A stretch of 64,000 bases of DNA from Myxococcota bacterium (GTDB lineage Bacteria; Myxococcota_A; UBA9160; UBA4427), in assembly GCA_965250285.1 (NCBI GenBank), contig OZ252299.1, forward strand, positions 5,216,001 through 5,280,000, written 5' to 3'. This document shows positions 1 to 64,000 of this stretch, piece after piece; the stretch's first letter is position 1; the number at the start of each line of letters is the position of its first letter. Under the pieces are notes generated by a model. The model worked only from the letters and a program-made list of their open reading frames with translations. It was not told where the DNA came from and searched no databases. A program made the position numbers and the translations under genes.

Positions 1-48
1 GGGAGCCGCAATGACGGCGCACCTCTTTCCCCCAGAGAGCCGGAATCC

Positions 49-876
49 ATGTCGAATCGTCGTGCCACACGTCTTCTTCTCTCGACCCTCATCGCCCTGT
101 CGATCTGCGTGCCCGGCGTGGCCGCTGCCGACTGGACGATCTACCTCGCAGGTCATCTCGGGATCGCGACGGGCAAGGGTGAGGTCTCGGGCGTCAACGC
201 GGGCGCGGTCGCGTTCGACGACGACGACCGCGACTCGGCGCCCATGATGTCGGGCTCGGTGGGGCTCGCCGTTCCGATGAACGAGCTCATGGCCTGGCAG
301 CTGCCTTACGGGCTCGAGCTGCCCGACTGGTCGGTGCGCCCCGAGTTCGAAGTGACGGGTCTGCGCGACTTCGAGTACACGACGCTCCTGAATGAAGGCG
401 CGACGTTCGACGACGTCTGGGTCTCGAACAGCTCGTCGCTGTCGATGATGGTGAACACCTGGTTCGACGTTCCTACGACGATCCTCACCCGCCCGCTCGC
501 CTGGACGCTCCAGACCCGCAAGACGACGATGAACCGAATCCTCGACCCGATCACCTTCTACGCGGGCGCCGGCGTCGGCGCGGCGAAGCTCGAGGTCAGC
601 GCCATCAGCACGTTCCCGGAGCAGGCGCGTGGCAACGACTGGAAGTTTGCCTGGCAGGTGGGCTCGGGTTTCGGCTACCGGCTCACGCCCTACGTGACGG
701 TCGATCTCGGCTATCGCTTCTTCAAGACCCGCGAGGCCGACCTCGAGCTGCTCGACGCCGGCGGCAACCCGGTGGACGGCAGCGCCTTCGGCCTGACCGA
801 GCGGGTGCACGAGTTCCGCGCCGGTCTTCGGGTGAACGTCTGGTCGTTCACGAGCCCGTGGGAGCGTCTCGAGTAG
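49..876 (+). CDS. Outer-membrane beta-barrel protein (opacity/OmpA-like transmembrane family)
   Basis: Signal peptide; 'FYAGAGVGAA', 'FAWQVGSGFGYRLTPYVTVDLGYRF' and 'HEFRAGLRV' are typical 8-stranded barrel motifs. Confidence 0.8.
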   Translation: MSNRRATRLLLSTLIALSICVPGVAAADWTIYLAGHLGIATGKGEVSGVNAGAVAFDDDDRDSAPMMSGSVGLAVPMNELMAWQLPYGLELPDWSVRPEFEVTGLRDFEYTTLLNEGATFDDVWVSNSSSLSMMVNTWFDVPTTILTRPLAWTLQTRKTTMNRILDPITFYAGAGVGAAKLEVSAISTFPEQARGNDWKFAWQVGSGFGYRLTPYVTVDLGYRFFKTREADLELLDAGGNPVDGSAFGLTERVHEFRAGLRVNVWSFTSPWERLE

Positions 877-992
877 GACGAACCGGCTGGCCGGGGCCGC
901 GCGCGCCCGACCGCAGTCGCCCTCGGTTGGACACCCGATCAGCCGATCCGGTTGCAGCACCCCTTCGCGGGCCTCCCTGCTAGCCTCGGCGC

Positions 993-3308
993 GTGCGCCG
1001 ATCCCCCTTCTTCCAATCCGCGTTTGCGGCCCTGTGCGTGGCGTCTCTGCTCGCCGTCGCGCTCGTCGTCGTGCCATCGACGTCGACCGCGCAGCGTGCT
1101 CGCTCGCCGCGGCTGCGTTCGCCGTCGTCGGCCGAGCAGCCGGTGCGCATGCAGTACAAGGGGGTCGCGATTCAGCGCGTGATTCGCGAGGTCGGCGAGG
1201 CGACCGACACGCGGATCGTGTTCGGCGATGATGTTCGGGGTGTCATCACGATCTCGGTGCCGAAGCCGGTCAGCCACGACGAGGCGCTCGCGCTGCTCGA
1301 CGCCGCCCTGCAGCTCAAGGGCTATGCGCGCGTGCCCGCCGGCGGCGATGCGACCAAAATCGTGCCGATCACGCAGACGGCGACCGACGCCGAGTTCGTC
1401 GTGCGAGACCTCGAAGACGAGAGCGAACGTGCGATCACGACGCTCGTGACGCTCGACTTCGCGTCGGTCGACGAGGTCGTCGAGACGATCCAGCCGCTCG
1501 CGCCGTCGAATGGCGCGATCGTCGCGTACGAGCCGACCAACTCCATCGTCATCTCGGGCACCGAAGCGGCTCTCGGTCGGCTGATCTCAGTGGCGCGGGC
1601 ACTCGACGCCGCTGCGGCCGAGCGCTTGTGGGCTCGGGTCATCCGCTACCGGGACGTCTCCGAAGTCGTGACGGTCGCTGAGATCGCGCTCAACGAGGGT
1701 TGGAACGAAGCCAACCAGATCGAGTTCTTCGCGGATGAGCGCACGAACCTGCTCCTCGCCCGCGCGCCGCAGGATCGGCTCGACGAGCTGCGCGCCTTCA
1801 TCGAAGAGTTCGATCGATTCGAGGCCGGCACAGGCACGCTGCACGTCGTTCGCGTTCTGAACCGAGACGCCGACGAGATCGTCGAGATCATCGGAGCGCT
1901 GCAGTCCGGGGCGGCGCGCGACGACGGGCGCCAGACGCGCCGAGACAGACCGCGCAACGACCTCGAGCCCGAGACGCCGAGCCGGCTGCCCACGTCGGAG
2001 ACCGCGAGGAGCCTCGAAGGCCTGCAGTTCGCGTTGACGTCCGACCCGCCCTCTCGCTCGATCATCATTCAGGCGGCGCAGGCCGAGGCGCAGATCGTCG
2101 CCGACATGATCGCCGAGCTCGACAAGATTTCGCCGCGCGTCGCCGTCGAGATCTTCTACTACGAAGTGCAGCGGCCGAGCAGCTTCCTGATGTCGCTCGA
2201 CTTCGTCGGCACGGTGAATCCGGGTGGCAACGACGACCGGGCCATTCGCGTCCAGTCGATCCCGGGCAGCGGGACGACCGAACCCGACCCTCAGAATCGC
2301 GGCGTTTTCGGTCGGGTCTCGGGCTCGCCGCTTCAGGTGCCCTTCGAGAACCCGATCACCGGTGAGACCGAGGTGCTCGAGTTCCCTTCGAATGAAGCGG
2401 CGATCAACGCTTCGGAGACCGGCATCACCATCGCGCTGGTCAGCCGGCCTTCGCTCACCGTCTTGTCGGGTGACGAGCACGAGCTCTTCATTGGCAACAA
2501 CGTGCCGATCCCGATCTCGAGCAACCCGACGGCGGCGGTGACGAATGACGACGGAACGACCACGCAGGGCACGATCAACCCGCTGATCCAGCAGCAGACG
2601 ATCGAACGACAGGATGTCGGCGTCACGTTGCGACTTCGGCCGATCGTCGGGGAAGAGGGCGACATCCAGCTGGGTTTGACGTTCGAGATCTCGGACGTCG
2701 TGCCATCGGCGGTCGGGCTGCCTGCCTTGGAGGTCGGCGTCACGCTGTCACAACGCACGGTCGAGTCGAATGCGTCTCTGAGGCCCGGCGAGAACCTGGT
2801 GGTGGGGATGGCGGAGGATCAGGCGACGCGAGAGTCGAAGTTCGGCGTGCCGTTCCTGATGGACATCCCCGGGCTCGGCTTGTTCTTCTCGCGGATCGAA
2901 GAGCAGGTCGTCGATACACGCATCATCATCGCTGCGCGGGCGCGGCTGCTGAGGTCGCCCGCCGACGACGTCGCCGAGTCGATCCGCCGTCGGCTCGCTT
3001 TCGAGCGATCGATCTCTCGGGTGAACGACATCGAGAAGCTGCCGAATCGCCCTTGGGCCGTACGTCTCGCGACCTTCGAGCAGCGCTCGTCGGCGCGTAC
3101 GGTGGCCGATGCGTTCGACGAAGACGGGTACGTCACCCGCGTATCGCGGTGGGAGGGCTCGGACGGCTTGCCCTATTGGGACGTCTACCTGATCGGGTAT
3201 GGCGACTACCAGACGGCTTCGATCGTCGCGATGCAGGCAGCCGAGGCGGATTGGGATGGCGAAGTGCTGATGGTGCCCGCGATCAACGAGCTGGCGCCGC
3301 AGGAATAG
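993..3308 (+). CDS. gspD: Type II secretion-like secretin (GspD family) with C-terminal SPOR-like domain
   Basis: Signal peptide, N0/N-domain repeats ('YEPTNSIVISG', 'ADERTNLLL'), secretin core ('IERQDVGVTLRLRP', 'GVPFLMDIPGLGLFF'), C-terminal 'WAVRLATF...A...F...GY'. Confidence 0.8.
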   Translation: MRRSPFFQSAFAALCVASLLAVALVVVPSTSTAQRARSPRLRSPSSAEQPVRMQYKGVAIQRVIREVGEATDTRIVFGDDVRGVITISVPKPVSHDEALALLDAALQLKGYARVPAGGDATKIVPITQTATDAEFVVRDLEDESERAITTLVTLDFASVDEVVETIQPLAPSNGAIVAYEPTNSIVISGTEAALGRLISVARALDAAAAERLWARVIRYRDVSEVVTVAEIALNEGWNEANQIEFFADERTNLLLARAPQDRLDELRAFIEEFDRFEAGTGTLHVVRVLNRDADEIVEIIGALQSGAARDDGRQTRRDRPRNDLEPETPSRLPTSETARSLEGLQFALTSDPPSRSIIIQAAQAEAQIVADMIAELDKISPRVAVEIFYYEVQRPSSFLMSLDFVGTVNPGGNDDRAIRVQSIPGSGTTEPDPQNRGVFGRVSGSPLQVPFENPITGETEVLEFPSNEAAINASETGITIALVSRPSLTVLSGDEHELFIGNNVPIPISSNPTAAVTNDDGTTTQGTINPLIQQQTIERQDVGVTLRLRPIVGEEGDIQLGLTFEISDVVPSAVGLPALEVGVTLSQRTVESNASLRPGENLVVGMAEDQATRESKFGVPFLMDIPGLGLFFSRIEEQVVDTRIIIAARARLLRSPADDVAESIRRRLAFERSISRVNDIEKLPNRPWAVRLATFEQRSSARTVADAFDEDGYVTRVSRWEGSDGLPYWDVYLIGYGDYQTASIVAMQAAEADWDGEVLMVPAINELAPQE

Positions 3309-4251
3309 CGGCAGGGGCTCGTTCCGCGTGAACGTGCGCCGCGGCAACCGGACGGGCGAGCTCGCCCGAGACCACGCCGCGCTCGTCGACGCGGAGGTTC
3401 GGCAGGCCCAGAGCGTCGAGCCAGTCTGCGCCGGCATCCCCCTTCAGCAAGGCGATGGTGGTCGCGCTGCCGGCGATCACGCACTTGGGTGCCACGACCG
3501 TCGCCGACCGCAGGCCCTCGACCGGCCAGCCGGTACGGGGATCGAGCAGGTGTGCATAGCGCCGGCCATCGACCATCATGAATCGCTCGTAGTCGCCGCT
3601 CGTCGTGATGCCTCCGTCGAAGAGGGCGACGGCGGCGATCGCGCGTTCGGGCGCGCGCGGGTCGCGAATGCCGACGCGCCAGGGCTCGCCGTTCGGCCGG
3701 GGGCCGATCACACGGATGTCACCGCCGAGGTCGACGAGGCCGCTCTCTGCACCGAGTAGCCGCGCCACCTCGGCCACGCGATCGGCAGCGTACTCCTTGA
3801 CGACGCCCCCGAAGTCGAGCTGCATCCCCGGTCGTTCGAGGACGAGATGCGGACGCTCCCAGCGAACGTGCTGCCAGCCGACCCGTTCTAGGACCCGCTT
3901 CACCTGGGCCTCTTCGGGGAGGCGCCCCGACTTGAAGTCCCAACACTCGCGAAGCACGCCCGCGGTCAGATCGAAGAGCCCGTCGCTCTCGTGCCACACG
4001 GTCTCGGCATAGTCGAGGAGCGCCGCCGTCTCGTCATCGACGGTGATGCCCTGCGCGTCACCGGCACTGCGATCGATGGCAGCGGTGAGGCTGTCGTCGC
4101 GAAATCGAGAATATTTGCGCTCGAGCCGTTCGACCTCGGCATGGAGTCGGTCGGCGAGGCGTTCGTTGATCTCGGGGGCATCGCCGTGGAGCTGGATCTC
4201 GCATGGACTTCCCATGGCGCGAAAGCGAAAGCGCGAGAGTCCCCCCATCAT
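3283..4251 (-). CDS. apbE: FAD:protein FMN transferase (ApbE family)
   Basis: 'FRAMGS', 'GLFDLT', 'LDFGGVVKEYAAD', 'DLGGDI', 'TSGDYER', 'HLLDPRTGWP'; start chosen at the ATG just after the DUF3570 stop. Confidence 0.92.
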   Translation of the reverse strand: MMGGLSRFRFRAMGSPCEIQLHGDAPEINERLADRLHAEVERLERKYSRFRDDSLTAAIDRSAGDAQGITVDDETAALLDYAETVWHESDGLFDLTAGVLRECWDFKSGRLPEEAQVKRVLERVGWQHVRWERPHLVLERPGMQLDFGGVVKEYAADRVAEVARLLGAESGLVDLGGDIRVIGPRPNGEPWRVGIRDPRAPERAIAAVALFDGGITTSGDYERFMMVDGRRYAHLLDPRTGWPVEGLRSATVVAPKCVIAGSATTIALLKGDAGADWLDALGLPNLRVDERGVVSGELARPVAAAHVHAERAPAAIPAAPAR

Positions 4252-4253
4252 CG

Positions 4254-5555
4254 TCAGAATCGACCGCTGATTCGGCCCGACAGAAGCCCCCAACGCACGA
4301 GGCCGGGGTTGGCGACGGATACCGGCTGAAGCGCGAACTTCGCCTCGCTCCAGTAGTAGTCGTACCCGATGCTCATCTGCCAGACGGCCCATTTCGTCAG
4401 CCGATCGAAGTTGCCGACGAAGCGGACACCCGCCTGGACCGCGCCGAAGGGCGACAGTCGATAGTCGCTCGAGTAGAATTCCTGGTTGCGCGTCTCGAGA
4501 TAGGGGGCGTAGAAGAACGGCTGGCTCTGGCTGTAGTAACGCGCCGACGGCACGAACTGAAATCGGTCGCCCATGGGCTGGTACCAGGCGGTCGTGATCG
4601 CGAGCGATCGCACGTCCCAGCTGTCGAAATAGCCCTGCACGTCGAGGTGCCACGCTGCTTCGGGGCCGCTGAAGAACTGTCGGTAGCGCGCGAGCAGCGT
4701 GTGCTGGTTTCGGGTCTCGGGGCGCGTGTCGTTGCCGCGCTGGTCGACGGCCGCCCAGAAGTAGAAATCCTTGTAGGGATCGCTCAGGAAGCCCGCGTTG
4801 TTCTTGTACGTGTAGCCGAGCTGTACGACGGCCGAGCGCGAGAGCAACTGAGAGATGCTCGCCGACACGGTCCGCGTCTTCTTGTCGTACTCGTCCTCGC
4901 GGTCGTGGATCTGCGCGTCGGTCGGGCGGATCGTGTCCCACGAGAACGCCATGCTGCCCGCGAGCGTCGTGTTCTTGTCGTTGTAGCTGCGCTCGGCCGA
5001 GAAGCCGAAGTTGCCCGAGCCGTAGTCGTTCTCGGTCGAGAAGCCGCCCGACATCGAGAGCCGACCGCGGTCGAAGTAGTGGTTGACCGAGAACTGCCCG
5101 TCGACGCGCTGGTCTTCGATCGTGGCGCCGGTCATGGCGGCGACCGGTCGGCCCGACGGATCATCGACGCCCGGCGCATCGAACGCCGGCAGCACGTACC
5201 AGGGGCTGGCGCCCGACATCGTCTCGAAGGTCAGGTCGACGCTCACGTCGATCTGGCTCGTGACGGGCGCGAGGACGTTCAGCTGGTAGGCCTGGATGCT
5301 GAAGCGTTCGTTGCTGCCGCAGAGCTCGCCGGCGCAGTTGTAGTCGCTGATGTCGGCTTCTTTGTACCAGGAGCCCGAGAAGTCGGCCTGCCAGGCATCG
5401 GTCGGCGCATCGGCATGCGCGACCGGCGCGAGCCCGGCGAGACCCGGCAGCGCGAGCGCGCTCTTGGTGAGCGTCTCGAGCGTCCGGTTCTTCGGCTTCC
5501 TCGAGGCAGTCTGCGACGCGTCAGCGTCGCCGGTTGTCCGTTCGTCTAGTTGCAC
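4254..5555 (-). CDS. DUF3570-family outer-membrane beta-barrel protein with two candidate flavinylation motifs
   Basis: 'MSGASP', 'STENDY', 'GFLSDPYK', 'RYYSQSQPFFY', 'YSSDYRLSPF', C-terminal Phe; context between apbE and DUF4266. Confidence 0.85.
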   Translation of the reverse strand: MQLDERTTGDADASQTASRKPKNRTLETLTKSALALPGLAGLAPVAHADAPTDAWQADFSGSWYKEADISDYNCAGELCGSNERFSIQAYQLNVLAPVTSQIDVSVDLTFETMSGASPWYVLPAFDAPGVDDPSGRPVAAMTGATIEDQRVDGQFSVNHYFDRGRLSMSGGFSTENDYGSGNFGFSAERSYNDKNTTLAGSMAFSWDTIRPTDAQIHDREDEYDKKTRTVSASISQLLSRSAVVQLGYTYKNNAGFLSDPYKDFYFWAAVDQRGNDTRPETRNQHTLLARYRQFFSGPEAAWHLDVQGYFDSWDVRSLAITTAWYQPMGDRFQFVPSARYYSQSQPFFYAPYLETRNQEFYSSDYRLSPFGAVQAGVRFVGNFDRLTKWAVWQMSIGYDYYWSEAKFALQPVSVANPGLVRWGLLSGRISGRF

Positions 5556-5773
5556 CCGCAGCCGCCTCCGCCGGCCGCCGTGCCCGGCATCGTTGCTTCC
5601 TTACTGAACTGGATGTGGCCCTGCAGTGCGGTGCGCTGCGGATCGAAGTCGAACTGCATGTCCTGACGTGCGAGATCGGCGCGCTGCCACGGCTTGACGC
5701 GCATGCAGCCGACGCTCGAAGCGACGAAGCACACGACCAGGGTGACGAGCGCGATGCGAGTGAACCGGGCCAT
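5546..5773 (-). CDS. DUF4266-family small lipoprotein
   Basis: Lipobox-like 'SVGC', 'VKPWQRADLA', C-terminal 'GGGGCGCN'; TAATG coupling with the upstream TlpA gene. Confidence 0.9.
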   Translation of the reverse strand: MARFTRIALVTLVVCFVASSVGCMRVKPWQRADLARQDMQFDFDPQRTALQGHIQFSKEATMPGTAAGGGGCGCN

Positions 5774-6306
5774 TACTTCTTCTTCCGGATCAGGCGCGTC
5801 GCCTCGGCCTTGATCTTGTCTGCGTCGCCCTTGTGGTAGCCGCGGTGGACCACGCGTACGACGCCATTCTGGTCGATGAGATACGACGTGGGCATCGTCT
5901 CGAGGCCGAACTGCTCGGGCAGCTTGCCTTCGGGATCGGATGCGCTCGGGTAGCCGACGGGCTTCTTTTCGAGGAAGCGCAGCGCCTTCTTCGGCTTCTC
6001 GTCGATGTTGATCGCGACGATCTGAAACTTCGACGCCGGCATCTGCTTGCGAAGCTCTTCGAGCTCGGGGAGCGATGTCAGACACGGCGGACACCAGGAG
6101 GCCCAGAAGTCGACGTACACGACCTTGCCGCGATAATCGGAGAGCTTGACTTCGCCCTTGCCGTCGAGTGCAGGCAGATCGAACGCCGGCGCACGATCGC
6201 CCGCTTCGAGTGCGAGTGCGGTCGGAGCGGCGAGCAGCAGGCCCGTCAGCGCAGCAGAGAACGTGAGCAGGACGCGAGCGCCCGAGCGGGGGGTGCGGTT
6301 CTTCAT
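5773..6306 (-). CDS. TlpA-family periplasmic thioredoxin-like disulfide reductase
   Basis: Signal peptide, 'DFWASWCPPC', 'MPTSYLID'. Confidence 0.92.
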   Translation of the reverse strand: MKNRTPRSGARVLLTFSAALTGLLLAAPTALALEAGDRAPAFDLPALDGKGEVKLSDYRGKVVYVDFWASWCPPCLTSLPELEELRKQMPASKFQIVAINIDEKPKKALRFLEKKPVGYPSASDPEGKLPEQFGLETMPTSYLIDQNGVVRVVHRGYHKGDADKIKAEATRLIRKKK

Positions 6307-6400
6307 CGAGGTGGCTCCCATCTGATCGTGATCCGGTGGACCTCGCCGAGTCGCCGCACTCGAAGCTTCGAGCCGAGCAGACGGGCGGGGCCCGCAGGCC

Positions 6401-8854
6401 TCACGTGGACTTCTTCGGCCCGCCGAGCGCTTCGGTTGATGCCCGTGTGGGTCCCCCCGCGGCAGCGTGCCGGAGGGCCTCGACGACGCCGCCCGGGCTG
6501 AGGATCTCGGGGAGCACGACCGGGGCCGCGGGCGAGGCGGGGTCGTAGACGAGGTACATCGGGACGCCGGCGCGGCCGTGCTTCGCAAGCTCGAGCCGGA
6601 TGCCCTCGTCGCGCTGGGTCCAGTCGGCCTTGAATCGTGCGAAGCCCAGTCGATTCAGCTCGCCGCGCACCTCGGGTTGGGCGAGGACCATGCGCTCGTT
6701 CACCTTGCAGGTAATGCACCAGTCGGCCGAGAACGCGACGAAGACCGGCTGACCCGCTGCGAGGGCGGCGTCGATGTCGGCGGGCGCGAAGTCGCGCCAG
6801 CCTGCTTCGCCCGCCAGCGGATCATCCGAGGGGCTCGCCCCGCGCGCTTCCGGGGCGGCTTGCGAGTCGACGGCCACGACGTTCAGCCCGCCAAAGGCGA
6901 TCACGATCACGGCCCCCGCGGCGAAGAGCGCGAGGCGACCTCGCCCGGCGTGCTGCAATGCGCCCAGTAGCCAGAGCCCGAAAGAGAAGAGAAGGAGCAT
7001 CGCCGCGAGCTGTGTCATGCCGTCGACGCCACCGCTCTGGCCGACGATCCACAGCAGCCAGACCACCGTGGCCAGCAGCGCGAAGCCCAGGCCCTTGCGC
7101 AGCTCGACCATCCACGCGCCCGAGCGGGGCACGAAGCGGGCTGCGCCGGGTACGAGCGTCACCAGCAGGAAGGGGGCAGCAAGACCCAGGCCGATCGCGA
7201 GGAAGATCGCGACGACGCCGATCGCTGGGCCCGCGAATGCGAAGCCCACCGCGGTGCCGAGAAACGGCGCAGAGCACGGCGTCGAGAGCACGACGGCGAG
7301 TAGACCCTCGAAGAAGCTGCGCTTCGCGCCGGTCGACTCGCTGCCGACGTCCGCGAGCGCGCCGCCGGTCCACTGAATCTCCCACACGCCGAACAAGTTC
7401 AGTGCGAACGCGACCAGAACGAGGCTGACGGCGGCGATGAAGATGGGGGACTGAAACTGGAAGCCCCAGCCGACCGCGGTGCCAGCGGCACGCAGGCCGA
7501 GGACGACCGCCGCCAGGACGCCCATCGAAGCGAGGATGCCGGCCGTGTACGCGAAGCCGTTCTTGACGACGTCGGCGCGATCGCGCTCGGCGAGCTCGGC
7601 GACCGAGAACACCTTGATCGCGAGCACCGGCAGCACGCAGGGCATGAGGTTGAGGATCAGCCCCCCGATCAGCGCCAGCGCAACGGCCGAGAGCAGCGCG
7701 GCGAGGCTCGGTTCGGTCGAGGTGACGGCTGTCGACGCAGGGGGCGCGGTCTCCGGCGTGATCCAGTGCGCGCCGAGCTCGGTGATCTCGGCCTCGGCCG
7801 GCTGCCAAGGCAGCGGCAGATCGATCTCGTACGCGTGATGCGCCCCGCGTTCGGTTCGCCAGCGGATCAGGCCCGTCAGGCGCACGCCCTCGCGAACCTC
7901 GACGTCGTCATCGGCCTCGAGCCCGTACTGTGCAACGAAGCCTGCGCCGGGTCGCGCATGCAGCGCGCCGCGGTCGAGCAGCACGCCGAGGTCGGCATCG
8001 GGAAGGAAGGCAACGTCCTGCACGGCTTGTGTGGCGTCGCACTCGGCGTCTTCGCCGCAGCCATGCACGGCGATGCCGAGTTCGAGCGCGTCCCCCGGGC
8101 GCACGGCCGACTGGCTGTAGAGCGCCTCGACGACGAGATCGGCCGACTCGGGTGACCCCGGCAGCTCGGCGCGGGTGCGCTCGAGCAGCTCATGCGCGAT
8201 GCGCGCATCGGGTGAGGCCACCAACGCCTCGTCGAACGAGCGCCGCAGGGAGAACTCGGCGGGGATGCACTCCTGCTTGCAGATCAGCAGCTGCGCTTCG
8301 ACCGCGACATCCCGGGGCCCGGCGTGTGCGGGATCGACATACACCGGGTTCTGCAAGGCGACGCGGCCTTCGTAGCCATACGTCGTGAACAGCCCCTCGG
8401 CCTCGTCGAACACTTCGGGCGTCGGCCAGAGGATCGCCCCGACCTCGGCGCCGTCGATCTGCCAGTCGAGGCGCGTGGGGAGGCCCGTATCGCCCGGATT
8501 GCGCCAGTACGTATGCCAGCCAGGATCGAGATCGATCAGCACGGCGACCCAGGCGCGCGTTGCGTCGTCGGGGTCGGGTGCGACGAGCAAGCGCGCCCTC
8601 GCGCGAGGCTCGCCCTGGTGAAAGCCATCCTCGCCCAGGGCCTCGGGCGGTACCGAGGGCGTCGTTCTCGAGAATTCATCCGCCGTGGTGAGCCCGGCCA
8701 CGCTTCCGTCGCCCGCATGGGCCGAGACGGACAGGACGATCGCAGCGACGATCGAGAGAAGTAGAAAGAGAAGGAGGGAACCGAACCCGGCCCGAGCGGC
8801 CGCGGCGAATCGGGTCGCGCGCTTCGTCGATCGTCGATCAGGGGCCGGGCACAT
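6401..8854 (-). CDS. dsbD: DsbD-family thiol:disulfide interchange protein (N-domain, TM domain, thioredoxin domain)
   Basis: 'GWHTYWRNPGDTG', 'CKQECIP', 'LNLMPCVLP', 'TPCSAPFLG', 'ADWCITCK'. Confidence 0.9.
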   Translation of the reverse strand: MCPAPDRRSTKRATRFAAAARAGFGSLLLFLLLSIVAAIVLSVSAHAGDGSVAGLTTADEFSRTTPSVPPEALGEDGFHQGEPRARARLLVAPDPDDATRAWVAVLIDLDPGWHTYWRNPGDTGLPTRLDWQIDGAEVGAILWPTPEVFDEAEGLFTTYGYEGRVALQNPVYVDPAHAGPRDVAVEAQLLICKQECIPAEFSLRRSFDEALVASPDARIAHELLERTRAELPGSPESADLVVEALYSQSAVRPGDALELGIAVHGCGEDAECDATQAVQDVAFLPDADLGVLLDRGALHARPGAGFVAQYGLEADDDVEVREGVRLTGLIRWRTERGAHHAYEIDLPLPWQPAEAEITELGAHWITPETAPPASTAVTSTEPSLAALLSAVALALIGGLILNLMPCVLPVLAIKVFSVAELAERDRADVVKNGFAYTAGILASMGVLAAVVLGLRAAGTAVGWGFQFQSPIFIAAVSLVLVAFALNLFGVWEIQWTGGALADVGSESTGAKRSFFEGLLAVVLSTPCSAPFLGTAVGFAFAGPAIGVVAIFLAIGLGLAAPFLLVTLVPGAARFVPRSGAWMVELRKGLGFALLATVVWLLWIVGQSGGVDGMTQLAAMLLLFSFGLWLLGALQHAGRGRLALFAAGAVIVIAFGGLNVVAVDSQAAPEARGASPSDDPLAGEAGWRDFAPADIDAALAAGQPVFVAFSADWCITCKVNERMVLAQPEVRGELNRLGFARFKADWTQRDEGIRLELAKHGRAGVPMYLVYDPASPAAPVVLPEILSPGGVVEALRHAAAGGPTRASTEALGGPKKST

Positions 8855-9130
8855 GGGGGCTTCGAGCGTCCTCGCGTCTTTCGTGATCCGAATCGCATGA
8901 GCGGGGCGAGTCCGCCCTGGCCCTATCGGTTATCGACGATGCTCGATTTCAACCTGTGACATTTGACCCGAACGCCGCGTTCGGACCGAAGCGATTCGGG
9001 GCCGTCCAGGGCTGCGTCTCGGCTGCGTGCGGATGACGCTGGCCTTCATCGAGGTTTCAACTTCGATGCGATGGCGACGCTTGCACAGCGAGCGGAATAG
9101 AGATCATGCGTCGTAAAAAACACCCATCGG

Positions 9131-9146
9131 TGTGATCTAGATCACC
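9131..9146. promoter_or_regulatory. CRP/FNR-family (CRP-type) binding site
   Basis: TGTGA-TCTAGA-TCACC, 15/16 match to the CRP consensus core, in the divergent dsbD/cytochrome intergenic region. Confidence 0.65.
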
Positions 9147-9283
9147 AGAGAAGGGCCTGCGTCGCCGATGATCCCATCAAGCGCGGTTGCGTTCCGCCGC
9201 GCTTTGGCGGGTGAAGTCACTCGTCGTATCGGCGGGTGGTGGGGCCCGAGTCGAGCAGGTGGATGCAGTGAGGTGCCCACGAG

Positions 9284-10546
9284 ATGACGATCAGTCTCTT
9301 CAATCGAACTTCGATGTTCTCGGAGCATGCGGCGAAGCCGTTCCGTGCGGGGCGTGCCCTCGCTCGGTTTGCGCTGACCGCGTGTGTCGCCGCTTTCTTC
9401 TTCGGCTCGCCGGCATTGGCCGGTGACGTCGAGCGGGCGCGGCGAATTCACGACCGTCTGGTCGGCGTCCCGCCGACCGCGGATCGTCTCGACGAGATGA
9501 TCCGCTTGATGAACGACGAGTCGGTCGAAGCCGCCGCGCTCTACGCGCTCGAGCACCCCTCGTTCTATGCCGTGACCATCAAGAACATGGTCACGCCCTG
9601 GACGAACGAGGAGCAGACCGTCTTCGCGCCGCTCAACGACTTCACGGCGCTGGTGATCGGGATCATTCGCGACGATGTGCCCTACAACGAAGTCCTGACG
9701 ATCGACCGCATGTATCACGGTCGAAACGGCGTGGTGCCCAACAACTACTCGCCGAACAACAACTTGCACTACGAGCAGCTCGAAGCCGATCGGATCGATC
9801 TTTCGAACGATCAGGACTTCGTCTGGACCGAGCAGTCGCAGCTGCCGGGCAGCCAGCTGTCTTCGTCCGATGCGGCCGGCGTGCTTACGAGCCGTGCAGC
9901 GGGTGAGGCGTACTTCACCGCAGGCACGAACCGTGCAATGACCCGGTTCACCTTCATGAACTTCATGTGCCGCGACATGGAGGCGGTCCTCGATACGACG
10001 CGACCGCTCGATCGCGTGCGGCAGGACGTGTCGCGAAGCCCGGGCGGTGACAGCTCGATCTTCTTGAACTCGTGCGTCGGCTGCCACGCCGGCATGGATC
10101 CGCTCTCGGGCGCATTCGCCTACTTCGATTGGGTGCCGGCCGACGATCCGCCGAACAACACCGGCCGCGTGGTCCACACCCCGGGCCAGGTCCAGGAGAA
10201 GTACGGGATCAACGCGAACACGTTCCCGGCTGGCTACGCGACCATGGACAACCGATGGGACAACTACTGGCGCGAAGGCCCGAACTCGGTGCTCGGTTGG
10301 CCGGGGGGGCCGTCCGGCGGCTATGGCGCGAAGGGATTCGGCGCCGAGCTCGCCAATAGTGACGCCTTCGCCACGTGCCAGGTCGAACAGGTCTTCGAGC
10401 AGGTGTGCTTCCGCCCCGTCAACTCGGACGCCGACCGCACTGCGGTGTCGGGCATCGTCCAGACGTTCCAGGACGAGGGGTATTCGATGAAGCGCGTCTT
10501 CGCCCAGGTGGCGGAGTACTGCACCGAGGGCGAGGCCGTCCCCTGA
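9284..10546 (+). CDS. Exported monoheme c-type cytochrome-like protein of unknown function
   Basis: Signal peptide, 'CVGCH' at 10073-10087; C-terminus 'FATCQVEQVF...GYSMKRVF' resembles DUF1585-type helical domains. Confidence 0.7.
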   Translation: MTISLFNRTSMFSEHAAKPFRAGRALARFALTACVAAFFFGSPALAGDVERARRIHDRLVGVPPTADRLDEMIRLMNDESVEAAALYALEHPSFYAVTIKNMVTPWTNEEQTVFAPLNDFTALVIGIIRDDVPYNEVLTIDRMYHGRNGVVPNNYSPNNNLHYEQLEADRIDLSNDQDFVWTEQSQLPGSQLSSSDAAGVLTSRAAGEAYFTAGTNRAMTRFTFMNFMCRDMEAVLDTTRPLDRVRQDVSRSPGGDSSIFLNSCVGCHAGMDPLSGAFAYFDWVPADDPPNNTGRVVHTPGQVQEKYGINANTFPAGYATMDNRWDNYWREGPNSVLGWPGGPSGGYGAKGFGAELANSDAFATCQVEQVFEQVCFRPVNSDADRTAVSGIVQTFQDEGYSMKRVFAQVAEYCTEGEAVP

Positions 10547-10640
10547 CGGCGAACGCCGGCTCTCGGGTGATCCGCCGAGCCAGCGTGCGAACGACGAACC
10601 CAGGCCAGATCGAAGCGTCGAGGGGACCTAGGAGCAGCCG

Positions 10641-12866
10641 ATGAGCATCGCAGTCCATCGTGAAGAACTGAATCAGACTCGACCCGAGGCGGCACGAAGC
10701 CGCATCGCGGGTGCCCTCGTGCGCCTGATCGCACTGGCGGGCGTCGCCCTGAGTGCCGCCGCGTGCGGTGTCTACGAGGGGGGTGACGCCACGGCCGAAG
10801 GCGGCGGCGGCGTCGCGTTCGCGGCGGCCTCATCGGGCATTTCCGAAGCCGATCAGATCGCGACCTTCGAAGAGACTCTCTTCCCGGTCATGCGCGACTA
10901 CACGTGCAAGAACTGCCACATCAGCAGCAACAACTCGGTGCCGTTCAATCTCGCCGACGCGACCCCCTCGGTCGCGTTCCGCGCGATCGTAGACAACAAC
11001 CGGGTGAACTTCGGCAATCCCGGTCAGTCGCGCCTCGTCGCTCGCCTGCTCTCCGACAACCACCACTGCTGGTCTGACTGCTCGTCGGACGGCGGTGAGA
11101 TGCTCGCCGCGATTCAGGCGTGGATCGCACGCATGGACGATCTGAGTGGTGGGCTCGAGGGCGGCATCGACGTGGGCGGTGAGGCTCTCGCGAGTGAGAC
11201 GCTGACGCAGTTCGATGGCGAGACCGACGAAGGCGGCCAGCGCTACTCGAACAGCCTCATCGCTTTCTGGAAGTTCGATGAGTTCGACCCCACGGGCAGC
11301 CCGGTGATCGCCCAGGACACGAGCGGCGTCGCGCCCGCGATCGATCTCGAGCTCGAGGGTGACGTCGACTTCATGCAGGCCTACGGCCTCGACATCGCGG
11401 CGGGTGGTCGCGCGATCGCCTCGGCCGACCAGAGCCGCAAGCTGTACGACATGATCGCAGATCAGACGACGGGTACGGGTCAGTACAGCGTCGAGGCTTG
11501 GGTGGTGCCCGCAAACATCACGCAGGGTGGCGACGACCTCGCGCGCATCGTCACGTACTCGCGCAACAACGGCAGCCGCAACTTCACGCTGGCCCAGCAG
11601 CTCTATCAGTACGTCGCACGAAACCGAAATGCAGGCACCCAGGTGGGCAACAACGGTACGCCGGCGCTCGAGACGTACGACGTCGACCAGGACGCGCAGG
11701 CCGCACTGCAGCATGTCGTGATGACCTACGACCGCGCTCGGGGGCGCCGCATCTACGTGGATGGAGCGTGGACGGGCGACGAAGACGAGTTCGAGCCCGG
11801 CCCCCTCTGGAACTGGGAGACGAACCACCAGCTGGTCCTGGGTGACGAGCGCACCGGCAATCGCCAGTGGCTCGGTCAGATCCGAATGCTGGCGATCTAC
11901 AACAAGGCCCTCGACGATCAGGCCGTCCGCACCAACTACACCGCGGGTGTGGGTCTGCGCGTGAAGATGGTGTTCGACGTCAGCCGCTGGGCCGGCGACG
12001 GAGCCGTCGTCGAGATGTCTCGCTCGCAGATCGACGACCAGTCGTATCTCTTCTGCCAGCCGACGCTGGTGTCGGAGAGCCCCGGTATCCGGCTGCAGAA
12101 CATGCGCGTGCGCGTGAATGGCATCGAGCCGGCTTCGGGTCAGGGCTTCTCGAACGTCAGTACGATCGTGTCGAGCGGCCGCGAAGAGCTGTCGCGTGGC
12201 TGCACGATCGTCGAGAACCCGGCGGGCGACGACGAGTTCGATCTGGTCTTCGAGGTGCTCGGCCCCTACGCCGACCCGATCGACGACCCGACCTACGCAC
12301 CGATCTCGTATGACTACAGCGGTGCCGAGAACCTGCCCGAGCACGGTGTGCGCAACTTCGCGCGGGTGAACGCCGCCATGCTCGAGCTGACGGGTGTCGA
12401 CGCCTTTTCGCCCTCGATCGGGGCGGCTCGAGGCGACAACCCGGGCGAGACGCTCCAGGACGTCTACGACGACCTGCGACAGCAGATGCCCGACTCGTAC
12501 GACGTGCGGTCGTTCGTCAGCTCGCACCAGGTGGCGATCACGAAGCTCGGTCTCGAGTACTGCTCGGCGATGGTTGCGGACGATGTGACGCGAGACGCGT
12601 TCTTCGACGCCGCTCCCTTCGACTTCGATGCCGCGCCGGCTGCCGCATTCGTCGACGCGAGCCCGATCATCGTGCCTCTCGTCGACAAGATGATCGACCC
12701 GGCGGACAACAATCAGCCCAGTGCGCTCGACATGACGTCGCGCCTCGAGATGCTGATCGGTGACCTCGAGGTCGACTGCGGTACGACGGGTAGTTGTTCG
12801 ACGCGAGACATCGTGGCCGGTGCTTGCACCGCGACCCTCGCCAGCGCAACGATGACGATGCACTGA
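10641..12866 (+). CDS. Lipoprotein with CxxCH heme motif and LamG/concanavalin-like jelly-roll domain
   Basis: Lipobox 'AAAC', 'CKNCH' at 10905-10919, LamG motifs 'YSVEAWV', 'QHVVMTYD', 'RIYVDG', 'IYNKAL'. Confidence 0.8.
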   Translation: MSIAVHREELNQTRPEAARSRIAGALVRLIALAGVALSAAACGVYEGGDATAEGGGGVAFAAASSGISEADQIATFEETLFPVMRDYTCKNCHISSNNSVPFNLADATPSVAFRAIVDNNRVNFGNPGQSRLVARLLSDNHHCWSDCSSDGGEMLAAIQAWIARMDDLSGGLEGGIDVGGEALASETLTQFDGETDEGGQRYSNSLIAFWKFDEFDPTGSPVIAQDTSGVAPAIDLELEGDVDFMQAYGLDIAAGGRAIASADQSRKLYDMIADQTTGTGQYSVEAWVVPANITQGGDDLARIVTYSRNNGSRNFTLAQQLYQYVARNRNAGTQVGNNGTPALETYDVDQDAQAALQHVVMTYDRARGRRIYVDGAWTGDEDEFEPGPLWNWETNHQLVLGDERTGNRQWLGQIRMLAIYNKALDDQAVRTNYTAGVGLRVKMVFDVSRWAGDGAVVEMSRSQIDDQSYLFCQPTLVSESPGIRLQNMRVRVNGIEPASGQGFSNVSTIVSSGREELSRGCTIVENPAGDDEFDLVFEVLGPYADPIDDPTYAPISYDYSGAENLPEHGVRNFARVNAAMLELTGVDAFSPSIGAARGDNPGETLQDVYDDLRQQMPDSYDVRSFVSSHQVAITKLGLEYCSAMVADDVTRDAFFDAAPFDFDAAPAAAFVDASPIIVPLVDKMIDPADNNQPSALDMTSRLEMLIGDLEVDCGTTGSCSTRDIVAGACTATLASATMTMH

Positions 12867-12916
12867 TCCACGAATCAGGCGAATCGACCCCTGACTCATG
12901 GAGGTTTGGAAGACCC

Positions 12917-14449
12917 ATGGCTGACCATCACGACGACTTCGACATTGATGAACTCGAGCTGCGCCCCCTGCTCCACGAGGGCCACAAGCGTCCGGTGACG
13001 CGGCGCGAGTTCCTGGGACAGGGGATGGTTGCCGGCGGCGCGATCATCGCCTCGCCGAGCCTCTTCGGGCTGCTCGACGGTGACGCAGAGGCGCAGGCCT
13101 GCTCGGTGGGCGCCGCGGGTGGGATCCCGTTCATCGGCTTCGATCTGGCCGGTGGTGCGAACATCGCGGGCTCGAACGTGTTGGTGGGCCAGGACGGCCA
13201 GCTCGACGAGCTCTCGGTCGTCGGGTACGAGAAGCTCGGGCTGCCGGCCGACATGACGCCCCAGGGCGTTCCGGCGGGCACGCAGGTCTTCGACGACTCG
13301 ATGGGGCTGCTGTTTCACTTCGACTCGGCCCTGCTGCGCGGCATTCGGCGGTTCGCTTCGCCGGAGACGCTCGCCAAGGTCAACGGCACCGTGATCTGTG
13401 CCCGCTCGGCCAACGACACAGCCAACAATCCGCACAATCCGATCTACGGCATCAATGCCGCGGGCGCGATGGGCGCGCTCGTGCCGTTGATCGGTACGGA
13501 ATCCTCCGACTCGGGCGGCCGCTCGATGGTGCCGGCGAAGATGTTCGAGCCGTCGGTGCGGCCGACGAAGGTCGATCGCCCCGAGGATGCAACCGGTCTC
13601 GTCGACACCGGGTATCTCTCGCAGATGCTGACGGGTGAGGGGGCGGGTTCGGTCATGGCCGCGATCAAGGACATCAGCGATGACAAGGTCGCCCGGATGG
13701 CCGAGCAGCAGGCCGTCACCGATCTGGTGAACTGTGCCTACAACAAGAGCGCCGATCTCGTCGTCACGTACGGCGATCCGACGTTGCTCGATCCGCGCAA
13801 CGACGATCGATTCGTCGGCCCGGCCGGAATCTTCGCCACAGCCGGCGATCTCGACTCGCGGAGTGAGTACCGCAAGGTCAGCTCGGTCGCGAAGCTCGTG
13901 TGCGAAGGGCATGCGGGCGGCGCCACCGTCGAGTTCGGTGGCTACGACTATCACGGGGACAGCCGGTCACGTGGCGAGCTCAAGGACGAGCGCGCGGGTG
14001 AGGCCATCGGGATCGCGCTCGAGTTCGCCGCACGCAACGGCAACGACCTCTGCCTGTACCTCTTCAGCGACGGCAGCGTGTCCTCCGACGGGACGCTCGA
14101 CAACTCGGCTGATGGCCGTGGCAAGGGCATCTGGAGGAGCGATAACTCGTCGACTGCCGCATCGGTGATGCTGGTGTACCAGCACAATGCAATCGAGCGT
14201 CCGACACTGCGCGATCCGTCGCTGCAGCAGATCGGATACATGCGCGCATCGGCGTCGGTCGAGACGAACCCGGGCGGTGCCGCGACCCAGATTGCGAATG
14301 CACCGGGCCTGCTGGCCGAGGCGGTCGTGCTGAACTACCTGGGGCTCATGGGCCGAGAGGGCGAGTACGCTGCCGTCATGGGCGGCAACCCCGGCCTCGT
14401 CGGCCCGAACCTGGTCGACGAGCTGGTCGCGTTCACGCCGATCGTCTGA
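12917..14449 (+). CDS. Tat-exported protein, DUF1501-like
   Basis: Twin-arginine motif 'TRREFLG', AxA cleavage site, 'GGYDYHG'; third gene of the cytochrome operon. Confidence 0.65.
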   Translation: MADHHDDFDIDELELRPLLHEGHKRPVTRREFLGQGMVAGGAIIASPSLFGLLDGDAEAQACSVGAAGGIPFIGFDLAGGANIAGSNVLVGQDGQLDELSVVGYEKLGLPADMTPQGVPAGTQVFDDSMGLLFHFDSALLRGIRRFASPETLAKVNGTVICARSANDTANNPHNPIYGINAAGAMGALVPLIGTESSDSGGRSMVPAKMFEPSVRPTKVDRPEDATGLVDTGYLSQMLTGEGAGSVMAAIKDISDDKVARMAEQQAVTDLVNCAYNKSADLVVTYGDPTLLDPRNDDRFVGPAGIFATAGDLDSRSEYRKVSSVAKLVCEGHAGGATVEFGGYDYHGDSRSRGELKDERAGEAIGIALEFAARNGNDLCLYLFSDGSVSSDGTLDNSADGRGKGIWRSDNSSTAASVMLVYQHNAIERPTLRDPSLQQIGYMRASASVETNPGGAATQIANAPGLLAEAVVLNYLGLMGREGEYAAVMGGNPGLVGPNLVDELVAFTPIV

Positions 14450-14633
14450 ACCCGGTTCGAACACGGACACCGCTCGGTGCCACCCGGTGCCGCCATGCCG
14501 ATCGCTCGCTTCGCAGCGATCGGGGTGGCGGGGGCGGTCCGCGGCTGGGCATACTCTCCCGAGTCACGTCGAGGCCGAATCTCCGATTGCGGAGAGGGCG
14601 CGCCGACCGAGATCGGGAGAATGGTCCGTGCAG

Positions 14634-14996
14634 ATGATTCGCGAGAAGCTCGTTTCGAAGGGCGCTGCTGCCCTGGTTCGCACCCTGGCCGGCGGCATCG
14701 CCGTCGCGCTGCTCTGCGCATCCGGTCCGGCGCTGTCCTTCGCTCCCGAGACCGCGCCCGAGTCGATCGACTCCGTCGTCGAACAGCCCGTGCAGACCTA
14801 CTCGCCTTACGTGATGGCCTACGACAAGCTCGATGTCGAAGATCGTCAGGGCTACAACAGCGAGTACATCTTCGGCATGACCAAGGGCATCATGCAGTCG
14901 ACGCTCGTGCCGGCGCTCAAGCCCGTGCTCGCGATCTTCACCATTCCGCTCGATATCGCGTTCTTGCCGTTCGCGGCCATCATCGGGTTCTTCTAG
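14634..14996 (+). CDS. Small exported/membrane hypothetical protein
   Basis: Signal peptide, hydrophobic C-terminus 'IFTIPLDIAFLPFAAIIGFF', coding-like codon usage. Confidence 0.7.
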   Translation: MIREKLVSKGAAALVRTLAGGIAVALLCASGPALSFAPETAPESIDSVVEQPVQTYSPYVMAYDKLDVEDRQGYNSEYIFGMTKGIMQSTLVPALKPVLAIFTIPLDIAFLPFAAIIGFF

Positions 14997-15039
14997 CGCA
15001 CACGTCCACTTTGGGTTGAAACGAGCGGGCCGAGGCGGG

Positions 15040-15203
15040 TTCGCATTCTGGGGCCGTCGTCCTCAGACTGCGTCGGGCCGGCTGTGCGGGATTGGTGTGT
15101 CTTCGCTTCGTGCGGGCGCGCGGGCGCGCGGGCGCGCGGGCGCGCGGGCGTGCGGGTGGCGCTGGCCCGACTTCGATTGCGGGCGCCGGCCCCAGAATGC
15201 GAA
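15040..15203 (+). repeat. Dispersed hairpin element copy R1 (subfamily A) with internal (GCGGGCGC)n tandem repeat
   Basis: TTCGCATTCTGGGGCCG...CGGCCCCAGAATGCGAA terminal inverted repeat; CGTCCTCAGA and TTGCGGGCG cores. Confidence 0.9.
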
Positions 15204-15304
15204 GGGCGAGAGTGCTTGCTGGCACCGCGGGGGGGTGGCACGTACGGGCTTTCTTTGGGGGGTGTCGCGGCCTGCGGCCGCGGGGAGTGCTTGGGGGTTG
15301 TGGG

Positions 15305-16648
15305 TCAGCGGGGGGCGGTGACGACGAGGACTTTGCGTTGGCCCTTCGCGAGGTCGAAGTCGAACGAGTGGGTCTCGCTCGCGTTGCCTGAGAGAGACAC
15401 TTCGATCGTGTGCGAGCCCGGCGGCAGCTGCTCCCTGAAGATGTAGACGCTGCCCGGCAGGAAGAGCCACGAGCGCGTGTCGGGCTTGTCGGCAGCCGTG
15501 AGGACGGCTTCGGTGAGCAGCGCCGCGGCCCAGCCCCAGCCTTCGTTGCCGCCCGACTGGCCGGCCTGGCGCATGCCCTCCGAGGCGGCGGCTCGCACGA
15601 TCATCCTCGAGATCGCGGCCCCGATGATGCGCGGGAAGATTTCGTCGTACTCGTTCTTGATCTCGGCCGCGAGGTTGCTCGAAAACTCCATGCTCGACTT
15701 GCGGCCGTTGATCACGACCGAGGCCGAGTTGAACGCGGACGGCCACGAGACGAGCTTGGGGTAGTTGACGAACTTGAAGGCCGAGTAGCCGAGGACCGCG
15801 GGATCGCCCGTGATGTACGTGCCGGCGATCCCGACCGCGGCGCCGATCGGCATGCGCTCCGGGATCTTGTAGGGCACCCGGCCGATCGCGGCGATGACGA
15901 GGACCTCGGTCACCGGTCCGCTCGGCACCCTGGGTGCAGGTTTGGCGGCCATGTACTCCTTGAGCTTGCGTCCCCGGTAGGGGCTGATCTGGGCCAGCCG
16001 TGTCACCGGCTCGCGGAGGCTCTCGAGCTGCCGCACCTGGATCACCTCGTCGTAGTATCGCAGCGCCGAGGTCGGGTCGCCGAGCATCTCCATGGTGAAA
16101 CCCGACAGGTACGAGCCGAGCGTGCCGTACGCATGCTTCGGGTCGAACTCCTTCAGGTAGTTCTGCATCACGGTGAAGCGACGCGACTCGATGCGGGCGC
16201 CCGACCAATCCCCCAGAGAGAGGTAGTTCAGCATGTTGAACGCGTTGAGCGAGAGCTTCTCGGTGGGCGACGCGGTGTACTTACCGGCGCTGTCGCTATA
16301 GACCCACTCGCCGATCTTGCCGACGGCGTCACCCGACAGATCGAGGAAGTCGAGCTGCTTGTCGGCCTCTCCGAAGTCGCGGCTGCTGTTCTTCCACTGC
16401 TCGAGCGCCTGCAGCAGCGTGCCGCGCTCGAGGACGCCGAGGGTCTCTTCCGAGTTCCAGTCCTTGGGCAGCTCATCGGGGCCGACGCTCAGCATCTTGT
16501 CGATCGAGGAGACGCCGCCGGCGTAATCGCCGGCGGCGACGGTCCTCGACGTCGCCTGCATCTTGTCCGTATACGTGGCGCAGCCACCCACGGCGAAGAT
16601 CAGGCTTGCGACCAGGACGAGCCGGGCCACTGTGCGACGGTTCGACAT
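15305..16648 (-). CDS. COG3014-like lipoprotein (helical repeats), LpoB-associated
   Basis: Lipobox 'VGGC', 'KPDTRSWLFLP' motif, follows an LpoB-like gene. Confidence 0.7.
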   Translation of the reverse strand: MSNRRTVARLVLVASLIFAVGGCATYTDKMQATSRTVAAGDYAGGVSSIDKMLSVGPDELPKDWNSEETLGVLERGTLLQALEQWKNSSRDFGEADKQLDFLDLSGDAVGKIGEWVYSDSAGKYTASPTEKLSLNAFNMLNYLSLGDWSGARIESRRFTVMQNYLKEFDPKHAYGTLGSYLSGFTMEMLGDPTSALRYYDEVIQVRQLESLREPVTRLAQISPYRGRKLKEYMAAKPAPRVPSGPVTEVLVIAAIGRVPYKIPERMPIGAAVGIAGTYITGDPAVLGYSAFKFVNYPKLVSWPSAFNSASVVINGRKSSMEFSSNLAAEIKNEYDEIFPRIIGAAISRMIVRAAASEGMRQAGQSGGNEGWGWAAALLTEAVLTAADKPDTRSWLFLPGSVYIFREQLPPGSHTIEVSLSGNASETHSFDFDLAKGQRKVLVVTAPR

Positions 16649-16659
16649 CAAGGCGTTGT

Positions 16660-17268
16660 TCAGCCCTTGAGCGCCTTGCTTCGGGCCGACTCGTTCTGGA
16701 ACTTCACGATGCCGGTCTCGACCTCGATGATCTGGATGAAGAGGCTGTACTGAACGCGGCGCGTCTTCTGCAGCCGCTCGTCGACCGACATCAGCTTGCC
16801 GGTGACGAAGTACTTGGCGCCGATCTGCCGACCGAGTCGGGCGGCCGAGGTCGGGTCGTAGATCGCGCCCTGTTGGATGCCGATCTCCTTCGCGAGCGCG
16901 GCCTGACGCTCCTTCGACACGACCTGAACCTCACCGCTGTTCACGAGCGCCGTCTCGAGCGACGAGAGCAGCGTGGCCATCTGGTCTTCGAGGTGCTCGG
17001 TCGTTGCGTTCTGGATCGGCCAGATCGCCATCACCGGCGGCTTGCTCGCGGGCAGCACCTCGTTGTTCCAGAACTTGCTGTCGAACAGACCGTTCAGGTT
17101 CTGGTCGACGAGGTACACGATGTCCTCGCGATCGAGCCCCGTGCTCATCGCGGGCTGATCCATGTTCGGATTTTCGGTGCCCTCGCCGCCGCGCATGGCG
17201 CGGGGCGCGCAGCCGATGGCCACGGCCAGGAGCAGAAGGAGCGCGAGAGTCGCGAGTCGATGGAGCAT
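16660..17268 (-). CDS. LpoB/CsgG-like lipoprotein (penicillin-binding protein activator family)
   Basis: Lipobox 'AIGC', 'IQNATTEH', 'AARLGRQIGAKYFVTG', 'IEVETG'. Confidence 0.75.
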   Translation of the reverse strand: MLHRLATLALLLLLAVAIGCAPRAMRGGEGTENPNMDQPAMSTGLDREDIVYLVDQNLNGLFDSKFWNNEVLPASKPPVMAIWPIQNATTEHLEDQMATLLSSLETALVNSGEVQVVSKERQAALAKEIGIQQGAIYDPTSAARLGRQIGAKYFVTGKLMSVDERLQKTRRVQYSLFIQIIEVETGIVKFQNESARSKALKG

Positions 17269-17497
17269 GAGGTCCCTTTCATTCGCGTTGAATCGCTGAC
17301 GTGCTCGAAGCCCGACCGGGCCCGGACGCGTAGACGAAGCTCTATGTTGACATCCAATCGGACGTCGCGCCCCCGTGTCGCGTTCGCAGAGGGTGGGGAT
17401 TTGTGAAGATCTCGACGTGGGGGGGCGACGAGATAGCCTCTCGGAACTGCTCTGTTTTTCGTGCGGGTCGCGGCCCGACCCGCGCATCGGAGAACGC

Positions 17498-18262
17498 GTG
17501 CCCGACCTCAGCGAAGACCGCTCCGACACCGCCGGCAGCACGATGCACCTCGAGGTCGATGCCGGCCTCGCCTGGCTGACGCTCGACGACGGCCGCGCGA
17601 ACGCGATCGGCCGAGCGTTCTGTCGCGAAATGAACGAGCGCCTGGACGAGATCGAGCAGGCCGAATGTCACGCGGTGGTGTTGCGAGGTCGGCCCGGCTT
17701 CTTTTCGGGGGGGCTCGACCTCAAGGAGCTGCCCGATCTCGCGCCCGACGACCTGGTTGCGATGACCGGGCGCTTCATGGAGATGATGCACCGCCTCTTC
17801 CTCTACCCGAAGCCGATCGTGGCGGCGGCCGACGGACACGCGATCGCCGGCGGGATGATGCTCTATCTCGCCGCCGACCTTCGGCTCGCCGTCGATCGGC
17901 CCGGCGCACGCTTCGGTCTGAACGAAGCGCTGACAGGGATTCCGCTGCTCGGCGGCACAGCCGGGATCTGCACGGCGTCGATCCCGCCGCAGTTTCACAC
18001 CGAGCTGATCCTGCACGGGCGCCTGATCGATGCGCGAGGGACCGCCGACCGGGGCATCACCGACGAGCTCGTCGACGATGCGGCGTCACTCGAGGCGCGA
18101 GCGCGCGCCCGGGCCGCGGCGCTCTCCGATCTCGACGGGCCAGCATATGGGCTCAACAAGCGGATCCTGCGCGAGCCCGCGTGGGAGGCGGCCGTGGCCC
18201 AGGCCGAGCAGCTCGCCGACCAGGCGCCGGCCGGCAACGTCTTCGCGTCGATTCGCCGCTGA
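17498..18262 (+). CDS. Enoyl-CoA hydratase/isomerase family protein
   Basis: 'FFSGGLDL', 'PKPIVAAADGHAIAGG', 'FGLNE'; start uncertain (17498 GTG or 17543 ATG). Confidence 0.88.
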   Translation: MPDLSEDRSDTAGSTMHLEVDAGLAWLTLDDGRANAIGRAFCREMNERLDEIEQAECHAVVLRGRPGFFSGGLDLKELPDLAPDDLVAMTGRFMEMMHRLFLYPKPIVAAADGHAIAGGMMLYLAADLRLAVDRPGARFGLNEALTGIPLLGGTAGICTASIPPQFHTELILHGRLIDARGTADRGITDELVDDAASLEARARARAAALSDLDGPAYGLNKRILREPAWEAAVAQAEQLADQAPAGNVFASIRR

Positions 18263-18273
18263 GCTCGTCCGCC

Positions 18274-18454
18274 GGTTTCTCAGGGCAGGGCGCCTTCTCG
18301 CCGGTCGCGCGTCGGGTTCTCGGGGCAGGGCGCGTTCTCGCCGGTCGCGCGTCGGTTTCTCAGGGCAGGGCGCCTTCTCGCCAGGCGCGCGTCGGCTTCT
18401 CAGGGCAGGGTCCCTTCGTACCGGGCGCGCGTCGAGTTCTCAGGGCAGGGCGCC
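18274..18454. repeat. 40-bp tandem repeat, about 4.5 units
   Basis: Unit approx. GGTTTCTCAGGGCAGGGCGCCTTCTCGCCGGTCGCGCGTC at exact 40-bp period. Confidence 0.92.
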
Positions 18455-19987
18455 GCGCCGTCCGACCGGAGAGAAGGGGCCTTCTGCCCGAGCCTCCGAG
18501 AGCTCGAGACCGGTGAGCAGCGCATTGCGCAGCTCGCGCGGGTCGATGATCTCATCGAAGGCCATCGAGTCGGCGATGCCCCACGGCCCGTCGACCTCGC
18601 GTGCGTCGAGCGCGGCCTGCTCGGCTTCACTGGCCTTCGAGGCGGCGCCGCCGCCCTTCGCGGGCATCGCGCCCATGCTGGCATTGGGAAACGCCAGCGA
18701 GAGGGTCTGCCCGTCGAAGGGGTTCATCGCCATCACCGAGCTGCCAAAGCCGAAGGCCTTGCGCAGGGTGACATGCAGCTTCGGCCCGTCGAGTCGGTGC
18801 TGTGCGGCGAACATCCGCGCCGCTGCGCGCAGCGCGCCCGATCGCTCGGCCGCGAGCCCCGCCATCACGCCCGGGTTGTCCGCCAGGAACACGATGGGCA
18901 GATGGAATGCGCCTGCCACTTCGATGAAGCGCGCGCCCTTCTCCGCCGCCTCGGCGTCGAGGGTGCCGGCCTTGAAGCCGGGGTCGTTGGCCACGATCGC
19001 GACGCTGCGGCCCGCGAGCCTTCCGAATGCGGTCAGCAGGGCGCGGCCGTGCTTCGGCTGCACGATGAAGAGGCTCTCGCGATCGACCAGCCGCTCGAGC
19101 ACGTGCTTCATCTTGTAGGGCTTGCGCAGGTCTTCGGGCACGATGTCGAGGATGTCGTCGAGCAGCCGCTCCCCGTCGCTCGCCTCGGTGCGCGGCGGTG
19201 CCTGCCACGCGTTCGAAGGAAAGAACGAGAGATATCTTCGGGCCTGTTCGAGCGCGGCCACGTCGCTCTTTGCGACGTTGTGGACGACGCCGCCCTGGCG
19301 GACCGAGACGTCGGGGCCGCCCAGCTCCTCCTTGGTGACCTGCTCGCCCGTCGCTGCAATGACGAGCGGCGGGCCCGCGGCGAAGACCGCCGCGTTCTCG
19401 CTCATGACGGCGAAGTCCATCAGCGGAGCAGCCAGCGCGCTGTGGCCTGCCGACGCACCGAGCACCACGCACACCGTCGGCACGATCCCCGCGAGGTCGA
19501 CGAGACCCTGCAGATCGTTCGGCGTTCGGCCGTGGCCCTTCAGCGCGTTGGTCATGCGGTGGCCCGCGCCATGCAGGATGAAGACGAGGGGGAGCCGCTC
19601 CTGTCGCGCGAGCTGGGTCAGCCGGTAGCGTTTGTCGGCGCCGCCGAGGCCGATGCTGCCCCCCATGACCGTCGCGTCCTCGGCGCCGACGAGCACCGGC
19701 CGGCCGTCGATCCGCCCGAAGCCGGCGGGAAACGCATCGGCGGGCGTCGCCGGTTCGCCGGGCGCCGTGGCGCCGCCGACGAGCGTACCGAGCTCGCGAA
19801 ACGAGCCTTCGTCGAGCAAGGCGTCGATTCGGGCTCGCGCCGAGAGCTCGCCGAGCGCCGCGCGCTTTTCGAGCTTCTCGCGGCCTCCCATCGCTCGGGC
19901 GGTCGTGCGCCTCGCCTCGAGCGCCTCGATGCGAGGCTTCCAGGCCGCCTCGCCCCGCTCGCTCGCGTCGTCTCGATCGCTCGACAT
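18440..19987 (-). CDS. Acyl-CoA carboxylase carboxyltransferase subunit
   Basis: 'ARARIDALLDEGSF', 'DATVMGGS', 'AGPPLV', 'EELGG', 'DNPGVMAG'; only the C-terminal 515 aa of the 1558-aa ORF is credible. Confidence 0.9.
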   Translation of the reverse strand: MSSDRDDASERGEAAWKPRIEALEARRTTARAMGGREKLEKRAALGELSARARIDALLDEGSFRELGTLVGGATAPGEPATPADAFPAGFGRIDGRPVLVGAEDATVMGGSIGLGGADKRYRLTQLARQERLPLVFILHGAGHRMTNALKGHGRTPNDLQGLVDLAGIVPTVCVVLGASAGHSALAAPLMDFAVMSENAAVFAAGPPLVIAATGEQVTKEELGGPDVSVRQGGVVHNVAKSDVAALEQARRYLSFFPSNAWQAPPRTEASDGERLLDDILDIVPEDLRKPYKMKHVLERLVDRESLFIVQPKHGRALLTAFGRLAGRSVAIVANDPGFKAGTLDAEAAEKGARFIEVAGAFHLPIVFLADNPGVMAGLAAERSGALRAAARMFAAQHRLDGPKLHVTLRKAFGFGSSVMAMNPFDGQTLSLAFPNASMGAMPAKGGGAASKASEAEQAALDAREVDGPWGIADSMAFDEIIDPRELRNALLTGLELSEARAEGPFSPVGRRGALP

Positions 19988-20119
19988 GCCGTCACTCCCG
20001 GGCCTCGCGCCGCGTGAGGCCGCGCCGCCGCATTTGACGGTGTGCCATCGACCTTGCGGCTGCAATGGCGCTGGGCTGAAATCGCGATGCAGACGCATCG
20101 CGTCCGCGAGAAACCCCTC

Positions 20120-21247
20120 ATGATGGCAGTCGACGACGAAGCCGCCGGTGCGGCGCAAGTGAGGCGCCGCAGCGCGCGCAGGCCGGGCCGGTCGAGGCCG
20201 CGGCGCGTCGACGTGTGCGTCGTCTTCTTTGCTTTGCTGCTCGGTGCAGCGAGTGCGCTGGCCGAGCCCGTCGAGAGCGAAGGCGGTGGGGCGCCCGTCG
20301 AGGTCGCACCCGAGGCGCCCGCCGATGCGCAGCCGGGGGGCGCATCGCCGGGGCCGGAGCCGTCGTACGCGACCTTCGAAGCGCCCTCGGGCGAGTTCCG
20401 ACGTCTGTTGCCCGAGTGGGAGTACGCACCGGGTGAGGATTGGAACAAGGCCAAGCGCGTCGGCGGCCGCAGCGCCAAGGTCGGCTGGGACTTCGTGAAC
20501 GACACGGTCTCGGACAGTTGGTACACGCTCTCGTCGCCGATCCGCTGGCGCTGGAAGGAATGGCTGATCGTCGGCGCAGCCGCAGGCACGACGACCGGTC
20601 TCATCTTTCTCGCCGACGAGCCGCTGCGCGATGCCGCGCGCAAGAGCGAGCGATTCTACGAGTATGGCGAGAACGTGCGTTGGGTCGGTCAGGGCGGTGC
20701 GCTGGGCGGCTTGACCGGGGGGCTGTTGCTCACCGGTCTGGTGTTCGACCGGCCGCAAGACTATGAGACCGTGAAGCTGCTGCTCGAGTCGGCGCTCATC
20801 GGCCATGGCTACGGGTTGGCCATGAAGTACAGCGCGGGTCGGTATCGACCGCGCACGGATCGCAGCGCGAGGTCGTTCGATCCATTCAGCGGCAACGTCT
20901 CGATGCCGTCGGGTGAAGCGCTCAACGTGTTCCTGCTCGCGGGCGTGATGGCCGAGCGCTATCCGAACTGGCCCGTGCGGATCCTGTCGTACGGCACGGC
21001 CGCGGCGGTGGGAGCGGGGCGCATCGCGCTCGATGCGCACTGGGGCAGCGACATCTTCGTGAGCGCGGTGATCGGCATCGCGGTGTCGAAGACCGTGGTG
21101 AAGCTGAATGCGATTCGCGCCCGCGACCGCGAGCTGAGGAAGCGACTCGAGCTGTCGGGCGACGCCACCCCGAGCCTGCGCAAGCCGAAGCTCCGCCACT
21201 ATCTGGCGGCGACGTCGCGCTCGGTGCGGTGGACGGTGGTGTTCTGA
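20120..21247 (+). CDS. PAP2-superfamily membrane phosphatase-like protein
   Basis: 'KYSAGRYRP', 'SMPSGE', 'GRIALDAHWGSD'; start uncertain. Confidence 0.8.
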   Translation: MMAVDDEAAGAAQVRRRSARRPGRSRPRRVDVCVVFFALLLGAASALAEPVESEGGGAPVEVAPEAPADAQPGGASPGPEPSYATFEAPSGEFRRLLPEWEYAPGEDWNKAKRVGGRSAKVGWDFVNDTVSDSWYTLSSPIRWRWKEWLIVGAAAGTTTGLIFLADEPLRDAARKSERFYEYGENVRWVGQGGALGGLTGGLLLTGLVFDRPQDYETVKLLLESALIGHGYGLAMKYSAGRYRPRTDRSARSFDPFSGNVSMPSGEALNVFLLAGVMAERYPNWPVRILSYGTAAAVGAGRIALDAHWGSDIFVSAVIGIAVSKTVVKLNAIRARDRELRKRLELSGDATPSLRKPKLRHYLAATSRSVRWTVVF

Positions 21248-21289
21248 TCGGCGGGGCCCTCGTCTGCGTTCGCGAGGGGGGTGCATGGG

Positions 21290-21424
21290 TCGCGTTTTCG
21301 GGGGTGTCGTCCTCAGACTACGGCTCGCTGGCTTTGCGGCGGCCCTTCGTTTGCGCCCGGGGCGAGCGCCGGGGTGGTGTTGGCGCTCGCGTTCAACTTG
21401 CGGGCGCCACCCCCGAAAACGCGA
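21290..21424 (+). repeat. Dispersed hairpin element copy R2 (subfamily B)
   Basis: TCGCGTTTTCGGGGGTG...CACCCCCGAAAACGCGA with the conserved cores. Confidence 0.9.
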
Positions 21425-21561
21425 GGCGTTTGGGTCCGGCGTGTGGCCGCTGGCGTGGGCCGCGTTCTTTTTTGGGGTTGCGGGGGAGAAACGAAGCTTG
21501 TCGTCGATTCGGGGATCGCAGGGCTCGAACGAACGCTTGTGAGAAAAAGTCGCTTTTCGAG

Positions 21562-21686
21562 TTCTTGTGGGTGACGGCCGCGCGTCCGAGGCAGGCCTCG
21601 TACATGCAACCGTGCATCGAAGTGGGCGTAGGCAGTTCGTTTCCGTACGGCTTGCCCGCTGCAGTCTGAGGACGACACCTCCGAGA
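21562..21686 (-). repeat. Decayed inverted copy R2' of the hairpin element
   Basis: TCTGAGGACGACACCTCCGAGA at 21665-21686; degenerate partner arm TTCTTGTGGGTGACGGCCGC at 21562. Confidence 0.6.
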
Positions 21687-21817
21687 TCACCGCTTGCGCC
21701 GCCCATCTTCTCGAAGTCGACTCCGGTCCAATCGCTTCGCGAGCAACGGCTTGCAGAGAGCGGGGCGTGGTAGGGTGATCGGGTGCGTCGTTCACCCGGC
21801 GCCAGGTGGGAGAGTCG

Positions 21818-22207
21818 ATGAAGGCGCGGTTTGCAGAGAAGTGTCGCGAGGTCTGTGACGCGCATGGGTGGGAGCTCTTGCCGACGGGCGTGCTCGTGCA
21901 GTTCGGCGACGGGCGCAAGCAGCTCGTGTCGCTCGAGTTCTTCGAGTTCGACAGCGAAGAACTCGTGCGGCTCATGTCGACGATCGGACCGACGGACACG
22001 ATGACGCCCGAGGAGCTCACGACGGCCCTTCGCAGCAACGCCGAGGTGGCTCACGGTGCGCTGGCGATTCGCGACGATGAGCTGGTGCTCGTCGACACGC
22101 TGCTGATCGACGGGCTCGAGGCGTCGGCGCTCGCGGCGTCGATCGAGTTTCTCGCGACCAGCGCAGACGACACGGAGCGCGTGGCGTTTCGGACGGACGC
22201 CCACTGA
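21818..22207 (+). CDS. YbjN/CesT-like (type III chaperone fold) small protein
   Basis: 129 aa, acidic, 'ALRSNAEVAHGALAI...LATSADDTE' pattern. Confidence 0.6.
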   Translation: MKARFAEKCREVCDAHGWELLPTGVLVQFGDGRKQLVSLEFFEFDSEELVRLMSTIGPTDTMTPEELTTALRSNAEVAHGALAIRDDELVLVDTLLIDGLEASALAASIEFLATSADDTERVAFRTDAH

Positions 22208-22299
22208 ATCTGCGTGCCGACGTGGTTGCACGGGTTCGCGATCGAGCGGCAGCATGCTCGAGCTGCGCCCGGCCCGCGGTGTCGTCGGGGGAGAGTGAG

Positions 22300-24390
22300 C
22301 TAGCCGCGATCGAGCATGTAGTCGCCGGCGTCGTCGACGCGGCAGGTCCATCCCGGGTAGACGACGATCGTGGTGAACGTCTCTTCGATGATGCCCGGGG
22401 CCTCGACGAAGTCGCCCGGGCCCAGGTCGGGACCGTGGTAGATCGGCGTGTCGGCGAAGCCCGTGCCCAGGTTGGCGCGGCGCGTCGTCTTCGGTTCGGC
22501 CCGGCTGGGTTTCGCGTTGCTGCCCGACTGAAACGCCGGTGCGGCGATCGGCGCCGAGATCACCAGGCGTACGCCCGTGATCTCGGGCGCCTCCAGATCG
22601 CGGCGATGCCCGTACTCGGCCTCGTGCCGTGCATGGAAGCGCGCGATCATGTCGGCCGGGAGCGAGGCGTTCACGAACGAGAGGTCGCGCGCCCCCGTGA
22701 CCGTGGCGACGTCGACCGAGAGCGACCAGTTCTGCCCGGGGTAGCGCAGGTTGAGCTTGTACTGTGCTTCGACGTCGTTTCGATCGAAGCCCGCGGCCGA
22801 GAAGTAGCCTTCGGCCCGAGCATCGAGCTCCTCCCAAAGCGCCCGCAGACGTTCGACATCGGCTTCGGCCACGCCGACGAGGTAGGCGCGCTCTTCGTCG
22901 ATGATCGGCTTCGCGGCGAGTGCGCCCACGGCCGAGAACGTCGGCGATGAGCGGGGCACGAGCACGCGATCGATCCCGAGCTCTTGCGCCTGAATGCCCG
23001 CGAAGACCGGTCCGTTGCCGCCGTAGGCCAACATCGACAGGTCGCGCGGATCGAGACCGCGTTCGGCCGTGGTGCGGCGCACCGCTTGGGTCATGTTCGC
23101 GTTGACGATGCGCCACACGTCGAACGCCGCTTCTTCGACGGAGAGCCCCAGCGGCTTTGCGACGTGCTCTTCGAACGCTTCGTCGACGCCCTTGCGTGTC
23201 AGACGGAAGCTGCCACCCGCGAAATCCGACTCGTCTGAGAGCAGGCCGAGGATCAGGTTGGCGTCCGTGACGGTCGGTCGCGATCCGCCGCGGCCGTAGC
23301 AGACAGGGCCGGGATCGGAGCCCGCGCTCTCCGGGCCGACCTGAAGCTGGCCGCCATTCAGGTGCGCGATCGATCCGCCGCCCGCGCCCAGGGTTTCGAC
23401 TTTGACCATCGGCGTGGCGACGAGATAGCGGTGATGCCAGTTGAAGCCGGGGTCGGCCGGTGCCTCGCCGCCCACTACGACCGACACGTCGTAGCTCGTG
23501 CCTCCCATGTCGACGCAGAGCAGGTCGGGTGCGCCCTTCGCCCGACCGATGTGCGCGCCGCCCACGACGCCGCCGGCGGGCCCCGATGCGAGCACGCGCA
23601 CGGGGCTGCCGCGCAGGTACTCGCGGGTCATCACGCCGCCGCTCGACTGCATGACGAGCAGGTCGCTCGTGTAGCCGGCCTCGGCGAGTCGGCGGGTGAG
23701 GCGGTCGAGGTAGCTCGACACCTTCGGGCCGACGTAGGCGTTGACGACGGTCGTGCTGGTGCGTTCGAACTCGGGCGCGCGGGGCAGCACCTCGTGCGAC
23801 ATCGAGATGGCCGCACCGGGCAGCTCCTCGGCGACGATCTCAGCGAGTCGCTTCTCGTGCGCCGGGTTGACGAACGAGAAGAGCAGACAGATTGCGACCG
23901 ACTCGACGCCTTGCTTTGCGAGTCGGCGAATCGCCGCCCGCGCAGCTTCTTCGTCGAGCGGCGTGTGCACGCTGCCGTCGAAGGTCAGGCGCTCCGGGAC
24001 GGTCAGCCGCCGACGCCGCGGCGCGATGGGCTTCGGCGGGGCGAGGCGCACGTCCCAGATGTCTTCCTTGAAACCGCGACGCAGCTCGAGCTCATCGCGA
24101 AAACCCTGGGTCGTGAGCAAGCCCGTCACCGCCCCATCCATTTCGATGAGCGTATTGTCGGCCACCGTCGTGCCGTGAATGATCGCTTCGAGCCGAGCGA
24201 CGAAGGCTTCGAGTTCGAGGCCTTCATGAGCGGCCAGCTTCCCGAGCCCGGTCATGACCGCCTCGCTCCGGTCCTCGGGTGTGCTCAGCGTCTTCTCGAT
24301 GACGAGGCCGTCTTCACCTTCGTCCTTTTGCAGGACGAAGTCGGTGAACGTGCCGCCAATGTCGATGCCCACGCGCCAGCCCACGGTCAC
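22300..24390 (-). CDS. Hydantoinase A/oxoprolinase (acetone carboxylase beta-like) subunit
   Basis: 'GIDIGGTFTD', 'HGTT', 'EFERTSTTVVNAY', 'SGPAGG', 'DMGGTS', 'GPESAGSDPGP'; GTGA coupling with the B subunit. Confidence 0.92.
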   Translation of the reverse strand: MTVGWRVGIDIGGTFTDFVLQKDEGEDGLVIEKTLSTPEDRSEAVMTGLGKLAAHEGLELEAFVARLEAIIHGTTVADNTLIEMDGAVTGLLTTQGFRDELELRRGFKEDIWDVRLAPPKPIAPRRRRLTVPERLTFDGSVHTPLDEEAARAAIRRLAKQGVESVAICLLFSFVNPAHEKRLAEIVAEELPGAAISMSHEVLPRAPEFERTSTTVVNAYVGPKVSSYLDRLTRRLAEAGYTSDLLVMQSSGGVMTREYLRGSPVRVLASGPAGGVVGGAHIGRAKGAPDLLCVDMGGTSYDVSVVVGGEAPADPGFNWHHRYLVATPMVKVETLGAGGGSIAHLNGGQLQVGPESAGSDPGPVCYGRGGSRPTVTDANLILGLLSDESDFAGGSFRLTRKGVDEAFEEHVAKPLGLSVEEAAFDVWRIVNANMTQAVRRTTAERGLDPRDLSMLAYGGNGPVFAGIQAQELGIDRVLVPRSSPTFSAVGALAAKPIIDEERAYLVGVAEADVERLRALWEELDARAEGYFSAAGFDRNDVEAQYKLNLRYPGQNWSLSVDVATVTGARDLSFVNASLPADMIARFHARHEAEYGHRRDLEAPEITGVRLVISAPIAAPAFQSGSNAKPSRAEPKTTRRANLGTGFADTPIYHGPDLGPGDFVEAPGIIEETFTTIVVYPGWTCRVDDAGDYMLDRG

Positions 24391-26213
24391 GCTCCCTCGC
24401 CGCGGGCGCGCTCGGCGCGAAGGGCCTTCGTCGCGGCTTCGTCGACCGCCAGGTTCCAGTCGTCGAAGCTGCCTTCGATCACGACGCCATAGCGCGTTCG
24501 AGCGGCTTCGATGCTCACATACTCGTCGAGCACGTCTTCGAGCACCGCCGCCGGATCGCGGCGGAGCGGATCGCCGTAGCCGCCTCCGCCGCCGTACTGG
24601 TACGCCGTCACGGCACCGGCCGGCAGCGGCGCCTGGATCGCGTTCTCGACCTCGTACTCGTTCTCGGTGCCCTGCTCGTAGAGCAGCGAGTAGGGGCTGC
24701 CATCGTCCCCGCCCGCGAGGCCGCGCAGGGGATGCTTGCGCGAGACCATCCAGCTGACGCCGGTGGCTTCGGCCAGCACCTGCTTCACGTTCAGCGTGCC
24801 GGGCTGGCCTCGCCACTGGCCGGCGCCGCCAGTATCGGTCGTCATCTCACGGCTGATGTTGAGCACGGGCAGGCGGCTCTCGGCGTCTTCGGCCTCGGCG
24901 AGATAGAGGTTGCCGAGCCCGCTGCACATCGAGCCCCAGCCATCGATGCCCTGGGCGGCCGACGCATCGCTCGAGCGCACGTCGACACCCTGATCCATCC
25001 ACATCATGCCGGTCTCATCGAAACCGAGCACCGTATTGGGCATGCCAAGCTTGTAGACCTGCGGCGAAGACCGTTCGGGCAGGATGTCGGCAAGCGCGAT
25101 GCAGATCGCCTCGCCGATCTCGACCGCCGGGTGGAAGGCGCCGAGCGCCGCCGGCTTGTTCGGCGGGGGTTGCAGGATCGAGCCTTCGGGAATGATCATG
25201 TCGACCGCGTTGAAGAGGCCTTCGTTCTTGACGATCGCCGGGTCGACCATCGAGGCCAGCTGGGCCATCGCGTAGCCTCGGCTGTTGCTGAACGTGTTCC
25301 AGACGCAGACGAGCTCGGGGCGTGCGTCGCTGCCGGTCATGTCGATGGTGAGCGCATCGCCATCGACGACGCACGCGACGTGCACGTGAACGTCTTCGTT
25401 GCCGACGGTGTCGTGGTCGATCCAGACGTCGGCCTCGTAGGTGCCGTCGGGCCAGCGAGCGACCTCTTCGCGAAATCGTCGCTCGGTCTCGTCGACGTTC
25501 CAGTTGATCGCCGCCCGAACGACGTCGGCGCCCCATTTCGCGTTCAGCTCGCCGAGCAGGCGCGCCCCGAGCTGCGAGCCCGAGATCATCGCGGCCAGGT
25601 CGCCCTCGAACGATGGGAAGCGGTTGTTGCGCACGATCATGTCGATCACGTCGCGCCGCGGCTCGCCGCGATGTACGAGCTTGATCCGAGGGATCGGCAT
25701 GCCCTCGGCGAACAGCTCCATCGCGTCGACGGAGAACCCGCCGGGGTCCTTGCCGCCGGTATCGCCCTGGTGCGCCTGCAGCGCGCTGATCGTGACCAGC
25801 TGGCCAGCGTCATCGAAGACGGGGGTATAGACGGTGTAGTCGGGGAGGTGACCGCCGCCATGGTCGGGATCATTGCCGACGAACACATCCCCCGGTCCCC
25901 AGTCGTCGGTCTCGTAGTGCTCGAGGCCCCAACGCACCGCGAGCGGCGAGATGAAGAGCAGCTGAGGGATGCCCACCGAGAGGCCGGCCAGGCGCCCGTT
26001 CGCGTCGATGATCGAGGCGTTGCGCTCGTTCGACTGGTTGATGATCGCCGACGAGGCCGCGCGACCGAGGTGGGTCGCGCTCTCGTAACAGATCGTCTCG
26101 AAGGCGCCGCGAATGATGCCGGCCGTGACGGCGTCGACCTCGGCCTCGGTCGGCAGCGCGGCGCGGGGCGCGACGAGCCGGCGGTTCACCTCGAAGGGGT
26201 CGGCGAGGGACAT
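24387..26213 (-). CDS. Hydantoinase B/oxoprolinase subunit
   Basis: 'NDPDHGGGHLPD', 'HQGDTGG', 'GGAGQWRG', 'GGGGGYGDP'. Confidence 0.92.
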   Translation of the reverse strand: MSLADPFEVNRRLVAPRAALPTEAEVDAVTAGIIRGAFETICYESATHLGRAASSAIINQSNERNASIIDANGRLAGLSVGIPQLLFISPLAVRWGLEHYETDDWGPGDVFVGNDPDHGGGHLPDYTVYTPVFDDAGQLVTISALQAHQGDTGGKDPGGFSVDAMELFAEGMPIPRIKLVHRGEPRRDVIDMIVRNNRFPSFEGDLAAMISGSQLGARLLGELNAKWGADVVRAAINWNVDETERRFREEVARWPDGTYEADVWIDHDTVGNEDVHVHVACVVDGDALTIDMTGSDARPELVCVWNTFSNSRGYAMAQLASMVDPAIVKNEGLFNAVDMIIPEGSILQPPPNKPAALGAFHPAVEIGEAICIALADILPERSSPQVYKLGMPNTVLGFDETGMMWMDQGVDVRSSDASAAQGIDGWGSMCSGLGNLYLAEAEDAESRLPVLNISREMTTDTGGAGQWRGQPGTLNVKQVLAEATGVSWMVSRKHPLRGLAGGDDGSPYSLLYEQGTENEYEVENAIQAPLPAGAVTAYQYGGGGGYGDPLRRDPAAVLEDVLDEYVSIEAARTRYGVVIEGSFDDWNLAVDEAATKALRAERARGEGA

Positions 26214-26242
26214 GACGGGCCTCCCGGGCCGGCGGCCCGTTG

Positions 26243-26291
26243 GGATTTGACGGTCCGTCAGATCCTATCGGGCGGTGCGTTGGGGCGTCAA
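26243..26291 (-). promoter_or_regulatory. Sigma70-type promoter with overlapping palindromic operator for the hydantoinase operon
   Basis: Minus strand TTGACG-N18-TAGGAT; palindrome GGATTTGACGG-t-CCGTCAGATCC (26243-26265, 1 mismatch). Confidence 0.65.
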
Positions 26292-26310
26292 TTCTGATCT
26301 CGGGCCTGGG

Positions 26311-26537
26311 TGCCCGGGTCGGCTTTTCGGGGGTGTCGTCCTCAGATTCCGGCTCGCTGGCTTTACGGGGATGGGGCGTTTTCGCTCGGAGCGGGGGTGC
26401 GGTGGCGCTTTGGCGCCCGCAAGTCGAAGGCGGGCCAGCCCTCGCAAGACGCCCCGCCCAAAACGCAAACGGGCCGACTCCGTAGAGCCGGCCCGCCTGA
26501 GTCTGAGGACGACACCCCCGAAAACGCGACCCGGGCA
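26311..26537. repeat. Composite hairpin element R3 (forward half-copy fused to an inverted copy)
   Basis: TTTTCGGGGGTGTCGTCCTCAGA...TCTGAGGACGACACCCCCGAAAA outer inverted repeat, extended by TGCCCGGGTCG/CGACCCGGGCA. Confidence 0.88.
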
Positions 26538-26569
26538 ACCCACCCCCGAAGCGTCTCAAGGGTGCGCGA

Positions 26570-27505
26570 TCAGAAGTTGTAGGTGAGACCGCCGAAGTAC
26601 TGCAGGTTGTTGTTCTCGTTGCGCAGGTTCGGGGCGACGGGGATTGTGACCTGGTTGCGGTACTCGTTCTTGAGGCCGGCGTTGAGCGCCAGGCCGTCGA
26701 GCCAACCGAGCGAGACCTCGTAGACCGCGTTCGAGATGACGCGGAAGTCCTTCCAGCGCTCGAAGTCGGCGTAGTAGTAGGTATCCGCGCGGATGACCTG
26801 GCCTTCCATGATGTTCCAACGGAAGTCCATGCCCGTCGTGAATTCGCCGATCGCATCGTCGATCACGCCGCCCTGGTAGTTGACGCCGGCACCGAGGTTC
26901 CAGAGCCAGAGGATGGTGTCGTTGTTGTAGATCTCCCAACCGGCACCGCCCTGGCCCGTGAAACGATTCTCGAAGTCCTGGAACTCGTCGTAGTCGTACC
27001 GCGCGTTGACCCAGAGATAGAAGGGTGAGTCGCCGAAGATCAGAAAGTCTTGCCGATAGTCGACGAAGGCGTTGTTCGTCGTCTTGATCTTCGTCGCTTC
27101 GGTCACGGCGCGCTGGTTCGCGAAGAAGTACTGCCCACGGAACCGGGCGCGGTACCACTTGCCCTCGCCAAAGAGCCGGGCGCCGGCGTTGATGCCGATG
27201 CTGTCACTGTTGCCCGACGACCCGTTGAAGCCGAACTCGACCGAGCGGTCCCAGCCCTTCAGGAAGTCCGTGCCGAAGAGGCCCGGGTTCGGCGGCTCTT
27301 CCTTCTTGATCGAGCTCTTCGGGATCGTCATCTCGCCGAAGACCGGGTGCTTGACGACGATCTCGGTGTCGGTCTCCTTGACGACCTCACCCTCGAACTT
27401 GTCGCCGTTCTCGAGCTCGAACGTGTCGGCGAAGCTCTGTGTGCCGATCAGCACGAGGCCGATGACGCACGCCGCCGCGCGCAGCCACGTGTTTGTTCTC
27501 ACCAT
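26570..27505 (-). CDS. DUF481 (YdiY-like) outer-membrane beta-barrel protein
   Basis: Signal peptide, 'GFNGSSGNSD', 'YDYDEFQD', C-terminal 'GLTYNF'. Confidence 0.82.
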   Translation of the reverse strand: MVRTNTWLRAAACVIGLVLIGTQSFADTFELENGDKFEGEVVKETDTEIVVKHPVFGEMTIPKSSIKKEEPPNPGLFGTDFLKGWDRSVEFGFNGSSGNSDSIGINAGARLFGEGKWYRARFRGQYFFANQRAVTEATKIKTTNNAFVDYRQDFLIFGDSPFYLWVNARYDYDEFQDFENRFTGQGGAGWEIYNNDTILWLWNLGAGVNYQGGVIDDAIGEFTTGMDFRWNIMEGQVIRADTYYYADFERWKDFRVISNAVYEVSLGWLDGLALNAGLKNEYRNQVTIPVAPNLRNENNNLQYFGGLTYNF

Positions 27506-27613
27506 GGTTCTCCTCCCCCCGTTCGCGCGAAGGCGATCGCGCGATGTCTTGATCTTCGCGCGCCCCGCCGCGTCGTGCAGCGGGGCGCGCGTGGTTCACT
27601 CGCGAGAAGCGGC

Positions 27614-28459
27614 CTAGGCCGATTTCGGCATGTCGATCACGTGCACGTCGCGCTGCGGATAGGGGATCGAGCAGCCCGAGGCCTCGATGCCCTCCTTGAG
27701 CGCGCGCATCAGGGCGAATCGCGTGGGCCAGTAGTTGCCGCCGTTCACCCAGGGGCGCACGACGAGGTTCACCGAGTTGTCGCCGAGCTCTGCGACTTCA
27801 ATGGTGGGTGCCGGATCGGCGAGCACGTTCTCGTTGGCCTTCACGACCTTCTCGATGGCATCGATGGCGACGCCGATGTCGTCGCCGTAGCCGATGCCCA
27901 TCACGAGGTCGATGCGGCGATTCTCGTTGGCCGAGTAGTTCTTGATGATGTCGCCATAGATGGCGGTGTTCGGGCAGATGATCTTCACGTTGTCGCCGGT
28001 GTGGATGGTCGTCGTGAAGATGCCGATCTCCTGAACCGCACCCGCGACGCCGGCCACCTCGACCCAGTCGCCGATGTGGATGGGGCGGAACACGAGCAAC
28101 ATCGTACCGGCCGCGAAATTCGACAGCGTGCCCTGCAGCGCGAGGCCAACGGCCAGACCGGCGGCACCCATGACGGCGACGAGGCTCGTGGTCTCGATGC
28201 CGAAGAGGTTCAGCACCGCGATGATCACGACGGTCAGGGCACCGTAGTAGGCCATGCTGCTGATGAAGGGCACGAGCGCGGCGTCGGTGTTGCCGCGTTC
28301 GAGCGCCTTCTTGATGCTGCTGCGGATCATGCCGGCCACCATGCGACCGATGATCAGAACGGCGATGGCGCCGATGACGGAGAGCCCCCACGTCGAAATC
28401 AGTTCGATCGCGGCCTCCATGGCCTCGGCTGCGGATTCGTTCATCTGGGCGGGATCCAT
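27614..28459 (-). CDS. mscS: Small-conductance mechanosensitive channel
   Basis: 'GAAGLAVGLALQGTLSNFAAG', 'FRPIHIGD', 'IPYPQRDVH'. Confidence 0.95.
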   Translation of the reverse strand: MDPAQMNESAAEAMEAAIELISTWGLSVIGAIAVLIIGRMVAGMIRSSIKKALERGNTDAALVPFISSMAYYGALTVVIIAVLNLFGIETTSLVAVMGAAGLAVGLALQGTLSNFAAGTMLLVFRPIHIGDWVEVAGVAGAVQEIGIFTTTIHTGDNVKIICPNTAIYGDIIKNYSANENRRIDLVMGIGYGDDIGVAIDAIEKVVKANENVLADPAPTIEVAELGDNSVNLVVRPWVNGGNYWPTRFALMRALKEGIEASGCSIPYPQRDVHVIDMPKSA

Positions 28460-28789
28460 TTCGGACTCCTCAAAAGTCTGTGGCCATTCTTTGGCCGTTG
28501 GGCGCACCCCGCCCGGCGCGGATCTCGCTCGCGATCTCCGAGCATGCACGCGCGCATGCACTGGGTGGAGGACGGGGGCGGGGGGCCAGGGGGGATTTCG
28601 TGAGCCCGGATTCTTGCGTTTCGACTCGGCGGTTGCCAGATCTGTGTAGGGTTTAGACCTGAATCCACCTCGAGACCGCTGTCCAGGTTTCGAGCGTGCA
28701 CACGGCTGACTCGGCGTCCTCTTGGCGCTGTCGCTTTGGGACGCGTTCGATTCCTCAATGCGGCTGGGCACCTGCCGCGACGCGGGCTC

Positions 28790-29317
28790 TTACAGGCCGA
28801 TGGGGCCGAAGCACTCCAACCGGTGAAAGTCGGGCGCCTCGCCGGGGACGGGGTGCAGCGCCAGATAGCGCCGCGTCGCCTCGACGCCATGGATCGCATA
28901 CGCGTTGCCGAGGCCGATCGGCGCAGGGATCCAATCGAGCGGCACCCGGGCACGCCCGGTCCAGCCGATCTGCCCGCGCTGCACCTCGTAGTCGAGGGCG
29001 TGCCCGCTCGCGACGACGTTGCGCTGTCCCGCCAGCTCGAGCACGAGATAGTGGCCCCAGGGTCCGAGCTCGATCTCGAGGTAGCGGTCGTCGTCGCCCA
29101 GCAGGAACAACTCGACGACTTCGTGGTTCCAGAGCCCGTCGCACGAGCCCTCGGGCGCGTCGGGCGGCGGATCTCGGTGAAGCGGAGCCGCGACGTCGAT
29201 CGCGAGGCCGTCGCCGCTCAGCGTGAGGTCGATCCGCACCGTCTCTTCGGTTGCGATTCGATGCCCGCGCCAGTCGTGCACGATCTCGAGGCCGCTGCTT
29301 CTCGATGCTTCGCTCAC
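28790..29317 (-). CDS. UPF0462/C4orf33-like protein
   Basis: 'LWNHEVVELFL...YLEIELGPWGHYLVL', 'NAYAIHG', 'PDFHRLE'; start uncertain. Confidence 0.7.
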   Translation of the reverse strand: MSEASRSSGLEIVHDWRGHRIATEETVRIDLTLSGDGLAIDVAAPLHRDPPPDAPEGSCDGLWNHEVVELFLLGDDDRYLEIELGPWGHYLVLELAGQRNVVASGHALDYEVQRGQIGWTGRARVPLDWIPAPIGLGNAYAIHGVEATRRYLALHPVPGEAPDFHRLECFGPIGL

Positions 29318-29450
29318 GACAGTGCGTGCTCCCGACTCGTTCGCCGACGTGATGAGTGCGTCGGTGGTGCAGGCGTCACGATCGGATCGCCGATCGAATT
29401 GCCGCGCCGAGGTGGTTGCCACGGCGGGGTTCGCCGTCGACATTCTGCCC

Positions 29451-30509
29451 ATGTCCGCCGCCGCTGGCCACGACCCCGGGTTCCTCGCGCGACTCGCCGC
29501 CGCTTGGGGCGAGCTCGAGGCGCCGCAGCTCACCCTGCTCTCGGGTGGGCTGCTGCACCGCACCTGGGCCGTCGCCGACCGGTCGGGTGACTACATCCTG
29601 CAGCGCGTCGCCGATGTGTTCGACCCGGCGGTGCACGCAAACGTCGAAGCCGTCACCGCCTACCTGGCCGCGCGAGGGGAGCCCACGCCGCGTCTGCTGC
29701 GAACCGTCGAAGGCGAGCTGCTGTGGCGGGATGACGGGGCCGATCACCGATTGATGACGCGCGTGCCCGGGCGGGCCTACGAGACGTGTCCATCGCCCGA
29801 CACGGCCCGGTCGGCTGCAGCGCTGATGGCGCGATTTCATTCGGCGCTCGCCGATTTCGCCGCGCCGCTTGCCGAGCTGGGGTTTGCCTACCGCGAGCCT
29901 GAGGTGTCGTTCGAGGCCTTCGATGCGGCGATCGCTCAGCGGGGCGACCACCCCCTGCATGCGGACGCCGTCGCGCTCGCGGGTCGCATCGCCGCAGCCC
30001 GCGCCGAGTGGCCTGCGCTCGGCGAGCTGCCCGTGCGCGTGATCCACGGCGACCTGAAATTCAACAACGTGCTCTTCGTCGACGACGCGACCGGGGCGAG
30101 CGCGGCCCATGTGCTGGTCGATCTCGACACGGTGCTGCGCCGCCCGCTCTATCACGACCTCGGCGATGCCTGGCGCTCGTGGTGCAATCGCCGCCCCGAG
30201 GACGATCCCGAGGCCGAGTTCGACGTCGATCTCTTTGCAGCCGCGGCCGGCGGCTATGTCGAAGCGCTGGGGTTCTCACCCACGGACGCCGAGCGGCGCT
30301 CGTTCGCGTGGGCCATCGAGCGGCTGGCGATCGAGCTCTCGGCGCGCTTCGCGACCGACGCGCTCGAGGAGCGGTGGTTCGGGTGGGACGACATGCGCTT
30401 CGACCGCTCGGGCGAGCATCAGCTGCTGCGCGCGCGTGGCCAGCTCGACCTCTACGAGCAGGTGCGGGCCGCGCGGTCGACGATCTCGTCGATCATCGAC
30501 CGCACCTAG
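29451..30509 (+). CDS. APH/choline-kinase-fold phosphotransferase (N-acetylhexosamine kinase-like)
   Basis: 'YILQRV', 'IHGDLKFNNVLF', 'LVDLDTV', 'DLGDAWRS'. Confidence 0.85.
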   Translation: MSAAAGHDPGFLARLAAAWGELEAPQLTLLSGGLLHRTWAVADRSGDYILQRVADVFDPAVHANVEAVTAYLAARGEPTPRLLRTVEGELLWRDDGADHRLMTRVPGRAYETCPSPDTARSAAALMARFHSALADFAAPLAELGFAYREPEVSFEAFDAAIAQRGDHPLHADAVALAGRIAAARAEWPALGELPVRVIHGDLKFNNVLFVDDATGASAAHVLVDLDTVLRRPLYHDLGDAWRSWCNRRPEDDPEAEFDVDLFAAAAGGYVEALGFSPTDAERRSFAWAIERLAIELSARFATDALEERWFGWDDMRFDRSGEHQLLRARGQLDLYEQVRAARSTISSIIDRT

Positions 30510-31270
30510 TCTTCGTCTTCGGCGGCCTTCTTGTGAACGCTCTGCTTGCGATACGCCTCGGCCGCGTAGTCGATCACCGCGTTGGCCTGGGCGCGCGAAC
30601 CCGTACCGAGCATCTGCACGTCGGTCGTCCCATGGACGTTGCCGAACCAGAGGCGCAGGATCTCCGACACGCCGGGGTAGCGATCGTCGAGACTCTCGAT
30701 GTCGGTCACGCCCTTGAAGTTCGAGCCCTTCTCGATCGCGAGGATCTTGTCGTCCTGCTCGAAGCGGTCGACGACCCGCACCACGCCGATCGGGATCGCC
30801 TTGATCGTCGTGCCGCGTGGCACGGTGGTGCCGAGCACCATCACGTCGAGGGCCTGCCCGTCGCCGCCCTTCGATTCGTCGAGCACCGTGCGCGAGACGA
30901 AGCCGTAGTTGCCGGGGTACGGCAGGTAGTCGATCACCCGGGGCTCGCCGGTGTTGCGATCGTTCTGCCAGACCAGCTGGTGCGGGTCTTCGCCGAGCTC
31001 CCACTTCTCGTTGGTGCCGGCCGGGATCTCGATCACGACGTTGATCGTGCCGTCCTCGTTGCGAGCGCGCCGATTCGAGAGCAGGTTCTGCTTCGACTTG
31101 TACGTCTGGTCGTTGACGCGCTTGAGTCCCTTGGCGAAGAGGGGGTCTCCCTTGGCCCACGCCCCGGGCGCCAGCGCGAGGCCCGCGGCGCACGCGACGA
31201 GGACGGTGACGCAGATCGCGACCGCGTTCGGTCGACGGAGGGTGGGAAGGCGGCTTCGTTGCGGGGTCAT
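30506..31270 (-). CDS. Family I inorganic pyrophosphatase-like protein with signal peptide
   Basis: 'VVIEIPAG', 'YPGNYGFVSRT', 'DGQALDV', 'DDKILA'; N-terminal hydrophobic signal ending in AWA. Confidence 0.8.
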   Translation of the reverse strand: MTPQRSRLPTLRRPNAVAICVTVLVACAAGLALAPGAWAKGDPLFAKGLKRVNDQTYKSKQNLLSNRRARNEDGTINVVIEIPAGTNEKWELGEDPHQLVWQNDRNTGEPRVIDYLPYPGNYGFVSRTVLDESKGGDGQALDVMVLGTTVPRGTTIKAIPIGVVRVVDRFEQDDKILAIEKGSNFKGVTDIESLDDRYPGVSEILRLWFGNVHGTTDVQMLGTGSRAQANAVIDYAAEAYRKQSVHKKAAEDED

Positions 31271-31440
31271 GAACGTCTCCAGCGCGCGCACTCGGCGGCG
31301 ATCGAGCCGGCACTCTACCAGCCCGCGCGCTTCGTCCCCAAGCACGGTTTCGGCAGCCGGTTGCTCGAGCGACCCGCGCTGCCTGACCTTCGACACCCCT
31401 CGGCCGCGCAGAGTGCCCTTGGCTCGGTCGCTACCATGGC

Positions 31441-32667
31441 ATGATCGCACCGACGACGAGGCGACGTGACATGCCTGCACCGAGACGACCGGGCCGCGCT
31501 CGGGGCACGTTCTGCGCTCTGCTCGCGTTGCTTCCCGCGGCGACGCGGGCGCAGCCGTCGGTCGAGGCGTCGCCCCCTGACCCCGGGCTGCGCGAGATCC
31601 ACATGAATCGCGAATTCGAGGTGCTGAAGCTCGCGCCTTCGAACGACGATCCGCGCGCGCGCCTCGCGCTCGCCGCGCGCGAGCTCGGCGACTGGCGCAT
31701 CCATCTCGCCGGGGCACCGATCGACGGCCCGGTGCTCGCGCGCATCGCGGCCACCCCCGACGACGAGCCGCTGCTGAGGGCCGCGCGCGAAGAGCTGCGC
31801 CGCGCAGTCGAGATCGAAGACCTGCTCTACCTGCTCGACGACGTCCTCGTCGCGGGCCGTGCCGGGCACCGGGGCGAGGCGATCTGGATCTCGCCGGGGC
31901 GTGGCCGGCGGGTGGGCGTGCTCGTGGCGACCGACGAGGTGTGGGGCAGCGCAAAGCGCGCCTACGGGACAGAGCCCGGCTGGCTCGACGTCACCGAACC
32001 TCGAGCGCAAGCCTCGTATCCCCCGGCGCAGGAGGGGGAGCCCCTCGGCCCGCGGTGGACGATGCGGTTTCGCAACCCGAGCACCGAGCCCGCGATGCTC
32101 GATGCGCTTCGCGCGGAGCGACCCGAGAGCGGCTTCGCCGAGCGCATCGAGAAGCTGCTCGCGCAGCTGCGCGCGACGGGTGCCGACGTCCAGGTCGAAT
32201 CGACCGTTCGTCTGCGCCAGCGCGGCTACTTGATGTGGGGCGCGTTCGTGCTCTCTCGAAGCAACGGCGAGAAACAGATCGAAGCGCAGATCGCGCATCT
32301 CGAGCGGCGCCGTAGAGAATGGAGCCTCGGCGACGTGACGATCCGCTGGCGTCATCCTCTCGGTCCGCGGGCCACGAAGGCCGCGGCCATCGAGATGGCC
32401 GACACCTACGCCGTCGTGTACGCGACCGAAGAAGGCGCACGCAACTCGCGCCACTACGGTGGTCGCGCAATCGACTTCACGGCCGTGGGGCTCCCGCGCA
32501 GCTTCGTTCTCACCGCACCGAACGGCCAGCGGCGTCGCTTCGACCTATCCGACCCTTCCGAGACGCGTGATCTCAGCTTGACGCCTCGGCTGGTGCGCTG
32601 GATCGAGGAGGCGTTCGGGTTGTCGAAGCTGACTTCGGATTATCCGCACTGGGATGATCGGGGATAG
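31441..32667 (+). CDS. Exported protein with C-terminal M15/LAS-type Zn peptidase motifs
   Basis: 'SRHYGGRAIDF' (SxHxxGxAxD) and 'DYPHW'; signal peptide; start may be 31471. Confidence 0.65.
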   Translation: MIAPTTRRRDMPAPRRPGRARGTFCALLALLPAATRAQPSVEASPPDPGLREIHMNREFEVLKLAPSNDDPRARLALAARELGDWRIHLAGAPIDGPVLARIAATPDDEPLLRAAREELRRAVEIEDLLYLLDDVLVAGRAGHRGEAIWISPGRGRRVGVLVATDEVWGSAKRAYGTEPGWLDVTEPRAQASYPPAQEGEPLGPRWTMRFRNPSTEPAMLDALRAERPESGFAERIEKLLAQLRATGADVQVESTVRLRQRGYLMWGAFVLSRSNGEKQIEAQIAHLERRRREWSLGDVTIRWRHPLGPRATKAAAIEMADTYAVVYATEEGARNSRHYGGRAIDFTAVGLPRSFVLTAPNGQRRRFDLSDPSETRDLSLTPRLVRWIEEAFGLSKLTSDYPHWDDRG

Positions 32668-32691
32668 GTAGGCGTGGGCTGGGTGCTCGGG

Positions 32692-32827
32692 TCGGCTTTT
32701 CGGGGGTGTCGTCCTCAGATTCCGGCTCGCTGGCTTTACGGGGACGGGGTGTTTTCGCTCGGAGCGGTCGGGGGAGCTGGTGTTGGCGCTCGCCTCCAAC
32801 TTGCGGGCGCCACCCCCGAAAAGCCGA
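32692..32827 (+). repeat. Dispersed hairpin element copy R4 (subfamily B)
   Basis: TCGGCTTTTCGGGGGTG...CACCCCCGAAAAGCCGA. Confidence 0.9.
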
Positions 32828-32900
32828 ACGAACCGGCTCCAGTTCGCGAGGGAGAGGGGTCGAAGGCGCGTCGCGCTCATTGGGCGCGCCTTGCGGGGGA

Positions 32901-34199
32901 TCAGTCGGTCGGGGGGATGATCGGGGGGGTGAGGAGCGGGGATCTCAGCAGGCCGGCTTCGACGGCCTGGCGAACGGCCTTCGTGTCGGCGAGGGGGCCG
33001 GGGATCGGGGCTCTTCGCCGGGCGAACTGCTGGGCGTTGTCGGTGTAGAAGGTGCGGTGCGCTTCCATCGATGCCCAGGCGCTCGGGATCGAGGCCAGAG
33101 AGAGCGTGATCGTCGAGAGCAGGACGAGGGCCGATCGGTTGCGGCTGGGCTTCAGGCCGTGCGCCTGAAGGAAGGCGACGAAGGTGAGCGCCATCAAGAG
33201 ATGCGAGTACACCCGGTACCGCGAGTCGAAGGCCTGGTCGAGGCCGAAGCCGAACCGCGTAAGCGCGACCGAAGCGAGGGTGAGCAGCACGAAGGTCATC
33301 GCCGCGAACACGCGCGGGTCGCGCCGCCATGTCGAGCCGAGCGCGATCACGACGTAGGCGACGCCGAGACCCCAGCCCGCGAAGCGCGCGAGCCAGCCGA
33401 CCCACGCGTCATCGAACGACACGCCGCCGCCGACGAGCGTGCAGAGATAGTCGAAGGCGGCGACCGGCGACGCGAACGCAGCGAACGGGCTCGGGTGGTG
33501 CTCGGGGCGCGCGTAGTCTGCGAAGTAGAGCGCGATGCATACGAGGGCCCAGACGCCGAATGCGGTCGCCTGCGACCAGGCGCGGGCGTGCAGCAAGAGC
33601 CCGAGGCCGACCGCGAACGTGAAGACGCCGGCCCCCAGGTTCAGGAACGCGAGGGTCGCGAAGAGCGCACCCAGCGCCGTGCGCAGCGGTGTCGGCTTCG
33701 AGAGGCATTCGATCGAGATCAGCGCGCAGAGCAGCATCGGATAGTGCTGGGCTGCGCCGGTCGCCCAGGTCGCAGCCTGCCAGTGCTGCAGCGTGAAGAG
33801 CAGCACGAAGATCGGCGCGGCCGCAAACACACGGTCGGCTCGCGCGCCCGCCGGCAGCCAGCTCGCAACGAGCGCGGCGACGCCGATCAGGCAGGCATTG
33901 CCGAGCCACATCACCGCGCGCAGGTCGAGGTGCCCCGCCGTCGCCGTCACGCCCGCGAAGAACGCCCGCGCCGTGAATGGCCGGTGCTCGTTGTGCAGCG
34001 CGAGCCAGCCCTGGCCGTCGTGGCCGAGCAAGAACCGTACGAAATCGACGTCGTCTTCGACCGGGACGTCGATCGCGAAGAGCCCGAGCGCGACGAAGTA
34101 GAACACGACGGCGGCGAGCGCGACGCAGAAGGCGATGCCGGCGAGCACCTCGCCGTGCCGCGAGGGGGCCTCGTCGACGGCCGGTGCGGGCTGCGTCAT
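32901..34199 (-). CDS. Polytopic membrane protein, GT-C glycosyltransferase-like
   Basis: About 11 TM segments, 'DVPVEDD' after TM1, 'HNEHRP', 'SRY'. Confidence 0.6.
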   Translation of the reverse strand: MTQPAPAVDEAPSRHGEVLAGIAFCVALAAVVFYFVALGLFAIDVPVEDDVDFVRFLLGHDGQGWLALHNEHRPFTARAFFAGVTATAGHLDLRAVMWLGNACLIGVAALVASWLPAGARADRVFAAAPIFVLLFTLQHWQAATWATGAAQHYPMLLCALISIECLSKPTPLRTALGALFATLAFLNLGAGVFTFAVGLGLLLHARAWSQATAFGVWALVCIALYFADYARPEHHPSPFAAFASPVAAFDYLCTLVGGGVSFDDAWVGWLARFAGWGLGVAYVVIALGSTWRRDPRVFAAMTFVLLTLASVALTRFGFGLDQAFDSRYRVYSHLLMALTFVAFLQAHGLKPSRNRSALVLLSTITLSLASIPSAWASMEAHRTFYTDNAQQFARRRAPIPGPLADTKAVRQAVEAGLLRSPLLTPPIIPPTD

Positions 34200-34404
34200 G
34201 GGCTCGCTCTCGGCCAATCCAGTTCCTCGTTCGTCGTGCGTGGACGCCCCGGCTCGACGACGCAGCGTCGTCGAGCGGCTGCATGATAGACTGCGCGGGG
34301 CTTCTTCGGCGCGCGCGGCTCCGCTCGGCCCGAGCGAGCGGTCGCTGGCGGGCGTTCGGCGTGACCTCGGCTGAGGAGCGAGCGAATCCGATGAGCCGAT
34401 CCCG

Positions 34405-36069
34405 TTGAGCACCCGAGACGAGCCCGGGCCGTCGTCGACGCAGGACGGCCGCGAAACCGAGGCGACGGTCGGCCGCTCGCTCGATCTGCATGGCATCGAC
34501 TTCGGCGCGATCCTGCTGGTGGGGGCGCTCTTCGCGTTGGCCGCCGCCCTCATCGTCACCGCCTGGGTCAGCGACGATGCACTGATCACGTTGCACACGA
34601 TCGATCAGTTCCTCGCTGGGCGTGGGCTTCGCTTCAACGCGATCGAACGTGTGCAGGCCTTCACGCATCCGCTCTGGCTCTTCTTCGTGACTCCGTTCTT
34701 CGCGGTGACGAGGGAGGGGCTGTGGGCGGCGATCGTGCCGAGCTGGCTGTGCACGGTCGGCGCCATCTTCTTCGCACTCCGCGTCTGTGGGGCGCGACAG
34801 ACCGGCGGCTGGGTCTGCGTGCTCGCGCTGGCGACATCGAAGTCGTTCGTCGACTACGCGACTTCCGGGCTCGAGAACCCGCTCACGAACGCGCTGCTCG
34901 CCGGTTTCGCGCTCGCTTGGCTCGGCCGCGTCGGTGGCGGAGTCGGGGATGCGCTCGCGCCCCGACGCGTCTTCGTGCTCTCGCTCCTCACCGCGCTCGT
35001 CTTCACCACGCGCGCGGACGCGACCCTCTTCGTCGCACCCACGGCGATCGCGCTCGGCGTACGTGCGTTGCTCGAGCGAAGGCTCGTCGCCTCGCTGCCC
35101 GCGGCGCTTGTGGGCGTGGTGCCGGCCCTGGTCTGGATGGGCTTTGCCTGGCTCTACTTCGGCGCCCCGTGGCCGAACACGGCGTACGCGAAGCTGTCGA
35201 CGGGCATCGACCGCGAGCTGCTGCTGGCCCAGGGCTTCGTGTATCTGCGGGTCTTCGTCGATGCGGATCCCGCTGGCGCGCTCGTGCTGATGGCGGGGGG
35301 GATCGCCGGGCTCGCGAGCCGCCGCCGCGAAGTGCGCCTGCTCGCCGCAGGCGTGCCGCTCTACGTCGGGTACGTCGTCTGGATCGGCGGCGACTTCATG
35401 GCGGGCCGGTTCCTGGCGACGCCGATCTTCGTGGCGGCGCTGCTGCTCGGCCGAGCTGCGAGTGATGCCGGGGAAGGGCGGGCCGCCGAAGCGGGCGACC
35501 GGGTGGCACCGCCCGCATGGCCGGCGCGGTTCGGGCCCGCCATCGCGATCGCGGCGACCTGCGTGGCGGCGCTCTCGCCCGGCTCGCCGCTGCGCGTGTC
35601 GCCGAGCGATACCTACGCGCTGATCGATGCGACCGGCGCCATGCCGGCCCACGGCATCGTCGACGAGCGACTCTGGTACTACACGCGCGCCGGCGCCTTC
35701 TCGGTGCACCGCGACAACGGCCTCGTGCCGCGATCGGCGTGCACGCCTGCGGCCGAACCGCGGGTGATCGTGCGCAACGTGTGCGGTGGGCTCGGCCGCA
35801 CCGCTTTCGAAGGCTGCGCCGACGATCACTGGATCGATCCGTGCGGCCTGAGTGATGCATTTCTCGCGCGACGGCCGCTGCCCGACGGTGCGGTCTGGCG
35901 CATCGGCCACTTCCCCCGCGCGATCCCGCGCGGCTACCGACAGAGCGTCATCGAAGGACGCCCGCGGATGAACGACGCGAGCCTCGACGCCGCCTTCGAG
36001 CAGACGCTGCTCGAGACGCGCGCGCCCGTGTGGGCACCGGAGCGCCTCGTTCACCTGCTCTCGCCCTGA
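34405..36069 (+). CDS. AftB-like (arabinofuranosyltransferase-related) GT-C membrane glycosyltransferase
   Basis: 'WVSDDALIT', 'ERVQAFTHPLW', 'TSGLENPL', 'PNTAYAK', 'GGDFMAGRF', 'RIGHF'. Confidence 0.75.
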   Translation: MSTRDEPGPSSTQDGRETEATVGRSLDLHGIDFGAILLVGALFALAAALIVTAWVSDDALITLHTIDQFLAGRGLRFNAIERVQAFTHPLWLFFVTPFFAVTREGLWAAIVPSWLCTVGAIFFALRVCGARQTGGWVCVLALATSKSFVDYATSGLENPLTNALLAGFALAWLGRVGGGVGDALAPRRVFVLSLLTALVFTTRADATLFVAPTAIALGVRALLERRLVASLPAALVGVVPALVWMGFAWLYFGAPWPNTAYAKLSTGIDRELLLAQGFVYLRVFVDADPAGALVLMAGGIAGLASRRREVRLLAAGVPLYVGYVVWIGGDFMAGRFLATPIFVAALLLGRAASDAGEGRAAEAGDRVAPPAWPARFGPAIAIAATCVAALSPGSPLRVSPSDTYALIDATGAMPAHGIVDERLWYYTRAGAFSVHRDNGLVPRSACTPAAEPRVIVRNVCGGLGRTAFEGCADDHWIDPCGLSDAFLARRPLPDGAVWRIGHFPRAIPRGYRQSVIEGRPRMNDASLDAAFEQTLLETRAPVWAPERLVHLLSP

Positions 36070-36285
36070 CCGCCGCGCCGACGCGCTCGGCCGGCCTCGG
36101 TCACACACCCCATGCGCACCCGCTGCACGCGAGCTGCGCATGGGTGATGGAACACTGCACGCGGGGGAGGGTTCATCGTGCGCTGGGCCACTGCGGGGGG
36201 GTTCAGTCGCCCCGGTTCGACGCCGATATACGGAGGGAGCGCGGTTATCAAAAGAGGGCCGCGTGCTCGACTCAGGAGCGTCGCC

Positions 36286-36582
36286 ATGATGGAAGCCACG
36301 ATGGGTCATCCCCGCCGAACCGGTCTGACCCGAGCGAAGCGGATCGAACGCCTCTCCCTGATGTTGGGGCTTCCGCTCCTTCTGCTGCTTCTCTCGCTGA
36401 CGGCGGGGATCGTGAACTACACGCCCGTTCGGCAGACCGTGCCCGGTGCGCGCGTCGATCCGACGCCGGTGACGCCCGTCGAGCAGGGTGAGCCGACGAT
36501 CCAGCCGCTGCGCGCGGCGCCGCCGGCGGCGACCGACTCCGCCGGCGAGCTCAGCCTGAACGGCTCCCCGTCGGCGTCGTAG
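36286..36582 (+). CDS. Small single-TM hypothetical protein
   Basis: AGGAG RBS, one hydrophobic segment, Pro-rich tail. Confidence 0.5.
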   Translation: MMEATMGHPRRTGLTRAKRIERLSLMLGLPLLLLLLSLTAGIVNYTPVRQTVPGARVDPTPVTPVEQGEPTIQPLRAAPPAATDSAGELSLNGSPSAS

Positions 36583-36691
36583 CGCCCAGCCTCGATTCAC
36601 GCGAGGCGCCACCCCAGATCACGCGACTCAGGGCCGGTGCGACCCGCGCCGAAAGGCCGAGCTGCGTCGTCGCGCCGACGCAGCGGGCTCT

Positions 36692-37138
36692 TCAGATCTC
36701 GATGCCGTCTTCGTCGGGACGCGCGGGCGAGAAGGGCGAGCCGCCAAAGATCCAGACGAGCGGCTGCAGCACTGTCCCGACCGAGAGCTGGGCCATCTCG
36801 AGGCTGAAGGCGACCGGGCTGCACTGACTGTGTCGCCCGCTCTCGAGTCGTCCGAGTGCGCGCACGAACGTGCTGCGCGTCGGCGTCTTCACACAGTGAT
36901 CGACCACCAGGTTGCCGTCCTTGGCGGCGGCTGCGATCGGGTATGCGACCGGGGTGATGGCCAGCCCGCTGGCCACCTCGACGAGGCCGAGCGGGCGCTC
37001 GACGAAGAGGTCGTAGACCACGGTGGCCGGCGTGGGGGAGGCCGAATCGGCGATCGCCGTCGGGGCCAGACCGCTCCCGAAGACGAGGAGCGGGGCCAGC
37101 GCGGCTGCGATGCGATTGCGCACGGGTCGTCGGTGCAT
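36692..37138 (-). CDS. Small exported hypothetical protein
   Basis: GGAGG RBS, signal peptide, 'YDLFVERPLGL'. Confidence 0.65.
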   Translation of the reverse strand: MHRRPVRNRIAAALAPLLVFGSGLAPTAIADSASPTPATVVYDLFVERPLGLVEVASGLAITPVAYPIAAAAKDGNLVVDHCVKTPTRSTFVRALGRLESGRHSQCSPVAFSLEMAQLSVGTVLQPLVWIFGGSPFSPARPDEDGIEI

Positions 37139-37313
37139 CCTGCGGACCTCCCTTGCGGCACGCGCGCCGAGTGGACGCGGGCTGCGCGCCCCTCGATCGT
37201 AGCCCGGCCGGGCCCCTCGATGAGATAGCCTTCCGACGCGCGGGCCTCTCTCGCCGGTTGCGACTCGAATCGCTTCTCTCACCTCTGAGCACGACCTCGA
37301 CGGTGCCGGGGGC

Positions 37314-37946
37314 GTGCGCCGACCCGGAGCCCGATTGTCCGACGACGCCGAATCGCCCCCTCGCCGCGGCGCCATCGTGTTGTGCGGCGGCCAATCGCGC
37401 CGCATGGGCAGGGACAAGGCCTCGCTGCCCTTCGGCGACGAGACTCTGCTCGAGCGCATCGTGCGCATCGTATCGCCCATCGTCGACGAGGTGGTCGTGG
37501 CGGCGCGGGCCGATCAGTCGGTGCCGGGTGACTTCGACGTCGTGCGTGATCCGCCGGGCGCCGAGAGCCCCATGGCCGGGCTCGTCGCCGGCTTGCGCAC
37601 CGTGCGCGCCGAGCGACTCTTCGTGACGGCGTGCGATGCGCCGCTGCTCAGCGCGCCCTTCGTCGAGCGGCTCTTCGAGCTGAGCGAGGGGTACGAGGTC
37701 GCCGTACCGCGCGTCGATGGACACCACATGGTACTCACGGCGATCTACGCGCGTGCGGTGCTGCCGCGGGCCGAAGCGCTCCTCGAAGCAGCGCGGCTTC
37801 GCCCATTCTATCTTCTCGAGCAGTCTGCGACGCGCATCATCGAGGCCGACGAGCTGCGCGACGTCGACCCCGAGCTCGACGGTCTGAGTGACTGCGACAC
37901 GCCGGAGGCCTATGCGTGGGCGCTCGAGCGCGCCGGGCTCGGCTGA
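37314..37946 (+). CDS. mobA: Molybdenum cofactor guanylyltransferase
   Basis: 'IVLCGGQSRRMGRDKA', 'ACDAP', 'DTPE'; directly upstream of the FDH genes. Confidence 0.9.
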   Translation: MRRPGARLSDDAESPPRRGAIVLCGGQSRRMGRDKASLPFGDETLLERIVRIVSPIVDEVVVAARADQSVPGDFDVVRDPPGAESPMAGLVAGLRTVRAERLFVTACDAPLLSAPFVERLFELSEGYEVAVPRVDGHHMVLTAIYARAVLPRAEALLEAARLRPFYLLEQSATRIIEADELRDVDPELDGLSDCDTPEAYAWALERAGLG

Positions 37947-37995
37947 AGACGTTCGGCGCGATCGCAGGCCCGGGCCGGCGGGCGAGGAGAGGGCC

Positions 37996-39579
37996 TTGAC
38001 GCGAGCGAACGCCATCGAGCTCTTGCAAGCCTGGCAAGCCGAGCACGGACACGTCGACGAACCCGCGCTGCGTGAGATCGCGCGCACGCATCTGATTCCG
38101 CTCTACGAGCTGCAGGGGCTCGTCTCGTTCTATCCCCACTTTCGTTCGACGTCGCCGCCCGATGTCGAGATCGCCGTGTGTCGCGACCTGAGCTGTGCGA
38201 TGCGCGGGGCCGACGCCCTGCGCGGGCGGCTCGAGGCGGCCGCAGCCAAGAGCGATTCGAGCGTCGAGCTGCATTCGGTCTCGTGCCTCGGTCGCTGCGA
38301 TGCGGCGCCGGCCTGTCTGCTCGGTGACGAGCCCGTCGGTCTCGACGCCGTGGCTTCGGCGCTCGGTCTCGCGGCCGACAGCCTCGCCGAGTTCGACGTC
38401 GCGATGCCCTCGACGCCCGACGACGGCTTTGCGAGCGACCCCTACGCAGACGTCTCCGAGCGCTACGGGGGCCTGCGCGCGCTCGCGGCCTCGGGTGACA
38501 CGGCTGCGCTGATCGATCGCATCGAGGCGAGCGGTCTGCGCGGCATGGGAGGGGCGGGCTTCTCGACCGGCTCGAAGTGGCGCTTCGTGGCCGAGGCCGA
38601 AGTGAAAGCCGGCGAAAAGACGGCGATCTGCAACGCCGACGAGAGCGAGCCCGGCACGTTCAAGGATCGTGAGATCCTCGCCCGCCTGCCGCATCTCGTC
38701 GTCGAGGGTCTCGCGCTCGGCGGGCTCTGCGTCGGGGCCGAGCGCGGCATCGTGTTCGTCCGCCACGAGTACGCGCCCGAAACGCGCGCTCTGCGCGGCG
38801 AGCTCGAGCGAGCGCGTGCTTTGGGTGCCATCGGGCCCGACGTCTTCGGCAGCGGACGCGCGTTCGAGGTCGATGTCTTCGTCTCGCCCGGCGGATACAT
38901 CCTCGGTGAAGAGACGGCGCTGCTCGAAGCGCTCGAGGGGCGCCGCGGTGAACCGCGCAACAAGCCCCCCTTCCCGGGCATCGAGGGCTTGCGGGGTGCG
39001 CCCACGCTCATCAACAACGTCGAGACGCTCTGCGCCGTTCCGCGCATCGCCCACGGCGCCTCGGCCGATCTCAAGTTCTTCAGCGTGAGCGGTGACGTGG
39101 AGCGTCCAGGCGTGCACGAGGTGCCCCTCGGTACGCCGCTCAGCGCCCTGATCGAGCGCTGCGGAGGGCTGCGTGAAGGCCGGTCGCTGCTCGCGTTCCT
39201 GCCCGGTGGCGCCAGCACCGGGTTTCTCGGTGCCGAGCACGTCGACCTGCCGCTCGACTGGGATCCGCTCCGCGAGGCCGGCTCGGCGCTCGGCAGCGGC
39301 GCGGTGATCGTCGTGGCCGAAGGCGCCGACCTGCGCGCACTCGCGGGCAACCTGACGGCGTTCTTTCGCAACGAGTCGTGTGGCAAGTGCGTGCCGTGTC
39401 GCATCGGCACCGAGCGAGCGGTGAAGATGATCGAGGACGACGGTCCACTCGACGCGACGCGGCTGCGCGCCCTGGCCGAGCTGCTCGCCGACACGTCGAT
39501 CTGCGGCCTCGGGCAGGCCGCGCTGAACCCGATCACGAGCGTTCTCGAGCGCTTCGATGTCGGCGGGGCATCGTCATGA
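37996..39579 (+). CDS. Fused NuoE-NuoF-like diaphorase subunit of NAD-dependent formate dehydrogenase
   Basis: 2Fe-2S 'CRDLSC...CLGRC', 'GLRGMGGAGF', 'NADESEPGTFKDR', 'ESCGKCVPCRIG...SICGLG'; TTG start after GAGGAG. Confidence 0.88.
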   Translation: MTRANAIELLQAWQAEHGHVDEPALREIARTHLIPLYELQGLVSFYPHFRSTSPPDVEIAVCRDLSCAMRGADALRGRLEAAAAKSDSSVELHSVSCLGRCDAAPACLLGDEPVGLDAVASALGLAADSLAEFDVAMPSTPDDGFASDPYADVSERYGGLRALAASGDTAALIDRIEASGLRGMGGAGFSTGSKWRFVAEAEVKAGEKTAICNADESEPGTFKDREILARLPHLVVEGLALGGLCVGAERGIVFVRHEYAPETRALRGELERARALGAIGPDVFGSGRAFEVDVFVSPGGYILGEETALLEALEGRRGEPRNKPPFPGIEGLRGAPTLINNVETLCAVPRIAHGASADLKFFSVSGDVERPGVHEVPLGTPLSALIERCGGLREGRSLLAFLPGGASTGFLGAEHVDLPLDWDPLREAGSALGSGAVIVVAEGADLRALAGNLTAFFRNESCGKCVPCRIGTERAVKMIEDDGPLDATRLRALAELLADTSICGLGQAALNPITSVLERFDVGGASS

Positions 39580-42392
39580 GCGCGACCGAACCGATTCACG
39601 TGCGTGCGCCGGTCACCCTCGAGATCGACGGGCGGTCGGTCACGGTCGAAGCGGGGACGTCGCTCTACGACGCGATCGTGCAGTCGGGGGGCGACGTGCC
39701 GGTGCTCTGCCACGACCCCAAGCTGCGGCCGGTCGGCGTGTGTCGCGTATGCTCGGTCGAGGTCGAAGGAGCACGCACCCTGGTGGCTTCGTGCGTGCGT
39801 GATGCCGAGCCGGGCATGGTCGTGCGCACGCAGAGCGAGCGCGTGCGCCGCGCGCAGACGGGTCTGGTCGAGCTGCTCATGGCCGAGCAGCTCGAAGCGT
39901 CGCGCCGCGAAACCGAGACGGGCGACGACCTGCTCTTCGATCTCGCGCGCGCACTCGACGTCGATGCAGCGCCGCGGTCCACGCGCGCGCGCCCGGTCGA
40001 CGATTCGTCACCGGTGATCCACGTCGATCACCAGGCCTGCATCCTGTGCGATCGCTGCATTCGAGCCTGCGACGAGGTGCAGTGCAATCACGTGATCGGG
40101 CGAACGGGCAAGGGGGGCAGCGCGCGAATCGCCTTCGATCTCGATCAGCCGATGGGCGAGTCGACGTGCGTGAGCTGCGGCGAGTGCGCGGCGGCCTGCC
40201 CGACGGGCGCGCTCGTCGATCAGGGCCTGCAGGCGCCCCTTCGGCCGCGTGAGGTGCTCGAGCCGGTCGACTCGGTCTGCCCGTACTGCGGAGTTGGGTG
40301 CGCGGTGCGATACCACGTCGATCGCGACGCCAACCAGGTCGTCTTCGCCGAAGGCCGAAGCGAGCGTGGCAATCAGGGTCGGCTCTGCGTGAAGGGGCGC
40401 TACGGCTGGGACTACTCCGGCCACGCGCATCGCCTCACGAAGCCGCTGATCCGCGTCGACTACCCGAAGCGTGCGCTGTCGACCGAGGTGCAGGGGGCGC
40501 AGCGGAGGCGCGGCAAGCCGGGCGGCGTCGTCGACTACGACGAGGTGATGCCGGCCTTTCGCGAAGCCAGCTGGGAAGAGGCGCTCGATCTCGTAGCGGC
40601 TCGGCTCGGCGCGATTCGCGACACCGACGGCCCGTCGGCGCTCGCGGGCTTCGGTTCGGCCAAGTGCAGCAACGAAGAGGCGTATCTCTTCCAGAAGCTG
40701 GTGCGCGTCGGCTTCGGCACGAACAACGTCGATCACTGCACGCGGCTATGCCACGCCTCGAGCGTGGCTGCGCTGCTCGAGATGATCGGCTCGGGTGCCG
40801 TCACGACGAGCTACGGCGACGTCGTCAATGCCGAGCTGGCGCTCGTCACTGGCAGCAACGCGAGCGCGAACCATCCGGTCGCTGCGACGTTCTTCAAGCA
40901 GGCGGCGGCCGCGGGCACCAAGCTTCTGATCGTCGACCCTCGCTGGACGCCCCTTTGCGACCACGCCTGGCGCTTCTGCCAGATTCGATCGGGCACCGAT
41001 GTCGCCTTCTACAACGCGATGATGCACGTGATCATCGAAGAGGGTCTCGTCGACGAGGCGTACGTTCGCGCGCACACGCGCGACTTCGAGCGCGTCGCCG
41101 AGAACGTGCGCGACGTGACACCCGAGCGCGCAGCGGCGATCTGCGGCGTGCCTGCCGAGACGATCCGCGAGGTCGCTCTCGAGTACGGCCGCGCGAAGGG
41201 GGCGATCACGTACTGGGGCATGGGCATGAGCCAGCACGTGCACGGCACCGACAACTGCCGCTGCATCATCTCGCTCGCCTTGATGACGGGTAATATCGGT
41301 CGCCACGGCGCGGGGCTGCACCCTCTGCGCGGACAGAACAACGTGCAGGGGGCAAGCGACGCGGGCCTGATCCCGATGGTCTTCCCCGACTATCAGCGCG
41401 TCGACGACGCCGAGGTGCGCGCGAAATTCGAGGCGGCGTGGGGCGTCGAGCTCGATGGCGAGCCGGGGTTGACCGTCGTCGAGATCATGAAGGCGGCCGG
41501 GCGGGGCGAGATCAAGGGCATGTACATGCTCGGCGAGAACCCGTTTCTCAGCGATCCCGACACGAACGCGGTGCGCAAGGCCCTCGCGAGCCTCGACTTC
41601 CTCGTGGTGCAGGACATCTTTCTCACCGAGACGGCCGAGTTCGCCGACGTCGTGCTGCCGGCCACGAGCCAGCTCGAGAAGTCGGGCACGTACACGAACA
41701 CCGATCGGCGCGTGCAGCTCGGTCGCCCCGTCGTCACGCCGCCCGGCGAGGCGCGCCTCGACTGGCAGATCATCCAACAGCTCTCGACCCGGCTCGGCTA
41801 CGCCATGGCGTACGAATCGACCGAGCAGATCTTCGACGAGATGACCGCGCTCACGCACGCGTACCAGGGTCTCTCCCACGACCTGCTGGGCGCCGACGGC
41901 AAGCTCTACCCCTGCGACGATCCCGAGCACGAAGAGGGCACCGAGGTCATGTTCGGCGACGGCTTCCCCACCGAGGACGGGCGCGCGCGCTTCGTGCCCG
42001 CCGTGCACGCGGGCGCCGACGAGCTGCCCGACGCGCAGTACCCGTTCGTGCTCGTGACGGGTCGTGTGCTCGAGCACTGGCATACTGGTGTGATGACCCG
42101 CCGGGCCAAGGCCCTCGCGGCCATCGAGCCCGAGGCGTTCGCCGACCTGAACGAAGACGATGCGGCTCGCCTCGGGGTCGCGACCGGCGACTGGGTGCGC
42201 ATCGCGTCGCGTCGCGGTGAGATTCGACTCGCTGCGCGGGTGGGGACGAGCGTGCAGCCGGGCTCGGTCTTCGTGCCGTTCCACTTTCGCGAGGCCGCGG
42301 CGAATCTGTTGACGAATCCGCGGCTGGATCCGGATGGGAAGATTCCGGAGTTCAAGTTTGCGGCGGTGACGGTGGAGGCGGATCGGGGGTGA
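39576..42392 (+). CDS. fdhF: Formate dehydrogenase alpha subunit (Mo/W-bisPGD, Cys ligand)
   Basis: 'CPYCGVGC', 'NNVDHCTRLCHAS', 'LRGQNNVQG', 'IPEFK'. Confidence 0.93.
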   Translation: MSATEPIHVRAPVTLEIDGRSVTVEAGTSLYDAIVQSGGDVPVLCHDPKLRPVGVCRVCSVEVEGARTLVASCVRDAEPGMVVRTQSERVRRAQTGLVELLMAEQLEASRRETETGDDLLFDLARALDVDAAPRSTRARPVDDSSPVIHVDHQACILCDRCIRACDEVQCNHVIGRTGKGGSARIAFDLDQPMGESTCVSCGECAAACPTGALVDQGLQAPLRPREVLEPVDSVCPYCGVGCAVRYHVDRDANQVVFAEGRSERGNQGRLCVKGRYGWDYSGHAHRLTKPLIRVDYPKRALSTEVQGAQRRRGKPGGVVDYDEVMPAFREASWEEALDLVAARLGAIRDTDGPSALAGFGSAKCSNEEAYLFQKLVRVGFGTNNVDHCTRLCHASSVAALLEMIGSGAVTTSYGDVVNAELALVTGSNASANHPVAATFFKQAAAAGTKLLIVDPRWTPLCDHAWRFCQIRSGTDVAFYNAMMHVIIEEGLVDEAYVRAHTRDFERVAENVRDVTPERAAAICGVPAETIREVALEYGRAKGAITYWGMGMSQHVHGTDNCRCIISLALMTGNIGRHGAGLHPLRGQNNVQGASDAGLIPMVFPDYQRVDDAEVRAKFEAAWGVELDGEPGLTVVEIMKAAGRGEIKGMYMLGENPFLSDPDTNAVRKALASLDFLVVQDIFLTETAEFADVVLPATSQLEKSGTYTNTDRRVQLGRPVVTPPGEARLDWQIIQQLSTRLGYAMAYESTEQIFDEMTALTHAYQGLSHDLLGADGKLYPCDDPEHEEGTEVMFGDGFPTEDGRARFVPAVHAGADELPDAQYPFVLVTGRVLEHWHTGVMTRRAKALAAIEPEAFADLNEDDAARLGVATGDWVRIASRRGEIRLAARVGTSVQPGSVFVPFHFREAAANLLTNPRLDPDGKIPEFKFAAVTVEADRG

Positions 42393-42403
42393 GTGGCCGG
42401 GGG

Positions 42404-42536
42404 TTCGCATTCTGGGGGCGGCGTCCTCAGACTGCGTCGGGCCCGCCTTGCCGCGTTGAATCGATGTCGCCGGAGGCGCCGCGTCTTGCTCGGGCTGGCC
42501 CGACTTCGATTGCGGGCGCCGCCCCCAGAATGCGAA
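42404..42536 (+). repeat. Dispersed hairpin element copy R5 (subfamily A)
   Basis: TTCGCATTCTGGGGGCGGCG...CGCCGCCCCCAGAATGCGAA. Confidence 0.92.
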
Positions 42537-42606
42537 GTCGGATCGCCTCGGTCGCAACGCATCGTTGGCGCAGACTCGAGGCTCCTTTGGATGGGGTAAA
42601 GGGGCG

Positions 42607-43878
42607 CTAGAAGCGGTCGAGGTGCCAGGTGGCGGAGAGGAGGCCGAGGCGGAAGGTGGGGCAGTCGGTCGGGCCGGGGAGGGTGAGGCTCGTCGTTCGC
42701 TCGCCCTCGGCCGGGATGTCGGCGACGTCGACGGCGGCACCGGTCTCGCCGCAGTCGATCTCGATCGTGGCCGTGGCGACGGCGCGCGGCGCGCGGTTGC
42801 CGATGGTCACATCGAACTCGAGACGTTCGCCGCCGTGGTTCACGCCCCGCGCTTTGAGGTCGAGCCAGGGGCGAATGTCGTGTCGCCGATCGCCGGGGCT
42901 CGGGTCGAGGTGGATCCGCTTTCGATCGTGATCGATCTCGACGCGGAACTGGCTCGAGACGTTCAGGCCGAGCAGCCCCGACCGGCCGGGCGCCGTGCAC
43001 GAAGGGCACGCCGCCACCGTCACCCACTCGACCGGCGCGTCGCCGAGCCAGACGGCGTCGAGCAGCACGAGCGGCGCGTCGATCGGGCCGCCAGCCGTGT
43101 TGAGGGTCACCCGCGGCGCATTGCGCGGCACGTCGACGTCGATCTCGGCCAGGGCGTCGGGCGTCACCGTGGTGAACGAGGCGCCCGTATCGAAGATCAT
43201 GCGGAACCGGTCGCCGAAGTCGGGCCCATCCAGAGCGACCTCGACATCGAGCTCGCGGCCGTCGCCTCGGTAGGCCAGCACGACGGGCGCGGTCGGTGCG
43301 GGATCGGGGCGCGCGACCGGGGTGCGGGTCGAGGGGCGGGGCGCCGTCTCGTCGGGCTGCGGCTTCGAAGCGGAGGGTGACGTCGCGGCCTGGGGCGTGG
43401 CGATCGCGAGCGGCTCGGGGGGCTTCTCGCCCTCGGCGCCGAGCCAGCTGGCCAGGGTGCCGACGAAGCTCCCGGCCGGCTCACGCAGCGGGCCGAGGTG
43501 CGCCGCGAAGAGCACGTCGGCGCCGCGGCGCGCCGCTTCACGGCGCTCGCCGGGGGCGAAGCCCGGCACGGTCAGGAGGAGGGCGATTGTCCAGATCCAG
43601 GCCGAGAGGACTCGGGCGACCCGGCGGCCGGCGTCCGATGAGCCGGCGCCGATCGCGCGAAACCCCGATGCGAGCCCGACGACCGGCAACAGCGCCACCG
43701 CGAGCGCCGCGGTGAGGGCGAGCGACGTCGATGCCCCCGTTTGCAGCCCGAGGCCCAGCAGTACGCAGGTCGCGACGCCAAGGGGTACCCCGAGAACCAC
43801 GGCCTCGACCGCGACGTCGAAGGCACGGATGGGACGCGGTGAGCGAGTGGATCCGAGCCGACTCATGGGACGGTGCAT
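42607..43878 (-). CDS. Membrane-anchored retropepsin-like (clan AA) aspartic protease
   Basis: Three TM helices, Pro-rich linker, 'FDTGAS', 'TAGG', 'GLLGLN'. Confidence 0.82.
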   Translation of the reverse strand: MHRPMSRLGSTRSPRPIRAFDVAVEAVVLGVPLGVATCVLLGLGLQTGASTSLALTAALAVALLPVVGLASGFRAIGAGSSDAGRRVARVLSAWIWTIALLLTVPGFAPGERREAARRGADVLFAAHLGPLREPAGSFVGTLASWLGAEGEKPPEPLAIATPQAATSPSASKPQPDETAPRPSTRTPVARPDPAPTAPVVLAYRGDGRELDVEVALDGPDFGDRFRMIFDTGASFTTVTPDALAEIDVDVPRNAPRVTLNTAGGPIDAPLVLLDAVWLGDAPVEWVTVAACPSCTAPGRSGLLGLNVSSQFRVEIDHDRKRIHLDPSPGDRRHDIRPWLDLKARGVNHGGERLEFDVTIGNRAPRAVATATIEIDCGETGAAVDVADIPAEGERTTSLTLPGPTDCPTFRLGLLSATWHLDRF

Positions 43879-44045
43879 CTCCCTCGCGCGGTCGCTGTCT
43901 CGCGTGCTGGCTCCGGCGCTCGCTGCCGGGCCGGCGCCGGGCCCGCTCGCTCACCCGATCAGCCGGATCGTGGGGCGACGACCGGTCCTTCATGGATGCT
44001 GCCCTCGAACGTATCGTTCCGGCACCCTGCTAACATCCCGCGATC

Positions 44046-44924
44046 ATGCGTAGCCGGACCGACCGACTCCGACAGCGCTCCCTCGTCATCCTGGTCACGC
44101 TGCTGGTTTCGGCCCAGACCGGGTGCTCGCTCATCATGGGGCGGGTCACTTCGGGCGTGGCCGACAGCCTGACGGTGGCCGTGCTGGCCCAGGATGATCC
44201 CGAGCTCGTGCGCGATGGTGCTCCTGCGTACCTGATCGCGCTCGATGGCTTGATCGAGGGAGATCCCGACAACCTCGACCTGCTGATGAGCGGCGCGAGC
44301 CTCTACGGCTCGTATGCCGGCGCGTTCGTCGAAGATCCCGAGCGGGCCGCGCGGCTGGCGACGCGCGCTCGCGGCTACGGCGACCGCGCGATCTGCGTGC
44401 GCAAGAAAGAGTTCTGCGGGCTCTCGGAGAAACCCTTCGACGAGTTCGTCCTCGCGCTCGATGACGTGAAAGAGAAGGATCTGCCCGCGCTCTACAGCTA
44501 CGGCAGCGCCTGGGCGGGCTGGATCCAGGCGAACTCGGCCGACTGGGCCGCCATCGCCGACCTGCCCAAGGTGCAGGCCGTCATGGAGAAAGTGGTCGAG
44601 CTCGACCCCGAGATCGAGGACGGCCAGGCGTGGATGTACCTCGGCGTGCTCTACACGCTGCGCCCCGCCTCGCTCGGTGGCAAGCCCGAGAAGGGCCGGG
44701 AGGCCTTCGAGCGCGCACTCGTCGTCTCGAACCGGCGTAATCTCTTCGTCCATGTGATGTACGCCAAGCAGTACGCCCGGCTCGTCTTCGACCAGGAGCT
44801 GCACGACGCGCTGCTCACCGAAGCGCTCGAGGCCGATCCGGTCGAGCCCGATCTCACGCTCATCAATACGATTGCCCAGCAGCAGGCGGCCGACCTGCTC
44901 GAAGACGGCAAGGACTACTTCTGA
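44046..44924 (+). CDS. TRAP transporter TatT-family lipoprotein
   Basis: Lipobox 'QTGC', 'DPELVRDGAPAYL', 'LGGKPEKGR'; precedes dctPQM. Confidence 0.85.
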   Translation: MRSRTDRLRQRSLVILVTLLVSAQTGCSLIMGRVTSGVADSLTVAVLAQDDPELVRDGAPAYLIALDGLIEGDPDNLDLLMSGASLYGSYAGAFVEDPERAARLATRARGYGDRAICVRKKEFCGLSEKPFDEFVLALDDVKEKDLPALYSYGSAWAGWIQANSADWAAIADLPKVQAVMEKVVELDPEIEDGQAWMYLGVLYTLRPASLGGKPEKGREAFERALVVSNRRNLFVHVMYAKQYARLVFDQELHDALLTEALEADPVEPDLTLINTIAQQQAADLLEDGKDYF

Positions 44925-44999
44925 TCCACTCTCAAGCCGCGCGCGGCCGCCGCCTCTGAGCGCACGGCCCGCCGCGTGATCCATTTTCGAGGAGACGAC

Positions 45000-46037
45000 A
45001 TGCTGATCTCGAGAGAGGCCCGGACGCGGGCGCTCGCCTGGGCCCTCGCGCTCTCGCTGGTGGTGGGTGCCGCCGGCGCAGCCACCGCCAAGACCCTGAA
45101 GCTCGCCACCGTCATGCCCGACGGCAGCAGCTGGCTCGTCGAGATGCGCGCCGCAGGCAAGCAGATCGAGACCGACACCGACGGTCGGGTCAAGATCAAG
45201 TTCTATCCCGGCGGCGTCATGGGCAACGACAAGACCGTGATGCGCAAGATCCGCGTGGGCCAGCTCCACGGCGGCGCCTTCACCAGCGGTGCCCTCGCGC
45301 CGGTCTATCCCGACATCGACCTCTACAGCCTGCCGCTCCTCTTTCGCACGTTCGACGAGGTCGACTACGTGCGCGAGCGCACCGACGACACGCTCAAGGA
45401 AGGGCTCGAGCAGGCCGGCTTCGTGCCGCTCGCGCTGACCGATGGCGGCTTTGCCTACATCGCGTCGCAGGAGCCCCTGCGCCAGGTCGAAGATCTCTCG
45501 GGCGCGAAGGTGTGGATGCCCGAAGACGACATCATGAGTGAAACGGCCTTCGAGGTCGCGGGCGTGGCGCCCGTGCCGCTGCCGATCGCCGACGTCTACA
45601 CGGCGCTGCAGACCGGCCTCGTCGACACCGTAGCGGCGCCGCCGGCAGGCTTCATCGCCTTTCAGTGGCACACGAAGGTCAAGTACTTCACCGACGTGCC
45701 GTTGATGTATCTGATCGGCATCCTCGCCGTCGACGCGAAGTCGTTCTCGAAGCTCTCGGCCGAAGACCAGCAGGTGGTGCGAAGCCGCTTCGCAGAGGCT
45801 GCGGTGAAGCTCGACGCCGAAAACCGCAGTGGTGACGAGAACGCGCGCGACGCCCTCAAGAAGCAAGGCATCGAGTTCATCGCGGCTTCGAGCGACGAAG
45901 AGGTGGCGCGCTGGCAGCAGATGAGCGAAGACACGCGCGCGAAGCTGCGCGAGCTCGATCGCTATGACGACGGTCTGATCGACCGGATCCTGCAGTACCT
46001 CGACGAGTATCGATCGGGCACGGCCGCGAACCAGTGA
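45000..46037 (+). CDS. dctP: TRAP transporter substrate-binding protein
   Basis: 'LKLATVMPDGSSW', 'YPGGVMG', 'VYTALQTGLVD'. Confidence 0.9.
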   Translation: MLISREARTRALAWALALSLVVGAAGAATAKTLKLATVMPDGSSWLVEMRAAGKQIETDTDGRVKIKFYPGGVMGNDKTVMRKIRVGQLHGGAFTSGALAPVYPDIDLYSLPLLFRTFDEVDYVRERTDDTLKEGLEQAGFVPLALTDGGFAYIASQEPLRQVEDLSGAKVWMPEDDIMSETAFEVAGVAPVPLPIADVYTALQTGLVDTVAAPPAGFIAFQWHTKVKYFTDVPLMYLIGILAVDAKSFSKLSAEDQQVVRSRFAEAAVKLDAENRSGDENARDALKKQGIEFIAASSDEEVARWQQMSEDTRAKLRELDRYDDGLIDRILQYLDEYRSGTAANQ

Positions 46038-46582
46038 GTCTCGAAGATCAAGCGGAGCATCTGGGGGACGATCCGCCCGGCGCCGACGTCGAAGCGGGTC
46101 TCATTGGTGTCGTGCACAAGATCGAGGATGCGTTTCTCTCTCTCTTGCTCGGCGTCATGGTGTTGCTCGCGCCACTCCAGATCTTCTTGCGCAACTTCTT
46201 CGACGAAGGCGTGACCTGGGGCGATCCGCTGCTCCGGGTGCTCGTGCTCTGGGTCGGTCTGCTCGGCGCCGTCAGCGCCGCGCGCGGCGACCGACACATC
46301 ACGATCGACGTGCTCTCGCGCTTCGTCGGCGACAAGCTGCGTCTCTCGCTGCGCATCGTGACGAGTCTCTTCACCGTCATCGTCTGCGGGCTCGTCGCCT
46401 GGTACAGCGGTGAGTTCGTCGCCCTCGAGCGCGAGTTCGAGAGCGAGGCCTTCGCGGGGATGCCCGCCTGGATCATGCAGGTCGTGATCCCCTTCGCGTT
46501 CGCCGTGATCGGCCTGCGCTACCTCGCTTACGCCGTCGGCGACGGCATGCGGCTCGCGCGCGGGGAGGGCCCCGGCGAATGA
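46034..46582 (+). CDS. dctQ: TRAP transporter small permease
   Basis: Four TM, 'QIFLRNF', 'HITIDV'. Confidence 0.88.
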   Translation: MSLEDQAEHLGDDPPGADVEAGLIGVVHKIEDAFLSLLLGVMVLLAPLQIFLRNFFDEGVTWGDPLLRVLVLWVGLLGAVSAARGDRHITIDVLSRFVGDKLRLSLRIVTSLFTVIVCGLVAWYSGEFVALEREFESEAFAGMPAWIMQVVIPFAFAVIGLRYLAYAVGDGMRLARGEGPGE

Positions 46583-47853
46583 TCTCGCTGCTGCTCATTC
46601 TGCTCGCGCTCGCTGGCGCGCCGCTCTTCGCCGTGATCGCCGCAAGCGCGATGCTCGGCTTCTCGAGCGAAGACGTCGACCTCTCGGTGATGGGGATCGA
46701 GATCTACCGCCTGGCCGAGATGCCGGTGCTGCTGGCGATCCCGCTCTTCACGTTCGCGGGCTATCTGCTCGGCGAGAGCGACGCCCCGAAGCGGCTCGTC
46801 CGCCTGACCAATGCACTGCTCGGCTGGCTCTCGGGCGGTCTCGCGATCGTATCGCTCGCCGCGTGCGCGCTCTTCACGGCCTTCACGGGTGCGTCGGGTG
46901 TGACGATCGTCGCGCTCGGTGCGTTGCTCTACCCCGCGCTTCGCCAGGCGAACTACAGCGAGAAGTTCAGTCTGGGTCTCGTCACGACGTCGGGTAGCCT
47001 GGGCCTGCTCTTCGCGCCGGCGCTGCCGCTCATTCTCTACGGTGTCGTCGCGCAGCAGATGGATCTCGATGAGCCCGTGCGGATCGACGACCTCTTCGCG
47101 GCCGGGCTGGTACCGGGTCTGCTGATGGTGGTGGCGCTCTCGATCTACAGCATGTGGGCCACGCGCGGCGGTGTCGAAGAAGAGCGCCAGGCCTTCACGT
47201 GGGGGGAGGCCTGGGGGGCGATCAAGGACGCTGGCTGGGAGATCCCCCTGCCGCTCGTCGTGCTGGGTGGCATCTACGGTGGCTTCTTCGCGCTGAGCGA
47301 AGCGGCGGCGGTCACGGCGCTCTACGTGCTCGTCGTCGAGGTCGGCATTCGGCGCGAGATCAAGCTGACCGCGCTGCCCGCCGTGATGCGAGAATCGATG
47401 GTGCTCGTCGGAGCCATCGTCGTGATCCTCGGCGTCTCGCTCGCGTCGACCAACTACATGATCGACACCGAGGTGCCGACCCGGCTCTTCGACGTGATCC
47501 GCGCGCACATCGACAGCAAGCTCACATTCCTGATGCTGCTCAACATCTTCCTGCTCGCGCTGGGGATGATGCTCGACATCTTCTCGGCGCTGGTCATCGT
47601 GGTGCCGATTATCCTGCCGATCGCCATCGGCTACGGCATCCATCCCGTGCATCTGGGCATCATCTTTCTCGCCAACATGCAGATCGGCTACATCACGCCG
47701 CCGGTCGGGATGAACCTCTTCATCGCGAGCTATCGCTTCGAGAAGCCGGTGCTCGAGGTCTACAAGGCGACGGTGCCGTTCTTCGTGATCCTGTTGGTCA
47801 GCGTGCTGATCATCACGTACTGGCCGGCGCTCTCGCTCTTCTTGATCCAGTAG
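46579..47853 (+). CDS. dctM: TRAP transporter large permease
   Basis: 'LAIPLFTFAG', 'GIHPVHLG', 'ITPPVGMNLF'. Confidence 0.93.
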   Translation: MISLLLILLALAGAPLFAVIAASAMLGFSSEDVDLSVMGIEIYRLAEMPVLLAIPLFTFAGYLLGESDAPKRLVRLTNALLGWLSGGLAIVSLAACALFTAFTGASGVTIVALGALLYPALRQANYSEKFSLGLVTTSGSLGLLFAPALPLILYGVVAQQMDLDEPVRIDDLFAAGLVPGLLMVVALSIYSMWATRGGVEEERQAFTWGEAWGAIKDAGWEIPLPLVVLGGIYGGFFALSEAAAVTALYVLVVEVGIRREIKLTALPAVMRESMVLVGAIVVILGVSLASTNYMIDTEVPTRLFDVIRAHIDSKLTFLMLLNIFLLALGMMLDIFSALVIVVPIILPIAIGYGIHPVHLGIIFLANMQIGYITPPVGMNLFIASYRFEKPVLEVYKATVPFFVILLVSVLIITYWPALSLFLIQ

Positions 47854-47869
47854 CGGCCTCGCGGTGGGG

Positions 47870-49114
47870 TCAGGCTTTGCTCTCGGCTGCGGCTGCGGCT
47901 TCGGCTGCCGGCGCACCCGGCACGCGCAGCCAGGCGAGCAGCACGGCGGCGATGCCGATCGCACCGACGAAGAGCTGCAGCGCGGTCACGTAGCTGCCCG
48001 TCGTGTCGCGGCTCCAGCCTGCGATCGGGTAGCCCAGCATCACCAGCACGCTGATCGCGGGTGAGATGAGGCCCATCGCGCGGCCGAAGCTCGCGACGCC
48101 GAACACCGCGGCGACGAGCGCGCCCCAGATCGGCAGCATGCCGCCGGTAGCGAGCCCCATGAGCACGGCTGCGACATAGAGCACCCACTGCTTGGGCTCG
48201 ATCGCGAGCAGCGCTATGCCAACGCCAGCGAGGAGCAGCGCGAGCCAGAGGCCGACACGAAGCGGAATGCGATCGGCGAGCGCACCGAAGGCGAGTTTGC
48301 CGATGAAGCCGAAGAAGGCGATGGTGCTCAGCAGCTGCGTCGCGAGCGAGGCGTCGAACGAGAGCGTCTCGACGTACTTGCCGAGGTTGCTCATCACTGC
48401 GGTGTAGCTCATGAAGAGGAGCCCGAGGCAGAGGCTCATCAGCCAGTAGCCCGGCGCGCGCAGAATGTCGGGCGTCGTCCACGCCTCGCTCGGCGCGTTG
48501 GCAGCCGAGGGGGCGGCCGCATCGGCGCCGTCCGGGGTCGGCTGTGCCGGCGGATGATCTCGGAGCGCGAACACGAGCAGCGGCGCCACGGCCACCACCA
48601 CGGTCGCGGCCAGCGCGCGCATCGCGCCGCGCCAGCCGAATTCACCGATCCAGAGCTCGAGCAGCTGCGGCAGCACGACGCCGCCTACCGACGTGCCCAT
48701 CGCCGCGATGCCGAGGGCCTTGCCGCGATTCTCGTCGAACCAGCGAGAGACGACCGCCGAACCGGTGAGCGGCCCGAGCAGCGTGGCCCCGGTGCCGATC
48801 AGCAGCGCGAAGACCAACGCGAACTGCGTGACGCTGGTCGAGACCGACATCAGCATGAGTCCGGCCGCGAGCGAAGCGCAGCCGATCAGCATCAGGCCTC
48901 GCGCCGACCAGCGATCGACGAGCGGGCCGAAGAGCGGGGCCGATGCGATGCCGGCGAGCCCGGCGCCGGACATGCTCCACATGACGTCGGTGACGCTGGC
49001 GTCGAACGCCTCCTGAACGGGCACGACGAAGAGCGGAAACCCGTACGAATAGAAGCCAGACATGAAGAGCTGCGCGACGAAGACGCTCGCGACGATCCAC
49101 CAACCCGAGTGCAT
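47870..49114 (-). CDS. MFS transporter (MCT/OFA-like)
   Basis: 12 TM, 'GPLVDRWSAR', 'RWFDENRGKALG'. Confidence 0.88.
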   Translation of the reverse strand: MHSGWWIVASVFVAQLFMSGFYSYGFPLFVVPVQEAFDASVTDVMWSMSGAGLAGIASAPLFGPLVDRWSARGLMLIGCASLAAGLMLMSVSTSVTQFALVFALLIGTGATLLGPLTGSAVVSRWFDENRGKALGIAAMGTSVGGVVLPQLLELWIGEFGWRGAMRALAATVVVAVAPLLVFALRDHPPAQPTPDGADAAAPSAANAPSEAWTTPDILRAPGYWLMSLCLGLLFMSYTAVMSNLGKYVETLSFDASLATQLLSTIAFFGFIGKLAFGALADRIPLRVGLWLALLLAGVGIALLAIEPKQWVLYVAAVLMGLATGGMLPIWGALVAAVFGVASFGRAMGLISPAISVLVMLGYPIAGWSRDTTGSYVTALQLFVGAIGIAAVLLAWLRVPGAPAAEAAAAAESKA

Positions 49115-49251
49115 TCGGTCTCGTCCTCGCTGGCCCTTCGGGCCGTGCACTGCACCGCCACGTGCGCCGCGCCGGTGGACGACGCGACGGCGCCGCGCCT
49201 CGCGTCGAGCCTAGTCGAAACCGGCGCCGGTCACATCGAGGACCGAAAGCC

Positions 49252-50517
49252 TCAGGTGAGTGTCTTCGCGGCGTGACGAGGCTCGGAGAGCACGAACGTC
49301 ATGGCGCCCGCGATCGTCAGGCTGAGCGCGACGAGGACGAACGTGAGCGTGTAGCCCGTCGCATCGATCAGCACGCCGAACAGCGGCGACGCGGCGAGCG
49401 CGACGACCGAGGACACCTGCGTGAGCGAGAGCGCCTGCGGGTGCTGGTCGCGGGGCGTGATCTCGAGGACGTAGTTGGCGAAGACGCGCAGGACCACCGG
49501 CGTGAGCCCGACCCCGACGAAGATCAAGGCGTAGAGCCGTCGGCCCAGCGCAGGCTCGAGGTGGGCGATGAAGAGCGCGAGGAGCGGGGTCGCGGCGCTC
49601 GCGAAGATCGACACGCGCAGACCGAGGCGATTGCCGGCCCGGTCGACCAGCGGGCCGACGAAGAGCGTGATGACGGCCATCGACAGGTTCTGCACGACGA
49701 CCCAGACCATCCAATCGACGCCGCCCAGGCCGAGACGGTCGCGGGCCAGCGCCTGATAGTGGGGCAGGAGCGCCAGCGAAGTAATGAAGAAGACGTTCAG
49801 CACGACCGCGCGGCGCAGGTCGACGTTCGTGCGCAGCAAGGTCACAGCCACGCGAAACGCGCCGGGCTCGTCATCGGTGGTGGGCTCGGGCGGGTCGGGG
49901 TGCTCCTTCAGGAACGGAGTCGACGCGGCGGCGAGTGAGAGCAACAACCCGACGAACAGAAAGGACCAGGCGAAGCCGAGTGTGCCGGGCAGCTCGAGCC
50001 AGCCGGGGAGCAGCCACCACGCACACAGCGCAGCCAATGCGGCGCCCACCGACGTGCTCACCGCCATCAGGCGGCCGCGATGCTCGGGTGCGATCAGCTT
50101 GCCCTGAAGGCTGCCCTGGGCGTTGCCCCAGATGCCCGTCGAGACGAAGAACACCGCGTAGAGGGCGAGAAAGACCCAGACCAGCCAGGGCGGGGCGGCC
50201 TGCTCGCCGAGCACGAGCAGCAGGAGGCCGATCGCACCGAACGGCACCGCCATGGCCGCCGAGGCGCCGAAGTAGACGCGCTTCTTGAACGGCGCGCGGT
50301 GAATGCGAGCCGCCAGCAAGAAGGGCGGGACCGACTGTGCCACGCGATTCACGATGGGCAGCAGGCCGCGAACCCAACCCGCGCCCGACACGGCATCGAC
50401 GAAGGCCGGCACGATGACGCTCTCAGTCTTGAAGATCCAGCCGATGCGACCGAGGACGAAGTTGGCCGCCATGATCGCCGCGTTGCGCGGCTCGTGCGGG
50501 GCGGCTTCGCGATCCAC
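49252..50517 (-). CDS. MFS transporter
   Basis: About 12 TM, 'GPLVDRAGNR'; coupled to the argS stop. Confidence 0.8.
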   Translation of the reverse strand: MDREAAPHEPRNAAIMAANFVLGRIGWIFKTESVIVPAFVDAVSGAGWVRGLLPIVNRVAQSVPPFLLAARIHRAPFKKRVYFGASAAMAVPFGAIGLLLLVLGEQAAPPWLVWVFLALYAVFFVSTGIWGNAQGSLQGKLIAPEHRGRLMAVSTSVGAALAALCAWWLLPGWLELPGTLGFAWSFLFVGLLLSLAAASTPFLKEHPDPPEPTTDDEPGAFRVAVTLLRTNVDLRRAVVLNVFFITSLALLPHYQALARDRLGLGGVDWMVWVVVQNLSMAVITLFVGPLVDRAGNRLGLRVSIFASAATPLLALFIAHLEPALGRRLYALIFVGVGLTPVVLRVFANYVLEITPRDQHPQALSLTQVSSVVALAASPLFGVLIDATGYTLTFVLVALSLTIAGAMTFVLSEPRHAAKTLT

Positions 50518-52256
50518 TACATGCGATCGGGTGCGGCGACGCCCAGGAGACCGAGACCGGTCTTCAGCATCGATCGAGCGGCGACGACCAGCGCGAGGCG
50601 CGCGTCGCGCAGCGCGTCCTCGGCACCGAGCACGTGGTGGTCGCGCAGATAGCTGTGGATGTCGCCTGCGAGGTCGATCATGAGCTTGGTGATCACGCTC
50701 GGCTCGTTCTGGGCCGACGCGCGCTCGAGGGTCGGCCCGAACTCGAGCATGGTGAGCAGCACCTGCTCGGCGTCCTCGAGCAGCGCCCAGTCGACGTTCG
50801 TCGGGTCGAGGGGGACGCCGCCCTGCTCGTCGAGGGCGCCGGCGTTGCGCAGGATGCCCGAGAGCCGCGCCACGGCGAACTGGACGTACGGGCCGGTTTC
50901 GCCATCGAAGTTCAGCATGGCGTCCCAGTCGAACTTCACGTCCTTGATGCGCGCGTTCTTCAGATCGTTGAAGACGATGGCCGACACGCCCACCTGCTCG
51001 GCGACGTCGTCGGCGTTCTCGAGGTCGGGGTTCTTCTCGGCGATGATGCGACGCACGTTCGCCACTGCCTCGTCGAGCACCTCATCGAGAAAGATCGCGT
51101 TGCCGCCTCGCGTGGCGAACTTCTCCCACTTCCCCGTGTCTTCGTTCTTCGCGAGGATCAAGCCGAAGGGCACGTGCTCGATGTGTTCGGCCTGGGGCAA
51201 CCCCATTTTCGAGATGACTTCGCGCAGCTGCTGAAAGTGCAGCTTCTGTTCACTGCCGACGACATAGAGCGCGCGATCGAAGTGAAACGTCTCCATGCGG
51301 TAGAAGATCGCGGCGAGATCGCGCGTCGCATAGATCGTCGTGCCATCGCTCTTTCGCAGGATGCAGGGCGGCATGTCGTCGCCGAAGGCGACGACCTCGG
51401 CGCCCTCGCTGGTCTCGAGGATGCCCGCTTCGGCAACGCGCGCGACGGCGGCCTCCATCTTGTCTTCGTAGAAGCTCTCGCCGGTGAAGTGGTCGAAGTC
51501 GACGCCGAGGCGAGCATAGGGGCCTTCGAACGCGGCCAGCGAAATGTCGCGCAGGCGGTTCCAGAGCTGGCGCTCGGCGTTGTCCTCGCCCGACTCGAGG
51601 CGCCGGAAGTTCTCGGCGCTCTCTTCATCGAGGGCCCGATTCGTCTTGGCTTCGCGCCCGTAACGCACGTAGATCTCGAACAGGTGCCGCATGGGGCTCG
51701 CTTCGAGCTCGGCGTCGGATCCCCAGTGCCGGAAGGCCGTGATGATCTTGCCGAACTGGCTGCCCCAGTCGCCGAGATGATTGATGCCGTGCACCTCGTG
51801 CCCGAGATGTCGGTGGATCTTGCAGAGCGCGCTGCCGATCACGGTCGAGCGCAGGTGACCCATGTGGAAGGGCTTGGCGATGTTCGGTGACGAGTAGTCG
51901 ATGACGATCACTTCGCCGGTCGACTTCGCCGGCCCGAAGGGGGCGACCCCGTCGCGGATGCCGGTGATCACATACTCGGCGAGGGCCGAGCGCCGGAAGC
52001 GGAAGTTGACGAAGGGACCCGTCGCGACGGCCGACTCGAGCACGGCGTCGGGCGTGAACGAAGCGGCCAGCGCCTCGGCGATCTTCGGGGGCGCCTGCTG
52101 GCGCAGCTTGGCGAGCGGGAAGCAGCCGAGGGCGACATCGCCGAACTTGCGATCCTTCGGCGGCTGCAGGCGCAGCTGAGCCGCGACCTCGGGGGGGACA
52201 TCGCCCACCGCGGCCTCGACCAGCTGCTCGAGATGTGTCGTCGGATCCCCGCCCAC
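50517..52256 (-). CDS. argS: Arginine--tRNA ligase
   Basis: 'DYSSPNIAKPFHMGHLRSTVIG', 'NHLGDWG', 'YATRDLAA', 'GETGPY'. Confidence 0.97.
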   Translation of the reverse strand: MGGDPTTHLEQLVEAAVGDVPPEVAAQLRLQPPKDRKFGDVALGCFPLAKLRQQAPPKIAEALAASFTPDAVLESAVATGPFVNFRFRRSALAEYVITGIRDGVAPFGPAKSTGEVIVIDYSSPNIAKPFHMGHLRSTVIGSALCKIHRHLGHEVHGINHLGDWGSQFGKIITAFRHWGSDAELEASPMRHLFEIYVRYGREAKTNRALDEESAENFRRLESGEDNAERQLWNRLRDISLAAFEGPYARLGVDFDHFTGESFYEDKMEAAVARVAEAGILETSEGAEVVAFGDDMPPCILRKSDGTTIYATRDLAAIFYRMETFHFDRALYVVGSEQKLHFQQLREVISKMGLPQAEHIEHVPFGLILAKNEDTGKWEKFATRGGNAIFLDEVLDEAVANVRRIIAEKNPDLENADDVAEQVGVSAIVFNDLKNARIKDVKFDWDAMLNFDGETGPYVQFAVARLSGILRNAGALDEQGGVPLDPTNVDWALLEDAEQVLLTMLEFGPTLERASAQNEPSVITKLMIDLAGDIHSYLRDHHVLGAEDALRDARLALVVAARSMLKTGLGLLGVAAPDRM

Positions 52257-52344
52257 GGGTGGCGCCTCCGGTTCTGGAAGCGCCCACCGTTAGCTCAACT
52301 CCGGATCGCGCGTCCACTTGAGGGAGCGGGGTGGGTTGCACGGG

Positions 52345-52476
52345 CGCGTTTTCGGGGGTGGCGTCCTCAGACTCCGGCGGGCCGGCCTTGCGGGCGGCGT
52401 TCTTTGGGGGGGCCATCGTGAGATGAGAGACTGGCTGGCCCGCCTTCGACTTGCGGGCGCCACCCCCGAAAACGCG
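52345..52476 (+). repeat. Dispersed hairpin element copy R6
   Basis: CGCGTTTTCGGGGGTGGCG...CGCCACCCCCGAAAACGCG; inner stem GGCGGGCC/GGCCCGCC. Confidence 0.9.
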
Positions 52477-52673
52477 AGCGTTGCGGAGCGACGCCGCGCC
52501 AGGGGCGTGGCCCGCACGATCTCTTCGCGGGGGGCAGACGCGGCCTGCGGCCGCGTCTGACATCTCCCTCTCTCTATTGCCTGGTGGCGGCCCGCCGCTG
52601 CTCCGTTCGACTGGGCGTGTCGGTCGGCCGACGATCCAGGCGCACGCGGGCGATCCGGCGCCGCGCGCCGCCT

Positions 52674-52808
52674 TCGGGTTTTCGGGGGTGGCGCCCGCAA
52701 GTTGGAGGCGAGCGCCACCCCCACCCCGGCGCCCGCCCCGAGCACAAACGAAGGGCCGCCGCACAGCCCGCGAGCCGGAATCTGAGGACGACACCCCCGA
52801 AAACCCGA
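52674..52808 (-). repeat. Dispersed hairpin element copy R7 (inverted relative to R6)
   Basis: TCGGGTTTTCGGGGGTG...CACCCCCGAAAACCCGA; loop nearly identical to R2. Confidence 0.9.
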
Positions 52809-52934
52809 CCCCAGCACCCGCCCCCACAATCTCCACACACCGCCTCGTCCCGCCCCCACCCGCCCCCCGACCGTTCCGGTACGATTGCCCCCGACAGGCT
52901 CTCTTCCCCCCCCTGTGCGACCGCCGGAGCCACC

Positions 52935-55181
52935 ATGGAACCCGTCCCCCCGCCGATCCCGCTCAAGCCGCGGGCGGTGCGTACCGAAAACGTCGAAATG
53001 TCCTCTCGCAGCGCAAAGGACGCCCAGGTCGACTCGCCCGAGCCGGGTGAAGAGGACGGGCTCGACCTCAGCTCGCCCGAGCTCTACCTGAACCGCGAGT
53101 TCACGTGGATCGACTTCAACGGCCGCGTGCTGTCGCTGGCCAAGAACGAGCGGACGCCTCTGCTCGAGCGGCTGAAGTTTCTCGCCATCGTCGGCTCGAA
53201 CTTCGACGAGTTCTTCATGAAGCGCGTGGGTGTGCTGGGGCAGCAGGTGAGCGCCGGTGTGCGCGACCTCAGCTTCGACGGTCGGACGCCCCTCGAGCAG
53301 GTCGTCGAGTGTGCCTCGCGCTATCGGCTGCTGCTGCCGGTGCAAGAAGCCGTGCGGCGCGAGATCGTCGATGCGCTGCAGGATCACGCCATTCACGTCG
53401 TCGCCTATGACGATCTCGAAGAAGCCGAGCGCGAGAAGGTTCGCGACTCGTACGTCGAGAACATCTACCCGCTGGTGACGCCCCAGGCGATGGATCCGGC
53501 GCATCCCTTTCCGTTCGTCTCGAATCTCTCGCTCAATCTGCTCGTCGCGCTGCGCCATCCGAAGGACAACGTGCGCGTGCGCGCACGCGTGAAGGTGCCG
53601 GTCGGGCCGGGCATTCCGCGCTTCCTGCGCGTCGCCGAAGAAGAAGACCGATTCGTGCCCCTCGAAGAGGTGATGGCCGCAAACCTCGACCTGCTCTTTC
53701 CGGGGATGGACATCGAGGCCAGTGATCTCTTTCGTGTGACCCGCAACGTCGCCGTGGAGCGCGAAGAAGAAGGGGCCGAAGACCTGCTCGCCCTCATCGA
53801 GAGCGAGCTGCTCGAGCGTCGTTTCGCCGACATCGTCCGGCTCGAGGTCGACGCCACGATGTCCGATGCGCACCGCAAGCTGCTCGCCGACGAGTTCGAG
53901 CTCGACCCCGAACGCGGGGTCTTCGAGGTGGAGGGCATGCTCGGGCTGCGTGATTTGATGCAGATCGCCAGCATCGACCAAGCCGAGCTTCACGACCCGC
54001 CGCATCGTCCGCTCGATCATCCCGAGCTGATCAGCGACCGCCCGATCTTCGACATCGTGCGCGACCGAGGCAGCATCTTCGTCGCACATCCGTATCAGTC
54101 GTTCTCGAGCTCGGTCGAGCGCTTTCTCAAGGAGGCGAGCACCGACCCGCAGGTGTACGCCATCAAGATGACCGTGTACCGCACGAGCGAAGATTCGCAC
54201 GTCATCGATCATCTGATCGAGGCTGCTCGCCGGGGCAAGCAGGTCGCGGTGGTCGTCGAGCTCAAGGCCCGCTTCGACGAAGAGGCCAACATTCGCTGGG
54301 CCAATCGGCTCGAGCAGTTCGGCATTCACGTGACGTACGGCGTGATGGGCGTGAAGACGCACTGCAAGGTGATCCTCGCCGTGCGGCGCGATCGCGATGG
54401 GCTGCGCCGCTACGTGCACCTCGGCACGGGCAACTACCACGCTCAGAATGCGCGCATCTACTCGGACGTCGGCCTGCTCACGTGCGATCCCGAGATCGGG
54501 GCCGACGCGACCGAGCTCTTCAACTACCTGACGACCGGCTACAAGCCGAAGCGGCGCTACGCGAAGCTGCTCGTGGCGCCGAGCTACATGAAGCCCGGCC
54601 TGATCGAGATGATCGACCGCGAGATCGAGATTCAGCGAACTGGCGGCGAGGGCCTGATCCAGATCAAGGTCAACGCGCTCGAGCACCCCGCGCTCGCCGA
54701 AGCGCTCTACCGTGCATCGAGCGCCGGCGTTCAGGTCGACCTCATCGTTCGCGATACCTGCCGGGTGCGACCCGGGCTGCCCGGGATCTCCGAGTCGATG
54801 CGTGTCGTCTCGCTCGTCGGACGCTTCCTCGAGCACGCGCGCATCTTCCACTTCGGCAACGGCGGCGACCCGGTCTACTACATCGGCTCGGCCGATCTGA
54901 TGTCGCGCAACCTCGACGCGCGGGTCGAGCAGCTCGTGCCGATCGAGCACGACGAGGGCCGCGAGTACCTGCGCTTCATGCTCGACGCCCAGCTCGAGGA
55001 CGACTTCAACGCCTGGGACATGCGCGCCGACGGGACCTACCAGCATCGCCGCCCCACGGATCCCGACGAGCCCAGAGACAGCCACCACGCCCAGATCGAG
55101 CGGGCCGAGCGCGACTACCGGGGGGCCACGCGGCTGCGGCGCCGAAAGCCGTCGGGTGTCGCGAAGCGACTCGCCGACTGA
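52935..55181 (+). CDS. ppk1: Polyphosphate kinase 1
   Basis: 'YLNREF', 'NFDEFFMKRV', 'DPAHPFP', 'ELKARFDEEANI', 'KTHCK', 'GRFLEH'; start 52935 or 52998. Confidence 0.96.
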   Translation: MEPVPPPIPLKPRAVRTENVEMSSRSAKDAQVDSPEPGEEDGLDLSSPELYLNREFTWIDFNGRVLSLAKNERTPLLERLKFLAIVGSNFDEFFMKRVGVLGQQVSAGVRDLSFDGRTPLEQVVECASRYRLLLPVQEAVRREIVDALQDHAIHVVAYDDLEEAEREKVRDSYVENIYPLVTPQAMDPAHPFPFVSNLSLNLLVALRHPKDNVRVRARVKVPVGPGIPRFLRVAEEEDRFVPLEEVMAANLDLLFPGMDIEASDLFRVTRNVAVEREEEGAEDLLALIESELLERRFADIVRLEVDATMSDAHRKLLADEFELDPERGVFEVEGMLGLRDLMQIASIDQAELHDPPHRPLDHPELISDRPIFDIVRDRGSIFVAHPYQSFSSSVERFLKEASTDPQVYAIKMTVYRTSEDSHVIDHLIEAARRGKQVAVVVELKARFDEEANIRWANRLEQFGIHVTYGVMGVKTHCKVILAVRRDRDGLRRYVHLGTGNYHAQNARIYSDVGLLTCDPEIGADATELFNYLTTGYKPKRRYAKLLVAPSYMKPGLIEMIDREIEIQRTGGEGLIQIKVNALEHPALAEALYRASSAGVQVDLIVRDTCRVRPGLPGISESMRVVSLVGRFLEHARIFHFGNGGDPVYYIGSADLMSRNLDARVEQLVPIEHDEGREYLRFMLDAQLEDDFNAWDMRADGTYQHRRPTDPDEPRDSHHAQIERAERDYRGATRLRRRKPSGVAKRLAD

Positions 55182-55295
55182 TCGCCGCGCGCTCGGCGGA
55201 CACTTCGCCAGAATAATCCGAAACGAAATCAGCCACTTGTGAGATCGCCGGGCCCGTCCCACGGAACTCATCCGAAAGCGCTGCCATGCAGTAGA

Positions 55296-55319
55296 TCTAC
55301 CAGATATATCTGGTAGACT
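55296..55319 (+). promoter_or_regulatory. Perfect 22-bp palindrome (probable PadR operator) overlapping a -10 element
   Basis: TCTACCAGATATATCTGGTAGA at 55296-55317; TAGACT at 55314-55319, 7 nt before the ATG. Confidence 0.75.
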
Positions 55320-55326
55320 GATTTGT

Positions 55327-55923
55327 ATGGCCCAATCCAATCGAACTGCATACGCCCTGCTCGGCTTTCTGACGCGCGGCCCCATGTCGGGCTACGACAT
55401 CAAGAAGGCCGTCGAGGGGAGCGTCGACAACTTCTGGAACGAGAGCTTCGGGCAGATCTATCCGACGCTGCGCCGGCTCTCGGATGAAGGGCTGATCGAC
55501 AAGGAAGAAGCGGCCACGCCGGGCGGCAGACCGCGTCACGTCTACGCGATCAACGCCGCAGGGCGTGAGGCGCTCGCCCAGTGGCTGCGTGAAGACACGC
55601 CGCCCCCGCCGGTTCGGATCGAGCTGCTGCTCAAGCTGTTCTTCGGCATTCAGGCCGATCGCGAGACGAATCGGGCGCAGATCCTCGCGTATCGAGAGCG
55701 GATGACGAGCGACCTGGCGCGCTACCGCGCCATCGCCGATGCACTGCGCGCCGAGAAGCACGGGAACGCCGAGCTGCCCTACTGGCTCTTGACCCTGCGC
55801 TTCGGTGAGCGCGACCGACAGGCGCACATCGATTGGTGTGACGAGGCGCTCGAGATGCTCGACCAGCTTCCGAACCCGGGCGACACCCGCCGCACGTCGG
55901 CAATCGAGGAGTGGACACGATGA
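55327..55923 (+). CDS. PadR-family transcriptional regulator (with C-terminal AphA-like domain)
   Basis: 'GPMSGYDIKK', 'FWNESFGQIYPTL', 'LLLKLFF'. Confidence 0.92.
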   Translation: MAQSNRTAYALLGFLTRGPMSGYDIKKAVEGSVDNFWNESFGQIYPTLRRLSDEGLIDKEEAATPGGRPRHVYAINAAGREALAQWLREDTPPPPVRIELLLKLFFGIQADRETNRAQILAYRERMTSDLARYRAIADALRAEKHGNAELPYWLLTLRFGERDRQAHIDWCDEALEMLDQLPNPGDTRRTSAIEEWTR

Positions 55924-57365
55924 CCGAGCCCGACGGCACCGCGCGCGCCTCGCTCTCGACCAAGCTCTACTACGGGCTCGGAGCCACGCCCTTCGGCATC
56001 AAGGACACCGGGTTCAACTACTTCATTCTCATCTACTACAATCAGGTGCTCGGCCTCGATCCTTTCTTTGCCGGGGCCGCGCTCGCCCTCGCCATCGTGA
56101 TCGACGCGGTCTCGGACGTCGCCGTCGGCGTGCTCTCCGACGGTTGGCGCTCGCGGTGGGGGCGGCGGCATCCCTTCATGTACGCGGCGGCGGTGCCCGT
56201 TGCGCTGTCGTTCTACTTCCTCTGGAACCCACCCGCCGCCGCGCTCCAGGGCCAGGCGGTGCTGTTCACCTACCTGCTCGTGATGGCCGTGCTCGTGCGC
56301 AGCTGCCTGACGTTCTTCGAGGTTCCGAACGCCGCGATGGGCCCCGAGCTCACGCAGGACTACAACGATCGCACGGGGCTGATGGCCTTCCGATACGTCT
56401 TCGGGTGGCTCGGCGGCCTCTCGATGGCCGTGCTCGCGTACACCGTCCTCCTGCCCTCCGATGCGGCCGGTCAGCTCGGCCCGCGCGGCTACCAGCTGAT
56501 CGGCGTGATCGGCAGCGGCTCGATGCTCGCCCTGATGGTGTTGTCTTCGCTCGGCACGCATCGGCACATTCGCGAGTTCCACGTGCCCGCTCCGCGCGCT
56601 CGGCTCGATCGCCGCGCCATCGTCGAATCGATCACGTCGATGTTCCGCAACCGGTCCTTCGTATCGGTCTTCGTGTCGGCGCTGTTCTTCGGAGCGGCAG
56701 CCGGCGTATCGCAGGCCATGTCGATCTATGTCAGCACCTTCTTCTGGCTGCTGAGCTCGGTCGAGATCGGATACATCCCGATGCTGGGCCTCATCGCGGT
56801 GCCCGCTTCGTACCTGATCGCGCCTCGGCTCGCGGCGCGGTGGGGCAAGAAGCAGGCCGCGATGCACTGCTTCCTCTTCGCGATCGTGTTTCTGCCGATC
56901 GCGTTCATCGCGCAGCTCGCGGGGGTCTTCCCGGGCCGGGAGAGCCCCTTCTATCTACCTCTGCTGATGTCGCACTACCTCGTCGAGACGACCGCGATCA
57001 TCTGCATGCAGATCGTGTTCGCATCGATGAACGCCGACGTCGTCGAGGATCGCAGTGCAGAGACCGAGGGGCGGCGCGACGAGGGCCTGATCTTCGCCGC
57101 CCGCAACTTCTCGAAGAAGGCGGTGTCGGGTCTGGGCGTGCTGCTCGCGGGGTTGATCCTCTGGGTCGCCCGCTTCCCCGATCAGGCCAAGCCCGGCGAA
57201 GTCGAGCCGTCGTCGGTGACGACGCTCGTCCTGGTCTATCTACCGGTGATCCTCGGCCTGTATCTCGCATCGTGGCGTGCGCTCGGCGGATACGACATCG
57301 ACCGCGCCAAGCATCAGGCGAACCTCGATCGCACCCGGCTGCACCCGGCCCGTCCGCAGGGCTGA
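55920..57365 (+). CDS. GPH/MelB-like MFS transporter
   Basis: 'SDGWRSRWGRRHPF', 'ELTQDYNDRT', 'RRDEG'; ATGA coupling to padR. Confidence 0.88.
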   Translation: MTEPDGTARASLSTKLYYGLGATPFGIKDTGFNYFILIYYNQVLGLDPFFAGAALALAIVIDAVSDVAVGVLSDGWRSRWGRRHPFMYAAAVPVALSFYFLWNPPAAALQGQAVLFTYLLVMAVLVRSCLTFFEVPNAAMGPELTQDYNDRTGLMAFRYVFGWLGGLSMAVLAYTVLLPSDAAGQLGPRGYQLIGVIGSGSMLALMVLSSLGTHRHIREFHVPAPRARLDRRAIVESITSMFRNRSFVSVFVSALFFGAAAGVSQAMSIYVSTFFWLLSSVEIGYIPMLGLIAVPASYLIAPRLAARWGKKQAAMHCFLFAIVFLPIAFIAQLAGVFPGRESPFYLPLLMSHYLVETTAIICMQIVFASMNADVVEDRSAETEGRRDEGLIFAARNFSKKAVSGLGVLLAGLILWVARFPDQAKPGEVEPSSVTTLVLVYLPVILGLYLASWRALGGYDIDRAKHQANLDRTRLHPARPQG

Positions 57366-57378
57366 CCCGCGACCGCGC

Positions 57379-58626
57379 TCAGGACTCCGCTTGGGTCGCC
57401 GCCGCCTTGTAGATCCCTCGCGCCATCAGGCTCGTCGCCGCCTTCGCGCGGGCTCGGTAGAGCGCGGCGCGGGCCTCTCGCACGCGCACCTCGTCGGGGG
57501 CGGCGTGCCATGCCAGCTCGACGAGCTCGCAGGCGACGTCGAGATCGCCGTCCGCGGCCGCTGCCTCGGCCGCTGCGGCGAGCGCACCTGCACCACCGGC
57601 GAGATCGGCCACGGCGCGGCCGAGCTTTGCGGTCTGCGGTGGAACGAGGTGCGCAGGATTGCCGTCGTACCAGCCGCCGTAGAGCCGCCAGAGGTTGCGG
57701 ACGATGAAGAGCGGGTGGTCGTACACCGGTCGCAGGTAGGGCCGCTCGAGTAGCGCATGCGGGATGTCGATGCCGTGGAGCACGTCGTCGAGGGTCGCGC
57801 CGTCGTTCATCATCGCGAGCGTCTGCTCGCAGATTGACTCGAGCAGCTCGGCTGACTCATCGAGGGCCTGCTTCACTCGGTCGGCGCCGATGATCGGCGG
57901 CCCGTGCCCGGGGAAGAGCGTCTCGGCGCCGAGCATCGACATCTTGCGCAACGCCGCGGCCCACTCGCGCGGGTAGCGCTGCACCTTCTGCGGGTTGCCG
58001 CAGTTGGGCGAGGCCCAGATGAAGAGGTCTCCGGTGTAGATCGCCTTGCGTTCGGGCACCCAGGCCCAGACATGGTCGTCGGTTTCGCCGCGGTCGTGTC
58101 GCAGCTCGATGCGCTCGTCCCCGATCTCGAGCACGAGGTCATCGCGCAGCGTCTCGTCGGGATACGTGAACTCGCCCGGAAACACCGGCTTCGGAAACCC
58201 GAACTGCCGCATGTTGATGTGGCCGTTGTAGCCCTGGGTCAGCTTGTAGCGGTCGAAGCGGGCCGGGCAGGCCTCGTGCGCGATGATGTGGGGCGCCGGC
58301 TCCCCCTTCTCGGCGGCTTCTTCGGCGAAGCGCTTCAGGCCAAAGACGTGGTCGACATGGCCGTGGGTATAGACGCCCGTGTGGACGCGGGCCTGGCTCC
58401 AGGATCGTACGTCGTCGTACATCTGATTGGCGTGAAAGAGGCTGCTCGTATCGATGAATACGAGGCCCTCGCCGCTGTCGAGCACCAGCGCGTTCGAGAA
58501 CGCCGACATGAAGCCGAGGCCATCGTCGAAGGGCTCGAAGGCCACGAGCGCGTTGCCCGGATGGACCTGGGTGTCGGCGAGGGTTCCGTTCCACGCCTGC
58601 TCCGCTAGCTGGGTCACCTCACCCAT
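57379..58626 (-). CDS. Metallo-beta-lactamase-fold alkyl sulfatase-like protein
   Basis: 'THGHVDH', 'GETDDH', 'PGHG', 'YGGWYDGNPAHL'. Confidence 0.85.
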   Translation of the reverse strand: MGEVTQLAEQAWNGTLADTQVHPGNALVAFEPFDDGLGFMSAFSNALVLDSGEGLVFIDTSSLFHANQMYDDVRSWSQARVHTGVYTHGHVDHVFGLKRFAEEAAEKGEPAPHIIAHEACPARFDRYKLTQGYNGHINMRQFGFPKPVFPGEFTYPDETLRDDLVLEIGDERIELRHDRGETDDHVWAWVPERKAIYTGDLFIWASPNCGNPQKVQRYPREWAAALRKMSMLGAETLFPGHGPPIIGADRVKQALDESAELLESICEQTLAMMNDGATLDDVLHGIDIPHALLERPYLRPVYDHPLFIVRNLWRLYGGWYDGNPAHLVPPQTAKLGRAVADLAGGAGALAAAAEAAAADGDLDVACELVELAWHAAPDEVRVREARAALYRARAKAATSLMARGIYKAAATQAES

Positions 58627-58894
58627 GCCGTGCCTCCTCGTCGTGCGTCGGGTCTGCCTTCGGGTTGCGCACGCACCCGAACGGCGAGCATAGCCGCTCG
58701 ATCGAGCGGGGGCGGATTCATGCCGACCGGGCCCGGCCTTGGGGCGCGATCTGCGCATGGGTTGCGACGCCGGCGCCGGTTCGGCGTCACGCAGATGCGT
58801 AGGGTATCCGTACAGCACGCTCTCGATTCGGCCGATACGTCATGTAGATCACACTCCTCGAGCGCGGCGGCTCGAGCCTGCAGGAGCAAAGACC

Positions 58895-59458
58895 GTGACG
58901 AGGGCCGGGCAATGGGATCGGAGAGGCGGGTTCACGCTCGTCGAGCTGATGATCGTCGTGGCGATCATCGGCATCCTCGCGTCGACCGCCCTGCCGTCGT
59001 TCATGCGCTTCCAGCTGCGCGCCAAGGCTTCGGAGGCGAAGACGAACCTGCAGGCGATTCGGCACGCCCAGATGGCCTACATGAGCGAAGCCGGCTCTTT
59101 CTCGCCGGCGTCGGCCTCGCCGGCTGCGCCGAGTGGCTCGATCCCGACCGACTTCGTCGACACCGGGCCGCCGGCTGCGAACTTCGAGACCATCGGTTGG
59201 CAACCCGAGGGTCGCGTCTACTTCTCGTACGCCATCACCGTCGACCCCGGGCGCACGCAGTTCACCGCCGACGCGGCGGGCGATCTCGACAACGACACGC
59301 TTCCGCAGGTGTGGGGCGTCGTGCACCCCGACACGCTGGGGGGCTCGGTTGTCGGGTTCCATGGCTGCGCGGGTGTGCTCAACCCCGGCACCGGCGTCGC
59401 CGATCGCCACTCGACCGTGGGGCCCTGCGGCCTCCAGGACGGACAGAGCATCTTCTGA
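58895..59458 (+). CDS. Type IV pilin (PilA-like)
   Basis: Prepilin cleavage motif 'G|FTLVELMIVVAIIGIL', 'SEAKTNL', C-terminal Cys pair. Confidence 0.88.
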   Translation: MTRAGQWDRRGGFTLVELMIVVAIIGILASTALPSFMRFQLRAKASEAKTNLQAIRHAQMAYMSEAGSFSPASASPAAPSGSIPTDFVDTGPPAANFETIGWQPEGRVYFSYAITVDPGRTQFTADAAGDLDNDTLPQVWGVVHPDTLGGSVVGFHGCAGVLNPGTGVADRHSTVGPCGLQDGQSIF

Positions 59459-59533
59459 CGCGGCCGGCGCCGCTCACGCGCCTCTCCGACGCCGCCACCG
59501 CCAGCCGCGATCTCATGGGATAGCCTCTGGCTC

Positions 59534-60136
59534 GTGGATCCGATCGACGCCATCGACCAGTCCCTCGACGAGGCGGCTCGCGCGCTCGCTGCGCTGCGGA
59601 GCGACGCCGTGGCGCGCGCTGCGATCGGTCGGTTCGTCGAGCGTGCACATGCGACGCTCGCGTCGGGGCACCGGATCTTCAGCTGCGGCAACGGCGGCAG
59701 CATGTGCGATGCCATGCACTTCGCCCAGGAGTGGACGGGCCGGTTCAGAGCCGACCGATCACCCTGGCCGGCGATGGCCTTCTCGGACGCCGGCCTGCTA
59801 ACGGGCGTCGCGAACGACTACGGCTACGAAGAGGTCTTCGCCCGGGCGATCGAGGGCCACGCGCGCGCAGGCGATCTGCTGCTCGTTCTGTCGACCAGCG
59901 GCGACTCGCAGAATCTGGTTCGGGCCGTCGAGCGCGCGCGTCAGCTCGGCATCGAGTCGGTCGCTCTGCTCGGCCGGGGCGGTGGCAAGCTCGCCGGTCT
60001 CGCCGATCTGTCGATCGTGGTGCCCGAAGCGCGCACGGCCGACCGGGTGCAGGAAGTGCACATCAAGGTGCTGCATGCGGTGATCGAGGCCGTGGAGCGG
60101 CGGCTGGCGGCTGAGGTGGACGCGGCAGGGGCGTAG
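59534..60136 (+). CDS. gmhA: Phosphoheptose isomerase (SIS domain)
   Basis: 'CGNGGS', 'ANDYGY', 'STSGDS', 'QEVHI'. Confidence 0.93.
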   Translation: MDPIDAIDQSLDEAARALAALRSDAVARAAIGRFVERAHATLASGHRIFSCGNGGSMCDAMHFAQEWTGRFRADRSPWPAMAFSDAGLLTGVANDYGYEEVFARAIEGHARAGDLLLVLSTSGDSQNLVRAVERARQLGIESVALLGRGGGKLAGLADLSIVVPEARTADRVQEVHIKVLHAVIEAVERRLAAEVDAAGA

Positions 60137-60149
60137 TGGGGTGCTCGGG

Positions 60150-60282
60150 TTCGCATTCTGGGGGCGGCGTCCTCAGACTGCGTCGGGCCGGCTTTGCGGT
60201 GTTGGGGCGTCTCCGCTCCGTGCGATGGGTCCTGCCTGGAATGGCCCGACTTCGATTGCGGGCGCCGCCCCCAGAATGCGAA
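60150..60282 (+). repeat. Dispersed hairpin element copy R8 (subfamily A)
   Basis: Arms identical to R5, different loop. Confidence 0.92.
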
Positions 60283-60363
60283 GGCGGGCGGACCGGCTCG
60301 CGGCCGCGATCGTGCCCCTGTCACAGTGCCCCGGACGATGCGCACGGGCGTGAGTCTGTCCGA

Positions 60364-61068
60364 CTACTCGGAGAGAGGGGGAGGGGGGGTGTTCGTCGCT
60401 CTTCGGCTTCGCGCTCTTCGGATCGCCCAGGTGCGGTAGCCGATGAAGAGGGCGACCGAGGCTGCGGCGAGGGCGAGCCAGGCTTCGGGGGGGACGTCGC
60501 CGGCGGCTTCGAGTCCTTCGACGGCGGCGGCGCCGATGGCGATCTGGATCATGGTCGTGATCGCGAGCATCACGATGCTCACGCCGAGGTAGAGGATCGG
60601 GGAGACGTTCGACATCGCGATGAAGACGTCGACGAGCGGGTTCGCCCAGAGCAACGCACGCAGGATCAGAAGCGTCGTCAGGGGCCGCCGCTCCATCCGC
60701 GCTTCGAAGCGGCGGATCCGCGGCGGCACGCGCTCCTGCACGGCGTCGTGACCGAACACCCACGCGAGCGCGTAGGCGAGGAAGCTGCCGCCGAGCGTGA
60801 TCACCAACCCGAACGCATAGGCCAAAGGCAGGTTGAAGAGGCTGGGCGCTGCCCAGACCGCCGGGCCGTTCAGGAACACGAAGTGGGCGAGGGTGCCGGC
60901 GGTCAGGTAGGCGAGGGGCTTCAGCTCACCCGAGTTCTCGATCATCTCGACGAATCGATCGGGCTCTGCGAAGAGGGCTCCCAGATCGAGCGCGAAGTAG
61001 AGAACCGCCCCCGCGACGTTGAGGGCGACGAAGAGCACGATGATTTGCCAGCGGCCGCCCTTCGGCAT
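60364..61068 (-). CDS. DedA/VTT (TVP38/TMEM64-like) membrane protein
   Basis: 'GGSFLAYALAWVFG', 'LLILRAL...P' DedA pattern. Confidence 0.75.
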   Translation of the reverse strand: MPKGGRWQIIVLFVALNVAGAVLYFALDLGALFAEPDRFVEMIENSGELKPLAYLTAGTLAHFVFLNGPAVWAAPSLFNLPLAYAFGLVITLGGSFLAYALAWVFGHDAVQERVPPRIRRFEARMERRPLTTLLILRALLWANPLVDVFIAMSNVSPILYLGVSIVMLAITTMIQIAIGAAAVEGLEAAGDVPPEAWLALAAASVALFIGYRTWAIRRARSRRATNTPPPPLSE

Positions 61069-61113
61069 GGGAGCAGGATAGACACCGGTCGCGGGTGGCG
61101 CGAGGCGTGGCCC

Positions 61114-61887
61114 TCAGAGGTGGCGCCAGTAGCGTTCGGGCGCGTTCAGAAACTCGCGCGTGAAGCGGACGTGCTCGAGCTCGTCGAACTCGGCCTCGCG
61201 AATGCCCTCTTCGTCGAAGAGCCAGTGCGCCGCGTCGGGGTACGAGAGCAGGATCGGCGAGTGGGTCGCGATGACGAACTGACATCGCTCCTCCTCGACC
61301 GCCTGACGCACGATCGAGAGGAACGCGAGCTGCCGCTTCGGCGATAGCGCGGCTTCGGGCTCGTCGAGCAGATAGAAGCCGTCGGGTACGATGCGCGACT
61401 TGAACAGCTCGAGGAAGCTCTCGCCGTGGGATCGGGCGTCGAGATCGCCGCCGTAGCGGTCCTCGATCGCCCTTTTCTGTCCGAGCATGTAGCCCCGCAC
61501 CCGAGCATCGTCCTTGAATCGTTCGGCATACTGCGCGAGCTCGTCCGACGTCTCGCGGTTGCGCTTGCTGAAATTGAAGAAGTCTTCGGCTCGCAGGAAG
61601 AAGCCGCGGGCGGTCTGCTTGCTCCACCCGAGTCGAAGCCGCCGCGCCAGGGGCTGCAGCACGGCGAGCGTCGGGTCGGAGGCCGCGTCGGCGGCACCGA
61701 CGGTGATGCGTCTCGACCCGATCGCGAGCGATTCCATCAGCGTCGACTTGCCGCTGCCGTTCTCGCCGACGAAGAAGAGCACGGGTGCATCGATCGTGCG
61801 CTCGCCCAGGCGCGCGACCGCAGGGACGTCGAAGGGCCAGCCCGATTCGTCGCCGGCGCGAAGCGAGATCGTGCGCAGATGCAGCAT
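61114..61887 (-). CDS. Predicted ABC/AAA ATPase (COG3910-like)
   Basis: 'GENGSGKST', 'SHGESF', 'LLDEPEAALSP', 'IATHSP'. Confidence 0.88.
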   Translation of the reverse strand: MLHLRTISLRAGDESGWPFDVPAVARLGERTIDAPVLFFVGENGSGKSTLMESLAIGSRRITVGAADAASDPTLAVLQPLARRLRLGWSKQTARGFFLRAEDFFNFSKRNRETSDELAQYAERFKDDARVRGYMLGQKRAIEDRYGGDLDARSHGESFLELFKSRIVPDGFYLLDEPEAALSPKRQLAFLSIVRQAVEEERCQFVIATHSPILLSYPDAAHWLFDEEGIREAEFDELEHVRFTREFLNAPERYWRHL

Positions 61888-61975
61888 CCGTCTCTCCTCC
61901 TCGTCTCCTCGCTCGAGGGGCCGCAGACGATCTGGACACGCGTTCGAGCCCGTCGGCTAGAATCGGCCCGCCCCC

Positions 61976-62806
61976 ATGATATCGACCGATCCCAGCTTCG
62001 AAGCGATCCATCTCGTCGACGGCATCGCCGCCGGTGACCCCGTGCTCGACACGGCCGTGTCGCACGCCCTGCTTCGCCGAGTGGCCAAGCGGGGCGACGG
62101 CGAAGCGCTTCGGCTCTACGCGCCCGAAGACGCGGTGCTGTTCTCGCTGCTCGATGCGCGTCGCCCCGGCTTCGGCCGGGCCGTCGAGATCGCGCGCTCG
62201 AAGGGTTTCGGGGCGGTGCTGCGGCTGGCCGGCGGCCACGCCGCGGTCTTCACGACCCGCACCCTCGCTTTCTCGTGGGCGCGACCGGCCGAAGACGCGA
62301 GGCGCACGACGCGGCAGCGCTTCGACGAGATGGTCGCGATCACCCTCGAGGCCCTCGGTGATCTCGGCGTCGACGCGCGCGCCGGCGAGGTGCCCGGTGA
62401 GTACTGCCCCGGCGAGCACAGCGTGAACGCGGGCGGTCGGACCAAGCTGATGGGCGTCGGGCAACGCGTGATCCGGGGCGGCGCGCACGTCGGAGGGGTG
62501 GTCGTCGTCGACGACACCGAGCGGATCCGCGACGTGCTCGTGCCGGTCTACGAGGCGCTCGAGCTCGAATGGGCCCCTCATACGGTGGGCAGCGTTGCCG
62601 ACGAGGTCGGTCTCGTGACGTTCGACGAGGTGCGCCGCGCGTTCGTCGACGCGTTCGCGCGGCGTCGCCAGGTCGGCAAAGGGGAGGTCGATCGCGCCCT
62701 GATCGAAGAAGCCGAGTCGTATCGCCGCTTTCACGACCCCGCTTCGTCGCCACGAGGGGCTCGGATCGACACCGGCACCCCGAAGCTGATCGACGGCGAA
62801 CCGTAG
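61976..62806 (+). CDS. Lipoate-protein ligase family protein (LipL-like amidotransferase)
   Basis: 'RLAGGHA', 'GEYCPG', 'KLMGVGQR'. Confidence 0.8.
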   Translation: MISTDPSFEAIHLVDGIAAGDPVLDTAVSHALLRRVAKRGDGEALRLYAPEDAVLFSLLDARRPGFGRAVEIARSKGFGAVLRLAGGHAAVFTTRTLAFSWARPAEDARRTTRQRFDEMVAITLEALGDLGVDARAGEVPGEYCPGEHSVNAGGRTKLMGVGQRVIRGGAHVGGVVVVDDTERIRDVLVPVYEALELEWAPHTVGSVADEVGLVTFDEVRRAFVDAFARRRQVGKGEVDRALIEEAESYRRFHDPASSPRGARIDTGTPKLIDGEP

Positions 62807-62933
62807 GCCGCGCGCCCCGAGAGAATCGACGCCGCGCCCTGGGGATGCGCTGCAGAACTCGCTCCCCGCATGCGAGCGCTGCGCTGTAGCGGAAGCGTCC
62901 CGGCCCTGGCACGCCGGACTGGGCAGATGGTCC

Positions 62934-63929
62934 CTAGCGCGCGCGCCCTTCCCCGAAGACCTCGGGGTTTGCGACGAAGCGCGGTCGGCGGCCTTCGAGG
63001 AAGGCCTCGACATCGTCGGCGATCATCTTCGAGTGGTTCGTCTCGGTGTCGTACGTGGCGCCCCCGATGTGCGGCGTCAGCACCGTGTTCGGCATCGACA
63101 GCAGGGGGTGACCTTCGGGTAGACGCTCCCCTTCGAAGTGATCGAGTCCGGCGCCGCCCAGGTGCCCCGAGGCGAGCGCGTCGGTGAGGGCGTCGAGGTC
63201 GTGCAGGCCTGCTCGGGCCGAGTTCACGTAGATCGCGCCGGGCTTCATCGCGGCGAACTGCGGGGCGCCCAGCATGCCGAGCGTCTCGGGCGTCGGCGCT
63301 GCGTGTACGCTCACGACGTCGGCCTCGGCGACGAGCGCATCGAGCGAGTGCGTGGCGTCGTCGTTGTAGGGGTCGAAGGCGATCACCTTCATGCCGAGTC
63401 CCTCGAGGCGCCACTTCACGGCGCGGCCGACGGCGCCGAGACCGACGAGGCCCGCGGTGCGTCCGGCCATCTCCCACCCCCGAAAGCGCTGATAGGCGAC
63501 CTGGCCCTCCTTCACGACGTCGCCGGCCCGCAGATCGCCATCGGCAGGGATCAGGTGTCGCGAGACGGCGAAGATCAAGGCGACTGTCATCTCGGCGACG
63601 CCATCCGCGTTGCGACCCGGGGTGTGGAGGACCGGGATGCCCTTCGCCGTCGCGCTCTTCAAGTCGACGTTCGTGGGTGCACCGCGCGTCGAACCGATCA
63701 ACACGAGGGGACGCTCGAGCACCGCGCCGATACAGATGTCGCCCTCGGCGATCACGATCGTCGCGCGCGTCTCGTCGATGCGCTCGGCGAGCTGATCGGG
63801 CCCGTGGATGCGAAGGGGTTGGGTGTCGATCCACGGGTCGTAGACGACCTCGCCGAGTCGCTCGAGCTTCTCGAGCCCGGGCCCGCGGAAGGGCGCCGTG
63901 ACGAGGATCGTGGGCCGCTCCTGGGTCAT
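62934..63929 (-). CDS. D-isomer 2-hydroxyacid dehydrogenase (phosphoglycerate dehydrogenase-like)
   Basis: 'GLVGLGAVG', 'NSARA', 'TPHIGG'. Confidence 0.9.
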   Translation of the reverse strand: MTQERPTILVTAPFRGPGLEKLERLGEVVYDPWIDTQPLRIHGPDQLAERIDETRATIVIAEGDICIGAVLERPLVLIGSTRGAPTNVDLKSATAKGIPVLHTPGRNADGVAEMTVALIFAVSRHLIPADGDLRAGDVVKEGQVAYQRFRGWEMAGRTAGLVGLGAVGRAVKWRLEGLGMKVIAFDPYNDDATHSLDALVAEADVVSVHAAPTPETLGMLGAPQFAAMKPGAIYVNSARAGLHDLDALTDALASGHLGGAGLDHFEGERLPEGHPLLSMPNTVLTPHIGGATYDTETNHSKMIADDVEAFLEGRRPRFVANPEVFGEGRAR

Positions 63930-63935
63930 GGCGGA

Positions 63936-64000
63936 TCAGCGACCGAGACCGCCGCGCAGCAGCGGCAGCGCGCGCGATGTCCCCATGGTGATGAGCAGCG
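63936..64000 (-). CDS. 3' end of a CDS truncated by the window edge
   Basis: Open frame ...LLITMGTSRALPLLRGGLGR* ending 6 nt before the next start codon. Confidence 0.45.
   Translation of the reverse strand, partial: LLITMGTSRALPLLRGGLGR

Follow-up and report, generated by a model that had tools for sequence, protein, structure and literature searches.

Long-resident copies of a hairpin repeat in a Myxococcota bacterium are surrounded by a polar halo, a zone of about 500 bases in total in which C is scarce, and G and T abundant, on the strand carrying the element. The halo begins abruptly some 105 nt 5′ of the hairpin and, on the 3′ side, fades gradually by about +300 nt. It was noticed in the window, a 64,000-nt stretch of contig OZ252299.1, and an oriented metaplot across the whole genome (G000) showed that the skew follows element orientation. 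The synonymous-site G/T excess upstream of the 23 family-A hairpins oriented in G000 was +0.218 (n = 456 sites, z 10.7). Twelve of these copies are members of pairs and 11 are solo; downstream of the solo copies the excess was +0.206. With two family-B copies lacking terminal inverted repeats (TIRs) added to the 11, solo copies showed positive skew downstream in 13/13 cases and upstream in 12/13, tandem and non-convergent gene contexts included. Between the members of inverted pairs, the skew roughly cancels.

The junction between fdhF and a convergent protease gene illustrates the effect (Table 1). The first-pass annotation had counted a single C-ending codon among the last 29 sense codons of fdhF, and this was reproduced exactly (21 end in G, 7 in T). 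Its interior comparison stretch, starting at 41883, does contain 20/29 C-ending codons but proved to be a C-rich pick, as the whole ORF has 462/1005 and the expectation for the tail, conditioned on amino acids, is 15.1/29. Even so, the fdhF tail (z = −6.2) has the lowest C3 among 4,500 predicted gene ends. On the far side, 25 of the last 27 protease codons end in C on their own strand (z = +3.8). The element-free convergent junction at 47853/47870 is ordinary, with 12/29 and 14/29 C-ending codons, and none of 4,479 element-free gene ends has ≤3 or ≥25 C-ending codons of 29. The skew flips beside the inverted copy R7, where 52808-52880 contains 45 C and 10 G. Similar skew had been claimed around R1, R4 and R8; R4 and R8 are G-rich upstream, but R1 has no upstream halo (−0.08) and is skewed downstream (+0.34). 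The proposed extent of roughly 100 nt was too small, since the zone reaches from about −105 upstream to +250-330 downstream. Contigs of run X1, which may be the source sample, showed 0 differences over 41000-42430 and 42508-52370; the X1 read-mapping variant table was dominated by paralogues.

Table 1. Hairpin copies, halos and neighbouring genes in the window
Feature	Position	Strand	Remarks
R1, family-A hairpin, halo downstream only	15037..15202	+	
Family-A hairpin	21287..21423	+	partner is a partial inverted arm at 21653-21695
Nested pair	26316..26532	.	+ left arm at 26316, inverted full copy 26397-26532
R4, family-A hairpin, halo both sides	32689..32826	+	
fdhF-like molybdopterin oxidoreductase ORF	39378..42392	+	start may be 39576
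R5 upstream halo: fdhF C-terminal codons and short spacer, C-depleted on element strand	42296..42400	+	edge ~105 nt before hairpin
R5, family-A bulged hairpin, solo copy	42401..42535	+	
R5 downstream halo: spacer and 3′ codons of convergent aspartyl-protease-domain gene, C-ending on own strand	42536..42790	+	
Aspartyl-protease-domain gene	42607..43878	-	G001 3′ codons G/T-ending beside inverted hairpin copy
Element-free convergent junction, control, no halo	47754..47969	.	
Family-A hairpin, + member of inverted pair	52341..52476	+	
R7, inverted copy	52675..52811	-	halo C/A-rich on + at 52812-52911
R8, family-A hairpin with halo	60147..60281	+	

The hairpins fall into two families with a common core. 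The repeat unit is ~135 nt, and tandem 135-nt units are present. Family B occurs inside deletion derivatives of an IS5 element; these derivatives are bounded by TIRs and flanked by CTAG, and the 1,191-bp parent element is intact in genome G059. A related hairpin is found within the right end of an IS5 element. A right TIR was found at 24/28 family-B loci and the left end as well at 18, with a CTAG-type target duplication; the autonomous homologue matches the IS5 model NF033581 at 323 bits (cut-off 140). Inspection of the flanks of family-A copies by eye revealed no recognizable IS5 TIRs or target duplication; some copies share another upstream end motif, and family-A copies occupy orthologous places in three species. 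Alignment of 58 A and B sequences gave 11 invariant columns, an invariant T-G pair in the stem (58/58) and compensatory changes at 11/15 stem pairs; because the stem sequences are related, the shuffle control of pairing is not a probability. The hairpin matched no Rfam covariance model. Our own covariance-model search of G000 (150 candidates scored) returned 61 copies, all from the known A and B sets, and missed variants revealed by skew; a skew scan alone disclosed four more hairpin variants and an integron. Outside the order, the family-B core gave 3 single matches in a 401-genome phylum sample, and of three collection scans, two gave 0 loci and one gave 15.

The age of the copies bears on the order of events. 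The flanks of seven IS5 copies in G059 are unskewed, 24 TIR-bearing miniature elements (MITEs) gave +0.022/+0.028 (not significant), and four TIR-less copies gave +0.159/+0.148. Young copies thus have little or no halo and decayed ones do have it, and the first-pass alternative of insertion into already skewed DNA is rejected by this series together with the orthologue flip described below, unless TIR-bearing copies choose targets differently. Ordinary replication or gene-end bias might still mimic a halo, as 16/23 family-A copies lie on the leading strand, which has a small G/T excess of its own. However, the seven lagging copies carry the halo too (+0.126 upstream; background −0.020), as do the 16 leading ones (+0.241; background +0.018), the halo skew is tenfold larger than the replichore term, and one gene end flips with element orientation between genomes. 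Target preference and background bias are therefore highly improbable sources of the halo.

That flip occurs at the protease gene, the 3′ end of which is C-ending in G000 and G/T-ending in the comparison genome G001, where the adjoining hairpin copy is inverted. Among fourfold sites of the halo to which no G001 element lies closer than 400 nt, 33 carry G on the element strand in G000 where G001 has C, and 9 show the opposite. When the exclusion is tightened to 600 nt, a clear G000-only direction survives just at 120-200 nt downstream (11 vs 1), with the remaining bins near balance. Synonymous divergence is raised near hairpins: within 200 nt, fourfold divergence exceeds distance-matched controls by +0.072 (919 sites, 47 genes; gene bootstrap 0.037-0.108). 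At 60-120 nt upstream of G001-only copies it is nearly two-way (29 vs 24), as an increase in rate predicts. In G001, the third species and G029 the halo reaches less far or is less pronounced, and fdhF of G001 is rich in C at 110-200 nt upstream of its own hairpin copy. One contig of low depth that covers the protease halo shows differences at 5/261 bases, similar to non-halo pieces, so the rate is not extreme. Beyond fdhF, G001 has two continuations that share 81% identity across ~820 nt, as local divergence could produce; we rejected them as rate evidence, since their 141-base shared part may be an assembly overlap.

The bodies of decaying MITEs give a view of the substitutions themselves. 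A consensus test found C>G at 75/1419 positions against G>C at 21/1264, alike for leading and lagging copies, with a drift towards G/T in 24/28 copies; the same test on attC sequences showed no such asymmetry. These copies are not independent, as shown by linkage between derived alleles, with 23 pairs reaching p<0.01 where 2 were expected. Counted as unique site-alleles, the excess is 37/94 vs 16/77 (p 0.012), and it is absent among singletons (18 vs 14). Eighteen family-A copies of the third species showed no C>G excess in the same consensus test (82/1345 vs 110/1596).

A parallel polar G-rich halo was found beside the inferred attI sites of integrons in the host's taxonomic family, where it tracks the orientation of the array and not the direction of intI; attC-like arrays are present elsewhere in G000. 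Recombination of attI on one strand is described in PMC5027507. The integrons thus share with the hairpins a polar G-rich zone at a site of strand-specific chemistry. Paired RYYYAAC / GTTRRRY boxes flank attC cassettes, whereas the hairpin alignment, on inspection, holds no such R boxes. As far as the portions seen of PMC5027507 and PMC5371416 extend, published integron skews are those of the attC sequences themselves and not of host genes beside attI.

We favour, as the probable origin of the halo, a process at the hairpin that exposes one particular strand or resynthesizes it with errors. The hairpin would repeatedly single out its own strand to be nicked or left single-stranded, and error-prone resynthesis of that strand would build up a C-poor, G/T-rich zone. 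We infer that the halo is mutational, that the process would begin 5′ of the hairpin and follow the element strand in the 5′ to 3′ direction, and that most of the change would be direct C>G. The first-pass proposal of strand-asymmetric change after insertion withstood both tests, dependence on orientation and comparison with element-free gene ends; the chemistry is conjectural, and no nicking enzyme was found.

Selection could instead have tuned the bases around a polar transcription terminator or RNA element, by way of a C-rich, G-poor Rho-loading strand with a C-poor opposite, or through avoided pairing with the hairpin. Rho loading is favoured by C-rich, G-poor RNA. Most copies lie just 3′ of stop codons, often between convergent genes, though some of these context labels may be wrong because genes were called with an in-house dicodon caller. 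The compensatory changes that keep the stem indicate that the structure is under selection. However, the halo tracks the element and not the gene arrangement, gene ends without an element show no C enrichment (mean z −0.15), the differences near G001-only copies run almost equally in both directions, and integron skew keeps to array orientation while intI direction flips. We regard tuning by selection as unlikely.

Two further explanations are each very unlikely. The halo might be decayed element DNA, spread outward by biased gene conversion or copying among copies. Decayed element end does make up much of the intergenic halo, copies in G001 and the third species share upstream and downstream motifs, G001 fdhF reads through into the element end, and linkage and tandem amplification are seen among copies. 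Yet the signal was measured at third codon positions in unrelated host genes that keep the amino acids of their orthologues. Other copies could not have donated such bases by conversion; this explanation fails for the coding part and may contribute to the intergenic part. Alternatively, non-template-strand damage beneath a very highly transcribed small RNA or R-loop over the element could give a sharp 5′ edge and a 3′ tail. A one-strand G/T excess is the sign expected. Against this, a promoter would be required at a fixed distance inside many unrelated genes, the hairpin has no Rfam match, and in the integrons it is the bottom strand that is G-rich, whereas cassettes are expressed in the other direction.

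The hairpins resemble several known systems in part. Family B is like IS5-group MITEs, of which MITEPsy1 is reportedly an example, in its TIRs, CTAG flanks and autonomous IS5 homologue; family A differs in its lack of recognizable IS5 TIRs and its orthologous placement. The literature searched describes no flanking compositional halo for IS5-group MITEs. Replication- and transcription-associated asymmetries also give a G/T excess on the exposed strand, whereas this halo is confined to the neighbourhood of the repeat, has definite bounds and takes its direction from the orientation of the repeat. Diversity-generating retroelements produce hairpin-marked local change at gene 3′ ends; G000 has no reverse transcriptase, and the hairpin spectrum is led by loss of C and not by A-to-N change. 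With REP, BIME and REPIN sequences, as they appear in the portions seen of PMC3333891 and bioRxiv 10.1101/2021.07.10.451892, the hairpins share intergenic imperfect stems, invariant mismatches, variable centres, inverted doublets, tandem amplification and long vertical persistence. The same portions describe RAYT cutting of single-stranded DNA up- and downstream of REP over >400 nt, a scale like that of the hairpin halo, and report no flanking skew. The hairpins differ in having a unit of ~135 nt that is linked to an IS5 end and not to IS200.

Profile searches narrowed the candidates for a hairpin-reading protein. PF01797 (Y1_Tnp), the RAYT family, and PF00078 (RVT_1) had 0 matches in G000 and in G001 (83% complete), and PF01609 (DDE_Tnp_1) and PF03852 (Vsr) had none in G000. 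PF04986 (Y2_Tnp) also had no match in G000, but its control matched nowhere and absence is not established. With no transposase of the searched families left in G000, the reader is probably a host factor. IntI was rejected for this role, as the hairpin lacks attC boxes and a comparison by eye gave no convincing co-occurrence. MutS is present and uninformative. DnaE2, also present in G000, is no more than a candidate for the error-prone polymerase; in Caulobacter, G:C to C:G change depends on imuB/imuC, according to PMC3901139.

No description of such a polar halo was found in the literature searched. If it is mutational, a short cis-element, and not replication or transcription direction, would set a local directional mutation regime, and codon usage, divergence estimates and C-terminal protein evolution would be biased beside repeats. 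The halo would also provide a readout, from sequence alone, of which repeat strand is processed in vivo, a long-open question for REP-like repeats and MITE relics, and because integrons show a parallel halo, the idea can be tested directly where the enzymology is known. More tentatively, bacterial chromosomes might hold cis-acting 'mutator sites', one-strand-processed hairpins or recombination sites marked by a polar, G-rich footprint hundreds of bases long, taking in IS5-linked hairpins, attI and perhaps the palindromic repeats of other bacteria. Such footprints would rewrite neighbouring genes and would allow sites of single-strand DNA chemistry to be mapped with nothing but sequence.

The family-A hairpin copy R5 lies between fdhF and a convergent aspartyl-protease-domain gene. 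The first-pass annotation reported that C-ending codons make up 1 of the last 29 in fdhF, against 20 of 29 in an interior stretch, and 25 of 27 in the protease tail; our recount gave identical figures, and the counts at an element-free convergent junction (47853/47870 of the window) were, as stated there, ordinary. Genes were predicted with a simple dicodon caller on the 6.25-Mb single-contig genome (G000), and in 4,500 of them the terminal 29 codons were scored against an amino-acid-conditioned expectation. The fdhF tail shows the strongest C depletion among these gene ends (z −6.2), and the protease tail sits at percentile 99.96 for C-ending codons. None of the 4,479 element-free gene ends serving as control matches the C count of either tail.

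This C-poor, G/T-rich zone on the element's own strand, the halo, has a defined shape. At 456 synonymous sites in the 120 nt upstream, the element-strand G/T excess is +0.218 (z 10.7); beyond that distance it is −0.008, and 15-nt bins place an abrupt rise near −105. The 11 solo family-A copies, which lack an inverted partner, show an excess of +0.206 in the 250 nt downstream, fading by ~+330. Dependence on element orientation, proposed from the window, holds genome-wide: the excess is +0.241 for leading copies (background +0.018) and +0.126 for lagging copies (background −0.020). Solo copies (11 family A, 2 decayed family B) are skewed downstream in 13/13 cases and upstream in 12/13, R1 being the upstream exception. 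Among them, two have a downstream gene in tandem and two an upstream gene directed away from the copy. Where two copies form an inverted pair, the mean skew between them is near zero. An unbiased genome skew scan placed known copies at 13 of its 30 top peaks, 13/13 with the expected sign. Among the peaks listed, the top one is an integron and four more are new hairpin variants; because skew led to the discovery of these variants, what they add as evidence is limited to the match between sign and motif orientation.

Profile searches identified 23 family-A left arms in G000, 21 with a right arm; the clustering of 13 of the 23 within 90 kb suggests local spread. Family-A copies occupy orthologous places in G000, the related genome G001 and a third species (~80–85% identical). 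Family B, with 38 cores at 28 loci in G000, is carried by IS5-type MITEs flanked by CTAG duplications and sits ~25 nt inward from their right end; among 193 genomes from the order, 20 contain its core. Another related genome, G059, carries an intact 1,191-bp IS5 bearing the hairpin (six of its seven copies are full length, and the two that were compared are identical). Families A and B have 11 invariant columns in common, including a T–G pair in 58/58 sequences, and compensatory change is seen at 11/15 stem pairs.

Locations of hairpin-related, integron and polymerase features. The hairpin variants (longer family C or divergent family A) came to light via skew; the covariance-model search did not recover them.
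Feature	Location	Strand	Remark
Hairpin variant	G000:C1:3267245-3270605	-	
Hairpin variant	G000:C1:3457135-3457335	+	
Hairpin variant	G000:C1:2090060-2090215	-	
Hairpin variant	G000:C1:6064715-6064880	-	
Family-A cluster	G000:C1:5231000-5319000		5.23-5.32 Mb
Hairpin unit amplified in tandem inside MITEs	G000:C1:5764107-5764900 and seven other loci		period ~120-145 nt, up to four copies
IS5-type MITE remnant	window 62825-62933		both ends kept, hairpin lost
40-nt tandem repeat	window 18265-18464		
R1 loop	window 15100-15156		holds 8-nt tandem repeat
C-rich stretch in G001 fdhF	L023:6-206		110-200 nt upstream of G001 copy
intI with strong skew	G000:C1:5462873-5463990 (L232)		skew scan; also family loci L225-L274
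Large attC array	G000:C1:5463900-5510000		adjoins intI; 48 sites fit one pattern
Second attC cluster	G000:C1:109000-121000		near 0.11 Mb; at least 5 sites
dnaE2 with divergent dinB	G000:C1:2800000-2812000 (L279)		ImuB-like gene nearby

The halo develops after insertion. In G059, the sequence on either side of the IS5 copies is without skew (350 bases per bin), 24 MITEs bearing terminal inverted repeats (TIRs) give +0.022 and +0.028 (not significant), and four TIR-less family-B loci give +0.159 and +0.148. It is also weaker and shorter in relatives than in G000: 33 G001 and 22 third-species copies show +0.23 in the first 50 nt and +0.06 and 0.00 in the next 50, and there is little skew around six copies in the related genome G029. 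In G001 the copy adjoining the protease gene end is inverted, and G/T-ending codons there encode the same amino acids. Across 29 G001 regions, at halo fourfold sites farther than 400 nt from any G001 element, G000 has element-strand G where G001 has C 33 times and the reverse 9 times; when the exclusion is tightened to 600 nt, only the bin 120–200 nt downstream keeps a clear signal (11 to 1) and the rest are close to balanced.

One G001 fdhF stretch runs opposite to the halo (25/29 codons C-ending) and could represent the tail of an older copy lying in inverted orientation. Two further G001 loci (L021, L022; contigs C224, C237) both run on from the fdhF 3' end with element pairs 81% identical, followed by different genes; the fdhF reading frame there reads through into the element end, giving two differing C-termini.

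In the comparison of G000 with G001, fourfold sites up to 200 nt from an element show divergence higher by 0.072 (bootstrap 0.037–0.108; 919 sites in 47 genes), with a peak at 60–120 nt (0.544 versus 0.414). Beside G001-only copies this divergence is nearly two-way, which fits a raised rate. Across 28 decaying MITE bodies, the ratio of C>G to G>C is 3.2, that of C>T to G>A 1.55 and that of A>G to T>C 1.6; the C>G excess is present on both replichores and at columns confirmed by the intact IS5 (57/1206 versus 18/992). Against this, singletons in the MITE bodies have a symmetric spectrum, derived alleles are linked to one another, and a consensus test did not show the C>G excess in the third species' copies. 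The protease halo on one low-depth contig showed no unusual divergence either. On balance, we regard directional change as well supported and a mutational cause of the halo as likely; selection for terminator context, the main rival, seems improbable.

The strongest skew peak in G000 covers the 3' half of an integron's integrase gene and extends to an attI-like site that precedes a co-oriented attC array. Thirty integrase loci of the family fall into a C-rich and a G-rich class, and 20 fetched more widely divide into 11 and 9, respectively. With attI positions and divergent attCs assigned by eye, 9/11 C-rich loci have attC-like matches downstream on the same strand (several weak) and 4/9 G-rich loci have attC-like repeats upstream on the opposite strand; none were seen at the other five, four of which end close upstream. 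Both classes can be described by one rule: outside the array, its bottom strand is the G-rich one, whatever the intI direction. In attI recombination, it is the bottom strand that is exchanged (PMC5027507).

For the hairpins, the account we lean towards is repeated processing of one strand, which would start ~100 nt 5' of the hairpin and run 3', with lesions or polymerase errors becoming fixed on the element strand. Through the invariant mismatches, the two hairpin strands would differ as substrates, much as the mismatch in REP makes its strands distinct for RAYT; cutting by RAYT spans >400 nt and affects both sides of the REP (PMC3333891). Family searches of G000 found no RAYT, IS5 or RT enzymes and no Vsr; an IS91-type enzyme gave no match, nor did the control for that search. 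G000 does have a DnaE2 gene with DinB and ImuB-like genes nearby, and in Caulobacter G:C to C:G change depends on imuB/imuC (PMC3901139). This set is a lead to candidate polymerase machinery for the halo, not evidence.

A full-text literature search, with most subscription papers and supplements outside its reach, returned no description of such a halo beside bacterial repeats or attI. The repeat adds a new member to an already known kind of element; its polar footprint, which is easy to test, represents a new form of strand-asymmetric sequence change.
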